Assembly: GCA_964019335.1 (NCBI GenBank)
Contig: OZ025684.1
Location: 248,001-312,000 of the forward strand
Length of the DNA stretch: 64,000 bases
Source of the DNA: Diplonema japonicum
Taxonomy: Eukaryota > Protista > Euglenozoa: Diplonemea
Reading direction: 5' to 3'
Both the position numbers and the translations under genes were made by a program. Below, one piece after another: positions 1 through 64,000 of this stretch. The notes under the pieces were generated by a model. That model worked only from the letters and a program-made list of their open reading frames with translations, was not told the origin of the DNA and did not search any database. Each line of letters opens with the position of its first letter. Positions within the stretch are counted from its first letter, which is position 1.

Positions 1-3000
1 TGCCGTGAAGTGCTCAGCGACGAGGATGCCCGACCGTCCCCTGGCTTCGAAGTAGTTGAGACCATCTTTATCAAGCTCGTGTTTTGTTGCAGGTTCCCAA
101 AGCTCAGACGCAGAGCTCACAATGCACAACGCTTTGCACACAAGCCGTGCCGTTAAAAGGTCGCTGTGCGAAAGGTACGCAACGACGCCCTGCCACAGGT
201 CGCGCGACAGCAGGGACGTCGAGCTGTAGCAAAACGGCGCATACGACTCGTACGGTAGGAGGAGCTTGTTTAGGGGGGAGAAAAACATGTTTTGAGGAAG
301 GGAAGGGTCAGCATCGTGCGAAAGAAGGAGCCGTGTGAGCGACGGGTCGTGCTGGAGTGCAAGACCAAGCGGGCGGCATGCCAGTAAACCATGAAGGGAG
401 TAGCAGCTTTTAGGGTCGCATTCCGCGTAGCAGACATCGTTAGCAGGATCTCCTTGAAGAGCATCCAGCAGGTACGAGGTGAGGTTCAGGTTTCCGTGTT
501 TGACAGCGATGGCCATCGGGCTCTGCAGAACAGAACTCTTCGTTTGATGGAGACCCGACCACACGTTGTTTGAAAGCAGCAGCTTCAGGTTCCCAAACAC
601 AACGTCCCTGCCAGGTGCAAAGCCGATACTGTTCGTGAAGCATTGGTTCTTCGCAGTGTCGTAACTGCACAGAAGCATCACCGTCTCGTTTACCATGTTG
701 CTTGTCCCATGGTTGGACCACGGCCACTCGGGGCACGCTTCATCGATCACACAAAACGACGCAGCAGCCCATGTTGCTTCACGGAACCTTTCCACTTTCA
801 ACAGAGCCGACAGCACCTCCTCAGGGAAGTACATCACAGTGGACGCCACTGCCGCGATGTACCGCAGGCTAGCCCCAGACATGAACTCGACTGCCGATCG
901 GATCTTGCCCAGGGACAGCATGTAGAACAAGCGCCCGTCAAGTGTGCGGGAATCATTTTCATGGCCATAGAGTAACTTCATGTGGGGGTGTCCGTCAGGT
1001 AGGTAACGCATCGCTACAGCGACGGCCTGCCTCCGTTGTGTGTCTGCCTCGATTATGTCGCACGCAAGGTTGACGTGTTTAGCACAGCTTGCATCCAGCC
1101 CGCCTAGCCACGCAGTGCACCCTTCCATCGATGCTCCGTGTTCAAACAGGTACGTACACACATCTGTGTGTCCCTTAGCCAGGCCCACGTGCATCGCTGT
1201 TTTCCCGTTGCTGTCAAGCAAGTCGAGGCACCTTGACCCTTCAGCCACCGCCCTTACAACTTCCATGTCGCCACGTTCTGCTGCGATGTGCAGCGGTGTC
1301 TGAAAACGGTAGTCACGCGCCTCCCACAAATTGGAGTCCGTTTTTAAAAGCTGGGTAATCAGCGCAGCGCAGCCCACCTTTGCAGCTTCATGCACCAGAG
1401 TCCTGCACGCGATGTGAGCTGTTGAGGGGTCCTGTGCCCAGCCCACTGACAGGTCAGCGGCGGCTACCTGTGCAAGCTCCTCGCACATTAATGACCTGTT
1501 GTGCAGAGCTGCAAAGAGCTCTGGGTAGGCTTGCATGCCTGTCAGAGTAATGCGCACGTCGTACTTCACGTCTGGAAGCGACTCCTTTAAGTGCTCCATG
1601 TCACGGAAGGATGGGTTGGAGGTTCCTATCAACGAGCACAGCACACGTGGATGTCTATGCAGACTGGCTGTGTACACATCCTTGAGGGTGAGGTCTGCCT
1701 CCTCCTCACGGGGTATGGGATCGGACCTGACGAACTGCCACGCGACGCACTTGGGGAGAAGCTCTCTGAAAGCAGGCTGTGCTTCTAAAGCTGAGCGAAC
1801 GTCTGAGAGATTCGCAAAGGCACCCACACCACCCTCTGCCTCGACGAGGATCATCCTATGCACGCTGTGGTCAAGCGAGACGGAGAAGGCAATGCCCGGG
1901 GGGTACTGCAGCGCACTAGCTTCCGAAAGCAGATCGTCTATCTCATGCAGGGTTTCGTAGTATTCTGCGAAGGCCGCTTCGTGCCGGACGAGAGCATCCG
2001 CTTTTCTTTTTCGGTTCCTTTGCAGGGCGATGCACACACGGGCTTCATAACTCCCAAGCACGACGGGTGCGATCTGGTGGGCGTCGGCGGGACCGTCGAG
2101 GGTTTCAACAGAAGAGCAGTCCTCGCTGCAGCTCATGACTATCGTGATAAGCTGTTTGACAGGGTTGCGCGGGGTATTAATGTAGATAGGCTGACCAGGA
2201 GTGAATCGACGGACAGGGCGACCAGTGGGGTGTGTAGGGGCAGCCTCTAAGCTCTGCAAACGGCCATTGCACAACCCATCCTCCGAGATCGTTGCCTCCA
2301 CCGCTGCACGCATTCGGACAACAACCTCGCCAGGGAGGGCAGGGACGACCACCTCGGGGAGTGACGGTTGGTAACAAACGATAGAATTCAACGCAGCATC
2401 GCATTCCCGCATTGCCTTATGCCGGAGACACCCGAAGATATAAGGCATTCCATGTTTCAAGGCAAGCATTGCCTCGTAGAGTATACCGCTAGAAGGGGCG
2501 CTTCGTTTTAACTTTTCAAGAGTAAGGTTTAAAAGAAACATGCTGCAAGCGGAAACCTCACCAGCGGCAGTCAGCATCTCGAAGGGACTCCGTGTACCGT
2601 CGAAGAACTCTGCTAACACCGCTCGCATTTTCTTATGTTCATGGTGGCTCCACTTGTATCTTGCCGCGCCCGTGATGGGGTAGAACCGCTTTCTTTCTAT
2701 CCAGGTTTGGGCAACACTGTTTATAACAAGGACTTCTATTCGAGGCCGAAAGGAATGCGAGAGAGTCGCTAAATCGTGCAAGGAAAGTCTGTTGATGATT
2801 TCGTTGTAGTTTTGCAGGGTTTTTGTGGCTTTATCAAGTATTTCCTCCAGTGGCAAGTTGGATATGAGTGGGCTTTGTACCTCGGTCTTTGCCTGCTCCA
2901 TGCCTATCTCTAAGGCAACGTTCCATCTTGTTGCTTGATCTGGGAGGTGTTGTTCTTCCTCTAATTCGTTTCGCTTCTTCGAAACCTCGGGTTTCATGGT

Positions 3001-3090
3001 TGCATTGTCCTCTTTCAACCTCGCCGCTTTCTTTCTCTTTGACACCATGCTCCAAAGACGGGTTCGATCTACTGTGTGTGTGTTCATCAT
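1..3090 (-). CDS. Ankyrin-repeat protein with C-terminal F-box-like motif (>1030 aa, 3' end outside the window)
   Basis: Manual translation from ATG 3090 (MMNTHTVDRTRLWSM...) stays open to position 1, so the ORF track missed it (no stop codon). Ankyrin repeats at ~1130-1405 (TLVHEAAKVGCAALITQLL / QTPLHIAAERGDMEVVRAV / GKTAMHVGLAKGHTDVCTYLFEHGA) and ~460-520 (SPMAIAVKHGNLNLTSYLL). F-box-like LSRDLWQGVVAYLSHSDLLTARLVCKALCIVSSASELW at ~97-213. Confidence 0.85.
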   Translation of the reverse strand, partial: MMNTHTVDRTRLWSMVSKRKKAARLKEDNATMKPEVSKKRNELEEEQHLPDQATRWNVALEIGMEQAKTEVQSPLISNLPLEEILDKATKTLQNYNEIINRLSLHDLATLSHSFRPRIEVLVINSVAQTWIERKRFYPITGAARYKWSHHEHKKMRAVLAEFFDGTRSPFEMLTAAGEVSACSMFLLNLTLEKLKRSAPSSGILYEAMLALKHGMPYIFGCLRHKAMRECDAALNSIVCYQPSLPEVVVPALPGEVVVRMRAAVEATISEDGLCNGRLQSLEAAPTHPTGRPVRRFTPGQPIYINTPRNPVKQLITIVMSCSEDCSSVETLDGPADAHQIAPVVLGSYEARVCIALQRNRKRKADALVRHEAAFAEYYETLHEIDDLLSEASALQYPPGIAFSVSLDHSVHRMILVEAEGGVGAFANLSDVRSALEAQPAFRELLPKCVAWQFVRSDPIPREEEADLTLKDVYTASLHRHPRVLCSLIGTSNPSFRDMEHLKESLPDVKYDVRITLTGMQAYPELFAALHNRSLMCEELAQVAAADLSVGWAQDPSTAHIACRTLVHEAAKVGCAALITQLLKTDSNLWEARDYRFQTPLHIAAERGDMEVVRAVAEGSRCLDLLDSNGKTAMHVGLAKGHTDVCTYLFEHGASMEGCTAWLGGLDASCAKHVNLACDIIEADTQRRQAVAVAMRYLPDGHPHMKLLYGHENDSRTLDGRLFYMLSLGKIRSAVEFMSGASLRYIAAVASTVMYFPEEVLSALLKVERFREATWAAASFCVIDEACPEWPWSNHGTSNMVNETVMLLCSYDTAKNQCFTNSIGFAPGRDVVFGNLKLLLSNNVWSGLHQTKSSVLQSPMAIAVKHGNLNLTSYLLDALQGDPANDVCYAECDPKSCYSLHGLLACRPLGLALQHDPSLTRLLLSHDADPSLPQNMFFSPLNKLLLPYESYAPFCYSSTSLLSRDLWQGVVAYLSHSDLLTARLVCKALCIVSSASELWEPATKHELDKDGLNYFEARGRSGILVAEHFTA

Positions 3091-4356
3091 CCTCTCCCCT
3101 CTTATTCCTTTTCGAAAGTGATCTCGGACGACATTTAAAAAAAAAATAAAGAAGATGGGGGAGAGGGGGAATAATAAAAAAAAAGAAGAAAAAAAAAAGG
3201 AGGGGGGGGGAAAAAAACAGAGAACAGCTTCCTTTTTTTCTTATTCAAAAGGAGGCCTTTTTTTTTTTTTAAAAAAAAAAAGAAATACTAAACGGTTATC
3301 CTCGCCGCAGTGGCACATCACACAGGGCAACATTAGGAAAACATCATGGGTAATAATTCACATAAAAACTTTAACAAGACTAAAATTTTTAATCACCCCG
3401 GTGAAAGTTTGTTGCAAAAGTGTTTGTGCACTTTGTACATATCTGAGTAAAGGACAGCGCAAAAATAAAAAAAAAAAAAAAAAAAGAAAGAAAGAAGGTT
3501 GCTTTAAACACGTTTTTGAACAATGATGACACGTTATTGAGAGCAGACATCGGGTCCGAGAAAAAAAGAAGAAAAAAAGAGACAATAAAAAAAAAAAAAA
3601 AAAAGAAAGATCTCCCTACTTAAGTCGGCAAAGGTAATCAAAAGAATTAATTAAATTTGAAAGAGGCAGATACAAAAAAAAAAAAGAGAATGAGAGGTGA
3701 AGGGAAAGGAAGGGAGTCCCACCCCTCTCTCGCGTGAGAGGGTAGGACAACAGCCCCCCCCAAGAAAAAATAAAAATGCGGTGCTTCTGTATGTTGGTTT
3801 CTTTAAAAAACCTTTAAAAATACATTTCGGCGGGGAATGAGAGGGAAAAAAAAGGGGGGGGGTTAAAGTACTTATTTGACCCCGCTTTGAATAAAGTACA
3901 AAAGTGCTGCCAACAAAATTACAACAAAACTGACAATATCTTTTTCTTTTTTGGTGCTTTTCGAAGTTCTTTTTTGCAGTTGGAATGCACACTCTAAAAA
4001 AAAAGCTTGGGGGGGGAGTCAAATATTTTCATAACCTTTCTTGCAATAGCATATTGTCAGCTATTTGCTAGCTTGTCACAAAGGCTTTTCCCGAAAACCT
4101 CCAAAATCTGATCTTTTGAAAAAAGAAAAATACGCAAAAACCGTTTTTCTGCGTTCTAAAAAAACACCTCCTGAAGTACAAACTCTGCGCAAGCACCCCG
4201 TTGTAGCAGAAGCGAAAAATGCATGACACAGTTAGCTTTTTTAACTTACACTTCTTATTTTACTGTTTTTTTATTTTTTTTTTTTTTTTTTTTTCCCCGT
4301 TGAGTCTGGGGGGGGGGGGGCATATTATATAAATAGGTCGAAATTTTTCTTTACCC

Positions 4357-4388
<32 letters not shown>

Positions 4389-4481
4389 ACATTTAAAAAA
4401 AACTCAAGGTGCAGGACAAACCCCCTCATGGAGGGCCGCCCTTCAAAAAAAAGGTTTATATAATAAGGTAATATATTATAT

Positions 4482-4845
4482 GAGCTCGTCCGGAAAGAAA
4501 ATGTCAACAATAACCCTCCTAGGAAGCAAAAAAACTATTTCTAAGTAGAAAAGTAGTCCGACACCACTTTGTGTGCAGCACCATATAGATCAAGATGGTT
4601 TGTTTTATTTTTAAAACGCGCGCGCAATAAAACAAAAGCGACATCGAAAATCTGTGAAACCTCTGGGGCCTCATAAAGGAAAAACAAGCATCGCAATTGA
4701 AAGAACGGCAACAGGTACACCATGTATGTGGTTGCTGCTCTTTTTTTTTTTCTAAATAATCAAAACAAAGAGATTCTTTCGAACTGCCAAAAAAAAAAAA
4801 AAAAAAAAAAAGAAAAAGTGTGGACGTTCAAATCCGGACGGGCTC
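4482..4845. mobile_element. MITE, internally deleted relative of the 10350-12368 TIR element
   Basis: Termini GAGCTCGTCCGGAAAGAAAATGTCAACA ... TCCGGACGGGCTC, with ATAT on both sides. Internal blocks (gacaccactttgtgtgcag, aaaatctgtgaaacct, aaacaagcatcgcaattgaaagaacggc) match both ends of the 2-kb element. Confidence 0.85.
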
Positions 4846-5333
4846 ATATAAATATTAATAAAAAGAAAATAATAATTTGGCTTTTATTTGTCGTTGTTGT
4901 TCGCACGCAGAGAAAAAAAAAAAGAGTCGGTTGATAATTGTTTTGTGCACAGCCGGAAGAAGATTTAAAAAAAAAAAACTAAATCTTTTGTAATAAAATC
5001 TTTTTTTTTAAAAGGTAAATAGATACTTGTAGTACAAAGAAGGGGGAGGGGGGAACAACAACAACAACAACAAGAAAGGAAACAGAAAAGGAATCGCTGT
5101 GAGAAGGCTGCAACCCCCCACCCGTCCAAAATAAGATTCTTTCCGAAACATCTCGCACAACAAACGATTCCGATTCATTTTCTTTTTTTTTTTTGTCTCC
5201 TTATCGACAATCAAGCATGCACTATAAATAAGGTGCATGTGCCGAAGCAGAATGCCAAGTGGCCCTAGGTGTTTTCGGTATTTTCTTTTTAGTCAGAGTA
5301 CGATGGCCTGGTTCGGAATTAGATTTAGAAGCC

Positions 5334-5374
<41 letters not shown>

Positions 5375-5562
5375 TTCGTTTTCTTTTCTTATAAAATGAA
5401 CAGAAACACTTATTATAAAGAAGAAGAAAGAGAAAAGAAAAGAAAAGAAAAAAAAGAACATTTGGGTCAGCGTTAATGCGTTACCAAAAGTCTCCTTATT
5501 AGGTAAAAAATTTGTAACCGTTTAGGTCCAGAAAAAAAAAAAGGAAGCAAAGAAAACAAATA

Positions 5563-5726
5563 TATAAAGAGTTAAAAGAGGCCGGTATTGGCGGTGCCCT
5601 GCACGAGAACTGTGCGCACCGCGGCCGAGTTGTAGCTTCTTCTGCGTTCCGCGTCGTGTCCTTAATGCGTGCGGTGTACGCTCAACACATCTGATGTACT
5701 TCTTTATATTTCCATGTTATCCCACC
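5563..5726 (-). repeat. Dispersed GC-rich SINE/SIDER-like repeat, family A (copy 1)
   Basis: The core ggccgagttgtagcttcttctgcgttccgcgtcgtgtccttaatgcgtgcggtgt recurs at ~8296-8563, ~23155-23282 (diverged) and ~49023-49229. Confidence 0.8.
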
Positions 5727-5979
5727 TGGAAAATCGCAGACGGCAGGGCTTGAACCTTATTCTTTTTTTTTCTTTTTTTCTTTTCTTTTTTTTTTATATT
5801 CCTTTTTTCTTTTTTTCCCCATTTCTTTTCTTTCTTTTTCAAAATTCTTAGAAGGTTACATAGAAAGAGAGAAGACAAAAAAAAAAAAAAAAAAAGAAAT
5901 TGCAAACCCTTTTTTTTTTTTTATAAAAATATTTTTTCACTCTGCTGCAATTAAATTACTCCATGTCTCGTGAGCAGCC

Positions 5980-6095
5980 TGGTAGTGAAGTAATTTCAGA
6001 GAGTGGTGAAAATAAAACCACTTACCTATCGTCTAGGAAAGACATTGCGCCGCCGAGAGTTAACGGTAAAGTAATTACCTGTTTCGTAAGTAAAC
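5980..6095. repeat. Dispersed repeat; inverted copy at ~9205-9320
   Basis: gaaaataaaaccacttacctatcgtctag at ~6008 matches the reverse complement of ttaggcgataggtaagtggttttatttc at ~9265. The flanks also align. Confidence 0.65.
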
Positions 6096-6149
6096 AGTAG
6101 ACTAAAAAAGTAGACTTTATTTATTTTCCCTTGTTTTGGCTAGAAACAT

Positions 6150-6449
6150 CAAAGTGGTGGCTGAATCTAAGAGAACATGTAAAGAACAAGCGTTTCTTCG
6201 GTCCAAATAAGAGATGACAAGCCAACTGAAGTGCTTGGGAAGACCGCATGCTCCCCAAACGTTGGCTCGTTACCGGGCCATACGATTAGCCGCTCTTGCG
6301 CTACGCAAGCCGCTGCCAGCGGGGCCACATCATCCCTAACTGGCCACTCTCTAGGATGGCAAAGCGAGGCAATGGCCAGGACGTACGTGGACCAAAGCCC
6401 ACTTTCTCAAGGCACAATGTGCGACAAGACCCATCCACCAAGCCAGTAG
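6150..6449 (+). pseudogene. Tyrosine-recombinase C-terminal relic (Crypton-like)
   Basis: With one frameshift it reads KWWLNLREHVKNKRFF/QIRDDKPTEVLGKT...LPGHTISRSCATQAAASGATSSLTGHSLGWQSEAMARTYVDQS. This fits the YR box II pattern GH-x-x-RRS-x-AT ... GW-x-S ... Y. Confidence 0.6.
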
Positions 6450-8295
6450 TAGACAGAGTCTGACTAGTTGCCCGACTACTAGTTCTCCCCTTTTTTTCCT
6501 TTCTTTTCTGCCATTATTTATTTTTTTAGCATGTCAAATATAAAACGTCCCCAACTAAAAAAAAAAAAAAAAAAACACTAGGTCGGAGGGCAAAAAAAAC
6601 GATAAATAAAATCACAGATTCTGCTTAATTTTACCAAAAATCAATAGTTATTATTTTCTTTTAACGATTTCAAGGTGCAACACAACACAAGCCACGAAAG
6701 GCGAGCTGCAACACCGACACGGAACGGAGACTGCAACTCACCAGCAGGCTAAAAGACACGTGTTGCAACAGTAGTAATTTAAATAAAAAAAAAAAAAAAA
6801 AAAAAAGGAGGAAAGAAAGAAATATCGCTCGCAACACTTTCTTCTGCAAGTGTGGCAAGATAGCCCGATCACAACAAATGAAATAGGATAGAATATACGA
6901 TGGGGGACGCTGTGCTCATACCCTTGATTTAGTGTTCAAGATTCAATAAACCCTTCGAGCCTTGGCCGCACGAACAACTTACGGATATGAGGCACCGACG
7001 AGATAAAGGCTGGCTGGTAACCAATGAAAGACAAACTCTGTGTCATTCACTTTTTTTTTTTTTTTTTTTTTTGTTCGTTTCTATTTTTTTATTACTCAAT
7101 GTTTACATTATTCACTACACCCAGCGAACCTTCTGTCACCTTCTTGAAAAAGAAAAAAAAAAAAGAAAAAAAGAGTCCGGCAGGTCCTTCGGGTACAAGA
7201 CGGGCGTCTATAGAGGGGGGCAAAGCAATATTTTTTTGTTTTGTACAAAGCCATTTTTCACCTACAGTAGGGATAAACGGGCAAGCTGCCTCTACTCTTT
7301 TTTTTTTTTTTCTTCTTACAAAGCTTTTGTATACCTTTGTTCCAGCAAAAAAGAAAAAAAATATATATTTAAACCTTAATTAGTCGCCGACAACAATAAA
7401 ATCTTTTGTTAAGAGTCGGGCCTCGAGTGGAAAAAAAAAAGGGGGGGCTTAAAGAATTATTCGGGCCCCCTTTATTTCACTCGAAGACAGAAAATTCATT
7501 AGTTTGTAGTGAACAACAGTAGTCCCCCCCCATTTTCTTCTCTTTTAACACAAGTACAGAAAAGTGTAGTGAAGTTTTCGTTCTCAAATAAAGGGGGGAG
7601 CTTTTATTTTTTTTAATTTTCTTCTGTTTTCTTTTCTTCTTCTTTTAAGCTAGAAATAGAACTTCGATGGGGGGCGGGGGTGGAAGTGGCCGTTATTCAA
7701 CCGTTGCACGTAGCCAAACATTACGCTTTTTTGTTGCTTAGACAAGTCAAAGACCTTCTTTGCAAAAAAAAAAAAAAGAGAAGAAGAAAAGAAAAAGAAA
7801 AAAAAGAGAGTCGGCAAGTCAGTATTTAGTTACAGGGTCCCCGGTTTCTGTCCGTGCTCGAGTAATCTCAATCCGCGTCCGACATTTTTTTTTTTTTTTT
7901 TTTTTTGGCACACGGTTTAAATCTTGCATGCTACCACTGTTCCAAAGAGGAAGAAAAAAAAAAAGAATTAAAATTATACACAGATAATAGCCCTATCTGT
8001 TTGGGTTAGATTCAGCATTGTTTGCACTTCGAAAAAAAAAAAAAAAAAAAGCCTTAAGATCTCTCAAACTGCTGGCCCATCTTATGTTTCTTCACAGTCG
8101 ACAAAAAAGTAATGTGTGGAGAAAAAGCCGATGAACACAGCAGTTCGTAGAAATCTCGCAATTGAATGAAAGAAAACATGCATTTAAAGATAAGCAAAAA
8201 CTTCTGGTTCTATTTTTCCAACAATAAAAAAAAGAAAAATGGGGCTTTGATTGCAACACTAGGTGGCGTTAAGCGTGCAATGAAGCACGAAATAC

Positions 8296-8563
8296 CTACT
8301 TGATTACAGGGGGCGCTCCTCGGCCGAGCAGTAGCTTCTTCTGCGTTCCGCGTCGTGTCCTTAATGCGTGCGGTGTGCTCAACCCTAGCCGGGGCGTCCC
8401 GGGTAACCAAGATTCTGCGCTCGTGCAGTTTGCTGCCTGTTCGTCACCCTGAGCATCTGCGTTACGTTCTTCCACTCGGGCGCTACCGGTGATGACCGAC
8501 GAGGAGGTCAACAGCGAACAACACATCTGATGTACTTCTTATATTTCCATGTTATCCCCACCA
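8296..8563 (-). repeat. Family A repeat (copy 2, longest)
   Basis: Near-identical to 49075-49229 and to both halves of 5563-5726. Confidence 0.8.
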
Positions 8564-8614
8564 CCGCAAAAAAAAAAAAAAAAAAAAAAAAAGAGTCAAT
8601 TATAGGTAGCCAAC

Positions 8615-9115
8615 CATATGAGTTAAAGCGAGGCCAGTACAAAACGAGATTTCCTGTTGGCCCAGCAAAAAATGGGCAACATTTCTCGAAGTCCAGTGCC
8701 AGCTCCACCGTCGTGAATCCGGTCACAAAAAGAAATCAGGGATAAAGGCCAAAAAGAATATATGAGTTAAACGAAAGTCTTTGTGAGACGCCCCCTTGTT
8801 CTCATCCTCTACCTGCACCTATCCCCTTCGTTCTTGCCCATTGTCCTTTCAACGCCTCTAGGTCATGCTTGGTCTTCGGTGATGCAAATATCGCCCTCCT
8901 GTTCCATCCGATCACCGCCTTTGTCCTCCCGATGGATCGTAGTGTGAGCACCCTTGTGCACGGCTCAGCTGGGAAGGCCCTCCTTCCTTTCACCTTCTTC
9001 AGTACCCTCCCTAACTCCCATGTGTGCTGTACTTCTGCGAGATCCCCCAGCTTCCCTCCCAGGGTCTTTCCTGGTCACGTTCTCGAAATCCAGTGCCAAA
9101 GAAATTCACCACCAC
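8615..9115 (-). mobile_element. 3'-terminal fragments of a non-LTR retrotransposon
   Basis: The peptides RRAFPAEPCTRVLTLRSIGRTKAVIGWNRRAIFASPKT (8802-8993) and FTTVELALDFE (~8690-8720) match the C-terminus of the 56517-57881 ORF (KNAFPANAKTRVHTLRHLGG..GCDRRTLFSSSQT; TTMELAVDYE). They end in TTTAACTCATAT on the minus strand. Confidence 0.75.
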
Positions 9116-9557
9116 AGGAAAAAAAAAAAAAAAAAAAGAAGAAAAAAAAAAGAGACATTTAAGGGTACCTGCGGTATGTGACAGGACGCCTGAATAAAAA
9201 AAAGCTTATTTTACTACGAAATAAGTAATGACTCTACCGTTGCCTTTGAGGCAGTAAAGTCCTTCTTAGGCGATAGGTAAGTGGTTTTATTTCACGGCTC
9301 TCTGAAGTACTTTACCATACGAGGGTAGAAGGAAAAATCTGCCTCATTCAGTATTGCTCTGCAAGATGCAAAGAAGAAAAAAAAAAAAAAAAGAGAAAGT
9401 AAAAACGCCTCTAGAAAAGGGTTAAATGATTTCTTTTTCTTTTTTCTTTTTGGTTTCTTTTCCCCCTTTTTTCTAGAGTGCCCGGGAGGAGTTAAAGAAA
9501 AGCATATATTATACGAAAAAAAGGAACAAATGTGAATAAAACAAAAACAAAAACTAA

Positions 9558-9680
9558 AAGAGTTCGGTTGATTGTTTTTTGTGCACAGCCGGGGTTAACC
9601 TGTAGAAGGATAAGCCCAACATTGCTTACTATACACTCTTTTTTCTTCTTCTTTTTTTTAAAACAATTTCATTGTCAAAT
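9558..9680. repeat. Family B short repeat with imperfect inverted arms
   Basis: Consensus gagtcggttgattgttgtgcacagccggggttaacctgtagaaggataagcccaacaatgctaccactactcttttt. Copies at ~4923, 9558, 23549, 35371, 35484, 58789, 58990 and 60530. Confidence 0.8.
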
Positions 9681-10349
9681 AAATAAACAACGTTTTCTGC
9701 TGCAGCTTTTTTTTCTTCTTTTCTTTTTTTCTTTTTTTTTTTTTCCCCTGTGTTTGATAGGTTGCAAAAACATCGCTGTTTTTACAGATTCCGATTCATT
9801 TTGGCAAATCTTGGCGTCAGTTTTCAACATCTACTGATTTCTTTTTTTTTTTTTTTTTAAATTCGTAATCCACTTTTTTTTTATGTAACTTCAATTTCAG
9901 CATCCCCGGGCTGTGGTATTCGCAGTTCAAAAAACCTTCCTCACTTTCGTGAGGATGAATATTTGTCAAAATCTTTTGAAGAGTTGTGTCAGGTTTTTTT
10001 CTTTTTTCTTTCTGGACCACAAAAGAAAACGTTGTTCGGGAGGGAAGAGGAACTGGCCGTTGTTTGTACGTGCCGGCCAAAAATTGCAAAGACAAATAGT
10101 TGATATAAAAGAAAAGTAATAAAAAAAAATTAAAAAAAAAAAAAAGGAAGAATAGGCCACTTACGTTGGTTTGTCACCTCATATTTTGGTAAAGTAGGTG
10201 GTACTTGTCAAAAGTTTCTAATGAACTCGATTTTCTTTTTTTCTTCTTTTCTTGTCAGAAGACCATATACTGGGTTCTGGCTTAGAGGCGTTCAGCCATA
10301 ATCCATCCAGTGGTAGCATCACTGTCAGTTTGCGGGTAAAGATATATAT

Positions 10350-12368
10350 GAGCTCGTCCGGAAAAAAATGTCAACACTTGACCCTCCTATGCGGCAGAAA
10401 ACCCCCGTTAAATTTCTAAGTAAAAAAGTAGTCTGACACCACTTTGTGTGCAGAAATGCAGTCTAAGCTTGAACACCATATAGGTCAAAATGCTCGCCGT
10501 TTGTTTATTTTTAAAACGCACGTGCAAAAACATGTTTTTTAGAATGGTTTTTGACAAACGATTCAATTTGGAGGTTACAAATAACCCAGACTCCATTTTT
10601 TATTTTCGTTTTTCCGTGAAAAGCGACAGGAGGAATGGACGCAGATTGAAAATCTGTGAAACCTTTGGGGTCATTTTGGGTGGGCTGGACTCTAAATCAC
10701 TACCGGATTTGTATTTATATTGTTCAGTTTTAATAATGGTCTGGGGATTTAGTGTACTGTATAAATTAGTTGTACCTTTTTCGGATTTTGGACCCAACTT
10801 GGGACTTTTTACAGAACAATACAAAAAACTATTTTTATTATTTTTGGCCTGACCCCCCCAGGACAGGCCCCACTAAAATCAAAGCCACGTTTGTGGTGTA
10901 CAAGATCTACTTTTTGGTTTCCATTTTCAAAACAAGGTACGCGGACGCCCTGAAGGCCCAGATAAAGAAAGAGCGGAAAAGACACAGAAGAGAAGCCCTT
11001 CTTACTGCTGTTGGTCCGGCTTCTGTTCCCGTTAGTCCTGTTGCCGCGCCTGGAGCTTCTGTTGTTGCCGGTCCTGTGGTTTCTGTTGCCGGTCCTGTGG
11101 TTTCTGTTGCCGGTCCTGTGGTTTCTGTTGCCGGTCCCGTTGCTTCTGTTGCCAACCCCGTGGCCTCCCCTGCTGCCCCGACACCTTCACAGATTGCAAA
11201 ATCAGCAATGCTAGAGGTTGACAAAAGGACAAAGATTATGCGTCCTTTTGTTCTTGCCTGGGGTGTCGAGGCTTACCGCAAGCTAACAATCCGGGCAGGG
11301 TTCGCTTACCTTTTTAACGATCTCCCACCCGGGTCTGCATCCGTGACCCCGCCCACTGAGGACGTTCCTGCGCCCTCGCCCTCCGCCCCCGCCTTCCGAG
11401 GTCGAGCTGGTTCGAGAAGCTGCGTGCAGATGCAGGAGTTGACCCGATGGAGATTGATCCATTGGAGCCATTGGGACAGTCAGTCGACCCGGAACCAGCA
11501 CCCGAAGACCCGGACATTGAGATCACTGAGATGTTCAGCAGGCTGGGGGGTATTTTGTTTTTGTCTTGGGATTTTTTATTTTAGGGATATTTTCTGGGAT
11601 TCTTTTTATTTTTGTAATTTTTATGTTCTGTTTTAATGGTGTTCTGTAAATATTATGTACCTTTTTCGAATTTTTTGCCCAATTTGGGACTTTTCACATA
11701 ACAATATAAGTACAAATCCGGTATTAAAATGGGGTGGGGAGAACTTACCCTTAAAGTGCCATTTTTGCCTATTTAAGGCTAAAATCCCTTTAAAACCCCT
11801 TAAAAAAGCAAAATTTTCACTTTTAAAGTATTATGAGTGCAAAAGAAAAGGAAAAACCTCAGCAGATGGGTAGAGAATGAAAGTTTGACCCCAAAGATAC
11901 CAATGTCGAAGCTCTGCATGAGCAGGCAAGTGTTAAGATTTGGTTTTTCTGAAAAAGGTCAAAATTCCTTAGGATGTAAAAAACCGGGTTTTCAGGGGCT
12001 ATGCGGCGCCATATATTTTTCGCTAAGTACTTTTAACAGTAACCCGACCCTGGGTTGTACCCAGGGGTCACAAGTGCGCTTGAACACCAATTTTATGCAC
12101 CCTAGATGCTGCATTTTAAGCAATAAAATTGCATTTTAAACATTTTTCGCCGTTTTTCTGACCTCTATTTTTCGCTTCCCGGGGGCAGCCAGTTGCAAAG
12201 CCTGCCACCCTCATGGCAAAACAAGCATCGCAATTGAAAGAACGGCGTCATGTACATATATGTCATCTTCCTATGGTTGCATGCTGCCCTTTTTTTGCTC
12301 AAATAATCAAAACAAGAAATCTTCGGAAGTGCCCAAAAAAGTGTTGACATTTTCGTCCGGACGAGCTC
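10350..12368. mobile_element. 2.0-kb non-autonomous TIR DNA transposon (Sola-like termini)
   Basis: 28-bp TIR GAGCTCGTCCGGA(A/C)(A/G)AAAATGTCAACAC with 2 mismatches, ATAT flanks inside (TA)n. No recognisable transposase inside. GAG..CTC termini with a 4-bp TSD resemble the Sola superfamily; that assignment is inference. Confidence 0.85.
11064..11153 (+). repeat. 21-bp tandem repeat, about 4 copies (gttgccggtcctgtggtttct)
   Basis: Three perfect units plus one variant. In frame with ORF 10770-11636, encoding (VAGPVVS)n. Confidence 0.95.
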
Positions 12369-13140
12369 ATATATATATACCCGCTTTTGGAAATACACTC
12401 CCGTGGTCACGTGCGTCTCTTTTAGTTGTTTAATGTTTGATTGAGTTGCTTGTGTAGCAAATAATAATTTAAAAAAAAAAGAAAGTATCGGAGCCTGCAG
12501 TTCGTGACAGGATCGCCTAACAAAAAAAAAAAAAAAAAAAGTGAGTTATTAGTTACTTACTTTTTGAAGTTGTTTTCCCGGTGATTCGATCTTGGGTTTT
12601 ACAGTATTCATCACCCTCTTTTTTCCGTCCCTCCCCTTTTTCTTTCTTATCCTTTTTTCTCCCCCCCCCCCCCCCCCTCAAAGATTCTGCAACCACATTC
12701 TTGTTTCGCCTCACTGTATCGGGTGAAACAAATGAGGAACAAAAAAAAAAAAGGAACAAAAGAAAAAGGGTGGAAATGGAGCAAGGGGAAAATATAAAAA
12801 AAAAAAAAAAAAAAAAAAAAAGAATAGCTGTGAAACCACCTCCTTCAATGTAATGGGATAAGGGACGCTCCTTTTGAGGGCGATGCCGAGAGAATTTCCC
12901 TTTCGCTTGTGTCCCCCAGGTCGGAAAACGTTGATCCCAAAAAAAAAAAAAAAAATGCTGTAAAAAAAAGCAAAATAAAAATATAAGCGGTAAAGGAGGA
13001 GTAAAAAAAAAAAAAAAAAAAACACACATGTTAACTTATTTCCCCCCGCGGGAACGACACTTATGACCCCCCCCTACTCCCCCCCTTTTCTTTCAGGGCA
13101 TATTTCTTTTTTTTTTTTTTTTTTCTGCACAAAAGAAAGC

Positions 13141-13626
13141 CTACACATATTGAATATCGACGTCACCATCGTCCATTAGAATTGCAATAAAACGAGATTC
13201 GGTAGTCGAGGTAGAGTGGTGGGTCTCGGCAGGACTTGGTGGGGCAGCTGCGGAAGAAGCGACAGACTCATCATCCTCTTGCTGCAGCTCTGCTTGAGTG
13301 GACTTATCCGGTAAAGGGGGGCCCTCCTCTGAGAATGCCTGCCGCATCCATTCAGGAACCTTATCAAGCACGCAGGGTCCGTGCCGCGCTACGCGCTCCT
13401 CCAGACTCATTTTGTGCTGGAAAAGGTGCAGAAGCTCGCAGCTTTTCGCCTTGCACCCCTCCGCAGTCAGAAAGTCTTCACACCTTCTAAGGTCGCCCCT
13501 CATCTTCATCTGATACTGGCATTCCCTGCATCTCAGCGTCTTGAGCTCTTTGATAATGCGCACAATTTCCCACGAGTTGTGCTCATGTTGGTGAGCTAGC
13601 ACAGAGGGCGGCGTGTGGTGATGCAT
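13141..13626 (-). CDS. Small Cys/His zinc-finger protein (CxxC plus CCCH-like), 161 aa
   Basis: Likely start is ATG 13626; the upstream ORF extension is homopolymer-derived. HNSWEIVRIIKELKTLRCREC is followed by C-x8-C-x4-C-x3-H (CEDFLTAEGCKAKSCELLH) and an acidic/Ser-rich tail. Confidence 0.75.
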   Translation of the reverse strand: MHHHTPPSVLAHQHEHNSWEIVRIIKELKTLRCRECQYQMKMRGDLRRCEDFLTAEGCKAKSCELLHLFQHKMSLEERVARHGPCVLDKVPEWMRQAFSEEGPPLPDKSTQAELQQEDDESVASSAAAPPSPAETHHSTSTTESRFIAILMDDGDVDIQYV

Positions 13627-14098
13627 TTGGTTTATTTTTGCCCTTTTTTTTTTTTTTTTTTTTAGAAGGAAAAAAAAAGGGGGGGGGGAAAAGGGAAATA
13701 AAAAAAAAAATAGGAAGAAGAAGAAGAAGAAGAAGATGAAGAAACAACAAGAAGAAAGAACAAGAAGAAGAAAAAAAAAAAGAAAACTTCCGAAATACCG
13801 TAAAGTCGGGACTGACAAAAACCCCCCGTACGCCAAAAATAACTTGGATATGTCAGCCCGGGAGTTAAATAACTTCCGGTCTGGCAGACCTCCGGACGTG
13901 ACAAAGACTCGGGACATAATAGTCCAGGGGGATGTTTTTTCACTTTACAGTATTCCTTTTGTCAGAACTACAGGTGTGCGGTTATGTAACTTCCGGTTGT
14001 GGTATTTTCCCTCCTTTCTTTCTTTTTTTTTTTTTTTTTTTTTTTTTGTTTTTTTTATAGTTTTTGACCCCTTGCAGAAAGGGAGGCAAAAAAGAAAT

Positions 14099-14138
<40 letters not shown>

Positions 14139-14658
14139 AAGAAGATTTTCAGGAGAGGCAGAGAAACAAAATTTAAAGAAAAAAAGGGGGGGGGTCCACG
14201 GCAGCCGTTTGCCGGCTGTCAGTGATAAGTAAATCTTTTTGGGGAGAAAAGAAAAAGAAGAATGCTTAAAGGCAAAAACCCAACTTGAGGACAACCCCTG
14301 CGGGGTCTACCTTTGATGCTGCCAGGAGGTCACCCCGCTTCTTTACTTCTGTGTACTGCTCGCTTTCAAACGGTTTTTTGGTCGCACTCCTACAAAAAAA
14401 AGGGGGGAAGTGAATGAATAAGGGAGTGGAAACTCCCTTTTTTTTTCTTTTCTTTTTTTTTCTTTTCTTTCTTTTGGTTCAGCTACAGTGAATGTTTGCA
14501 GAACCAGGGGGGGGAAAAAAAAAGAAGAAAGAAGAAAAGAAGAAGAAAAAAAAAATCACCACCGTAAATCAACACAGTTAGGAAAAAAAAGATATTCCGA
14601 AAGATTTCAATTTAAGTTTGCACCCTTTCTATAGGTTAAAATGCACCAGCTGTTGCGA

Positions 14659-14728
14659 ATATATGAGTTAAGGAAGTCTTTGTGAGACGCCCCCTTGTTC
14701 TCATCTTCTACCTGCACCTATCCCCTTT
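14659..14728 (-). repeat. Isolated ~70-bp 3' end of the non-LTR element
   Basis: Near-identical to 8759-8828 and to the reverse complement of 20350-20409. Confidence 0.8.
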
Positions 14729-15197
14729 CAGCAGCGTAAGTAATGTATCCAAAAAAATCAGAGTTTCTTGATTTACAGTTCTTTTTTTTTCTTCTTCTTC
14801 CCTTCTTTTTTTTTTTGATGGATTGTTAAGTCTGTTGATTGGTTGTTATTTGTAAACTCATCAAAAGGAACCGAAATAAACAAAAAATAATGTTTTTTAT
14901 TACAATGAGAAAATTAGGGAGCCCACTAATCACGTCATTTGCCACCGGAAGAAGGAGGGTTCTTTTTTTTTTCTCTTTTTTTTTCCCTTCTTTCTTTCAT
15001 GACACCTTACTCATGTGGGCTGTTTCAGCATTTCCTAGATAATAAATATTTAATAGAGGAAGAGAGAATTTATGGGAGGGGGGAGGGTATGCCGCTTTAA
15101 AAAAAAAAAAAAGAAAAAAGAGAGAAGAGGAGACCTTCAGCCACATATCGCCACAGGGTAAAACCCTTGAGCGATCAGCCCCCCCTAATCAAATTAA

Positions 15198-17300
15198 CCA
15201 TTAAAGGACGGGGGTTTTTGGGCAAAAAAAAGGTCACCATCGACTTTTTTATTTTCTAAAATTAAAACATCCTCGAGCATGCAACCATAGAACGACGCTT
15301 GTGTAAAAGAAAATACATCACCCAGGAGGGACAAAAAACACCCCCAGACCCCCCCTCAAAGGCCCTGGGAAGTGAATAGAATAAGGAATTGAAGTGAAAT
15401 TTATTGTAAAACCCCACCCATAGGTTAGACACTTCCTTACTTTTTTCGCTTGGGCCTCGGAGTGCTAGGGGGGGTTTTGCTTTTGGGACTTGGCTCAGAT
15501 GACGACCTGGGGAGAAGGGTATGTGTTTGGAGACGCTGGTACCTTAGGCGTTTCTTCGGTGTGGCCGGGCCTCCAGAGGGGGTAGATTGGGGTGGGTAAA
15601 CCACTGGTTCGTGATAGTCCGCAAAGCAAGCTGGGCACAGATGCACGTTACAAGCCTTGCAGATGAAGATAGTTTGCACCCGGACCCCCAAAACACGCAT
15701 GTGGTGTGTGCATTGTCTTGCTGCATCCAGTTTTTTGGACCAGTGACCTTTGGTGAAGTCGCGCCTGGCATCTTCCCTCATCGCGAACCCGTTTTTGGGT
15801 CTGCCTGGGCCTACTTGCTTCTTCACTGGAGCAAGATTAGGTACATTCTGTCGGTTTTCTTCGGATTGTTACCACCATTGACTGGACTTTCCTCGGATTG
15901 TTTCCACCACAAACCCGATTCCCACATCTGTTGTACAAGGGTAACGCCAGTATAGAAGTTATCGATGCCGGGGTACAAGGGGAACGCTATCGATGCCGAG
16001 CCATCCACCAGGTGGACACGAATAGTGGCATCGACAAGTCACGTGGGGTGCGCTTTCAGACTGAGCACGACGTTCACTTCATGTCAAGCAAGACGCCATT
16101 GAAGGCACCGCAGGAGATACGGGAGAACGTTGTAAGAGCTTTCATTGTCGCGCTCGAGCTGCAGGACAAGAAGCTCGAAGTAGAGCTCCGCCGCCGAGAC
16201 ATTCTGGTTGCCATGTTGTCCTTTTTTGGCATCATAAGCATTGGTGCTTCTGCAGTGATCACGTGGTACGCCAATCCTGCACGCGAGTCAGGGCTCCCAA
16301 ACACCAGCACCCCCCTACAATGACCTTCACCAAATGGGAAGGTAATATGCCAAGTGCTGAGATACCTCACATCGGGGTCCACAGTGCTGTGTTTGATTGC
16401 TTTTTCACGCTTTTACAATGGTATTAGCACTGCGGACAGTAGATCGACAAGTTGAACACGACCCTGTGTCAGATCCTGTCCGGTGCACAGCCTCACCTGT
16501 CCTCTTTGCAGGCTGGAATACTCTGAAGCGATGCCTACCGTGTGACTTGATCATACTCTCATCAATGATCGATTCTCCGGGGGAATAGTGTTGCAGACAG
16601 GTAGGGGAGCAAGAATCTTATTTTTTGCAACCTGTCTGTCTCTTCACCCCTCCAAAATGCAACGACCGCTGTAAGCGCAAAAGCAGTAACGTTTCATTAC
16701 ACTTGCCAAAAAAAGGTGTGGCGAGGGCACAAATGGTCGGCCAGTAATCTTTTATGCCAGCCTTGCGGATGATGTCCATGAGCACCCACAAGGCCACAAA
16801 CTGATAGATATCGTCCACAGTGAAGTCAAAGTCAGGGTTGTGGTACTTGCAAACGGTGCAAAGAGATTTCACAAACCCCATTGAGATGAACAGCTTGGAA
16901 ATCCTTGATGCACTCATGTGGGAAAAGGGTGATTTCTGCCCCCCCCTGTGTCCTGTCACTTCTTACGCGTAACCTGCGTAATATCGCTCCCAGGGCATAT
17001 TTTCACTCTTCTCGTCACTACTGGCGCTAGGTGAGGTCCCATCGTCAGTGAGAATGTCCCCTTGGGCACTCCCGAACTCGTCTGAATCAGTACTGCTCAT
17101 CTGAGTTTTCGTGCCACCAAAAACTGGTTTCGAGGGTGTTTTTGGAGGTTAATCTAGGGGCCAAAAGTGATTTTAGATGGAAAAGAAATCGCGGAACTAG
17201 GTCATTCTGTGCAAGGGTAAGGGTCTATGGTACTTAAAATGCCTATACAAAAATTTTAATTTTTTGATCGCTAGATATCTAGCGCTTCGTCCTTTAATGG
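15198..17300 (-). mobile_element. piggyBac transposon with a degenerate transposase
   Basis: TTAA at 15194-15197 and 17301-17304, with perfect 13-bp TIRs CCATTAAAGGACG. Frameshifted transposase pieces: acidic N-terminus from ATG 17100; DIYQFVALWVLM..IKDYW..TPFF..LHF; IIDESMIKSHGR; IDNFYTG; C-terminal Cys-rich CKACNVHLCPACFADYH. Confidence 0.95.
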
Positions 17301-17829
17301 TTAAACGATTTTTCTTTTCTCATTTCTTTTTTCTGCAACATGCCCAAAGATGAGATGTAATAACTACAATGCTTAATTCTTAGCACAAATAAAAAGAAAC
17401 AAACAATCTCCACCCCAAAGAGATTTCTCTACCTTTCCCCTCTTAGTCCACGGCCAAACAAGAAAAAATATGTAGAATTCACAACGGATAGCAGCACTAG
17501 ATGACAGAGCTCTACCACATTCTTTTTTGCAGGGTTTTCTTTAGGGGGGTTAGGAGCTTGTCAGTCTCACGAGGAGGGAAGAAAAAAAAAGAAAGGTCTC
17601 CCCCCCCCCAAAAAAAAACTCGTTGTAAAAGCCCGCCATTTTTGTATTAAAAAAATGAAAACCCTTTGCAGAAACAAGGGCGCAGGACGAAACAAAGAGA
17701 AAAAGAATACAAACATGGGGGATTAAACCCTTCCGCAAGCCCATAGGTAGGCGGGTATGCATTGGTCGGTGCTCCACGTGGAGTCGGCGGGCTTAAGAGC
17801 GGGTTGCCCCTCACAATGTTCGAAAATAA

Positions 17830-19986
17830 TTATTGCGAGTCTTTCTTTTGCTGAAAGTTCGCAACCTCAAGTAAGGTCATAGGGGCCTGCCCTGGGAGGA
17901 TGGGCGACCGGGGTTGGGAAAGCTTTGAGTGCTTGCTTTCAATCCTACACAGCGCAGCTTTCCTAGTCGGCGTCACACTACGGTAGTTATCTTCTCCAGG
18001 GAACACTACAAAACCAGCGGTGACATGGCGCACAAAGGGGACAGGGAGCGAGAGAGAGGCAGCGGAGCGGGATAGACCATTCCCGTTCTCAAGGTTCACC
18101 AACAGAGAGCCCCGAGGGTTGTGCACTCTAGCGCCCCGTCGTGTAGGGCTGGTCGACGCCACCTGATGAAGGTCCTTCTCCGCAGCAACCACAACAGCAC
18201 ACCATCTCCTGGCTACATCGTCGTCAGGAAACACTCGGATATGTTCCTCGAGCTTTACCTTTGCTTGAGGATACTTACCTTCTCTCATAAACTTGAACCC
18301 TTCGTTAAAAAGGTCGTACTCCCTTGCACTGTGGCTGTGTCCGTCTATCACATACATCCATTCCTCGTTCTTCTCGCAACTTACAGGTCCTAATACCTGA
18401 TAAACAGGTTGTTCACCATGCAGCCCTCCGATGGCATCCACGAGCCGGAAGTTGAAGTCGTACTGCGTAGCCCGCATTGTGGCAAGATCGGCGACAATCC
18501 CGAGCGACATCGACATCGAGAGTTGCGACATTCTCTTGGCGGTAGCAGGTGGTACACCTGATATGAATGTTGATGTTAAAAGCTCGTTGCCTATGGAGCC
18601 GGATACAATGTCGCCCATTGCAACAGCGCAGGAAATGGGAACGTCCTCCTTCATTTTGAACGAGTTCACTGCTGAAATACACGCTGCGGTTGCTAACTGC
18701 GGTGCACTTGCGACAAAATTCCAAACACCCCATGTAGCCGTCATGTTTTCCGGTCCAAGCCTTTCTACAGTACCCTTGTGGAGGGTGATGGACGCCATGA
18801 CGATAGATGCGAATCCGTCAAACCTGGCCTGCATCGTGCTGAGCGGGAGGTTTAACGTGGTCTCTGCTTCGAGAACTACGACAACGCTCTTTGCTTTTTT
18901 GTACTCCTTTTTTAAAAGCTGGGAGGAGCCCCCTGCTTTGCATATGAACGATTTTGCCTTGTCGGAGAAGCTGTCGGTACCCGTGCGTTTAAGGTTCCCG
19001 CTGCTAGAAGCGTTTGATTTCTCCCCCGCAGACATTGACGATCCGGAAGCTTCTTCCTCCGCTGCGAACGTGTACGATTTCAAGGTGTTGAACGCGGTCA
19101 GCGAAACACGATTGTTTCGATTCAGCTTCCAATCGGTGTTTGTGGAATCGGCTGCTGTTTGGCAGTCTGTATCATTTGAAGCAAGCAGTGCCTGCGGGAG
19201 ATATGAACGCACTCCAGAGCACCACTTCAACACACCGTACAACGCACCTTGTGTTCTGTTGGATGCGATTTTAGACTCCAGTTTAACTCGAGCTTGGTCC
19301 AAGTCGAGGCTTATTACATTCAGCAGTACGTGTTCGATCAGGACTATGTCACTGTGCCCCAACGCCAGCTTCGCCAGGCAGAACAGCGACAGCAGTCTTG
19401 TAGCAAACGCCTCCATCGTGTTTTCAGTATGGGTACCGAACCCGTCAGGTTTTAATTCCTTCTCCCGGGGCAGTATAAACCCAAATTCATACATATCATC
19501 CACTGTTCTAACCGCAACGTAACAAACTACTATTGAAAAAGATAATCGTGCGTGCCACGATTCTGGATAGTCAAGCTGTGCCATCAGCGGGATGACAAGC
19601 GGCCATGTCTCGTAGTCTGTGTACCATGATGCCCTCCCCCAGTCTCGCACGCAAACGATGATTGAGAGACAGGAGAAGAAAGCGTCCTTTGGAATGGGTG
19701 TTTTGTGCAGTATAAGGTACCCCGCGCATTGGACAAGCATGATGCAGCATAATAGGAGTGTAGTGATGTCTGTGACCGAGCTGCTTCCTCTGTCGATGAC
19801 GCGGTACAGGCAGATGCCAAGCCACACGGCGCTGCAGCCAACCCCTGCCCCGGGTAGGGCTTGGTATATTTTTTGCGTTATGATGTCTTGCTTGCTTCCC
19901 CTCTCTTCTTCGACCATGAGAATCGTCGTCCGTCGGTTTGTGTGTCTCCGGGTAGAGGGGGCCGCCATAGGGTTGTCTAACTCCAT
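17830..19986 (-). CDS. Multi-TM receptor with degenerate class III cyclase domain, EWMY motif and TPR-like helix
   Basis: Likely start is MELDNP at 19986. About 5-6 hydrophobic segments, linker VRSYLPQALL, then a cyclase-like HKGTVERLGPENMTATW...AVAMGDIVSGSIG...FISG that lacks the catalytic Asp residues. NEEWMY and a TPR-like GFKFMREGKYPQAKVKLEEHIRVFPDD follow. Confidence 0.8.
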   Translation of the reverse strand: MELDNPMAAPSTRRHTNRRTTILMVEEERGSKQDIITQKIYQALPGAGVGCSAVWLGICLYRVIDRGSSSVTDITTLLLCCIMLVQCAGYLILHKTPIPKDAFFSCLSIIVCVRDWGRASWYTDYETWPLVIPLMAQLDYPESWHARLSFSIVVCYVAVRTVDDMYEFGFILPREKELKPDGFGTHTENTMEAFATRLLSLFCLAKLALGHSDIVLIEHVLLNVISLDLDQARVKLESKIASNRTQGALYGVLKWCSGVRSYLPQALLASNDTDCQTAADSTNTDWKLNRNNRVSLTAFNTLKSYTFAAEEEASGSSMSAGEKSNASSSGNLKRTGTDSFSDKAKSFICKAGGSSQLLKKEYKKAKSVVVVLEAETTLNLPLSTMQARFDGFASIVMASITLHKGTVERLGPENMTATWGVWNFVASAPQLATAACISAVNSFKMKEDVPISCAVAMGDIVSGSIGNELLTSTFISGVPPATAKRMSQLSMSMSLGIVADLATMRATQYDFNFRLVDAIGGLHGEQPVYQVLGPVSCEKNEEWMYVIDGHSHSAREYDLFNEGFKFMREGKYPQAKVKLEEHIRVFPDDDVARRWCAVVVAAEKDLHQVASTSPTRRGARVHNPRGSLLVNLENGNGLSRSAASLSLPVPFVRHVTAGFVVFPGEDNYRSVTPTRKAALCRIESKHSKLSQPRSPILPGQAPMTLLEVANFQQKKDSQ

Positions 19987-20212
19987 TGCACCCCCTTTTC
20001 CCTGTGGGTGTGGAAAGATAAATATAAAGGACGCCGTCAGAACGAGAGAAAAAAAAAAATTGAGTATCATAGCCTGCACGTTATACCGATACCAATCGGG
20101 TATTTCAATCGGTTCGGGTACTTAAATAGTGCAAAACTGGCCCGGGCACGCAGCCGCAGATGTCGAGATTGGGTCCAGAAATACGAAATATGACCATGAA
20201 CAAGGGTTACTA

Positions 20213-20420
20213 AACATATTGAAATGAAAATAAGTGCATTATTTAGTGGTGGCGGGTTTAACTCGAAATTATTACTGCACTCGCTTCGCTCGTAAGATCC
20301 TCGTTAAACCCTCTGCCACCACGCGTGAAATAATGCAATCTTATTTTCAGGTGCAGGTAGAAGATGAGAACAAGGGGGCGTCTCACAAAGACTTCCTTTA
20401 ACTCATATATTTTCATTTAA
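20213..20420. mobile_element. Palindromic MITE-like element interrupted by a 58-bp retro-insertion
   Basis: Inverted arms tgaaaataagtgcattattt..gtggtggc.gggtttaac / gttaaaccctctgccaccac..aaataatgcaatcttattttca. An uninterrupted relative lies at 43853-43970. Confidence 0.75.
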
Positions 20421-20594
20421 TAAAGAGTTATTATTATTATTATTATTATTATTTTTTTTTTTCTTTTGCTCGGCACAAAGTTGTCATTTAGTTTTAAAAA
20501 ATCACTCTTTCGAAAAGCCAATAAAATACTTGTTAACAACAAAAAAGAAAAGTTACTAGAAAAAGAAAAGGAACGATGACCCTGTAAAAGGACG

Positions 20595-22976
20595 TCAAAA
20601 AGTATGCAGCAGGTTATCATCTGGCTCTAAAAGTGTAATCGGGCCCATCTTCAACCAGTTGTATTCACGAAGGTGCATAAGGGGCACTTCTTTATAGAGG
20701 CAACATCGAAGGAGCTCGGAAGTGCGGCTGCTGCAGCAGTTGTTCGGAAAATCCTCTTCGAGCACACGAAGCGTTGTTGTGGCATCTCTGAAATGCCGTT
20801 CAACAAGCTGCTTCCACGCCTTAGTAATGAGCTCTTGGGGTTCCGCAGACCGGCACCATTCTTCATCGTCCAATGAAAGATCATTTGGTCCCGAGCTGCC
20901 TACGCTGGTGTACAACATGGAAGGGTACGGGAAGCATTTACCGACAACCCTCATCACGGGGAAGATGTAGCTGGATTTCACAAGTTTAATTGCGATATCC
21001 TCCGCCAACAGCACCTGCAGACCTTTCGCCCTTGCCAGTTCCACAAGCACGCTGCATGTGTTGAGCACCCTGCCGTGTACCAGTGGTGCCATCGTCGTCG
21101 AGGTACCGATGTTGCCACAGTGCGCAGGCCCCATGCATATCGCGAAAGTGACCAAAGGCAAGCAGAAAGCCTTGTTCGTGACGATGGAGCAGACCTCCTT
21201 GAGCCTCTCGGAGCTGATGAACTGCCACACGCACGTGATCCGCCCCCCGTCCACACGGTGCAAGGCTCCCTTGCATCGCTTCACTTGCATGGCAAACTCG
21301 TTTATAAGCAACGAGGTCCGCTGTTCGACATTCTTATAGTCAACACAGTCGAACTCCGCCACCATGACAGTAACACACGAAGACACCGAACCTTGCAAGG
21401 TCAACGACAATGATGACACAAAAGGCGAGCTGGGCATGTTGTCGCGCTCAATAGACGGCACTTCGGTGAGCGAGTCGGGCAGATACGGAAGATACTCCGT
21501 AAGGCAGTTCACCAGCACACGCATGCGAACAAAAAACATCACCCGATAGCTCCGCCGGTTGCACCGCCGTTCCTGTTCTTCAGCGGAGGAAATGAGGTCC
21601 AAGGCTGTGGTCAGTTGGAACTTCATGATGGCCTTGACGACCTTGCGTGCCACAAGGACAGTGTCGACGGCATGCTCGTGCTCCGCGATAAGCGAGTCAA
21701 GGTAGTCGTAAGAGATGCATTTGTGCTGCGACACATCGAGGCCTATGTACTCGTCGATGAGTGGGACACGCACAGAAACGATCTTATTCGTTATGAAGTA
21801 CCACATGAAGGTTGTCAAACCGCCCCATAAGAATGCCATGGCCAGCGCGAGCATCTGCATAAGAATCTGTTTGTATCCGCCGCCTAGCAGCAGGCCGTAG
21901 CTGTCGCGTGGTACGCCTAACGCGTGGACCACAAGGTCTTCTTCTGCCAGCAGACCCACACACAAGGTACCCCATGAACCGCAGCCCAGGTGAACAGCAA
22001 CGACATCGATGGCATCGTCAATACGAAGGTAGATGCGAAACTTTCGCATGGCTGCGTATGCGGCCGTGCTGCTCGCACCGATTAAGACAGCAGCCCATGG
22101 GGAGACGTAGGCGGCACCTGCCGTGATAGACACTAAGCCGGACTGTACACAGGAGCACATATGATGAATGTCGTAGTACCCCATTATTAACTTGCTTGCG
22201 ACGATGCCCACGCATGTTGAGGCAGCAGATGCGAGCAGAGTATTCGTCACGATGAACGGTGCGAGGCTCGTCCGCGTGCCGATGGTGAAGGCAAACCACG
22301 TCCACCACAAGATGAGGATGCCGGCGGAGAGCTGGAACTTGTTGTGCCCGCTGACAAGCTTTTGCCCCTCTTCAGTGAAAACATCAATATTACCTTGAAG
22401 CTGGCGAGGGCCCACAGCATGACCGAAGACAAGCGCACACGTTCCTCCAAAAACGTGTACAGTGATAGCGCGTGACGAGTCTAAAACCCCGCCATGCAGG
22501 GCGCTCGGGTTGGAAGAGGAGATAAGACCATGGTTGCTGTTGACGCAGTGCTCCAGAATCGGGAAGGAAATGCTGGTGACGAGCACGACGAAAATGAAAT
22601 AGGCGTTAACTCGGATTCTCTCCGCAACACAGCCCGATATGATGGTTACGCACGTGGTAACGTAAGGGAATGAGAGTAGCATGTTTCCCATTTCTATGGG
22701 ATCTTCAAGCCCGCTTCGGTACGCGTACAGCATGCTGTCCGTGCCTAGTATTAAAGTGCCTTTCCCGTAGGCCAGGCCGTAGCCCACGAGCCACCAGCAT
22801 AGGCAGCCAATCGAGATGTCGCCTATGTTTTTGAAGAGAATGCTGACCACATTTATCGACCTGACGCACCCTGCTTCCAGAAAGCAGAACCCCACCTGCG
22901 ATAGCAGCACCAGCACGAAACAGTACCGCAAGCCCAAGAAGTTTATGACTTCTGACGGCTGCACAGCTGGTGCCAT
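20595..22976 (-). CDS. AMT: Ammonium transporter (Amt/Mep) fused to a degenerate class III nucleotide-cyclase domain
   Basis: aa ~1-420 are Amt: GFCFLEAGCVRSINV..KN, IISGCVAER, D..AITVHVFGG..GPR, LWWTWFAF, GLVSITAG, IDDAIDVVAVHLGCGSWG, RVP..EYIGLD. The C-terminal part has the linker EYLPYLPDSL and a cyclase-like KGALHRVDGGRITCVW...ICMGPAHCGNIG...VHGRVLNTC, all in one uninterrupted ORF. Confidence 0.92.
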   Translation of the reverse strand: MAPAVQPSEVINFLGLRYCFVLVLLSQVGFCFLEAGCVRSINVVSILFKNIGDISIGCLCWWLVGYGLAYGKGTLILGTDSMLYAYRSGLEDPIEMGNMLLSFPYVTTCVTIISGCVAERIRVNAYFIFVVLVTSISFPILEHCVNSNHGLISSSNPSALHGGVLDSSRAITVHVFGGTCALVFGHAVGPRQLQGNIDVFTEEGQKLVSGHNKFQLSAGILILWWTWFAFTIGTRTSLAPFIVTNTLLASAASTCVGIVASKLIMGYYDIHHMCSCVQSGLVSITAGAAYVSPWAAVLIGASSTAAYAAMRKFRIYLRIDDAIDVVAVHLGCGSWGTLCVGLLAEEDLVVHALGVPRDSYGLLLGGGYKQILMQMLALAMAFLWGGLTTFMWYFITNKIVSVRVPLIDEYIGLDVSQHKCISYDYLDSLIAEHEHAVDTVLVARKVVKAIMKFQLTTALDLISSAEEQERRCNRRSYRVMFFVRMRVLVNCLTEYLPYLPDSLTEVPSIERDNMPSSPFVSSLSLTLQGSVSSCVTVMVAEFDCVDYKNVEQRTSLLINEFAMQVKRCKGALHRVDGGRITCVWQFISSERLKEVCSIVTNKAFCLPLVTFAICMGPAHCGNIGTSTTMAPLVHGRVLNTCSVLVELARAKGLQVLLAEDIAIKLVKSSYIFPVMRVVGKCFPYPSMLYTSVGSSGPNDLSLDDEEWCRSAEPQELITKAWKQLVERHFRDATTTLRVLEEDFPNNCCSSRTSELLRCCLYKEVPLMHLREYNWLKMGPITLLEPDDNLLHTF

Positions 22977-23352
22977 GTTCGCCTGTTTATCCTGCCCTCA
23001 ACATGTCAAAAAGAAAAACACCTATGTTGTGTTGCGTGGTTGCGGGGAACAAGGGGTTGGGGGGGGGGGAGAAAAAGGAAGAAAAGAAGTATACTTTGAT
23101 TTGGAAAGAAGTTTCGAAAAGAAGAACCAGCAAGTTTACCACTCAGCAAAGACGTATATGTGAGAAATAAAGGAGGCCAGTGTTGTTGGTGGCGCCCTGC
23201 ACAAGCACTGTCTACTTGATTGCAGGGGGCGCACCTCGGCCGAGTGTAACTTCTTCTCGTGCGCTCAATGAATGCGGTGTGGGCAAGCTTTATTATACCT
23301 TTCCAGAAAGTAAAAAAGGGAAAAAAAAGAAAAGAGAGAGGAAATTTGAGGG

Positions 23353-23383
<31 letters not shown>

Positions 23384-23703
23384 ACAGTTCCAAAAAGACA
23401 AAAACCATTGGTTCTGTGCAATGAATATGAGCTCATCCGGTTCAAAAATCTTTTGTTTTTTTTTGAACCTTCAGGGAAAAAAAAAGAAGAAAAAAAAACA
23501 AAAAAAAAAAGAATTCGATAAATTATGCAGAGACTGCTGAGGAGAAAAAAGTCGGTTGATTGTTGTGCACAGCCAGGGGTTAACCTGTAGAAGGCTAAGC
23601 CCAACAATGCTTTACCACTACTCTTTTTAGCACTAACAATTCATTGTCAATATATTGTTTTTATTGTTGAATTGTTCATGCAAAAAAAAAAAAAATAGTT
23701 CTT

Positions 23704-24216
23704 TATGACTATATGTCTTTGTTGTTCGCACGAGCAAAAAAAAAAGTTGTCTATAAAGTTGTCGATTTTAGTGGTGCCTTGCAGTATGTGACACAGCGGC
23801 CACCCTTGTGAAACTTCGCCCCGAAGCCTCCCAAGTCCCCTGTGGTCCCGTAGAAAGTAAAAGTGGAGAAGTAAAGAAAGCTTGGAAATTGAAATAGGGA
23901 GAGGGCCACAGAAGCAATTAAACACAAACTGGAGAGTTGTGGGAGGCTTGCTTCACTGGCATGATGCCGCGGGGAGGCTACTTGCCTGACCTGGTGAAGC
24001 CACCTCCTTGTTCGATGTAATGGGATAAGGGACTCTCCGTTGAGGGCGATGCTAACTGGCGCCACGGCTTTAGAACGAGAGTTTCCCTTTCGCTTGTGTT
24101 TCTCCAAACCACAATTACCAGGAACCACCACAGGGAAGTTGGAAACATTGGTCCCCCCAAAAAAAGGTTTTTAAAAAAGCGTGCGAAAGTTCTTTGCAAA
24201 GTTGCATATAGTCATA
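23704..24216. mobile_element. TIR-bounded MITE-like element
   Basis: tatgactatatg ... catatagtcata inverted ends. A shorter relative lies at ~40178-40285. The internal segment ~23995-24100 also occurs at ~12832-12911. Confidence 0.55.
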
Positions 24217-25329
24217 GTTATAAAATCATTATTTTTTTGAAAAGATAAAAAATAATATTCAAAGAAAAAAACAGGAATTGAAAAAGTGGTTTTGAAAAGA
24301 AGTCCAGGTGGGCGGCTTCAGATAAGAAAACAGCCAACACCGGCAGCAGCAGCAGCAACCGCTGTGCTAGATGCTGACACCGCCGGTCATCACGAAACCG
24401 TTGTACTCCCACCTGCGATGTACCCAGCTGCTACGGGGCCCAAGGCGTTCACGCCGAGAACTGCACCCACCACCGGTCCTGCCACAAAGCACCCGGCAGC
24501 AGTCGCTGACAAAAAAGCGGTGAGAATCTCATTTTTTGAAATGTTAATGTTTGTTACTGATTGGCAGGTACTATAATTCTACAGGCTGAGAAATAAAACT
24601 CAAAGTGCAGGACAAACCCCCTCATGGAGGGCCGCCATAAAATAAAAGTACTAACTCCCTCATATATCTAAAAATCCGTCCCGCCCACCTCTTCGACAGG
24701 AGGACACAAAACTAATATTACAGGCACGGGAAGGCGCTCTTGTTGATCTTTGCCACACATGTCTGCACCAGCGGGTTTTCTCTCCCCATATTGCCTGTAC
24801 AAGTATGCGAAAGAAAATAGACATAGGGGTTCACAACAAAGTGTTTTGCCGATAAAGATGCGGCATAGTGCTAGGACAAACAAAAAGAGAGGGAATGCTG
24901 CTCAACGCAAAATGAAGAAGGACCGACATAGAAAAAAAAGGAATGAACTCTTCCTGCATCTATCTATCATTAAGAAATAAAGAAAACCCTCAATCATAAC
25001 AATAGGTTACCTTTCACTTCTTGTATCGGAGAGAAAATTCAGAAGGTGCTACATGCACCCGGCGAGTGATCGCCAAAAAAGTAAGCTAGAAAAGTAAACA
25101 CGGAAGACATGCAGAGTTAGAGCAATGCGGCACATGATGGCGGTTCTTGAAAAACAATCAAAACGCAGAAAGAAATAGAGGAGCGGAAACTGTTTCAACA
25201 CACGATGAGTTAAGGTAAGGAAGGAAGCAAGAAATCAGGAATCGTATGTATCCATTAAGCTTGACCTTTGGCTAGAACACAGGGTAAAAGCTACATCAGG
25301 ACAAGTTGCGTTGTTTGAATTAATCACAA

Positions 25330-26727
25330 TCACCACTCAAATGTCTCGGTGTGGAGATCGAAGGAGACAGATGAAGAGGAGTGCTCCTTGCACGCCAGTC
25401 GAAGGGCTGTGAACATCTCAAAAGGTCCACAGAAGAGTACTGCCACCTTTGTCGCCACCTTCTTGGCCATCGACCCCTTCGTCTCTTCCACTTTCTCTTT
25501 GAACTCCCTCACCACCTCATTCACATCCATCCTGCCATTCTTCACCTTGTGCACAGGGTCTACTTCCATCTCACCTCTTGTGCGGTACATGGTGAGCCCA
25601 TGCTCAGCACTCATGGGGACAGCCGTGGCCACCCCATCACGGACAGACCAGTGAGTCTCAAGAAGCTGCACACTCCTCCCGCGCCTTCCCTGTTCAGCAA
25701 TGGCCGTTGCAATGGACCTCATGGGGGTGATCCCAATCCCGCCAGCCACAAACAGGAAGTGCTTGTACTTGTCAGAGTCGATGTCGATCGAGGTGTTCCC
25801 ATACGCCCCGTCCACGAGGACCTTGTGCTGCTGACCGGGCTTCGAATCCTTCGCAAGGGCCAACAGGCGTTCTCCCCAGTCCCCGCCACAGCGGATGCAG
25901 AACCTTGCAACAGTCCCCTCACACGGGGCGGTGGAGAAGGAGATGGGATGCCACTGGAAGCTCCCGATCTCAGGGATGGCAATGAAGGCATACTGTCCAG
26001 GAAGGTACTTCACCCCCTCCATCGACACCTCCACAATGTCCGTGCCTTCGATGTGTCGGATGGCCCCTTTCGCTGGCTGGAACATCGAAGTGTAGGTGCT
26101 TCTGATAGCTACATCGGCAACCCAAAGCCCGATCCCAACCATCACCAACTTAGCGGAGTGGAACATCAGGAACACGATGTAGGCGGTGAAGAAGACCCAG
26201 TGTGCAGAGTAGAAGAGGTCGAACACCTTGCGCCTGATGGGAGGCAGGGAGAACAGAAACAGAAACGCGGAACACACTCCACCACCAATGCCTGACCATT
26301 TTCGTGTGTAGTTCTCAGGTTTATCGGCAGTACCGGAGGTGAGCGCGATATAGCCGTGCAGAATGGCAAAGAAGTTGGAGAGCACAGCAGACTTCATGTG
26401 GTAGAAGATCCTGCGCTCGAAGGGTATCCCGAAGAGGAAGGTGAGAGGGGAGTTCCTTGCGGCGGTCGCAAAGGCCAACATGAGGGATATCTGAGCTAAC
26501 TTGCCAGAGTACTTGGTGTCGCCCTTGTATACACTGACCCCGAACATCGATATAAGGAATCCCAAGTAGCCCACTTCACCTGCAGTGACAGATCTGAAAA
26601 CTACACGCTGCAAGGGGTGTGCCAGAACCCATCTTGCCCTCAGACCGAACCTCCACGCTGATGCTACATCTTCATTTGGCGTCCACCTGTCGTTGAGCGG
26701 TAGCTTCTTCTGCGCAACTGACGACAT
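25330..26727 (-). CDS. Ferric reductase / NOX-superfamily flavocytochrome (copy 1)
   Basis: Heme His pairs (FYH..LHG; SAH..MFH), PGQY, QWHPISFS (FAD), VDGAYG, VAGGIGITP and FCGP (NADPH), C-terminal HTETFEW. Confidence 0.93.
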   Translation of the reverse strand: MSSVAQKKLPLNDRWTPNEDVASAWRFGLRARWVLAHPLQRVVFRSVTAGEVGYLGFLISMFGVSVYKGDTKYSGKLAQISLMLAFATAARNSPLTFLFGIPFERRIFYHMKSAVLSNFFAILHGYIALTSGTADKPENYTRKWSGIGGGVCSAFLFLFSLPPIRRKVFDLFYSAHWVFFTAYIVFLMFHSAKLVMVGIGLWVADVAIRSTYTSMFQPAKGAIRHIEGTDIVEVSMEGVKYLPGQYAFIAIPEIGSFQWHPISFSTAPCEGTVARFCIRCGGDWGERLLALAKDSKPGQQHKVLVDGAYGNTSIDIDSDKYKHFLFVAGGIGITPMRSIATAIAEQGRRGRSVQLLETHWSVRDGVATAVPMSAEHGLTMYRTRGEMEVDPVHKVKNGRMDVNEVVREFKEKVEETKGSMAKKVATKVAVLFCGPFEMFTALRLACKEHSSSSVSFDLHTETFEW

Positions 26728-27339
26728 ATTTGCAAGATAAGAAATCTGTTTGTGAGCTGCGACACCGAGTAATATAAATGAAAAGAAGAGTGGAAAACTG
26801 GCGAAAAGAAACGTACTATAGAAATAAAAGATGGTGTAAAGGTAAACGACTAGAACTAATACTCAGAAATTGCAAGATCAGCCTAAGCTTCATGTGAGAA
26901 GGACGCCGGGTCTGGCACCACTTCTTTCGGTGTGTCTTCGCAAGGAATCCACTTTTTCTATCATGAGCGTCATTGTTGTGAACTGGTTACCTGTAGAGCA
27001 ATGACATGGCGGCTTTCGAAAACAATCAAAATACGCTGCGAGAAATAGGAGCTGAAAGTATTCAACATTCACAAAAAAGAGGGCAAGGTAAGGAAGGAAG
27101 CAAGAAATCAGGGGTTAGAGGAATAACGTGTGGTGACATAGTCTGGCGAGTGATCGCCAAGTAAGAGATTATCGTACGGATCAATTAGCCTAATCTTGAA
27201 AGCTTGACTTTGGCTAGACACGATAAAGCTAGAAGGCGGCTGTTAGAAGAATTACGCAACACATCAGGACAAGTCGACATGAGACCTTTGTGATAAAGAG
27301 AGGTTGGAGGCGTGCCATGCGGAGTTTGTTTAAACACAA

Positions 27340-28740
27340 TCACCACTCAAATGTCTCGGTGTGGAGGTCGAAGGAGACAGATGAAGAGGAGTGCTCCTTG
27401 CACGCCAGTCGAAGGGGTGTGAACATCTCAAAAGGTCCACAGAAGAGTACTGCCACCTTTGTCGCCACCTTCTTGGCCATCGACCCTTTCGTCTCTTCCA
27501 CTTTCTCTTTGAACTCCCTCACCACCTCATTCACATCCATCCTGCCATTCTTCACCTTGTGCACAGGGTCTACTTCCATCTCACCTCTTGTGCGGTACAA
27601 GGTGAGCCCATGCTCAGCACTCATGGGGACAGCCGTGGCCACCCCATCACGGACAGACCAGTGAGTCTCAAGAAGCTGCACACTCCTCCCGCGCCTTCCC
27701 TGTTCAGCAATGGCCGTTGCAATGGACCTCATGGGGGTGATCCCAATCCCGCCAGCCACAAACAGGAAGTGCTTGTACTTGTCAGAGTCGATGTCGATCG
27801 AGGTGTTCCCATACGCCCCGTCCACGAGGACCTTGTGCTGCTGACCGGGCTTCGAATCCTTCGCAAGGGCCAACAGGCGTTCTCCCCAGTCCCCGCCACA
27901 GCGGATGCAGAACCTTGCAACAGTCCCCTCACACGGGGCGGTGGAGAAGGAGATGGGATGCCACTGGAAGCTCCCGATCTCAGGGATGGCAATGAAGGCA
28001 TACTGTCCAGGAAGGTACTTCACCCCCTCCATCGACACCTCCACAATGTCCGTGCCTTCGATGTGTCGGATGGCCCCTTTCGCTGGCTGGAACATCGTAG
28101 CATAGCGGCCACGAATAACCACATCGGCAACCCATAGGAAGACACCTAGAATGACGCCACCCGCTTTATGTAGCAAAAGGAACACGATGTAGGCGGTGAA
28201 GAAGACCCAGTGTGCAGAGTAGAAGAGGTCGAACACCTTGCGCCTGATGGGAGGCAGGGAGAATAGAAACAGAAGCGCGGAACACACTCCACCACCAATG
28301 CCGGTCCATTTGAACGTGAACATTTCGGGCTCATCAGCGACACCGGAGGTGAGCGCGATGTAGCCATGCAAGAAGACGAAGAGGAATGACATCACAGCAG
28401 ATTTCATGTGGTAGAAGATCCTGCGCTCGAAGGGTATCCCGAAGAGGAAGGTGAGAGGGGAGTTCCTTGCGGCGGTCGCAAAGGTTAACATGAGGGGGAT
28501 CTGAGCAAGCTCGCCACTCTCGTGTGTGTCCCAAAGGGTGACGGATGCCCAGAAGACCACTAAGAAGAACAATACAAGCAAGATCTCACCCAAGGTGAAG
28601 GACCAGAAGATAACACGCTGCAAGGGATGCGCCAGCACCCATCTTACCTGCACGCTGGGCCTCCATGCAAAGGGGGCTTCTTCATACGGCACCCACCGCG
28701 GGCCCGCACACAGCTTGTCCTCCACAGATATGGGCACCAT
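27340..28740 (-). CDS. Ferric reductase (copy 2)
   Basis: Same motifs. The C-terminal half is almost identical to copy 1. Confidence 0.93.
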   Translation of the reverse strand: MVPISVEDKLCAGPRWVPYEEAPFAWRPSVQVRWVLAHPLQRVIFWSFTLGEILLVLFFLVVFWASVTLWDTHESGELAQIPLMLTFATAARNSPLTFLFGIPFERRIFYHMKSAVMSFLFVFLHGYIALTSGVADEPEMFTFKWTGIGGGVCSALLFLFSLPPIRRKVFDLFYSAHWVFFTAYIVFLLLHKAGGVILGVFLWVADVVIRGRYATMFQPAKGAIRHIEGTDIVEVSMEGVKYLPGQYAFIAIPEIGSFQWHPISFSTAPCEGTVARFCIRCGGDWGERLLALAKDSKPGQQHKVLVDGAYGNTSIDIDSDKYKHFLFVAGGIGITPMRSIATAIAEQGRRGRSVQLLETHWSVRDGVATAVPMSAEHGLTLYRTRGEMEVDPVHKVKNGRMDVNEVVREFKEKVEETKGSMAKKVATKVAVLFCGPFEMFTPLRLACKEHSSSSVSFDLHTETFEW

Positions 28741-29321
28741 ATTAGTTTAAAAATACTTTTTATGCGATTGCTATGAGTTTTGACTGTTTTTAAGGTGACC
28801 AACAAATGAGGTAAATAAGAATAGAAATGTAAGAATCGAGCATTAAGTCCTTTTATAGGTAGAAGCAACCTTGTACGAACGCTTTAACGCTACGGGAAAG
28901 TGGAGGAAACAACACGGCTTGAGACACAAAAGGTACTTAGGAAGTGTTCACCTAGCTTTCAAGGGTGAAAAAAAAAAATGTATCTTCCGAAAGGGAGAAA
29001 TGAAAAGAATTAGAAACTAACTTTTTTTTTTCAGATCGAAAAAAAAGAAAAACAAAACAAAAAAGATAGAAAGGAAACAAGGAACATAAGGCAGTTACAA
29101 TAAACACCGGTGTTCCTTTTGTTTATGCTTCCTTCTGTTTTCTTTTTTTCAATCTGATAAACTACAAGAACAAGACCTTCCGTTCAGAACATAACTTAAC
29201 AAGTGTATCTAAGTCAACCTACTTTTGTTAAGAAAATTGAGAATGCTATTTGAATAATAAAATTTAAATTCGATAAAGTTTCAGTGTGCATGGGTGCTCA
29301 CTGTTCATTTAAATCTACAGT

Positions 29322-30707
29322 TCAGAACTCAAATGTCTCGGTGTGGAGATCGAAGGAGACAGATGAAGAGGAGTGCTCCTTGCACGCCAGTCGAAGGGGT
29401 GTGAACATCGCACCAGGGCCACAGAACAGTACTGCCACCTTCACTTTCCCTTCCGTTTTCTCGACCTTCTCTTTGAACTCCCTCACCACCTTCTTCGTAT
29501 CCATCCTGCCATTCACTATTTTATTGTTTGAGTCATTTATGGTCACATTCTCCACATCAGTGCGGTACAAGGTGAGCCCATGCTCAGCAGTCATGGGGAC
29601 AGCCGTGGCCACCCCATCACGGACAGACCAGTGAGTCTCAAGAAGCTGCACACTCCTCCCGCGCCTTCCCTGTTCAGCAATGGCCGTTGCAATGGACCTC
29701 ATGGGGGTGATCCCAATCCCGCCAGCCACAAACAGGAAGTGCTTGTACTTGTCAGAGTCGATGTCGATCGAGGTGTTCCCATACGCCCCGTCCACGAGGA
29801 CCTTGTGCTGCTGACCGGGCTTCGAATCCTTCGCAAGGGCCAACAAGCGCTCTCCCCAGTCCCCGCCGCTGCGGATGCAGAACCTTGCAACAGTCCCCTC
29901 ACACGGGGCAGAGGAGAAGGAGATGGGGTGCCACTGGAAGCCCCCGATCTCAGGGATGGCAATGAAGGCATACTGTCCAGGAAGGTACTTCACCCCCTCC
30001 ATCGACACCTCCACAATGTCCGTGCCTTCGATGTGTCGGATGGCCCCTTTCGCTGGCTGGAACATCGCCATGTACAGGTTGCGGAAGATCACATCGGCCC
30101 CCCAAAGCCCGATACCGATCAGAACTGTTGTTGCAGAGTGGAACATCAGGAACACGATGTAGGCGGTGAAGAAGAACCAGTGGGTGTAGTAGAAGGCCTC
30201 GAACATCTTACGCCTGATGGTGTAGTGGGATGTCATGCCGAGCATCGCAGCGCAGCCTGCAGCTGCGAGGCCTGTCCAGAGCTTTGTGAAGTTGTCAGAG
30301 TCAGTGGCGTCACGGCTGATGAAGGCGATGGCGCAGTGCAGGTAGGCACAGAGGTTTGCGAATATTGCGATCATCTTATGGTAGGCAACCCTGCGCTCGA
30401 AGGGTATCCCGAAGAGGAAGGTGAGAGGGGAGTTCCTTGCGGCGGTCGCAAAGGTTCCGATGAGTGGGATTTGAGCCAAACTCCCGCTGTTGCTTGTGTC
30501 TCGCCCGTATGCGCTGATGCCCAGAGCCGCAAGCCCCACCACACTCAGCAGTACCTCACCTACAGTGAAGGTCTGGAACACGACACGCTGCAAGGGGTGT
30601 GCCAGCACCCATCTTGCCCTCAAACCCCACCTCAACACCGATGGTGTGTCTTCGTAAGGAGTCCACCCTTCCAGTTCAGTATAGGATTTCCTTCTAGGAG
30701 GACCCAT
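29322..30707 (-). CDS. Ferric reductase (copy 3)
   Basis: Same motifs. The TM region is shared with copies 4 and 5. Confidence 0.93.
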   Translation of the reverse strand: MGPPRRKSYTELEGWTPYEDTPSVLRWGLRARWVLAHPLQRVVFQTFTVGEVLLSVVGLAALGISAYGRDTSNSGSLAQIPLIGTFATAARNSPLTFLFGIPFERRVAYHKMIAIFANLCAYLHCAIAFISRDATDSDNFTKLWTGLAAAGCAAMLGMTSHYTIRRKMFEAFYYTHWFFFTAYIVFLMFHSATTVLIGIGLWGADVIFRNLYMAMFQPAKGAIRHIEGTDIVEVSMEGVKYLPGQYAFIAIPEIGGFQWHPISFSSAPCEGTVARFCIRSGGDWGERLLALAKDSKPGQQHKVLVDGAYGNTSIDIDSDKYKHFLFVAGGIGITPMRSIATAIAEQGRRGRSVQLLETHWSVRDGVATAVPMTAEHGLTLYRTDVENVTINDSNNKIVNGRMDTKKVVREFKEKVEKTEGKVKVAVLFCGPGAMFTPLRLACKEHSSSSVSFDLHTETFEF

Positions 30708-31438
30708 CTTATAGTCGATAAAGAATCTATTGGCACTTTAACTCGTGTAAAAGAAAAGAATGTGAGAAAGAAGAACATATGAAGTCATAAAAAGAGAGGA
30801 ATAAAGAGATTTTTTGATTGCCGGCCAAGAAGGGCAGCAAAAAAAGCAAGGATGGATAAAAAGAAAAGAGAGGAAATAAAAATATGGGGGGGGTGCTCAG
30901 TGTTCTGTTGTCAATGCAGTCATTAAATCCCTTGCAAGAGGGAGCCTGCCAACAGTTTTGTCCCCTTCCATTTTTCATTTTCTTTTTGAAAAACAACTTT
31001 ATTATAGCTAGGCAAAATAACAAAATGGTATGTAATATTATCCCTCCTGGCTTCTGTTCCCTCAAGGGGGATGCTTTTGTATGTGCTCACGGTACATATC
31101 CTGAGAAAAGGACCGTAGTACTTGTTATATACAAAAGAAAATTTAAAAAACCAGGTAAGGGATGAGGTTTTGTCCCTCCGCCTTGCACGTGACTGTTTGG
31201 GTAAAAAACCTTAGTAACTTTCGACTGATGACGACACACACGTGATAACAATCCACTTCTTAAAGAACACCTTGTAGTAAACTTGAAGAATACATACACC
31301 ACGCTACACTACGTATGTCTGGATTCTATCACGAGAGAGAATAGCAGGAAAAGGAGGAATACTTTTTTTTATTTTAACAATCTTCATGATCAAAAAAAAA
31401 AAAAAGAATAAGCATCCTTGTTCTTTCTGTTTTGCTCC

Positions 31439-32827
31439 TCAGAACTCAAATGTCTCGGTGTGGAGGTCGAAGGAGACAAATGAAGAGGAGTGCTCCTTGC
31501 ACGCCAGTCGAAGGGGTGTGAACATCGCACCAGGGCCACAGAACAGTACTGCCACCTTCACTTTCCCTTCCGTTTTCTCGACCTTCTCTTTGAACTCCCT
31601 CACCACCTCATTCACGTCTATCCTGCCATTCTTCACCTTGTGTGCAAACCCACCTACTATTGGTTCCAACTCGCCGCCCCCAGTGCGGTACATGGTGAGC
31701 CCATGCTCAGCACTCATGGGGACAGCCGTGGCCACCCCATCACGGACAGACCAGTGAGTCTCAAGAAGCTGCACACTCCTCCCACGCTTCTTTTGATCAG
31801 CAATGGCCGTTGCAATGGACCTCATGGGGGTGATCCCAATCCCGCCAGCCACAAACAGGAAGTGCTTGTACTTGTCAGAGTCGATGTCGATCGAGGTGTT
31901 CCCATACGCCCCGTCCACGAGGACCTTGTGCTGCTGACCGGGCTTCGAATCCTTCGCAAGGGCCAACAGGCGTTCTCCCCAGTCCCCGCCACAGCGGATG
32001 CAGAACCTTGCAACAGTCCCCTCACACGGGGCGGTGGAGAAGGAGATGGGATGCCACTGGAAGCTCCCGATCTCAGGGATGGCAATGAAGGCATACTGTC
32101 CAGGAAGGTACTTCACCCCCTCCATCGACACCTCCACAATGTCCGTGCCTTCGATGTGTCGGATGGCCCCTTTCGCTGGCTGGAACATCGCCATGTACAG
32201 GTTGCGGAAGATCACATCGGCCCCCCAAAGCCCGATACCGATCAGAACTGTTGTTGCAGAGTGGAACATCAGGAACACGATGTAGGCGGTGAAGAAGAAC
32301 CAGTGGGTGTAGTAGAAGGCCTCGAACATCTTACGCCTGATGGTGTAGTGGGATGTCATGCCGAGCATCGCAGCGCACCCCACTGCGCAGAGGCCGCTCC
32401 ACATCTTCCGGTGGTTGTCGGAGTCAGTGGCGTCACGGCTGATGAAGGCGATGGCGCAGTGCAGGTAGGCACAGAGATTTGCGAATATTGCGATCATCTT
32501 ATGGTAGGCAACCCTGCGCTCGAAGGGTATCCCGAAGAGGAAGGTGAGAGGGGAGTTCCTTGCGGCGGTCGCAAAGGTTCCGATGAGTGGGATTTGAGTC
32601 ACAGTCCCACTGATGATTGTGTCTTGCCTGTATGCGCTGATGCCCAGAGCCGCAAGCCCCGCCACACCCAGCAGTACCTCACCTACAGTGAAGGTCTGGA
32701 ACACGACACGCTGCAAGGGGTGTGCCAGCACCCATCTTGCCCTCAAACCCCACCTCAACACCGATGGTGTGTCTTCGTAAGGAGTCCACCCTCCCAGTTC
32801 AGCATAGGATGTTCTTTGAGCAGCCAT
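31439..32827 (-). CDS. Ferric reductase (copy 4)
   Basis: Same motifs. Confidence 0.93.
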   Translation of the reverse strand: MAAQRTSYAELGGWTPYEDTPSVLRWGLRARWVLAHPLQRVVFQTFTVGEVLLGVAGLAALGISAYRQDTIISGTVTQIPLIGTFATAARNSPLTFLFGIPFERRVAYHKMIAIFANLCAYLHCAIAFISRDATDSDNHRKMWSGLCAVGCAAMLGMTSHYTIRRKMFEAFYYTHWFFFTAYIVFLMFHSATTVLIGIGLWGADVIFRNLYMAMFQPAKGAIRHIEGTDIVEVSMEGVKYLPGQYAFIAIPEIGSFQWHPISFSTAPCEGTVARFCIRCGGDWGERLLALAKDSKPGQQHKVLVDGAYGNTSIDIDSDKYKHFLFVAGGIGITPMRSIATAIADQKKRGRSVQLLETHWSVRDGVATAVPMSAEHGLTMYRTGGGELEPIVGGFAHKVKNGRIDVNEVVREFKEKVEKTEGKVKVAVLFCGPGAMFTPLRLACKEHSSSFVSFDLHTETFEF

Positions 32828-33573
32828 CTTACAGTCGAAAAGAATCTATTGGTACTTTAATTCGTGTAAAAGGAAAAAGGTAATAACATAAAAAGTAACA
32901 AAAAGAGAGGGAATAGAAAAAGATATTGATGCTGGCCAAGAAGGGCAGCAAAAAAGCAAGGATGGATAAAAGAAAATGAGGGGGAAAAGGGAAGAAAAAA
33001 AAAATGGGGGGGTTAGTGTTCTGTTGTCAATGCAGTCATTAAATCCCTTGCAAGAGGGAGCCTGCCAACAGTTTTAACCCTCCCATTTTTCATTTTTTTT
33101 TAAAACTACTTTTCTATGGCTAGGCAAAACAACAATGCTCAAGCAGTATCTATTTTTCTTTTGTTCCCCTCAAAGGGGGATGTAAATAGAGAGAATGAAA
33201 ACAGAATAGGGGCAAGGTCATTGCTTATTGCTTGTCCCTTCGCCCTCATTCTGTCTGTCTGGCACGTGACTGTTGCTTTGGGGTAAAGAAAAGACAAACC
33301 ATCTTATATACAAGAAAAAATTTTAAAAAAAACCTTCAAGTAAATCTCGGTTTATGACACCACGCACACATGATGCCTCCGCTCACCCATCCCAAGCCTG
33401 AGGAGTGATTATAAATAAATAATAAAAGAAGGATCGTTGCTCGTTCATCTCTGCCTGCATTTTTCCTGTTTTCCTCGCAAGAATAGAATGGTTTAAAATG
33501 TAAGCGTTTCTATTTTTTTAACAATCTTCATGATCAAAAAAAAGAATAAGAGCATCCTTGTTCTGTTTGCTCC

Positions 33574-34941
33574 TCAGAACTCAAATGTCTCGGTGTGGAG
33601 GTCGAAGGAGACAAATGAAGAGGAGTGCTCCTTGCACGCCAGTCGAAGGGGTGTGAACATCGCACCAGGGCCACAGAACAGTACTGCCACCTTCACTTTC
33701 CCTTCCGTTTTCTCGACCTTCTCTTTGAACTCCCTCACCACCTCATTCACGTCTATCCTGCCATTCTTCACCTTGTGTGCAAACCCACCTACTATTGGTT
33801 CCAACTCGCCGCCCCCAGTGCGGTACATGGTGAGCCCATGCTCAGCACTCATGGGGACAGCCGTGGCCACCCCATCACGGACAGACCAGTGAGTCTCAAG
33901 AAGCTGCACACTCCTCCCACGCTTCTTTTGATCAGCAATGGCCGTTGCAATGGACCTCATGGGGGTGATCCCAATCCCGCCAGCCACAAACAGGAAGTGC
34001 TTGTACTTGTCAGAGTCGATGTCGATCGAGGTGTTCCCATACGCCCCGTCCACGAGGACCTTGTGCTGCTGACCGGGCTTCGAATCCTTCGCAAGGGCCA
34101 ACAGGCGTTCTCCCCAGTCCCCGCCGCTGCGGATGCAGAACCTTGCAACAGTCCCCTCACACGGGGCAGAGGAGAAGGAGATGGGGTGCCACTGGAAGCC
34201 CCCGATCTCAGGGATGGCAATGAAGGCATACTGTCCAGGAAGGTACTTCACCCCCTCCATCGACACCTCCACAATGTCCGTGCCTTCGATGTGTCGGATG
34301 GCCCCTTTCGCTGGCTGGAACATCGCCATGTACAGGTTGCGGAAGATCACATCGGCCCCCCAAAGCCCGATACCGATCAGAACTGTTGTTGCAGAGTGGA
34401 ACATCAGGAACACGATGTAGGCGGTGAAGAAGAACCAGTGGGTGTAGTAGAAGGCCTCGAACATCTTACGCCTGATGGTGTAGTGGGATGTCATGCCGAG
34501 CATCGCAGCGCACCCCACTGCGCAGAGGCCGCTCCACATCTTCCGGTGGTTGTCGGAGTCAGTGGCGTCACGGCTGATGAAGGCGATGGCGCAGTGCAGG
34601 TAGGCACAGAGGTTTGCGAATATTGCGATCATCTTATGGTAGGCAACCCTGCGCTCGAAGGGTATCCCGAAGAGGAAGGTGAGAGGGGAGTTCCTTGCGG
34701 CGGTCGCAAAGGTCATGAGAAGGGGGATTGAGGCCATCCCGCCTGATTTTTTGGTGTCCCATGTCACAGCACTAATCACCAAGAACGCAAAAAGCAGCAC
34801 ACCCAGCACCACTTCTCCAACTGTGAAGGTCTGGAACACGACACGCTGCAAGGGGTGTGCCAGCACCCATCTTGCCCTCAAACCCCACCTCAACACCGAT
34901 GGTGTGTCTTCGTAAGGAGTCCACATCTTCGTCTCGGACAT
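33574..34941 (-). CDS. Ferric reductase (copy 5)
   Basis: Same motifs. The C-terminus is identical to copy 4. Confidence 0.93.
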   Translation of the reverse strand: MSETKMWTPYEDTPSVLRWGLRARWVLAHPLQRVVFQTFTVGEVVLGVLLFAFLVISAVTWDTKKSGGMASIPLLMTFATAARNSPLTFLFGIPFERRVAYHKMIAIFANLCAYLHCAIAFISRDATDSDNHRKMWSGLCAVGCAAMLGMTSHYTIRRKMFEAFYYTHWFFFTAYIVFLMFHSATTVLIGIGLWGADVIFRNLYMAMFQPAKGAIRHIEGTDIVEVSMEGVKYLPGQYAFIAIPEIGGFQWHPISFSSAPCEGTVARFCIRSGGDWGERLLALAKDSKPGQQHKVLVDGAYGNTSIDIDSDKYKHFLFVAGGIGITPMRSIATAIADQKKRGRSVQLLETHWSVRDGVATAVPMSAEHGLTMYRTGGGELEPIVGGFAHKVKNGRIDVNEVVREFKEKVEKTEGKVKVAVLFCGPGAMFTPLRLACKEHSSSFVSFDLHTETFEF

Positions 34942-35706
34942 AGGTTGGTACGAAATTGTAAAAAGAAAAAGGGGCTTAAGGCACCTGTGATGGTTTAAAA
35001 AAAACGGGGGTTTTAAGAGTCTTCATGAATAAGAATGTGTAAAGGGTGAGCACAGGAAATGAAAAAAAATGGAAAATAGGATTTATTTTCTTTAAAAGCA
35101 CCGAAAATATTCTTTTATAGTGCTGGTCTGTATGTGTAGTGGCACGGAGTGTGTTAACACTCAAAAAACCTTTATAATTGAACTAGTCACAAAGACAAGC
35201 AGAGTTGAGAGGAAGTGAAGAAACCATATGCAAAAACAAAAGAAAAATGTGTACAAGAGGTAAGGACAAGCCAATCAAGTTCCGACAGGTTCCCACGGCT
35301 GAGTGTCTCAGGGTCCCTGACTTTGGGGAAGAGCAACAAGGATCATTGTCACTATCATCGTGAAAAGAAGAGAAAAAGAGCGGTTGTTTGTACAAGCCAG
35401 TTGACCTGCAAAGGATAACCAACAAAAAACACCGCTACTCTTTTTCTTTTTTATAGCAAAGACAATAGTTATAAAAGAAGAAAAAGAGTCGGTTGCAAGG
35501 GTTTACCCGTAGAAGGATAAGCCCAACAATGCTACCACTACTCTTTTTCAGCACTAACAATTCATTGTCAATATATTGTTCATGCAAAAAAAAAGTGGGG
35601 GGGGGGAAGGAAAAGAAGATTTTTTCCCTTTATCGAAAGAAACACGAGGTAGGTTACTCAAAATACCAAAGAAAGAATGCTGTAAGTAAATTTTCTCCAG
35701 TCCCCG

Positions 35707-37089
35707 CTAGAATTCAAATGTCTCGCTGTGAATGTCGAACTGAACTAATGGACAGGAATGCTCCTTGCAGGCCTGCCTCAACGGTTCGAGCATGGCGCCA
35801 GGACCGCAGAACAACACAGCCACCAACGCTGTTTTGACCATTCTGCTGTCCATCGCAGAGGGTACCCTTTCTTTGAACCCCTCCACAACCTTATTCACGT
35901 CCATCCTCCCATTCTGTATATTGTCAGTGGCTATGGGCGCCACCTTATTACCCATCTCAATGTTCTTCCCAGTGTAGTACATAGTGAGCCCGTGCTCGGG
36001 TGACATGGGAACCGCAGTGACAACTCCATCACGGACAGACCAGTGCATTTCTAGAAGCTGAACGCCTCTCCCACGTTTCTTGTGATCGGCAATGGAGGTC
36101 GCCATGGACCTTAAAGGGGTGATCCCGATCCCACCTGCCACAAACAGAAAATTTTGGTACTTATTGGAATCGATGTCGATGGAGGAGTTTCCGTAAGGCC
36201 CGTCGACCAGAATGGTGTGCAGATCTGTATTTTGTTGCGCCAGATCGATGAGGGCGCTGCCCCAGTCGCCCGCGCAGCGAATGAGAAACCTGGCGACGTT
36301 GCCTTCACACGGCGCGCTTGAGAACGATATGGGGTGCCACTGGAAGATCCCCACCGCAGGAACAGCAATGAACGCGTACTGCCCAGCAGAATATTTAACG
36401 CCCTCAATGGAGATTTCCACTATATCCGTACCGGTGATGTGCTTGATGGACCCCTTCCTCGGCTGGAACATTGCCATGTATACCGTCCTGCCGACCACGT
36501 CCACGCCCCATAGGAACACACCGAATACCACACCCGCTGCGCTGTGAAGCAAGAGGAACAAAACATAGCTTAAAAAGAGCGGCCAATGCGCGAAGTAAAA
36601 GAGATCGAAGGCCTTGCGCCTGATGGGCGGAAGGGAAGTGAGATACAGCATCAACCCACACCCCAACGCAGCGAGCCCTGTCCAAAGGTAAGAATACTTA
36701 CCGGACTCTGTAGCTTCGCCTGATACAAATGCTATCAACCCGTGCATTCCAGCGCCCAAGTATGACAGTACAGCAGCCATTTTGTGATAGGCGACCCTGC
36801 GCTCGAAGGGTATCCCGAGGAGGAAGGTGATTGGAGAGTGACGTGCCGCTGTTGCGAACGTCGCGATGAGAGGCAGTTGTGCGAGGCTCCCGCTGCCCTC
36901 CGTGCTCCATTGTGCGCCTGCTACTATGACCACTGCGATTAGGAAGGCCGCCATGATGGCCTCCCCCACGGTCCATCCGAACCCGATCGTCTTTTGTAAA
37001 GGGTACGCCACAACCCACCTCACCTTCATCGCCGTTCTCAGTGAGGGATTCACCTCTTCGTACGGGACCCACTGCTTCTGTTCGGACAT
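35707..37089 (-). CDS. Ferric reductase (copy 6, most diverged)
   Basis: Same motifs (HPISFS, VDGPYG, GGIGITP, FCGP), diverged throughout. Confidence 0.93.
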   Translation of the reverse strand: MSEQKQWVPYEEVNPSLRTAMKVRWVVAYPLQKTIGFGWTVGEAIMAAFLIAVVIVAGAQWSTEGSGSLAQLPLIATFATAARHSPITFLLGIPFERRVAYHKMAAVLSYLGAGMHGLIAFVSGEATESGKYSYLWTGLAALGCGLMLYLTSLPPIRRKAFDLFYFAHWPLFLSYVLFLLLHSAAGVVFGVFLWGVDVVGRTVYMAMFQPRKGSIKHITGTDIVEISIEGVKYSAGQYAFIAVPAVGIFQWHPISFSSAPCEGNVARFLIRCAGDWGSALIDLAQQNTDLHTILVDGPYGNSSIDIDSNKYQNFLFVAGGIGITPLRSMATSIADHKKRGRGVQLLEMHWSVRDGVVTAVPMSPEHGLTMYYTGKNIEMGNKVAPIATDNIQNGRMDVNKVVEGFKERVPSAMDSRMVKTALVAVLFCGPGAMLEPLRQACKEHSCPLVQFDIHSETFEF

Positions 37090-37366
37090 CTTTTTTATTT
37101 TATTTTTTTTATTTTGTTAAAAACCTGTTTTTTTTCTTTCTTTTTTTTTTTTCTCCTTTTTTCTTTTTCTTTTGTTCGGTCAGTGATTTTCTTCGTGTTA
37201 TGAAAAAGAAAAAAAGAAACTCAAAAAGGAGTCGGTTTTTTTTTTTTTTTTTTTAAAGCATTTTTTGTATAAAATAAAAAAGTACACTTTTCTTTTTTTA
37301 AAAAGCAAAAAAAAAAAAAAAAAAAAAAATGCACCTTAGAAAAGATGACAAATCCAACGGTGGTGG

Positions 37367-39406
37367 TTAAAAACTGTTCAAAGCGGTGTACATCCCACCG
37401 TAAGTGTGCTTCTCACAAGCAGGGACAAGAGGGGAATACTCGAATATTATGCACCCAGCGTCCCATTCGTCGACGGGGGTAAAGGACGCCGTCGGCTGGT
37501 TGTCGGAAAATATACACAAACAAAGAACCTTAAGCTCAGTAGCGGAGAAGCAGAGAAGATGACAAAGCCTCGACGAAGTACCTGGAATGGTGATAAAACG
37601 ACGTTTTGAATCACCAACATGCCCGTACAATGCAGGGCCTACATACAAACCAGAGTAAGCTGCATCAGCCGAACCGGAGATCAAGGCTAAATACTCTGTA
37701 GCGGCGGCTTCGTGTTGCGAACAATTCTTTGTGGTGTTCCACGCGAGCATCAAAACATCTCCCTGAAGGGACACAACGGCACCGCCGGTCTTCTCACAGG
37801 CATCTACCACCGTCCCCAACGTCTTCCCCAGAGGTATTTCAGAATGACACATATTCGTCTTCATAACGCTTGCCTTGGCAACTTGAATGAACCCGTTGTC
37901 CTGCATTAAAGTGGACGAAATGTTGTCGTGCTTAACATCTTGTTGCTCGTTCGAGCTTGCAGCCTCGACGGCATGTCGGCGTCCTATCAAAGTCTCCGGT
38001 AGAAGAATCACAGGATAGACGATTCCTATCCCCTTAAGGTTTTTCGGCCCAACGTGAAGTACTACTAACCCGTTTACGTTGTCAAGTACGTCCATCACCT
38101 CTGTCGATACGGCCACTGCACCGCCGACACTGATGCTTTCTAAGCGAGCTGCTTTGTTCACAGTGTTGCCGAAGTAGTCGTACCTTCTTGTGAGGGGGTT
38201 TCGTTGCGCGCTGACTTCGCCGTAATGTACCCCAACACGTACCCGAAGCCCGCCCCATGGACCGTCGTCGTTTCTGCAGCAGAGGCTGTTCTCCATGATA
38301 GCGTGCGGCCATTCCGCATTAACAAGCCCTTCCTGCACAGCGAACCCGAACATCACAGCGTCGTGCGCAGATGAGAAGGCCACCATGAAGGCATCCCCAA
38401 TGGTCTTCACCTCGTACCCAAAGTGCGATGCGATACAACGCCGTACAACATTGTCGTGAGCAGCAAGCGCATCACGCATTGCAATGGGACTCTCTTCCCA
38501 CAACGCACTCGACGATTGGATATCAGTGAACACCATTGCAATCGGTTGGCCGTCCAGACCGGGTGCCTCAATAGTATCAGGGACAGCGGAGAAAAGCGCC
38601 TCGGGCAGGAACGGTCGATATATATGCAGATTGGTTAAAATAGTAGTGAAGGCAGCGTGCATGTCATGCGGAAGGGTGTCGTTTGCAAGGCATGACTCGG
38701 CGGCGATGAGATCGAAACGAGAGAGGTGATGGGCGACGGTGTTCGCAGTCTTGACACAGGCTTCCGTCTTACGCTGCTCCTGCATGACAAGCTCCGTGAA
38801 ACTGTGCGTCAGCATGTAGTCGAAGAAGATTAGGCTAACACGGCCCAAGGCTTTAACAGCATGGAAACTAAAGCTCCTTTCACACGGCGGTCTATCGCAC
38901 ATCCATGCCGCAGATCGTTTGGCGTAATCGGGGGTGCCTGGCATGTCATACATCCCGAATCTGATCAACCCCTCTACACCTGAGACAATGATCCACAAGA
39001 TGAACACGGCCACATACAGCCGAGGTCTTGTATGCGTGTACACCAGCACATCTGTAATCAGCACAAAAAAAGCCCAATTCCCGTCGGCTATCTCAGAAGT
39101 TGCCCAAAGGTCAAGGATCGCCACGCACACCACAGCTCCTATTAAAATACTGTGAAAAAGGACATCTGACAAACTTCGCATTGCCAGCATCCATATCAGT
39201 AGGCACCAGGCTGCAACCCATGAAACGCGTATTACCATTGTGAACAAATTGATTTCATCAGGTTGCTGTCCTGGGAGATTAATAAAGCCAACGACGAGAA
39301 CGAAAAGCATCCCCACAAGTATCATTTTCTTCCTCCTTTTTATCGCGAGGGAGTCGTTCTGTTGTAGTACCCTGTTGTATATCGCTCTCAACAGCTTGAG
39401 CATCAT
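37367..39406 (-). CDS. Multi-TM adenylate cyclase: intact class III domain followed by a degenerate second domain
   Basis: About 6 TM segments, linker HIYRPFLPEALF. Catalytic motifs VFTDIQSS, YEVKTIGDAFMV, VRVGVHYG and DYFGNTVNKAARLE retain both Asp residues, the adenine-specifying Lys/Asp, and Asn/Arg. The second domain GGAVVSLQGDVLMLAWN...GPALYGHVG is degenerate. Confidence 0.92.
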   Translation of the reverse strand: MMLKLLRAIYNRVLQQNDSLAIKRRKKMILVGMLFVLVVGFINLPGQQPDEINLFTMVIRVSWVAAWCLLIWMLAMRSLSDVLFHSILIGAVVCVAILDLWATSEIADGNWAFFVLITDVLVYTHTRPRLYVAVFILWIIVSGVEGLIRFGMYDMPGTPDYAKRSAAWMCDRPPCERSFSFHAVKALGRVSLIFFDYMLTHSFTELVMQEQRKTEACVKTANTVAHHLSRFDLIAAESCLANDTLPHDMHAAFTTILTNLHIYRPFLPEALFSAVPDTIEAPGLDGQPIAMVFTDIQSSSALWEESPIAMRDALAAHDNVVRRCIASHFGYEVKTIGDAFMVAFSSAHDAVMFGFAVQEGLVNAEWPHAIMENSLCCRNDDGPWGGLRVRVGVHYGEVSAQRNPLTRRYDYFGNTVNKAARLESISVGGAVAVSTEVMDVLDNVNGLVVLHVGPKNLKGIGIVYPVILLPETLIGRRHAVEAASSNEQQDVKHDNISSTLMQDNGFIQVAKASVMKTNMCHSEIPLGKTLGTVVDACEKTGGAVVSLQGDVLMLAWNTTKNCSQHEAAATEYLALISGSADAAYSGLYVGPALYGHVGDSKRRFITIPGTSSRLCHLLCFSATELKVLCLCIFSDNQPTASFTPVDEWDAGCIIFEYSPLVPACEKHTYGGMYTALNSF

Positions 39407-40504
39407 TATTTATTCTTCCCCTCTTTTCTCTCTCCCCCTTTTTTTTCCCCCAGAACTGTTAGAAAAATGTAGAAGGGGGTGGCAGGAAATCTGAAAGAAA
39501 GAAACAGAAAAAAGAAAATAAGATACTACCATTTTACAAAGAAAGAACGGGGGGAGGGGCTAAAGCTTGGAAAACGCGTTTCCTTGCCAGCATAGCCCTG
39601 GGGGGGGGGGGGGGGAGGGGGGGGGGGGGTAAATACTTTTCACCATGATGGGAGAGAAGTTGTTACGTAACGCAATTCTGCTAAGCCGGAATTAGAAATT
39701 TAACTTAATAAAACTCAATTAAGCCAATATGACCTTTTTTTTTTAGTTCCTTCTTTTTTCTTTTTGCCTTCTTTTTTAGGAGAAGGGGAAAAAAAAGGGG
39801 GGGGGGTGACTCAAACATAAAATATTGAAAGGGAAGAACCCGTAAGTGTAGGTGAAAATCACCTCAATTTTCTTATTCTTTTTTTCTTTTTTTAAAAAAA
39901 GATCTCTTTTTTCTTTTTCGTGTCCCCTATTCTGCTGCGCCCGTTGCGAATTGAGAGCTAGGGGAGAGCAGACGAAGGACTTCAAAAAAAAAAAAAGAGT
40001 GTCAATTTGGCTGTTGTGCGGAAACCAGCAATCATTTTGAACGAAAAAAAGAAAGGAGAGAAAAAAAAAAGGTAGAAAATTGATTGTTCGTTTCATTCAT
40101 TTCAAAAAGAAAAGAAAAAAAGAAAAGAAAAACCTACAAAGTGAAAGAAAATCAGGAGGACAGCCTCAAAAATAATTCTTTATGACTATATGTCTTTGTT
40201 CGCACGAGCAACAGCTGCGAAAGTTTCTTTTTTTTTTTTTGTTTTTTTTATTATTGCTCGGTACGAAGTTGTCATATAGTTAAAGATATTAAGGGTAAAT
40301 ATTTTTTAACAAAAAAGAAAAAGGAGTGAAAGGGGGGACAAAGAAAAAAAAAAAAAAAAACTGACGCTTTGTTTGTTTGTTTGCAAAGTGGGTTAGTTCA
40401 ACAAAAAAAAAAAAAAAAAACCCTCCTTTTGTATAAATTCAACTAGCAAAAAAAAAATCTGTATAGAAAAATCCTCTCCATATCGTTCTTTCAATTCTAC
40501 ACAC

Positions 40505-42073
40505 TCACACAGCTTGTTCCGAAGGAAACGCCTGGTTCAGTGGATTGGAAGGCGTCCCCGGCTGTTGCTCGGCGAACACAGGAGAGCTTGCTTCAGGCGA
40601 CAATGACGGCTGGTAAGGCTGCTTAGGAAAACTGTAGCTAGAAGGCTGACGCGGCTGCGACATCGCAGGATGAACCGGCTCCAACTGCTTCTCTTCCGGT
40701 TCTTGCTCAACCCCCTTCGGCACACCTCCCTTCTTACTCGTAGTAAGGAAGAAATACACACCCACAGCAACCAGAATAATAATCAACATGACAAGAAACA
40801 CCCAAAATGCCACCACAAATCCTGTCTTGTCATCATCACTATCACCGCCAACCGGTTGCACGGTACCACCTGACTCCGACACCTTCTCAGCAGCAACCCA
40901 TACTGGCTGCACCGAAGGAATCTTTTTTTCCAATGCAACAAAGTCTGCAGGTGCAGTGGGCTGGAAGTAAAGGGTTGTACTGTCGTTTGCCACATGCGAT
41001 GTAAAGGATAGAAGATGAAGGCCGCCTGTTGCAAGCTTCAAGGTACCTTCCAGATCGCGGAGGAGCGCTGTCGCTGATTGATTAACAGCGACTGTTCCAT
41101 ACGTGGCGCCGTACTGGTTTGGGAACTCACACTGTTGGTTGTTTCCGTTCCACAGGCAAGGGTTTGAGCAATACGTTGTTGTTTGGCTTAAGTAGCAGAA
41201 CGGGTCTGTTATACACTTGACGCCGTTGCTGTACACGCAGCCGGGTGTGCTCCAGCAGACTGATTCGTTTTGAATACGGGAACACGATGGTTGCTCGCCA
41301 CACGTTGCCCAGCCCTCGTTCCACACGCAGTTGTTGGCCACGCACTTCACACTGTTATCGTGTTGATCACATGTTTGGACATCAGGAGTGTCGTCAGGAG
41401 GCGACACGACAGCCATTTCAACACACGCACCGTCGGGCGACACAGTGTCATTGACACTGAGGTCCCACCCGCATCCTGTAGCTGCCGCGCACCCTAATGG
41501 GTCTGTTTGGAAATGATTGCATGGTTCAATACATTTATCAGGGTTGGTGTACCATGCGCAGTTTTTATTGTAGCAGTTTACCCGATTTGGTTCTGCTGTG
41601 CAACGTGATGCGGTGCACGTGCCTGATTTGAATGTGCAGGTGCGGTGGATGACGCAGCTTGTTAGAGATGATTGGGATGAACAGTATGTGTCCCAAGGTG
41701 TGCAGCACATTGCGTCTGAGCAGATGCCTGTTGTGCACATTACGTCTTGCTTAGTTAGACCTGAGGTGCATTTATATTGCCGGCAGGATGCTTGGCATCG
41801 TCCTGTGGTTGTGTCTGTAAAGGAGCCCCCGTTGCTGCATGATAGTTGAACTGATAGATCTCCGACGGCGGTGTGCCCTGCGGAGCATGTTGCGGTGCAG
41901 CTGTCGCCTGTTGACTTGCCGATGCAGTCGGAGAAATCCTTCCCTACCCCTGGTGCCTCCGGGGAACTACATTCGTTCGGTCCACAGCATGACAGCTTAT
42001 TAGTGCTGTACCCCTGGACACACTCCGTTGTGCACTGTGACAGTGCGGAGATGATCGCGACATGAACCAGCAT
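40505..42073 (-). CDS. Cysteine-rich type I membrane/surface protein
   Basis: Short signal-like N-terminus, many C-x(n)-C-x-W repeats, one TM segment (GFVVAFWVFLVMLIIILVAVGVYFFL) and a Pro/Ser/Gln-rich cytoplasmic tail. Confidence 0.85.
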   Translation of the reverse strand: MLVHVAIISALSQCTTECVQGYSTNKLSCCGPNECSSPEAPGVGKDFSDCIGKSTGDSCTATCSAGHTAVGDLSVQLSCSNGGSFTDTTTGRCQASCRQYKCTSGLTKQDVMCTTGICSDAMCCTPWDTYCSSQSSLTSCVIHRTCTFKSGTCTASRCTAEPNRVNCYNKNCAWYTNPDKCIEPCNHFQTDPLGCAAATGCGWDLSVNDTVSPDGACVEMAVVSPPDDTPDVQTCDQHDNSVKCVANNCVWNEGWATCGEQPSCSRIQNESVCWSTPGCVYSNGVKCITDPFCYLSQTTTYCSNPCLWNGNNQQCEFPNQYGATYGTVAVNQSATALLRDLEGTLKLATGGLHLLSFTSHVANDSTTLYFQPTAPADFVALEKKIPSVQPVWVAAEKVSESGGTVQPVGGDSDDDKTGFVVAFWVFLVMLIIILVAVGVYFFLTTSKKGGVPKGVEQEPEEKQLEPVHPAMSQPRQPSSYSFPKQPYQPSLSPEASSPVFAEQQPGTPSNPLNQAFPSEQAV

Positions 42074-43149
42074 CCTTTATTTATTTTTATTTTTTTTGTA
42101 AGTTTGGACATCAGTGTGGAACAAAAAAAAAAAGAAAAAAAAAACAAAAAGGGATGCCTTCAGGCACTCCAATTGAAAGATGGAGGTCGTTTTCATCTAG
42201 ACGCTCGGGGGGGGGAGGTGCTTTTTCTTTTCTTTTTTTTTTCTTCTTCTTTTGCCTATCGTACAAAATAATACATTGGATCTCAATGCGACTCCTTGAG
42301 GAGTCCACCTTGAAGACCCCTTCTTTTTTTTTCTCCGTTCGGTAAATATAGCATAATTGGTTCGGTGATGGGGCTTAAAGGTTAGGCTCTTTGTCCGAGT
42401 GCAACAGGCCACATAACCTTTTTCTAACCTAATAAAAAGGGATATCGTCTTAGCGCAAACGTTGACTCAATGTTCTATTTTCTTTTTTTGATAACTAATA
42501 ACAAAAGTGGTTTCTGTTTCGTCATAAAATTTTGCATGAAACAAGAAAGGAAAAATACAAATAAAAAAAAATCATTTCACTCTAAAGAAAAATAAGAATA
42601 TCAAAAAAAGATTTCTAAAACTTGGGTATTTCTTCTTTCTTTTCTCTTCTCTGTTGAAACAGTGCTCTTTTTTTTTGGGGGGGGGAAAGAAACCACAAAA
42701 GAATAGGTGTCATTCTTTGTTTCTTGTGGATAGAAGAAAATAATTTTAAAAAGGAATGTCAAAAAGATAATCATATATATATATTTATATAAAGAAGATA
42801 ATGAGAAATAGAAAAAAAAAGGGAGAGCGTAGGTAACTTCTTGCTGCAAAAAATGATGACAAAGTTTTCCAGTTGTCATATTTCTTGCTCAAGAAAATCG
42901 CACACATAATTAATTCAAATAAAAGTGGACATATTTTAAATCTTGTGTTTTTCTTCACAGTCGCTGCGACCCTCCACATAAAATAATAAAGCATGTCTTG
43001 AAGAAATTCAAAAGAATATAAAAAAAAAAAAAAAAAAAAGAAACTCAAGTAAAAGACAATCACATCTGAGGTGAGTTTCTATCTAAAATAAGGAAGAAGA
43101 AAATAATTTTTGATAAATCTTCCACACTAATCTGTCATCTGCGAAAAAC

Positions 43150-43335
43150 ATTGACGGAGCTTCTTCAGCTGGTGTCAGAAGGCGTAGCAAGGTCGTGCCG
43201 TATAGGCAAGACGGCAGACGTGCCCGTCAGCATCGACGCTTTGTTCTCGAAGCTTAGTGGCAATGAACCAAGCCGGGATAAATGGCCTTCGGTTGGATGT
43301 AGCTCGCCTGAAATATGCTTCCTGTTCGAAGCTTG
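43150..43335 (-). mobile_element. Internal fragment of the non-LTR retrotransposon
   Basis: EGHLSRLGSLPLSFENKASMLTGT matches EGRLSRLGALPLSFGNKASMLTGT of ORF 57782-58330. Confidence 0.85.
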
Positions 43336-43455
43336 TGAAAAAGAAAAATGAAAAAAGAGAGGAGAAGAAAAAACAAAAAAAAAAAAACAAAAAGACTTTA
43401 CTAAAAAATATAAAAAAAAAAAAGAGTAAAAAGAGAGGGTCGGTTTCTTAGCATT

Positions 43456-43489
<34 letters not shown>

Positions 43490-43852
43490 TGCACGCCGTA
43501 CGAAACCTGAAATAAAAAAAAAAAAAAAAAAAAAGACATTAAGGGTACCTGCGGTATGTGGCAGGACGCCTGAAGAGTCTCGATCTATCTCTTGATCGAA
43601 CCTTTCTGCTGTGGTGTGGTCTTCGGCCCCTCGTTCGCCCTCCTCGGTACCTTAAAAATACGTGCGTGCTAAATTCACTACTGTTTCTTTCGTTTTTTTC
43701 TTTCTTCTTCTTCTTTTTTTTATTTAATTCGAGCCGGTTTTCAAGGGTGGGAGTTAAAATAAGATTTCACCTGTTAACTTGTAATACCCCTGGTTTTTGA
43801 TTTCCTCTTGTGACCTGTCCACCCTTTCAAACCCGGCTCTTATTAAACAAAA

Positions 43853-43970
43853 CAACATATTTAAATGAAAATAAGTGGTTTAACTCGAAATTATTACTGC
43901 ATCGCTTTGCTCGTAAGATCCTCTCTCGTTAAACCCCTAATGGCAATCTTATTTTTCATTTTAAATAGTT
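43853..43970. repeat. Palindromic MITE-like repeat (relative of 20213-20420)
   Basis: Shares ggtttaactcgaaattattactgca..gctcgtaagatcctc..gttaaaccc and the inverted arms. Confidence 0.75.
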
Positions 43971-44258
43971 ATTATTTTTTTTTATATTCTTACAAAGAAA
44001 ACCGAGCAGCAACATGTTAAAATACAAAAGAAAATAAAAAAAAATAAAAAAATAGAACACGGGGAGAACGGTTTCTTCTTTTCCTCCGACGCGCCTATTT
44101 TTACCATATAGCCCCTTTTCTAAGGGTCCGCTCTTTTACTAAAAGAGGAAACTGGCTGGTGTTTGTACGTGCCGGGGGGGGGGGGGGGGAAATAGATGTA
44201 AAAAAAAAAAAAAGATACTCAAGAAATACGGAGGGGACTCATCAGATCACCCCCCTGT

Positions 44259-46058
44259 TCACTCCCTTGCTATATCTGCCATAGACGTCAAGCAGGACAC
44301 CGTTTCCAAGTAATCAGCACAGTCCGCAACATGAAAAGACTGCAACACATAGTTGAAAGAAAACTCAGTTCGGTAGACATCCTCGATCAACTGATAGATG
44401 GGATGCCTTGCCACGGATCGGCCCTGCACCACCACAGGCATGGGGTAGCGCGACAAGACCGAAGGTAAACCAGACGCAAAATAATTCCATTGCGATCCAT
44501 AAAAAAGTGTCAGCGCGAAAATTACCCCATCTATATCAAGCGCAATTTGAATAGGTGAATCAACACCAAGGAAGAGAAGCTGCTGATAGTTGATCAGCTC
44601 AAGACAGTGGGCGGGGCTTTGAATGGGTTCCCACTTTGTCCTTGATGGTGCTTTCAAGATTTTTCTCTTATTGATAACATCGTAAAGGGCGTTGCGTTCC
44701 TGCGTTGCTGTGAAGCACGCGCCGCGGACACAGACAGCCGCGGAGAATACCTCGTTTAAAAACCTCGGGAAGCATCCTTCGAGCATCATCCCTGTTTCAC
44801 CGCAGCCCACCATCGCAGAGTGCGTGACACACGCGTTCCTCTTCTCGAACAGAAGGGATTTCACAGCAGGAACCCACACCTTCGTGTATATGTCCGAAGC
44901 TTGCGTTTCTTTGTCGAAAAAACTATTTAAGAAGTAAGTTGTGGTCTCGGAGGGTGCCGACACTTTTATAACGCCATCGACATAGCCTGCTACATCTACT
45001 ACGGGTGGATCCTTGTTGTGCTTTGCTTTTGTGAAGGGGGAGTGGTAAACTCGTTCCTCGTAGTGGTGCGCCGCAACGAATAAACCAGACATCGTCCCGT
45101 AGTCTTCTTGAACCGGTGAAGTTACCGGGGAGAACTCGTCGTAAAAAGTCGATGTTTCGGAAGGCCGTGTGGCGGTGATGGTCGGAGGGGAAACCAGAGC
45201 CGCATGGCACAGCAGCTCCTCGCACGAAGCCCGCCTGCACGGGTCTACTGTCATACACCTCTCTATGAAATCGCTGAAAACCGCATGCTTCGTCCTGTAG
45301 AACCCGTTCGGAATTGTCACCAGCCGACCGATCTTCATGGCAACCGCCATGACATTGTCCACAGCAAGACCCAGCTCCGCTATCCACGGGTTCACTCCTT
45401 CAAGCATCTCGAAGACTGTTACACCCAAACTCCAAATGTCCGACGCCGGCAACGGGAACCCTTTAACAGCCTCCGGTGCGGAGTACAAAGGCGTTCCTCT
45501 GAAGGGGGCCGACGCGCTGTCGAAGAAAATTGACGTCCCAAAGTCAACGATTTTCACAATGCCAGTGGAAGAAACGAGGATGTTGGCTGGCTTGAGGTCG
45601 AGATGTAGGACGCCGTGGGCGTGGAGGTACGAGAGTCCCTGGAGAAGCTGTTCAGTGTAGTTCGCCACCAGACGTTTAGGTATGGCGCTGTACTGCCGTC
45701 GGAGCACGTTTAGAGATCCCCCTTCGATGAGCTCTAGGTAGAGGGTCAGCTCCTGATTGGCTTCGTGCACCGCAAAATCATACAGTTTGACTATGTTCTC
45801 GTGCGATAGTATTTTCAGCACCGCCATCTCGTCGGCGACTTCACTCCTCACCGTTCCCTTCAGTTCTTTAACTGCGACGAAGCCTCCTGTCAGTAGGTCG
45901 ATTCCCTTGAACACCACCCCGCAGCCTCCTTCCCCTAGCTTTTCTCCTTTTCGATACCTCCCTGTTCGTGTAAGTGTTCTCTTCCTCCTCCGCGAGTTCT
46001 GCCTGCTGCAGTCGGTTTCCGTAGAGGTCGTGCTGTAAGTTTCATCTAAAAACGTCAT
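44259..46058 (-). CDS. STE/MAPKKK-like Ser/Thr kinase fused to a degenerate kinesin-motor-like domain
   Basis: Kinase motifs LGEGGCGVV, VAVK, LSHENIV, HLDLKPANIL, DFG, GTPLYSAPE and SDIWSLG. The C-terminal ~250 aa follow kinesin motif order (see findings). Confidence 0.88.
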   Translation of the reverse strand: MTFLDETYSTTSTETDCSRQNSRRRKRTLTRTGRYRKGEKLGEGGCGVVFKGIDLLTGGFVAVKELKGTVRSEVADEMAVLKILSHENIVKLYDFAVHEANQELTLYLELIEGGSLNVLRRQYSAIPKRLVANYTEQLLQGLSYLHAHGVLHLDLKPANILVSSTGIVKIVDFGTSIFFDSASAPFRGTPLYSAPEAVKGFPLPASDIWSLGVTVFEMLEGVNPWIAELGLAVDNVMAVAMKIGRLVTIPNGFYRTKHAVFSDFIERCMTVDPCRRASCEELLCHAALVSPPTITATRPSETSTFYDEFSPVTSPVQEDYGTMSGLFVAAHHYEERVYHSPFTKAKHNKDPPVVDVAGYVDGVIKVSAPSETTTYFLNSFFDKETQASDIYTKVWVPAVKSLLFEKRNACVTHSAMVGCGETGMMLEGCFPRFLNEVFSAAVCVRGACFTATQERNALYDVINKRKILKAPSRTKWEPIQSPAHCLELINYQQLLFLGVDSPIQIALDIDGVIFALTLFYGSQWNYFASGLPSVLSRYPMPVVVQGRSVARHPIYQLIEDVYRTEFSFNYVLQSFHVADCADYLETVSCLTSMADIARE

Positions 46059-46407
46059 TTTTTTTTTTTTTTCCCCTTCTCTCTCTCCCCTCCCTCTTTG
46101 TTGTTTTTTGAAGAAAAAAAAAAGAAAAAAAAAAGAGGAAGGATGGCCGTTGTTTGTTCGTGGCCGGTTAGCTCAGGTAACCTGATCCCACAACGGGATT
46201 CGACCCTCCTGACGACGACCAGAATATAAAAGAAAAAAAAATAATTTAAAGAAACGTTTGCAATTCTTTTTAAAAAGTCTATTTGAACCATTGATGTAAC
46301 CAGATTTGCATATTTAATAGTGGCCCAAATTGAGTCCAAAGTCCGAAAGGGTACGCAGCTCGGAATAGCCCCAATTCCTAAATTCTCTTCTTTTTTTTTC
46401 CAACTCC

Positions 46408-48045
46408 TTAGTAAGGGTTAGTCCTGCAGCACTGAGGGAGCGTTGTAGGGTCGCCACCTTGCTTGCAAGAAGCATGGCAACAAGGTTGTGACATGAGATC
46501 AGTACCGTGGATTTGCGACGGGCCGAAAAGGCCAGGGGAGGCAAGGAATTCTACCTTGAGCTGTGTGATGTGGTCGACAATGTACTTGTACATGGGCTGC
46601 GTGATGTCGAGGGGGACGTGCTCACCGTCATCGTGGTGCAGGTTGAAGAGCAGAGGTGTGGCAAGGATTCCTGAAGAGTAGTTCCCTCTGCACGTGGGGA
46701 CGAAGTAGTCGTCAGGGCAGTGCGAGCCAGTGGTGCGGTAGTGGACCTTCCACTCCCTCCACCTGATGGCGTTGAGGTTCTCAGGTCCCTGGATGTTCTT
46801 GTCAAGGTAGAAGTAGTAGTCACGGACAGCAGCCCCCTCTGCTGCCTTACCGTCGGCGGAGAACAAGAAAGACGACATGTCAACAGAGTCGTACACCCTG
46901 TCCGAAGGGGGGGCCACTCCTACGATCTGCAGCATGGTGGCGAAGAGGTCCATTGTCGAGGCGATCTCACGTGTTAAAACCCCGGCGGCGACGTGTCCGG
47001 GCCACTTGATGATCCCGGGCACCCTCTGCCCGCCCTCCCACGTGGTGCCCTTCCCGCATCGAAGGAGCCCCGCGTTGCCACCACGTTGAAGGCGTACCAG
47101 CGACGGCCCGTTGTCGGATGAGAAAAACACCAGCGTGTTGTCCTCGACGCCGCTCTCCTTCACAGCATCCAGCACGTTGCCGAGCGACCAGTCCAGCGCT
47201 TTGATCGAGTCGCCGAACATGCCCCTCTGCGTGGTGTTCCAGAACATCCTCCCCGCGTAGTCGGGGTGGTGCGTGTGCTGGAACGCGTAGTACAGCAAGA
47301 ACGGCTTCCCGCTCTTTGCAGCGCTCTTCACGAACCCCACCGCGGCGTCGTTGTACCAGTCGTCGAGCGTCGTGAGGTTTGCAGGCTGCTGCATGATCTG
47401 CATGCTGTCTGCCGTCCCGTTGAACAAGGGGATCTGCACGGAGTCCTGCCCCGTGAGGCGGTACATCTTCATGTCCTCGTCGTAGATGGGTGTCGTGGTG
47501 TGCATGGGCTCCGGGTTCGTCCCTGGGAAGCACGGCAGACCGGGGGTGCCTTCAGGACTGTAGAAGCACAGGTTAGGGTCAGGCATGTCGTGCGAGTAGG
47601 GGATTCCAGTCCAGCTGTCGAAGCCATGCTTTGTGGGGATGTACTCCCAGTTCATTCCGACCCCCAGGTGCCACTTTCCAACCATTGCCGTCTGGTAGCC
47701 TTGCGTCTTGAGGAGGGATGCAAAGGTGGTCTCGTTTGAAGGAAGGCCGTACTGGGAGTACTGCACAAAGACGCCAGGCCAAACGCCGCTCCTTGTCTGG
47801 TACCTTCCTGTAAGCAGGCCGGCTCTGCTGGGAGAGCACACTGGGGAAGAGGTGTACATGTTGGCAAATTTCATCCCTTCAGACGCAAGCTTGTCAACAT
47901 TGGGGGTGTCGCTCATGGGGTGCCCGTAGCACCCGAGGTCGCCGTAGCCGAGATCGTCGGCATAGAAAACGACGAAGTTGGGCTTCGCAGCAGATGCAGC
48001 AGCTGCGCAAAGCAGCAGTATGGATGCAGATACGGGGCGCGTCAT
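46408..48045 (-). CDS. Secreted/lysosomal arylsulfatase (arylsulfatase A-like, formylglycine-dependent)
   Basis: Likely start is MTRP at 48045, with a signal peptide. Motifs PNFVVFYADDLGYGD, CSPSRAGLLTGR, GKWHLG, SSDNG and KGTTWEGGQRVP, plus a Cys-rich C-terminus. Confidence 0.95.
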   Translation of the reverse strand: MTRPVSASILLLCAAAASAAKPNFVVFYADDLGYGDLGCYGHPMSDTPNVDKLASEGMKFANMYTSSPVCSPSRAGLLTGRYQTRSGVWPGVFVQYSQYGLPSNETTFASLLKTQGYQTAMVGKWHLGVGMNWEYIPTKHGFDSWTGIPYSHDMPDPNLCFYSPEGTPGLPCFPGTNPEPMHTTTPIYDEDMKMYRLTGQDSVQIPLFNGTADSMQIMQQPANLTTLDDWYNDAAVGFVKSAAKSGKPFLLYYAFQHTHHPDYAGRMFWNTTQRGMFGDSIKALDWSLGNVLDAVKESGVEDNTLVFFSSDNGPSLVRLQRGGNAGLLRCGKGTTWEGGQRVPGIIKWPGHVAAGVLTREIASTMDLFATMLQIVGVAPPSDRVYDSVDMSSFLFSADGKAAEGAAVRDYYFYLDKNIQGPENLNAIRWREWKVHYRTTGSHCPDDYFVPTCRGNYSSGILATPLLFNLHHDDGEHVPLDITQPMYKYIVDHITQLKVEFLASPGLFGPSQIHGTDLMSQPCCHASCKQGGDPTTLPQCCRTNPY

Positions 48046-48628
48046 TTTCACACTTTTATTTTCCTCTTTTTCTCTGAGTTTTTGCGTTTTAATACTAAGC
48101 GGGGTGCGCTCGCCAAATGTGAGGAAAAAAGAGAGAAAACAAATGGGTTTTTGATTGCACACGAAGTGCACACAAAAAAAAAAAAGAAAACTAAAGAATA
48201 AAGAAAATGAGGGAATCTGATGCTGTTCTTCTTTTTTTTTTTTCTTTTCTTTTTTTTTGTAAAAAAAAGAAAAGAAAAAAAAAAGAAAAGAAAGCTATCA
48301 CAAGAATGTGCAAACGAGCGTGAGGGCCAGTCTGCTTCTTTACCTTCCCCCTTTCTTTTTCTGAAAAAAAATAAATAAGGTCGGGACAGGGGGGGGGGGG
48401 GGGGGGGGGAGGAGATAAACAATAAGCTACCACAAGAAAAGTGGACGTTTTACTTGCAACGCCACCAGCCACATGAACGAAGCTGTTGCTTTGCTGATTT
48501 AAGGAGCGTTGAACGTGTACTGGGAAATTGAAAAACACGTTCCTTCGGGTAAAAGAAATAAAAAGGAAAGGAGGAAAGACAAAGGGAACAAGGAGGGGAA
48601 GGGGTGAAAGAAAAGGAAAAAAAAGATG

Positions 48629-48755
48629 AAGTCGACCTTATTTCCCTGGCGTGGATTTTCAACTATCCCGAGGTATTTGAGCATCCCTCGTTTCGCTCAG
48701 GATTCTCACAGGCCGAGGGATAGTTATCCCCACCAAGGAAAGGGAAAGTCGACTT
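48629..48755. repeat. Hairpin/palindromic MITE-like element
   Basis: Nested inverted pairs aagtcgac/gtcgactt, ttccct/agggaa and aactatccc/gggatagtt around a ctcgtttcgctc core. Confidence 0.65.
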
Positions 48756-49022
48756 TAATACCCGAATCTGTAATTTTATTTTTCCTATATTTACCCGACC
48801 CTGTGTTTTTTATAAGGGAGCGAGGAAGTGCCGACCCATTTTCTGAAAGAAAAAACCCTTATGAAAAATAAAGTACTTTATTGCCCCGCCGGGAAATAAA
48901 GTGCATTTTATTTCCACCGGATCCCCTTATAAAAACACGGGAGGGAAATATAGGACGAATAGAAATAATTAATGAAGTGATATTTCTTTTTTTTTTTCCT
49001 TTGTAAATCGAAGATAAAAAAA

Positions 49023-49229
49023 AATATATGAGTTAAAGGAGGCCGGTGTTGGCGGCGCCCTGCACAAGAACTGTCTACTTGATTACAGGGCGCACCGCGG
49101 CCGAGTTGTAGCTTCTTCTGCGTTCCGCGTCGTGTCCTTAATGCGTGCGGTGTACAGCTCAACCCCAGCCGGTGCGTCCCGGGTAACCAAGATTCTGCGC
49201 TCGTGCAGTTTGCTGCCTGTTCGTCACCC
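49023..49229 (-). repeat. Family A repeat (copy with intact TTTAACTCATATAT end)
   Basis: Matches the copies at 5563, 8296 and 23155. It begins atatatgagttaaagga on the plus strand. Confidence 0.8.
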
Positions 49230-49525
49230 AAAAAAAAAAAAAAACTAGTTTGGCGCTCCATTTGTTTGTGCGCACGAGCGGAATTTTACCTAATAAAATA
49301 GCTCATTACGCTGCCATCAACTAGTTTTTAGTCTCGACAATAATATTGTTAAAACAAAAAAAAGAATTAGATAAACCTTCGGCTCACCGCTTGCTTAGAA
49401 CTTCACACATCTAAGGGTCACACCCGCTTACCGAAATTTTCAACTCTCTTTTTTAAAAAGAAAATTACAAAATTAAACAATAAATCAAAAAAAAAAAATA
49501 ACTTAGTTTCTTATTTCTTGTTCTT

Positions 49526-50587
49526 TCAGTTGGTGCTCACAGGCTCGGTATCAGCGGCCTTCTCGGGGACTGAGGAGCCCTTGCTGGCACCGCCAACAGC
49601 AAGAGCCGCACACGCCAGAAGAACAGCCACACAGCCGATCACAAGGGCGGCGATCGCGATGTTCCTGTCCTCATCGTCGTCGTCGCTCGAGGCAGCATCC
49701 TCGAAGGAGCGAACGTTCCTGGTGTTCAGGAGCTGCACAGGCCTGTTGTTCCCGAAGTACTGGAAGGTGCTGGGCTTCCACCCAAGGTTGTCCGCCACAA
49801 CCAGCTCCTGGGTGAACATCATGGCGTTCCTGAAGGCGGTCAACTGGGCGTTGCTCACCACACCCACCTCCTGCCTCACGTACCACTTCACACCCTCAGT
49901 GCAGGGAGGGGTCGTGAAGGACCCGTCGTAGGTGTAGAAGCGCCTCGAGGCAAGAAGCCCAGCGAAGTCGAAGCTGGTGGTGGTGGGCTCCGTCTGCTTG
50001 TTGTCCGTGTACTCGGCGGAGGAGTTGGCGTAGTTGTCGAAGCCAGACATCGGGACAGTGGGGAGGCGGTCGAAGAAGCCGAAGTGCTCATTGGGGGCGG
50101 ACCCTGCGGTGAACAAAGTCCCCACCACGAGGTACTGGAACTTCTCGTTGGTGTCAGCAGTGTCCGCCAGCGTGTGAACCATGTGCAGCTCGAGGTCGTA
50201 CAGCCCACCGCCGATCCCGTGCTCGCTGGGCGAGTGGAAGTGCATCTGCGCAAGGTTGTACCTCTTGTTCCCGTTGTTGGGGTCCAGGAGGTAGTTCCCG
50301 TCGTTGTTCGTGGGGACCACCTTCACGTTGTGCTGGTTGTTGATGAGGTCGAACCCCAAGGCTGCCGTGTAGTGCATCTCGAGGGGCTTCAGCCCAGAAT
50401 CAGCGGTCACCCCCTGGATGTTGATGGGCGACTGTTCGGTCCCTGTCTTGCACACAGGGTTCGATGACGCGGTGTCCCAGTTCGAGGGACCCCTTGTGTC
50501 CACCTCACCGTACAGCCAGGGCTGCGAGTGGGTCGCTGCGTGCACCGCAGCAAAGCTACCGAGGACAAGGGCGGCTCTGAAGGACAT
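49526..50587 (-). CDS. Alpha-carbonic anhydrase, signal peptide and C-terminal membrane anchor (copy 1)
   Basis: Start MSFRAAL at 50587 is shared by all copies. Motifs QSPINI, NNQH, QMHFHSPSEH, ELHMVH, YDGSFTTPPCTEGV and NNRPVQ, then a hydrophobic tail. The last ~20 aa differ from copies 2 and 3. Confidence 0.95.
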   Translation of the reverse strand: MSFRAALVLGSFAAVHAATHSQPWLYGEVDTRGPSNWDTASSNPVCKTGTEQSPINIQGVTADSGLKPLEMHYTAALGFDLINNQHNVKVVPTNNDGNYLLDPNNGNKRYNLAQMHFHSPSEHGIGGGLYDLELHMVHTLADTADTNEKFQYLVVGTLFTAGSAPNEHFGFFDRLPTVPMSGFDNYANSSAEYTDNKQTEPTTTSFDFAGLLASRRFYTYDGSFTTPPCTEGVKWYVRQEVGVVSNAQLTAFRNAMMFTQELVVADNLGWKPSTFQYFGNNRPVQLLNTRNVRSFEDAASSDDDDEDRNIAIAALVIGCVAVLLACAALAVGGASKGSSVPEKAADTEPVSTN

Positions 50588-51852
50588 GTTTTTGAAGGGA
50601 TTAAAGTTATTATGCTGTGATGCGAGGTTGGTGTGGTGTGAAAGAAAGACGCTCCATTCCATGTTTTTTACATTTTGCACGCGTGAGTTCTTATAACGGA
50701 CAATTCCGTACAACGATGTAAGGGGCAAGTAGGCAAACATAAAGGAGAGTTCCCATCCCTCAGATACTCGTGCTGCAAGCCATCCGACACAGGGGAAGCA
50801 ACCAGGAGTGCGTGACATAGAGAAAAGAAAAAAAGAAATGAAAAAAGAACAACAACAAAGAACTATATTTCTTGAAGAAAAAAGAACGGGATTCTGAAAA
50901 AGCCATCGCGGAAGTCTCTCGAAGAATAAAAGATTACAGCGTAGCGTAAATGGCGGAGCGGGGGCGGGGGCGGGAGAGAGGACAATAAAAGAAAATGAAA
51001 ATAAAAAAAAAAAAAAAAAAGAAACCTACCTTATTCACCCCTTCTTATAGTTGACAAACTACCGTATTTAGTACTTACTAATCGCCAGGAAAACGATCCC
51101 CCTGAAAATATTGAACGGCACTAGGCACGAAACACAACAAAAGGCGCAGGGAAGGGCGGACTGGCGAACATAAGCACTAACGTGGTAAAACATAGTGAAT
51201 AAAGCTGTTTTCTTTCTTCTTTTTCTTTTTTTAAAAGGTTTTCATCTAGCATTTTCAGAAAGTGTTCTTTTTAAAATGCTCTGAAACTACAAGTTTTGCA
51301 GGTATTTTCTTGATATAGAAAACAGACGTTTTAAGTGCAAAATCGCCAGCCACATGAGAAGCCGGATTTTGTTTTGAAAGGGTCGGAGAAAACTGGAATA
51401 AGACATCTCTTTAGGGGGAAGTAAAAATGAAAGGAATGGAAAGACAAGGGGAAGACAAGGAGGGGAAGGGGTGAAAGAAAGGAGAAGAAAAGCTGCTGCT
51501 CGCGCAAAAGACAAGCCAACGAAGCAGCCTTCCAACTCCTTTTCTGCGTATCTTTTTTTCTTTTTCCTTTTTTTCTCCTTGCTGTACTGACAAAAAAAAA
51601 AAAGAAAAAAAAAAAACCATCCAATCTGGGTTTTTCGGAATAAATGTGACATCGAATAAAAAAGTCAGCTACAAGAAGCGACAAATCAGCTCAGACACAT
51701 AAGGTTTTCCGATGATTTAGTTGATTTTAGGTCATTCTTAAAGAGACAGGACAGCATTGAAAAGCATCAGCATAAACAAAAAAAAGAGAATACAAAGAAA
51801 AAACTGACAAAAAAAGAAACAGTTATTATTATTTTTTGTTCTTCTTTCCCTT

Positions 51853-52929
51853 TCAGTTGGTGTCCACAGGCTCGTTCTCAGCCACAGGGGCTGAGCCCTT
51901 GCTACCACCGCTGGCACCGCTACCACCGGCACCGCCAACAGCAAGAGCCGCACACGCCAGAAGAACAGCCACACAGCCGATCACAAGGGCGGCGATCGCG
52001 ATGTTCCTGTCCTCATCGTCGTCGTCGCTCGAGGCAGCATCCTCGAAGGAGCGAACGTTCCTGGTGTTCAGGAGCTGCACAGGCCTGTTGTTCCCGAAGT
52101 ACTGGAAGGTGCTGGGCTTCCACCCAAGGTTGTCCGCCACAACCAGCTCCTGGGTGAACATCATGGCGTTCCTGAAGGCGGTCAACTGGGCGTTGCTCAC
52201 CACACCCACCTCCTGCCTCACGTACCACTTCACACCCTCAGTGCAGGGAGGGGTCGTGAAGGACCCGTCGTAGGTGTAGAAGCGCCTCGAGGCAAGAAGC
52301 CCAGCGAAGTCGAAGCTGGTGGTGGTGGGCTCCGTCTGCTTGTTGTCCGTGTACTCGGCGGAGGAGTTGGCGTAGTTGTCGAAGCCAGACATCGGGACAG
52401 TGGGGAGGCGGTCGAAGAAGCCGAAGTGCTCATTGGGGGCGGACCCTGCGGTGAACAAAGTCCCCACCACGAGGTACTGGAACTTCTCGTTGGTGTCAGC
52501 AGTGTCCGCCAGCGTGTGAACCATGTGCAGCTCGAGGTCGTACAGCCCACCGCCGATCCCGTGCTCGCTGGGCGAGTGGAAGTGCATCTGCGCAAGGTTG
52601 TACCTCTTGTTCCCGTTGTTGGGGTCCAGGAGGTAGTTCCCGTCGTTGTTCGTGGGGACCACCTTCACGTTGTGCTGGTTGTTGATGAGGTCGAACCCCA
52701 AGGCTGCCGTGTAGTGCATCTCGAGGGGCTTCAGCCCAGAATCAGCGGTCACCCCCTGGATGTTGATGGGCGACTGTTCGGTCCCTGTCTTGCACACAGG
52801 GTTCGATGACGCGGTGTCCCAGTTCGAGGGACCCCTTGTGTCCACCTCACCGTACAGCCAGGGCTGCGAGTGGGTCGCTGCGTGCACCGCAGCAAAGCTA
52901 CCGAGGACAAGGGCGGCTCTGAAGGACAT
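51853..52929 (-). CDS. Alpha-carbonic anhydrase (copy 2)
   Basis: Protein identical to copy 3 from MSFRAAL onward. Confidence 0.95.
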   Translation of the reverse strand: MSFRAALVLGSFAAVHAATHSQPWLYGEVDTRGPSNWDTASSNPVCKTGTEQSPINIQGVTADSGLKPLEMHYTAALGFDLINNQHNVKVVPTNNDGNYLLDPNNGNKRYNLAQMHFHSPSEHGIGGGLYDLELHMVHTLADTADTNEKFQYLVVGTLFTAGSAPNEHFGFFDRLPTVPMSGFDNYANSSAEYTDNKQTEPTTTSFDFAGLLASRRFYTYDGSFTTPPCTEGVKWYVRQEVGVVSNAQLTAFRNAMMFTQELVVADNLGWKPSTFQYFGNNRPVQLLNTRNVRSFEDAASSDDDDEDRNIAIAALVIGCVAVLLACAALAVGGAGGSGASGGSKGSAPVAENEPVDTN

Positions 52930-54193
52930 GTTTTTGAAGGGATTAAAGTTATTATGCTGTGATGCGAGGTTGGTGTGGTGTGAAAGAAAGACGCTCCATT
53001 CCATGTTTTTTACATTTTGCACGCGTGAGTTCTTATAACGGACAATTCCGTACAACGATGTAAGGGGCAAGTAGGCAAACATAAAGGAGAGTTCCCATCC
53101 CTCAGATACTCGTGCTGCAAGCCATCCGACACAGGGGAAGCAACCAGGAGTGCGTGACATAGAGAAAAGAAAAAAAGAAATGAAAAAAGAACAACAACAA
53201 AGAACTATATTTCTTGAAGAAAAAAGAACGGGATTCTGAAAAAGCCATCGCGGAAGTCTCTCGAAGAATAAAAGATTACAGCGTAGCGTAAATGGCGGAG
53301 CGGGGGCGGGGGCGGGAGAGAGGACAATAAAAGAAAATGAAAATAAAAAAAAAAAAAAAAAGAAACCTACCTTATTCACCCCTTCTTATAGTTGACAAAC
53401 TACCGTATTTAGTACTTACTAATCGCCAGGAAAACGATCCCCCTGAAAATATTGAACGGCACTAGGCACGAAACACAACAAAAGGCGCAGGGAAGGGCGG
53501 ACTGGCGAACATAAGCACTAACGTGGTAAAACATAGTGAATAAAGCTGTTTTCTTTCTTCTTTTTCTTTTTTTAAAAGGTTTTCATCTAGCATTTTCAGA
53601 AAGTGTTCTTTTTAAAATGCTCTGAAACTACAAGTTTTGCAGGTATTTTCTTGATATAGAAAACAGACGTTTTAAGTGCAAAATCGCCAGCCACATGAGA
53701 AGCCGGATTTTGTTTTGAAAGGGTCGGAGAAAACTGGAATAAGACATCTCTTTAGGGGGAAGTAAAAATGAAAGGAATGGAAAGACAAGGGGAAGACAAG
53801 GAGGGGAAGGGGTGAAAGAAAGGAGAAGAAAAGCTGCTGCTCGCGCAAAAGACAAGCCAACGAAGCAGCCTTCCAACTCCTTTTCTGCGTATCTTTTTTT
53901 CTTTTTCCTTTTTTTCTCCTTGCTGTACTGACAAAAAAAAAAAAGAAAAAAAAAAAACCATCCAATCTGGGTTTTTCGGAATAAATGTGACATCGAATAA
54001 AAAAGTCAGCTACAAGAAGCGACAAATCAGCTCAGACACATAAGGTTTTCCGATGATTTAGTTGATTTTAGGTCATTCTTAAAGAGACAGGACAGCATTG
54101 AAAAGCATCAGCATAAACAAAAAAAAGAGAATACAAAGAAAAAACTGACAAAAAAAGAAACAGTTATTATTATTTTTTGTTCTTCTTTCCCTT

Positions 54194-55270
54194 TCAGTTG
54201 GTGTCCACAGGCTCGTTCTCAGCCACAGGGGCTGAGCCCTTGCTACCACCGCTGGCACCGCTACCACCGGCACCGCCAACAGCAAGAGCCGCACACGCCA
54301 GAAGAACAGCCACACAGCCGATCACAAGGGCGGCGATCGCGATGTTCCTGTCCTCATCGTCGTCGTCGCTCGAGGCAGCATCCTCGAAGGAGCGAACGTT
54401 CCTGGTGTTCAGGAGCTGCACAGGCCTGTTGTTCCCGAAGTACTGGAAGGTGCTGGGCTTCCACCCAAGGTTGTCCGCCACAACCAGCTCCTGGGTGAAC
54501 ATCATGGCGTTCCTGAAGGCGGTCAACTGGGCGTTGCTCACCACACCCACCTCCTGCCTCACGTACCACTTCACACCCTCAGTGCAGGGAGGGGTCGTGA
54601 AGGACCCGTCGTAGGTGTAGAAGCGCCTCGAGGCAAGAAGCCCAGCGAAGTCGAAGCTGGTGGTGGTGGGCTCCGTCTGCTTGTTGTCCGTGTACTCGGC
54701 GGAGGAGTTGGCGTAGTTGTCGAAGCCAGACATCGGGACAGTGGGGAGGCGGTCGAAGAAGCCGAAGTGCTCATTGGGGGCGGACCCTGCGGTGAACAAA
54801 GTCCCCACCACGAGGTACTGGAACTTCTCGTTGGTGTCAGCAGTGTCCGCCAGCGTGTGAACCATGTGCAGCTCGAGGTCGTACAGCCCACCGCCGATCC
54901 CGTGCTCGCTGGGCGAGTGGAAGTGCATCTGCGCAAGGTTGTACCTCTTGTTCCCGTTGTTGGGGTCCAGGAGGTAGTTCCCGTCGTTGTTCGTGGGGAC
55001 CACCTTCACGTTGTGCTGGTTGTTGATGAGGTCGAACCCCAAGGCTGCCGTGTAGTGCATCTCGAGGGGCTTCAGCCCAGAATCAGCGGTCACCCCCTGG
55101 ATGTTGATGGGCGACTGTTCGGTCCCTGTCTTGCACACAGGGTTCGATGACGCGGTGTCCCAGTTCGAGGGACCCCTTGTGTCCACCTCACCGTACAGCC
55201 AGGGCTGCGAGTGGGTCGCTGCGTGCACCGCAGCAAAGCTACCGAGGACAAGGGCGGCTCTGAAGGACAT
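54194..55270 (-). CDS. Alpha-carbonic anhydrase (copy 3)
   Basis: 358-aa ORF with the same motifs. Confidence 0.95.
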   Translation of the reverse strand: MSFRAALVLGSFAAVHAATHSQPWLYGEVDTRGPSNWDTASSNPVCKTGTEQSPINIQGVTADSGLKPLEMHYTAALGFDLINNQHNVKVVPTNNDGNYLLDPNNGNKRYNLAQMHFHSPSEHGIGGGLYDLELHMVHTLADTADTNEKFQYLVVGTLFTAGSAPNEHFGFFDRLPTVPMSGFDNYANSSAEYTDNKQTEPTTTSFDFAGLLASRRFYTYDGSFTTPPCTEGVKWYVRQEVGVVSNAQLTAFRNAMMFTQELVVADNLGWKPSTFQYFGNNRPVQLLNTRNVRSFEDAASSDDDDEDRNIAIAALVIGCVAVLLACAALAVGGAGGSGASGGSKGSAPVAENEPVDTN

Positions 55271-56516
55271 GTTTTTGAAAAGGGATTAAAGTTATTATGC
55301 TGTGATGCGAGGTTGGTGTGGTGTGAAAGAAATAAAAAGAGGTTATTAAGAAGGAGAGGAAGTACCACAAAATCTCGAGAAACCCATCTCTGAAAAGCCA
55401 GCAGTGGGGAGAAAGGCGTTAGCTGTCAGAGCCAGCCATCTCGAGACAGTGGGAAACAAACTGTCGGCTGTCATTTTCATGCGAAACAAAAGATGACCCC
55501 AAGACATTATAAAAATGAAAAAAGAAAGAAAACACGCAAAGGCGCGACTGAGTGCGACATATTCTTTTTCTTCTCCTCTCATTTTCCATTGAAGGAAGGA
55601 AAAGAAATAACCACCCCGAAGCTTGTAGATTAAAAAAAAAAACTGAAGGGTACAACAGGCAGAAGGAAGAATATGTGCAAGCCTAAAATTGTCAGGTTGC
55701 CTGGCATGGCCTGTCACTTCTTTTACCCGACAAGCCCTGATGTTGAAATTTCTTTTTTTTTTTTTCCTTGTGCCCTCCCTATACTTCCAAGAGTGTTTGA
55801 TTGCATAACGAGATCCACTGGTTTTTTCTTTCTTTCTTTTTTTTTTTTTTTTGTGCTTAGCTGTAACGTTCGATAAGAAATGGAAAATAGAAATGGAGCG
55901 AGCAAAAATGGGGGAGGAATAGAGGGGTAACAAATAGCTAGGTGTCCCGCACACCCATTACCACTGTCCCCAGTTGTTTAGACAGTCAAAGACCTGTTGG
56001 CTAAAAAAAAAAAAAAAAAAGAAGAAGAAAAGTTGTGCTCTCCTCCAATTCTTCATGCTTCCAAATATGCTGTTTTAGAGAAACTAGAAATAACAATGGG
56101 AGGGGGAGGGGAAAAAAAAAAAAGAAATATTGTAAAAGGAAAAATTACCGAAAGGAAAAATATAAAAGCCGTAATCCAACATTATCTCTTTTTTTTTGGG
56201 GGGGGACGAACACTTAGTGTACCACAAAAGCCGCCATGCTGTGGACTTTAGATGTCACCAACGATGTCGTGGCAAAAGGGGGGAAACAAATCTTCTACCA
56301 AGAGCCTTTACAAGGTCACTGAATATTTTGGTTCTTGACAAACCCGTAAGCACTGTTTGATTTTTTTTTTTTTTTTTGGCAACTGGTCCACAGCCCAACC
56401 AGGGCTTCCAGACATTTTTCCTTCCGGTGATTTTCCTTTTACAGTAATTCTCAAAAAAAAAAAAAAAATTGATAAATTTCGGTGTGCGGGTGGGTGCTCA
56501 CCGTTCAGGGAGAAAT

Positions 56517-58635
56517 TCACACTAATCGGTCACCGTTCTGCGGTTGCTGTCTGGTGCCTGCGGTGGCTGTTTGTCGCGATGAGATGGACGGCATCTGGGC
56601 GAGAAACATTGCTTGGAGTCGTGCTAGGTAGGGGGCGGTTTGGCTCGAGGAGAAGAGTGTTCTCCTGTCGCAGCCGTGTGTCGTCGGGCCCCCAAGATGT
56701 CGAAGGGTGTGTACCCTTGTCTTTGCGTTGGCGGGGAAAGCATTCTTCCCACTCTTTGCTGTGCATTTCTGAATACGTCCTAAGATGTATCGCATCCTTC
56801 CAGCCTTCTCTGTGAGCCAGTCCTGGTCGTCGAGGGGTCCAGCCAAGGACTGCCGGGTGGCCTGCTCATAGTCTACTGCGAGCTCCATCGTCGTGACGGA
56901 CGTCAACTTCCTGCCTGCGTACCATCTTAGGCTTTTCAGCCACCTGAGGACGCTCTTCATGTAGAACATTAGGACCTTTCCCGACGCTCCGTTCGATTTC
57001 AACAGCTCCACTGTGGGCACAGTGTGCTGCTTCCCCGTTGTGATCCCATCCCACGGGTTGGTGGTGAGGATTCTGGTGCTCCGTTCAGCCGCTCTGGCGT
57101 CTCGTCTTGACACGACATCCAACAGGTATCGTTGCACGACTGCCGCCTGTTGCTTCGCAGCCCCCGTTGCGCCCCTTGGAATGATCCCGTGGAGGGCGGT
57201 CACTGCAGGTAGGTCACTTCGTGTCATCCCGCCATATCTTTCGTTTGTCAGGGCAGCTCTCGCTGGTGCACATTCCCACAGGGCGTGCTCCGTGACTTCT
57301 GTCGTCGTCTGGCATCGATGGTCGCAGACGTCGCACGCAAGAGACGAGCTTTCCACACCCTCACGTTCATCCAATTGCTTCCCCCACACTCGAGGGTGTA
57401 CCGTGAACACTGCACCGCTGATGATCCGCCGCAGTCTGTACGATATCAGCGGTCTCCGTGACTGGAGCTTCCTCCACCAGGCGTTCGTGGACGGACATGC
57501 ACCCGCTTCCATTCCAGCAAAAGACGACCTGCCGTGGATCAATTCCTTTGCAACAGCCGGTCTGATCGCCTGTCTTACTTCATGGCGTCTCGCACTGGGC
57601 ACCAGAGCGCGCAAACCTTCAATGAAGGACCACCCCTTGTTCAGGAAGGGTAGCCACCTCTTCAGCAAGACCCCTAGCGGCCCCCTCTCCTCGTCGTCCT
57701 CTCGCTCCCGGTACAGTGTAACAATCTCATTGACTCGCTGCCACAGTTGTGGGGAGGTGAGGCTTTCTCGCACCAGGCAGTTCACCGTGTTGTAAACTTC
57801 GCTTGTGGATATGCTGTGTGTCCAGGTAACAGCACATTGAGCACAGCCATCGGGGATCTCATCCTGAAGCGCGGTCCCCACAGGGAAGTCACTGTCGCTG
57901 TACAGAGCTTCTTCAGCTGGTTGTCAGACGGCGCAGCGTAGGTCGTACCGTATAGACAGGATGGTAGCACAGTGCCCGTCAGCATTGACGCCTTGTTCCC
58001 GAAGCTTAATGGCAATGCACCAAGCCGGGACAAACGGCCTTCGGCGGAATGTAGCTTGTCCAAACTATGTTTCCCGTTCATGTTCAGGATCACGCCAAGC
58101 GCCTTGATCCCCTTCGTCACTCTGAACGATGAGCCTGTGCACTTCAACCAAGGGCCGATCTCATCCTTCTTCGAGAATGCTTGTGACTTGCTTTCGTTAA
58201 GGCGCATGCCTGTTCGCTCGCAAAACTCGATTGTTTTGTTGGTCGCTCTCTTGAGTACCTCGACCAAACGCGCAAGTAGGTACGCGTCGTCCGCGTACGA
58301 CAGCGATCGCGCAGCCAGGTACCTCAGCAATCACGCACTTCACCATCACTGACACCAGAGCGTTCACCAGGATGACGGAGATTGGACACCCTTGGAGAAT
58401 TCCATTTGTCACGTGGAACTCGGAACCCACGCCAGTAGGGAAGCGGAAACGTCTTTTGAGGCCTGCGTACATCGCTTTGAGCGGGGTCAGTATCCTCTGG
58501 TGCAAACCCAGGTCTTGCATAAGCCCGAACGCTACTTTCTGTGGCACCCTGTCGAAGCACTTGACGAAGTCCAGTGCTATGCCGTTAAGAGGGGTGTTGG
58601 TCAGCATCGCCGTCTCCAGCTGCGTGCTGAGCTCC
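56517..58635 (-). mobile_element. 5'-truncated, frameshifted non-LTR retrotransposon (RT + CCHC-like finger + C-terminal ELAxD[FY]E domain)
   Basis: LDFVKCFDRVP, GILQGCPIS, SYADDAYL and GMRLNESKS are spread over three overlapping ORFs. CDVC...EHALWEC is a zf-RVT-like motif. Confidence 0.93.
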
Positions 58636-59108
58636 AAAAAAGAAAGAAAAGAAGAAGAAAGAAAAAACTCACAGTAAAAGACAATCCCACTTCGAGGACA
58701 GCCTCTTGTGGTGTGAGTTCCTATCTATTAATGCTCCAAAAAAAGAATTGTGTCGTGGTACAAATCTGGGATTAACCCCGTCGAAAAGAAGAGTCGGTTT
58801 ATTGTTGTTTGTGCACAGCCGGGATCTTCAAAGTGTCTTTTAGGCAGGAGCAATTGTACTTCTCGCATTCTAAGAATACACATTCATCTGTCGCCGGAGC
58901 CTTCTCCTCGTGGAGTGGGTACTCCGTTACGGCAAGAAGTTCGAGCTTTTAGCCCTCGAAGGGGATGGGCAACAGACATTCTTTTATTTTTGTTTGTGCA
59001 CAGCCGGGAATAACCCGTAGAAGGATAAGCCCAACAATGCTACCACTACTCTTTTTAGCACTAACAATTCATTATCAATATATTGTTTTTTCTTGTTCAT
59101 GCAAAAAA

Positions 59109-59140
<32 letters not shown>

Positions 59141-59155
59141 AAAAAAAAAGAAAAA

Positions 59156-59797
59156 CAGCGTACACGGTAACTGGTTAACTTTTTTTCCACCCAAGTCTGT
59201 AAGCAGAATTTCCACCACTGTTTATGGTAACCCACAACTTTTTTCCCACCCTCCACGGTACAACCTACAACTTTTTTTCCACTCAAATGGTTTTTTGTAA
59301 ATTTTTTTATTTCCACTAAACCATGTAAGTAAGAACTTTTTTTCCACCGTCCACGGTGGAGGTGTGTGCACTTGGGAAAAACGTGCAGGCGCAGCCAGGG
59401 CTCGGAAAAGACACCAAGAATTTCTCCTGGAAGTTGGCAAGGGCGATTTCCAAAGACGATTTAAAGCCAAAGCCGAGGTATCTGGCTGATGTACTTCTCC
59501 ACCCCTCGCCACCCTGCCTGTGAATATGCAAGCCCCCTGTCGTCACTAAGTCAAGGCCGGCAAGGAGGACCCTCATTACTCAACTGCTGCGCCAGCCACA
59601 ATCGCTCCTCGTGCTGTCCCAGTTGTAGTCCCAGCCTTCAGGGTAGTCACCCACTTCTTAAAAGGTCATTTTTCCTTTTCTTTTGCTATGACATCATGAT
59701 TTGCTCCCCTTGCTACATTTCTTACTTACTGAGGCACAAAAATGTCGGAGGATACCGTGGAAGGTGGAAAAAGGTTATTTGGTTACCGTGAACGTTG
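59156..59797. mobile_element. ~640-bp TIR element with subterminal TTTTTCCAC repeats
   Basis: Left end cagcgtacacggtaactggttaactttttttccacc; reverse complement of the right end caacgttcacggtaaccaaataacctttttccacc. The aacttttttcc(c)ac motif repeats within 59170-59350. No clear TSD. Confidence 0.7.
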
Positions 59798-59829
59798 TTT
59801 TTCCCAAAAAAGAAATTTCACTATGATAG

Positions 59830-60293
59830 GAACGAAGTGGTTAGCAACGGCCCGCCGCGGTGGCGTGCCTACCTTATGATGCTCCCCTTTTGGGGTCGTT
59901 CCCTGCTATCCACCGTAGTGCCTAGCTGTCGTTTATATCTTCCAATCCTTTCTTTCCGGTATTCTTCTCTCAGTCCTTTCAGCTTGGTCGCCGTCAGCCC
60001 CGATGCAAACAGGGCCCTCCTATCAAAGCCAACGACGTGGTCGCGGCCAATGGATCGTATCTCACCTTCTTGCATGACTGCGCCAGAAAAGCGCGTCTCC
60101 TCTTCTCCCTCATCCATGTCGCTTGCAGCGTATCCAGGATCCGCTTGATCCTCACCGCCTTCTTGTCGACGTCAATCGTCGTGTTGATGTTAACCCCCAG
60201 CGTCTTCTTCGTGTAGAACTCGAAGTCAATCGCCAGCTCGATCGCCGACACGGACGTTCCCGCCTCCGCCCACCGCAGCGCAGCCAGCCACAA
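59830..60293 (-). mobile_element. C-terminal fragment of a diverged non-LTR subfamily
   Basis: WLAALRWAEAGTSVSAIELAIDFEFYT...KKAVRIKRIL aligns with WLKSLRWYAGRKLTSVTTMELAVDYEQAT...EKAGRMRYIL. Confidence 0.8.
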
Positions 60294-61141
60294 CCAAAAA
60301 AAAAAAAAAAAACAGGAAAGAAAGACTAGAATCTGTAATTAGTTGTTTCTTTTCAAAGAGCGGTGCTTCGGGATGAAAAAGAAAGATTCAAATGAAGTTC
60401 CAGTGTGCAGGGTAGCGCTTACTATTAAAAAAAGAGAACAAGAACGAGGGCAGCTAAAAAGAATTGCTGCTCCGTCCACTTAGGCCCTCCTGGTTAGGAG
60501 TTCTTAGCAAGAAAAAAAAAAAAAGAAAAAGAGTCAGTTCTTAGTTTTTTGTTTGTGCACACGGTACAAATCCTGAGAGAAGTACTGCATGCTACAACTA
60601 TTCTTTTCTTTTTTTGTTGTCACACAGAAACTGAGCAGAAGAAATAGGGAGAGGAAGAAGAAAAAAGAAGAAAAAAAATTGAAGAAGCCGTTCGCACCTG
60701 GGCCATGATTTGCTTACTTAAATGTGATTACGATATCATGGCTAAGATAGCTTGTTTTCTTTTCTATTATCTTTCCTCTTTTTTCTCTCTTTTTTTTTTT
60801 TTTTTTTTTTTTTTTTGCGTTTCTTTTCCTTTTGTTGGACCTTCGTATAAATTCGTTTTATTTTTCTTTCTTTCTTTCCCCCCCCCCCTTTCCTTTACGT
60901 GTTATTAATAATTAGTTCCATTAGTTCCACTAGTTCTAGGTTGGCCATATCTCTAAAGCTCAACAAGGCTTCAGGGATGATGACCTTCCTTTCCTTTAAA
61001 CAATCATTATAGCCACATCTCCTAGCTAAAGGAGCAACGGCCACGAGGGGAGAGGAACAAAAATATTAAGGTTAACCCGAGAGAGGAGCCCCAAGAAAAT
61101 TAGTAAAGCGATAAAACAGAATAGGTAGATGGGGCCCTACC

Positions 61142-63685
61142 CTAGTTCACGAGGGGGTGGTCCTTGCCAAGGGGCTCTATGAGTGCTGGGCTGCCTTTTG
61201 CCTTCTGCAGCCTATCGCGGTAGAGCTTCACGACAGAGGAGTCATCAGCGTAGCCCTCGAGCTCCTTGATGGCGCCCTCCACGTCGCCTGCCATCATGAG
61301 GGAGTAGCTGTTGTTGTACTTGGTGTTGGGGTCCCCTCTGGCCCCCTCCGCGAGCTGGTACATCCACTCCATGTTCTCGTGCTCCTTCTGCTTCATCACC
61401 TCGTAGACCATGAGGGTCCTCTCACAGTGCTTCGGGAACCAGACGTGCTGCAGGGACCTCACGTAGGCGACGTTCGTGACCTCCTCGTGCATCACCTTGT
61501 CGATCGCGATGTCCGCACCCCCCATCCGCCCCACCCGCTCCACAATGTGCACCCACGACGCCAGCGACCCGATGAACGAGTACTTCTTCATCCCCTCGCA
61601 CCCCATGTGCCCGCACTTCACTTCCCCCGAGACTATCCCGATCGAGAACCTCTTCCCGAGCGTCGTGTCCCCTGCGATCCCCCGCCCGCAGGTGTACGCC
61701 GCTATCCGATGTGACGAGCAAGGCCTCGCACCGTTGAACGACGCGTACAATCGGTCACCGCTGAAGCTGTCGGGGATCCCCTTTGTTGTCTTCACCATGA
61801 GCAAGGACATCGCGAGGTAGGTGTGTATGTTTGACAGGATGTCCGAAGTCTTCTTGTTCCCTGTATCCTGCAGAAAGGACACCACATTGCAGGCAAGCAG
61901 CGTCACCTTCTTCTGCTTTACATCTGAGCCGAGCAAGGCGTGCTTCCCTGCTATGATCATTGATGTCGACACGCCTGACGAGATGGAAGAATGCCTGAAG
62001 GACACACTCAGGTGGCTCGTGTTCCCATGCGGAGAGCCTGCCTCCGTGTTGTACTCATCCCCGTCGTCTGAGTCGCTTGTCTGAAGGACAGAGGCGGGCA
62101 TGTAGTTCCTGTACTCCACAAGGTTTTGGATCATCTGGAGGAAGCTGACTTGCATGAGGCGAACCTCTTGAAGGGAGCTCAGAGGGCGTTGCATGTTGAC
62201 CCCCTCCAACCGCATCACTGCCACCATCGCCATCTCCTTCTCCAGCACGAGAAGAGGGTCGATGATCTTCAGCATGAAGACAACAGCCACCACAATGAGG
62301 GCCATGCCCGCAACAGTGATGACCACGTACAGGATGGCGCGCGACACGGCAAGGTCGTCGTCCACCTTGTCCTCAGCGGCCCGGATCTCCTTCTGCGTCT
62401 CTGCCACCTTCGTGTCGATGCTGCCCAGGATGTACGCCCTGTCGATCACAATGTGCACGTACCAGTCGATCCCGTGCTTGTCAGCCATCTTCCCCACTCT
62501 GTAAAAGAACTCCTCCCCCTCCGGTGCGAGGTCAGTCGTGATGTTTAAAGTGGTGAGGTTCTTCGTTGTTGACAGCGTCTCGATGTCAAGGTTTGACTTC
62601 GCTTGGTGCCCGACACTGCGGATGATAGGGTCGGGGCTGTCCTCAAGCTTCAGCGCATGCAGGGCACCGGTGGTGTCGCGGTCGATGACAGCTCCATGCG
62701 AGGCACCTACGAGGCTTCCGATGGACGTGGGATCCAGCCAGGTGGACCGGACGGTGACGAAGACCCGACTATTGGAGGAGATGTTCAATTTGGAGAGGAA
62801 ACTGCTGACATGACGTAGGTCGGCACCTGATGAGACGAACCCAGTGCGGAGGCCGTTGTGGTAAACGGGAGTAAGGCAGGTGACGACCACAATGTCATTG
62901 TTGATGCTCACGGGCGAGGTCCACATGCTGGACCCAAGAGGAACAAAAGCAGCAGCATCGAAGAGCGAATTGTCAAGCGGCTCAGCAAGGTACTTGTCAG
63001 CACAGGGCTCGTTGGGGACAGCTCCGTTCGTGGACAACGCCGACCGCCTGCACGTAGCGATATCACGGTTGACATCTACTGACGGGTCCGTCACGAGTGC
63101 GGGCAACCCTGTTCCATAAGAGGCACTGGCAGTAAAGGTCATGTTGCGCCCGCCATGAGGATGGTCGTCCCCGTAGTTGTACAAGCCTTCTATTGAGTGG
63201 TATGATGTTGGCGGGCGTTCTATTGTCTGTGTGTCCTCATACACAATGACAACGAGCCTGTTCTTCAGGAAGACACCGATGCCGGTGCACCCTTCGTCCT
63301 TCAGGTAGTTCATGGACCAGAATATTCTTGCGATCGACGACTGATGCCATCCCCAGGTTTTTACGTCGTCCCAGTTGTTGAAGGTCAGCTCGTCAGCGAG
63401 CATCATACCAGCTGTTCTCTGAGGTAGCAGGAAGTGGAACATGTGATCGATGGTCTCACTTTGTAGGACTTCCATGTACTCTGTTGTCCTGTTGCGCACG
63501 CTGTCAGAGCCCACTGTGAAGGCCGTGTTCACAGACGCATCGCGGGACTGCTTGATATCGTCCAGAGCAGCATCGCTGCTTGTCACTGCAAGGAACGAGC
63601 TCACAAAAGCCGTCACAACAACACACAGCAGCACGAGAGATATGCTCAGCACCTTGATGCTCATCATGAGGCTTGTGCTCGTCAT
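61142..63685 (-). CDS. Two-TM receptor: large extracellular (Cache-like) domain, HAMP-like linker, degenerate cyclase domain, EWMY motif
   Basis: Likely start is MTSTS at 63685. TM1 is near the N-terminus, followed by a ~420-aa ectodomain (WTSPV..., IDWYVHIVID) and TM2. Then HAMP-like PLLVLEKEMAMVAVM..SSLQEVRLMQVSFLQMIQNL, linker EYRNYMPASVL, cyclase-like KGIPDSFSGDRLYASFNG...GEVKCGHMG..YSFIG, and NMEWMYQL. Confidence 0.88.
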   Translation of the reverse strand: MTSTSLMMSIKVLSISLVLLCVVVTAFVSSFLAVTSSDAALDDIKQSRDASVNTAFTVGSDSVRNRTTEYMEVLQSETIDHMFHFLLPQRTAGMMLADELTFNNWDDVKTWGWHQSSIARIFWSMNYLKDEGCTGIGVFLKNRLVVIVYEDTQTIERPPTSYHSIEGLYNYGDDHPHGGRNMTFTASASYGTGLPALVTDPSVDVNRDIATCRRSALSTNGAVPNEPCADKYLAEPLDNSLFDAAAFVPLGSSMWTSPVSINNDIVVVTCLTPVYHNGLRTGFVSSGADLRHVSSFLSKLNISSNSRVFVTVRSTWLDPTSIGSLVGASHGAVIDRDTTGALHALKLEDSPDPIIRSVGHQAKSNLDIETLSTTKNLTTLNITTDLAPEGEEFFYRVGKMADKHGIDWYVHIVIDRAYILGSIDTKVAETQKEIRAAEDKVDDDLAVSRAILYVVITVAGMALIVVAVVFMLKIIDPLLVLEKEMAMVAVMRLEGVNMQRPLSSLQEVRLMQVSFLQMIQNLVEYRNYMPASVLQTSDSDDGDEYNTEAGSPHGNTSHLSVSFRHSSISSGVSTSMIIAGKHALLGSDVKQKKVTLLACNVVSFLQDTGNKKTSDILSNIHTYLAMSLLMVKTTKGIPDSFSGDRLYASFNGARPCSSHRIAAYTCGRGIAGDTTLGKRFSIGIVSGEVKCGHMGCEGMKKYSFIGSLASWVHIVERVGRMGGADIAIDKVMHEEVTNVAYVRSLQHVWFPKHCERTLMVYEVMKQKEHENMEWMYQLAEGARGDPNTKYNNSYSLMMAGDVEGAIKELEGYADDSSVVKLYRDRLQKAKGSPALIEPLGKDHPLVN

Positions 63686-64000
63686 TGACGGAAAAAAAAA
63701 AAAAGAACCTTTCTCCCCCATTATTTAATTTTCAAATGTTGCGTACGTTGCAAAGAAAGAAGAAAAAAAAAAAAGAAAATAGACAAACAGAGAAATGTTT
63801 CACTAGAGTCCAATCGCCTTTGTTGTGAAGACTTAAAAAGAGCACGCGATTTCTTTTGAACAAAGAAGAGAGGAAGAACAGAAGGGAGGGGGGCCGGGGG
63901 TTTAGTAATATCGTCCCTTTCAACCCTCACAAGGTCAGTGGGGGCGGGGGAGATACAAAACGGACAGAAGAAAAAAAAAAGGGAGGAGGGGGAAAGGGAG

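What the first reader, a model, noticed from the sequence alone, without database searches (positions are those of the whole stretch)
20595..22976. Eukaryotic Amt-(pseudo)cyclase fusion: candidate ammonium transceptor coupled to cyclic-nucleotide signalling
Seen: one uninterrupted 793-aa ORF joins a full Amt domain to a helical linker (EYLPYLPDSL), a class III cyclase-fold domain and an EEW + TPR-like tail. The cyclase lacks both metal-binding Asp residues (MVAEF for FxDI; RVDGG for KxxGD) and the catalytic Arg (NTCSVL for NxAxRL), so it is probably inactive alone. Established: prokaryotic Amt fusions to signalling domains exist (Amt-histidine kinase Ks-Amt5; Amt-diguanylate cyclase Sd-Amt1) and act as ammonium sensors. 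I do not know of a characterised eukaryotic Amt-class III cyclase fusion. Inference: this is an ammonium/nitrogen sensor that signals allosterically through a partner cyclase or adaptor.
Basis: partly seen in the sequence, partly recalled or inferred. Interest (0 to 1): 0.88.

Follow-up and report, generated by a model that had tools for sequence, protein, structure and literature searches.

The report
Ammonium transporter fused to dead cyclase
A protist gene joins an ammonium-transporter domain that keeps all six ammonium-contacting residues of a known bacterial sensor pocket to a catalytically dead copy of a cyclic-nucleotide cyclase; it belongs to a large, undescribed euglenozoan receptor family and may sense ammonium, though no function has been tested.

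Summary
Window 20595-22976 (-) is one open 793-codon frame. It encodes:
- an Amt domain (Pfam E 6e-77);
- a three-helix linker ending in YLPYLPDSL;
- a class III cyclase-fold domain (AF2 pLDDT 81; Z 15.4 to CyaB and to the sAC C2 domain; hhalign 97% to canonical cyclases);
- an EEW motif and a TPR-like tail.

The cyclase domain lacks both metal-binding Asp residues, the substrate Lys/Asp pair and the catalytic Arg, so it is dead.

New here:
- The dead domain matches the second, degenerate cyclase domain (psiC2) of a family whose usual layout is sensor, linker, active C1, psiC2. This gene has no C1.
- The profile finds 2427 representative proteins; the 18 with a source name are diplonemid or euglenid transcripts, or unassigned genome or metagenome records. 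Sensors in a 54-protein sample include Amt, Cache, ankyrin and kinase domains.
- Versions with intact catalytic residues exist in Diplonema and in this genome (a 1615-codon frame on contig C7).
- The Amt domain keeps the twin-His pore and all six N1/N2 ligand residues of the bacterial ammonium receptors, but has lost the outer-site Trp (W148 to N).

Function is inferred, not tested. No RNA data were available. One of four DNA runs carries a frameshift before the EEW motif. Other first-stage notes of this scan flag a double-Amt relative on another contig and this gene's altered S1 site.

The parts
20595..22976 (-). Complete 793-aa ORF (stop codon at 20595-20597): Amt, linker, psiCHD, EEW, TPR-like tail.
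   Evidence: GC3 is uniform across the two halves (0.656 and 0.669), and the coding strand has no pyrimidine tract longer than 11 nt.
21702..22937 (-). Amt domain, residues 14-425. N1/N2 ligand residues Q27, E34, N50, D53, T111, S114. Twin His H174 and H329. D166. Outer S1 site altered: W148 to N146, FAG to SSR, NxGS to TIGT.
   Evidence: Pfam. Alignments to Sd-Amt1 8qj3 and AmtB 1xqe. Paralog alignment. Signature regex.
21465..21704 (-). Cytoplasmic three-helix linker, residues 425-504, running straight on from the conserved Amt C-terminal ExxGLDxxxH...YDY motif.
   Evidence: AF2 helices H2-27, H31-47 and H53-74, block pLDDT 84-97. Conserved in the paralogs.
21468..21497 (-). EYLPYLPDSL motif, residues 494-503: the pre-cyclase helix motif of the family.
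   Evidence: In C1-bearing relatives this motif lies directly upstream of C1.
21399..21464 (-). Low-confidence Ser/Pro-rich spacer, residues 505-526.
   Evidence: pLDDT below 50 for model residues 86-102. Length varies across the family.
20886..21407 (-). Pseudo-cyclase homology domain (psiC2 type), residues 524-697.
   Evidence: Foldseek and VIA-align against PDB cyclases. hhalign. ESM Atlas features. In C1-bearing proteins the matching domain lies downstream of C1.
20856..20864 (-). EEW motif, residues 705-707; W707 is invariant across the family.
   Evidence: The family consensus here is EWMYE.
20697..20840 (-). TPR-like three-helix tail, residues 713-760.
   Evidence: AF2 helices H289-301, H305-318 and H325-336, block pLDDT 88-98. 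This part of the profile matches TPR proteins many times over.
20598..20696 (-). C-terminal 33 residues (761-793); model confidence drops and the last 19 residues are below pLDDT 50.
37367..39406 (-). Context: 679-aa family member with about four TM helices, linker, catalytically intact C1 and psiC2.
   Evidence: Its AF2 model has pLDDT 86.4. C1 is 34% identical to T. brucei adenylate cyclase 1FX2.
17830..20079 (-). Context: adjacent 749-aa gene with a hydrophobic N-terminal part, YLPQALL linker remnant, psiCHD, EEW and TPR-like tail.
61142..63721 (-). Context: 859-aa receptor-type member with signal/TM segment, ectodomain, TM helix, linker and psiCHD.

Best explanation
Anatomy (shown). The gene encodes an integral-membrane Amt domain whose cytoplasmic C-terminus runs into a three-helix linker, a catalytically dead class III cyclase-homology domain and a short TPR-like cap. 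It is a C1-less member of a euglenozoan family of modular receptor cyclases. The usual layout in that family is variable sensor, linker (YRPYLP), active C1, degenerate psiC2, with or without an EEW/TPR tail.

Mechanism (inferred). The Amt domain acts mainly as an ammonium receptor. NH4+ would occupy the conserved N1/N2 pocket beside the twin-His pore and shift the Amt C-terminus and the linker, as described for Sd-Amt1. That movement would change how the psiC2/TPR module engages partners. Because the module cannot make cAMP, any output would need a catalytic family member. Two routes are possible: mixed Amt trimers with the C1-bearing Amt paralog on contig C7, or pairing of psiC2 with a C1 domain from one of the 150 or more cyclase-domain copies in the genome. 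The protein would then be a regulatory, pseudo-enzyme subunit that couples ammonium to cAMP output. Whether it also transports ammonium is open. The pore residues are intact, but the outer recruitment site is remodelled.
For: - Domain anatomy and fold.
- psiC2 identity: in all 13 fetched proteins with a real C1, the profile splits into a linker match upstream of C1 and a pseudo-domain match downstream. The same holds in 17 of 19 sampled paralogs in this genome. VIA-align matches the domain to residues 283-468 of human sAC, which I take to be its C2 domain.
- Active relatives: Diplonema P0002 and P0003 carry Amt plus PF00211, E 5e-29 and 1e-26. The 1615-codon frame on contig C7 has Amt, Amt, then FTDI, KTIGD and TVNRAAR. 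Artemidia transcript P0128 has Amt, psiCHD and TPR followed by an intact PF00211 domain.
- Sensor signature: Q-x6-E-x15-N-x2-D-x-x56-T-x2-S is present. All six ligand residues named in PMC11152129 are kept. They are invariant in the four-sequence alignment with Diplonema.
- C1-less Amt fusions recur: L016, L018 and L015 in this genome and P0123 elsewhere.
- The gene looks maintained: GC3 is 0.66 against 0.57 in two neighbouring genes, and there is no internal pyrimidine tract over 11 nt.
Against: - No functional or expression data exist for any family member, and no RNA run was found.
- The N1/N2 signature also occurs in proven transporters such as plant AMT1 (PMC11152129), so it does not prove a receptor role.
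- The F/T position of the signature is Ile here and Cys in the paralogs.
- AF2 did not place C1 and psiC2 of the window's 679-aa cyclase in an sAC- or AC9-like pseudo-heterodimer: TM 0.31 or less and rmsd 19-21 A on two-domain targets, pTM 0.58. Pairing of psiC2 with C1 is therefore unsupported.
- This paralog sits on a terminal branch about twice the median length (1.43 against 0.7). It has lost W148 and remodelled the S1 site.
- One of four runs carries a frameshift that removes the EEW/TPR tail.
Confidence: 0.45

Rival explanations
1. It is an ammonium transporter with a regulatory cytoplasmic tail. The Amt conducts NH4+/NH3, and the psiCHD/TPR module only gates or localises the transporter, for example by binding a nucleotide or a kinase. 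Information would flow from cytosol to pore, with no signalling output.
For: - The twin His, D166 and the conserved C-terminal ExxGLD...H motif are intact.
- N1/N2-bearing Amts include real transporters (PMC11152129).
- W148 substitutions do not abolish AmtB flux: the title of Fong et al. 2007, cited in PMC11152129, says W148L increases it.
- Plant AMT1 is regulated allosterically through its C-terminus (abstract of 10.1101/2020.11.03.367383, listed).
Against: - The same linker and psiCHD module sits behind many unrelated sensor domains (Cache, substrate-binding, ankyrin, kinase) and next to active cyclase domains. That fits an output or transducer module better than a transporter-specific gate.
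- The genome also has plain Amts of about 480-530 aa that could serve for uptake.
Confidence: 0.3
2. It is a decaying paralog. After loss of C1 the gene drifts under relaxed constraint and has little or no function; the open frame persists only because the loss of constraint is recent.
For: - The terminal branch is 1.43, against 0.70 for L018 and a median of 0.7.
- The changes W148N, FAG to SSR and NxGS to TIGT, with a loop deletion, are specific to this paralog.
- A GATC duplication in run X3 truncates the protein at residue 705.
Against: - The frame of 793 codons is open; by chance this would happen with probability about (61/64)^793, roughly 1e-17.
- The sequence is identical in the other three runs.
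- All N1/N2 and pore residues are kept.
- The psiCHD and TPR fold confidently.
- GC3 is higher than in two neighbouring genes.
- C1-less Amt fusions are conserved across organisms: P0123 matches the profile at E 4e-38.
Confidence: 0.12
3. The domain is still an active cyclase that uses non-canonical residues or works as a homodimer.
For: The catalytic Asn position is retained, and an acidic residue (E541) lies close to the Asp1 position.
Against: Both metal Asp residues, the substrate Lys/Asp pair and the transition-state Arg are all replaced. These columns are not conserved across the 32-member family either.
Confidence: 0.03

Closest known systems
Sd-Amt1 (Shewanella denitrificans; PDB 8qj3, 8qj4, 8qpf) and Ks-Amt5 (Kuenenia): bacterial ammonium receptors
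   Same: - An Amt module is fused at its C-terminus, through a helical linker, to a cytoplasmic transducer.
- Sd-Amt1 is the best PDB sequence match to this Amt domain (E 1.6e-32).
- The six N1/N2 ligand residues are conserved.
- Both face the mismatch between an Amt trimer and a transducer that works as a dimer.
   Different: - The bacterial transducers are a GGDEF diguanylate cyclase and a histidine kinase, and both are active. Here the transducer is a dead class III cyclase-homology domain plus a TPR-like tail.
- The linker is not recognisably a HAMP domain: Pfam finds none at E <= 1.
- This protein is eukaryotic.
- The F/T signature position is Ile.
- The outer-site Trp (W148) is lost.
Amt-class III cyclase fusions of Diplonema papillatum (P0002, P0003; NCBI name 'putative ammonium transporter 1 member 5') and the 1615-codon frame on contig C7 of this genome
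   Same: - They share the Amt clade, at 39-41% identity over 65% of the query.
- They share the YRPYLPDSL linker.
- They share psiC2.
   Different: - They carry an intact catalytic C1 between the linker and psiC2; the window protein has none.
- None of them is characterised.
Trypanosomatid receptor adenylate cyclases (T. brucei GRESAG4/ESAG4; catalytic domains 1FX2 and 1FX4)
   Same: - The C1 of the window's 679-aa family member is 33-34% identical to these catalytic domains, and they are the top structural match.
- Both families are receptor-type, are greatly expanded, and lie in tandem arrays.
   Different: - From my own knowledge, the trypanosome enzymes have a periplasmic-binding-protein-like ectodomain, one TM helix and a single catalytic domain that homodimerises.
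- No psiC2/EEW/TPR module or Amt sensor is described for them.
Two-domain cyclases with a degenerate partner domain (mammalian tmAC C1/C2; soluble AC ADCY10 C1-C2)
   Same: - Two cyclase-homology domains lie in one chain.
- The window's psiCHD superposes on residues 283-468 of sAC, which I take to be its C2 domain (Z 15.2).
   Different: - From my own knowledge, C2 in tmAC and sAC supplies Lys, Asp, Asn and Arg to a shared active site. Here psiC2 lacks the Lys, Asp and Arg as well.
- The predicted arrangement of C1 and psiC2 did not match the tmAC or sAC arrangement.
Eukaryotic channel- or transporter-cyclase fusions (Paramecium and Plasmodium K+-channel-AC; apicomplexan and ciliate P-type-ATPase-GC; fungal rhodopsin-GC)
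   Same: A membrane transport or sensor module is fused to class III cyclase domains in protists. This comparison rests on my own knowledge, apart from the RhGC structures that appear among the fold matches.
   Different: - The membrane module is different.
- Those cyclase domains are active.

Membership tests
Amt/Mep/Rh family (PF00909) | Pfam score over the whole domain above the gathering cut-off | tested here: met
   259.4 bits against a cut-off of 23.2; residues 19-420 match profile positions 6-396 of 399.
Amt/Mep/Rh family (PF00909) | Twin-His pore (AmtB H168 and H318) and D160 | tested here: met
   H174, H329 and D166 align to them and are invariant with the Diplonema sequences.
Amt/Mep/Rh family (PF00909) | Outer S1 recruitment site (AmtB W148, S219) | tested here: not met
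   W148 is N146. S219 is either deleted (HMMER alignment) or Thr (MAFFT alignment). The paralogs L016 and L018 and the Diplonema proteins keep Trp.
Ammonium receptors with an N1/N2 site (cluster 2 of PMC11152129) | Signature Q-x6-E-x15-N-x2-D-[F/T]-x54-60-T-x2-[S/T] | tested here: inconclusive
   Every position is met (Q27, E34, N50, D53, T111, S114, spacing 56) except the F/T position, which is I54. In Sd-Amt1 that Phe is not a ligand. The cluster also includes real transporters.
Ammonium receptors with an N1/N2 site (cluster 2 of PMC11152129) | NH4+ binding without net translocation, and ligand-dependent transducer output | not testable with these tools
   This needs electrophysiology and biochemistry.
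Class III nucleotidyl cyclases (PF00211) | Cyclase-homology fold | tested here: met
   Z 15.4, rmsd 2.9 A over 168 residues. 155 Foldseek matches at E <= 1e-3. hhalign probability 97%. Pfam itself gives no hit.
Class III nucleotidyl cyclases (PF00211) | Two metal-binding Asp residues | tested here: not met
   They are Met and Gly in the hhalign register. Asp1 has no conserved counterpart in the family, and only some members keep a GD at Asp2.
Class III nucleotidyl cyclases (PF00211) | Substrate Lys/Asp (or Glu/Cys) pair and the transition-state Asn/Arg pair | tested here: not met
   Lys is Arg, Asp is Leu, Arg is Val; only the Asn is kept.
Euglenozoan linker-(C1)-psiC2-EEW/TPR receptor module (defined here, unnamed) | YRPYLP linker helix, psiCHD with the G..GN.GT motif, and an EWMYE motif followed by a TPR-like hairpin | tested here: met
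   See alignments A2 and A5. The profile gives 2427 hits at E <= 1e-3. The window protein itself scores E 2.6e-153 against the profile it helped to build; the independent paralogs score 1e-17 to 1e-29.
Euglenozoan linker-(C1)-psiC2-EEW/TPR receptor module (defined here, unnamed) | Catalytic C1 between linker and psiC2 | tested here: not met
   The window ORF has no C1 hit. Its profile match is continuous over residues 425-793, which leaves no room for a C1.

The most novel reading that the evidence does not exclude
Euglenozoa have a large, undescribed class of eukaryotic ammonium receptors. In these, an N1/N2-type Amt trimer drives class III adenylate-cyclase signalling. C1-less members such as this gene would be dedicated pseudo-enzyme subunits that join or pair with catalytic members, tune cAMP output, and so resolve the mismatch between an Amt trimer and a cyclase dimer.
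Probability: 0.25. Interest if true: 0.85.

Novelty: new variant of a known kind. Interest (0 to 1): 0.62.

Why it matters
Amt proteins that act as receptors, fused to a signalling module, have been characterised so far only in two bacteria: one with a histidine kinase and one with a diguanylate cyclase. This family would put the same logic into eukaryotes and connect it to cAMP, the main environmental-sensing messenger of kinetoplastids, whose receptor cyclases still have no known ligands.

An Amt sensor offers a receptor cyclase with an obvious candidate ligand. That makes ligand control of euglenozoan cyclases directly testable.

The C1-less and C1-bearing paralogs in one genome form a natural experiment on what the conserved pseudo-cyclase/TPR module does.

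Tried and rejected
- Word-indexed homolog search with the C-terminal part alone found nothing. This reflects the limit of the word index, not absence, because the full HMM search found 2427 relatives.
- Pfam gives no hit on the C-terminal parts of the window protein or of paralogs L016, L018, L015 and L004-L009. The fold emerged only from the profile and structure work.
- I first read the C-terminal domain as a decayed catalytic domain, because MAFFT aligned it to Diplonema C1. I rejected that reading: BLAST and profile matches place it on the second domain.
- I tested whether C1 and psiC2 form an intramolecular pseudo-heterodimer, using an AF2 model of the window's 679-aa cyclase. Both domains are confident, but the arrangement does not match sAC or AC9 (rmsd 19-21 A, TM 0.31 or less, pTM 0.58). 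The result is inconclusive and gives no support for the pairing idea.
- Transcript continuity could not be tested. No listed run is on record as RNA, and all four runs laid were Logan contigs. Indirect evidence only: no internal polypyrimidine tract, and uniform GC3.
The organism of the window was not identified.
- The last homolog search, with alignment A5, was limited by its length window and word index and returned only four proteins. Three are annotated with PF00211.
- Six literature searches and two papers searched by term found no description of an Amt-class III cyclase fusion.
Full report
**1. The observation**

Window 20595-22976 on the minus strand is a single 793-codon open frame. 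Contigs of about 2780 nt from four public runs in three studies cover it with no base differences. The one exception is a 4-nt insertion in run X3.

Pfam places an Ammonium_transp domain on residues 19-420 (E 6.4e-77) and finds nothing in the remaining 370 residues. The best solved relatives of the Amt part are the Shewanella ammonium receptor Sd-Amt1 (8qj3, E 1.6e-32) and E. coli AmtB.

**2. The C-terminal half is a cyclase fold**

Three paralogs in the same genome (L016, 875 aa; L018, 822 aa; L015, 1286 aa) share the whole C-terminal half. A 32-sequence alignment of that part gave an AF2 model of residues 425-793 with mean pLDDT 80.9.

- Foldseek returned 155 PDB matches at E <= 1e-3; every match shown is a class III cyclase.
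- VIA-align gave Z 15.4 (rmsd 2.9 A, 168 residues) to CyaB. It gave Z 15.2 to residues 283-468 of human soluble AC, which I take to be its C2 domain. Both matches cover model residues 100-273.
- hhalign of the family alignment against six canonical cyclase domains from this genome gave probability 97%, E 1.2e-10 over 180 columns. The aligned stretch includes the linker helix.
- The family profile also matches proteins annotated with PF00211, one of them bacterial, at E 2e-10 to 3e-6. ESM Atlas features point to cyclase clusters.

In the hhalign register:

| Canonical residue | Residue here |
|---|---|
| Metal Asp 1 | Met |
| Metal Asp 2 | Gly |
| Adenine-specifying Lys | Arg |
| Second specificity Asp | Leu |
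| Transition-state Arg | Val |
| Catalytic Asn | Asn (kept) |

W707 of the EEW motif is invariant across the family. The tail part of the profile hits genuine TPR proteins in 10-25 repeats each, so "TPR-like" is also justified.

**3. What the dead domain is**

The top full-length homologs are two Diplonema papillatum proteins that combine PF00909 with a recognisable PF00211.

In these two and in 11 other fetched proteins with a real cyclase domain (C1), the profile of the window's C-terminal half splits in two. The linker matches directly upstream of C1, and the pseudo-domain matches about 100 residues downstream of C1. The same holds for 17 of 19 sampled cyclase genes in this genome and for the 679-aa cyclase inside the window at 37367-39406.

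The family's standard layout is therefore variable N-terminal sensor, YRPYLP linker, active C1, degenerate psiC2, with or without an EEW/TPR tail. The window protein has the linker joined straight to psiC2. Its catalytic C1 is absent rather than mutated.

The YLPYLPDSL motif aligns with the LLxxLLPxxI helix that precedes canonical cyclase domains.

**4. The family**

- The profile finds 2427 representative proteins at E <= 1e-3, of which 452 are at E <= 1e-10.
- Of 20 representatives looked up, 18 have a record of their source: 10 are transcripts of the diplonemids Artemidia, Sulcionema, Flectonema and Namystynia or the euglenids Peranema and Chasmostoma, and the rest are ENA, JGI or Logan records without a stated organism. 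Diplonema is named.
- N-terminal partners seen in a sample of 54 include Amt, ankyrin, protein kinase, dCache and substrate-binding domains.
- This genome (62.5 Mb, 132 contigs) has at least 151 PF00211 matches and at least a dozen Amt loci.
- One of those loci is a 1615-codon frame on contig C7 with Amt, Amt, linker, C1 and psiC2. Its C1 keeps FTDI, KTIGD and TVNRAAR.
- An Artemidia transcript (P0128) shows a third order: Amt, psiCHD/TPR, then an intact cyclase domain.
- C1-less Amt fusions recur in this genome (L016, L018, L015) and in another assembly (P0123).

**5. The Amt domain**

Alignment to AmtB shows that the twin His (H174, H329) and D166 are kept.

Alignment to Sd-Amt1 shows that all six ligand residues of the N1/N2 ammonium-sensing pocket are kept: Q27, E34, N50, D53, T111 and S114. 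These are the residues described in PMC11152129. The published signature is matched except for its F/T position, which is Ile here and Cys in the paralogs. In double-Amt relatives only the second Amt keeps the signature.

Some changes are specific to this paralog:

- AmtB W148 is N146.
- The FAG after D160 is SSR.
- NxGS is TIGT, with a loop deletion.

An Amt-domain tree puts this protein in the fused euglenozoan clade on a terminal branch of 1.43, against a median of 0.7. Its exact position is unresolved.

**6. How it probably works**

From established Amt topology, the C-terminal module is cytoplasmic. I infer the following:

- NH4+ occupancy of the N1/N2 pocket moves the Amt C-terminus and the linker, as proposed for Sd-Amt1.
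- The psiC2/TPR module converts that movement into a change in protein-protein contacts.
- Since the module is dead, any cAMP output needs a catalytic partner. The candidates are the C1-bearing Amt paralog, through mixed trimers, or a C1 domain that pairs with psiC2.

I tested the pairing idea indirectly by folding the linker-C1-psiC2 part of the window's 679-aa cyclase (pLDDT 86.4, pTM 0.58). Its C1 is 34% identical to T. brucei adenylate cyclase 1FX2. Two-domain cyclases (AC9, sAC) superpose only with rmsd 19-21 A. An sAC-like C1/psiC2 arrangement is therefore not supported, and the pairing step remains speculative.

**7. Rivals**

- A transporter with a regulatory tail fits the intact pore. 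It also fits the fact that N1/N2-bearing Amts include plant AMT1 transporters.
- A decaying paralog fits the long branch, the remodelled S1 site and the GATC duplication in run X3. That duplication shifts the frame at residue 700 and stops at 705. Against decay: the open frame, the conserved ligand set, the confident fold, GC3 of 0.66 against 0.57 in two neighbouring genes, and conservation of the C1-less subfamily.

**8. What could not be done**

- No listed run is on record as RNA, and all the data laid were contigs. A single transcript is therefore supported only indirectly: there is no internal pyrimidine tract above 11 nt, against 26-35-nt tracts upstream; GC3 is uniform; and related Amt-linker-psiCHD fusions occur as single diplonemid transcripts, for example P0128.

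**9. Novelty**

The searches found no paper describing an Amt-class III cyclase fusion. The architecture does exist, unremarked, in public Diplonema annotations.

I class this as a new variant of a known kind: sensor Amts fused to transducers, and protist transporter-cyclase fusions. Other first-stage notes of this scan flag a "double-Amt pseudo-cyclase" on another contig of this genome and the altered S1 site of this gene.

Noticed in passing
window 20878-20882 (run X3 only): Run X3 carries a tandem GATC duplication. It shifts the frame at residue 700 and stops at 705, which removes the EEW/TPR tail. The other three runs match the window exactly.
   Followed up: partly
window ~20100-20476 and ~23116-23340: Very high-copy dispersed repeats flank the gene. 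Contig depth there is 100-1000 times that of the gene, and contigs join 20059 to 23163 through the repeat.
   Followed up: no
window 37367-39406 (-): A 679-aa receptor-type cyclase with about four TM helices, a YRPFLP linker, an intact C1 (34% identical to T. brucei AC 1FX2) and psiC2. It is a typical member of a family with at least 151 cyclase-domain copies in this genome.
   Followed up: yes
window 17830-20079 (-) and 61142-63721 (-): Two more C1-less members of the module family. One has a hydrophobic N-terminal part. The other has a signal/TM segment, an ectodomain of about 425 aa and one TM helix. Together they show a constant output module combined with variable sensors.
   Followed up: partly
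P0128 (Artemidia motanka transcript): A third domain order: Amt, linker, psiCHD/TPR, then an intact PF00211 domain at residues 975-1162.
   Followed up: partly
L015, L017, P0001, P0123, P0197, P0229 (double-Amt proteins): The first of the two Amt domains lacks the N1/N2 signature. These first domains form a separate clade, four of the six on very long branches. The second Amt keeps the signature.
   Followed up: partly
window 25330-37089 (-): Six tandem ORFs of 455-466 aa. The first, 25330-26727, is a ferric-reductase-type gene (Ferric_reduct, FAD_binding_8, NAD_binding); the other five were not scanned.
   Followed up: no
L020 (G000:C14, ~556223): An Amt fused to C-terminal ankyrin repeats. 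It is a different Amt fusion in the same genome, on a very long branch.
   Followed up: no
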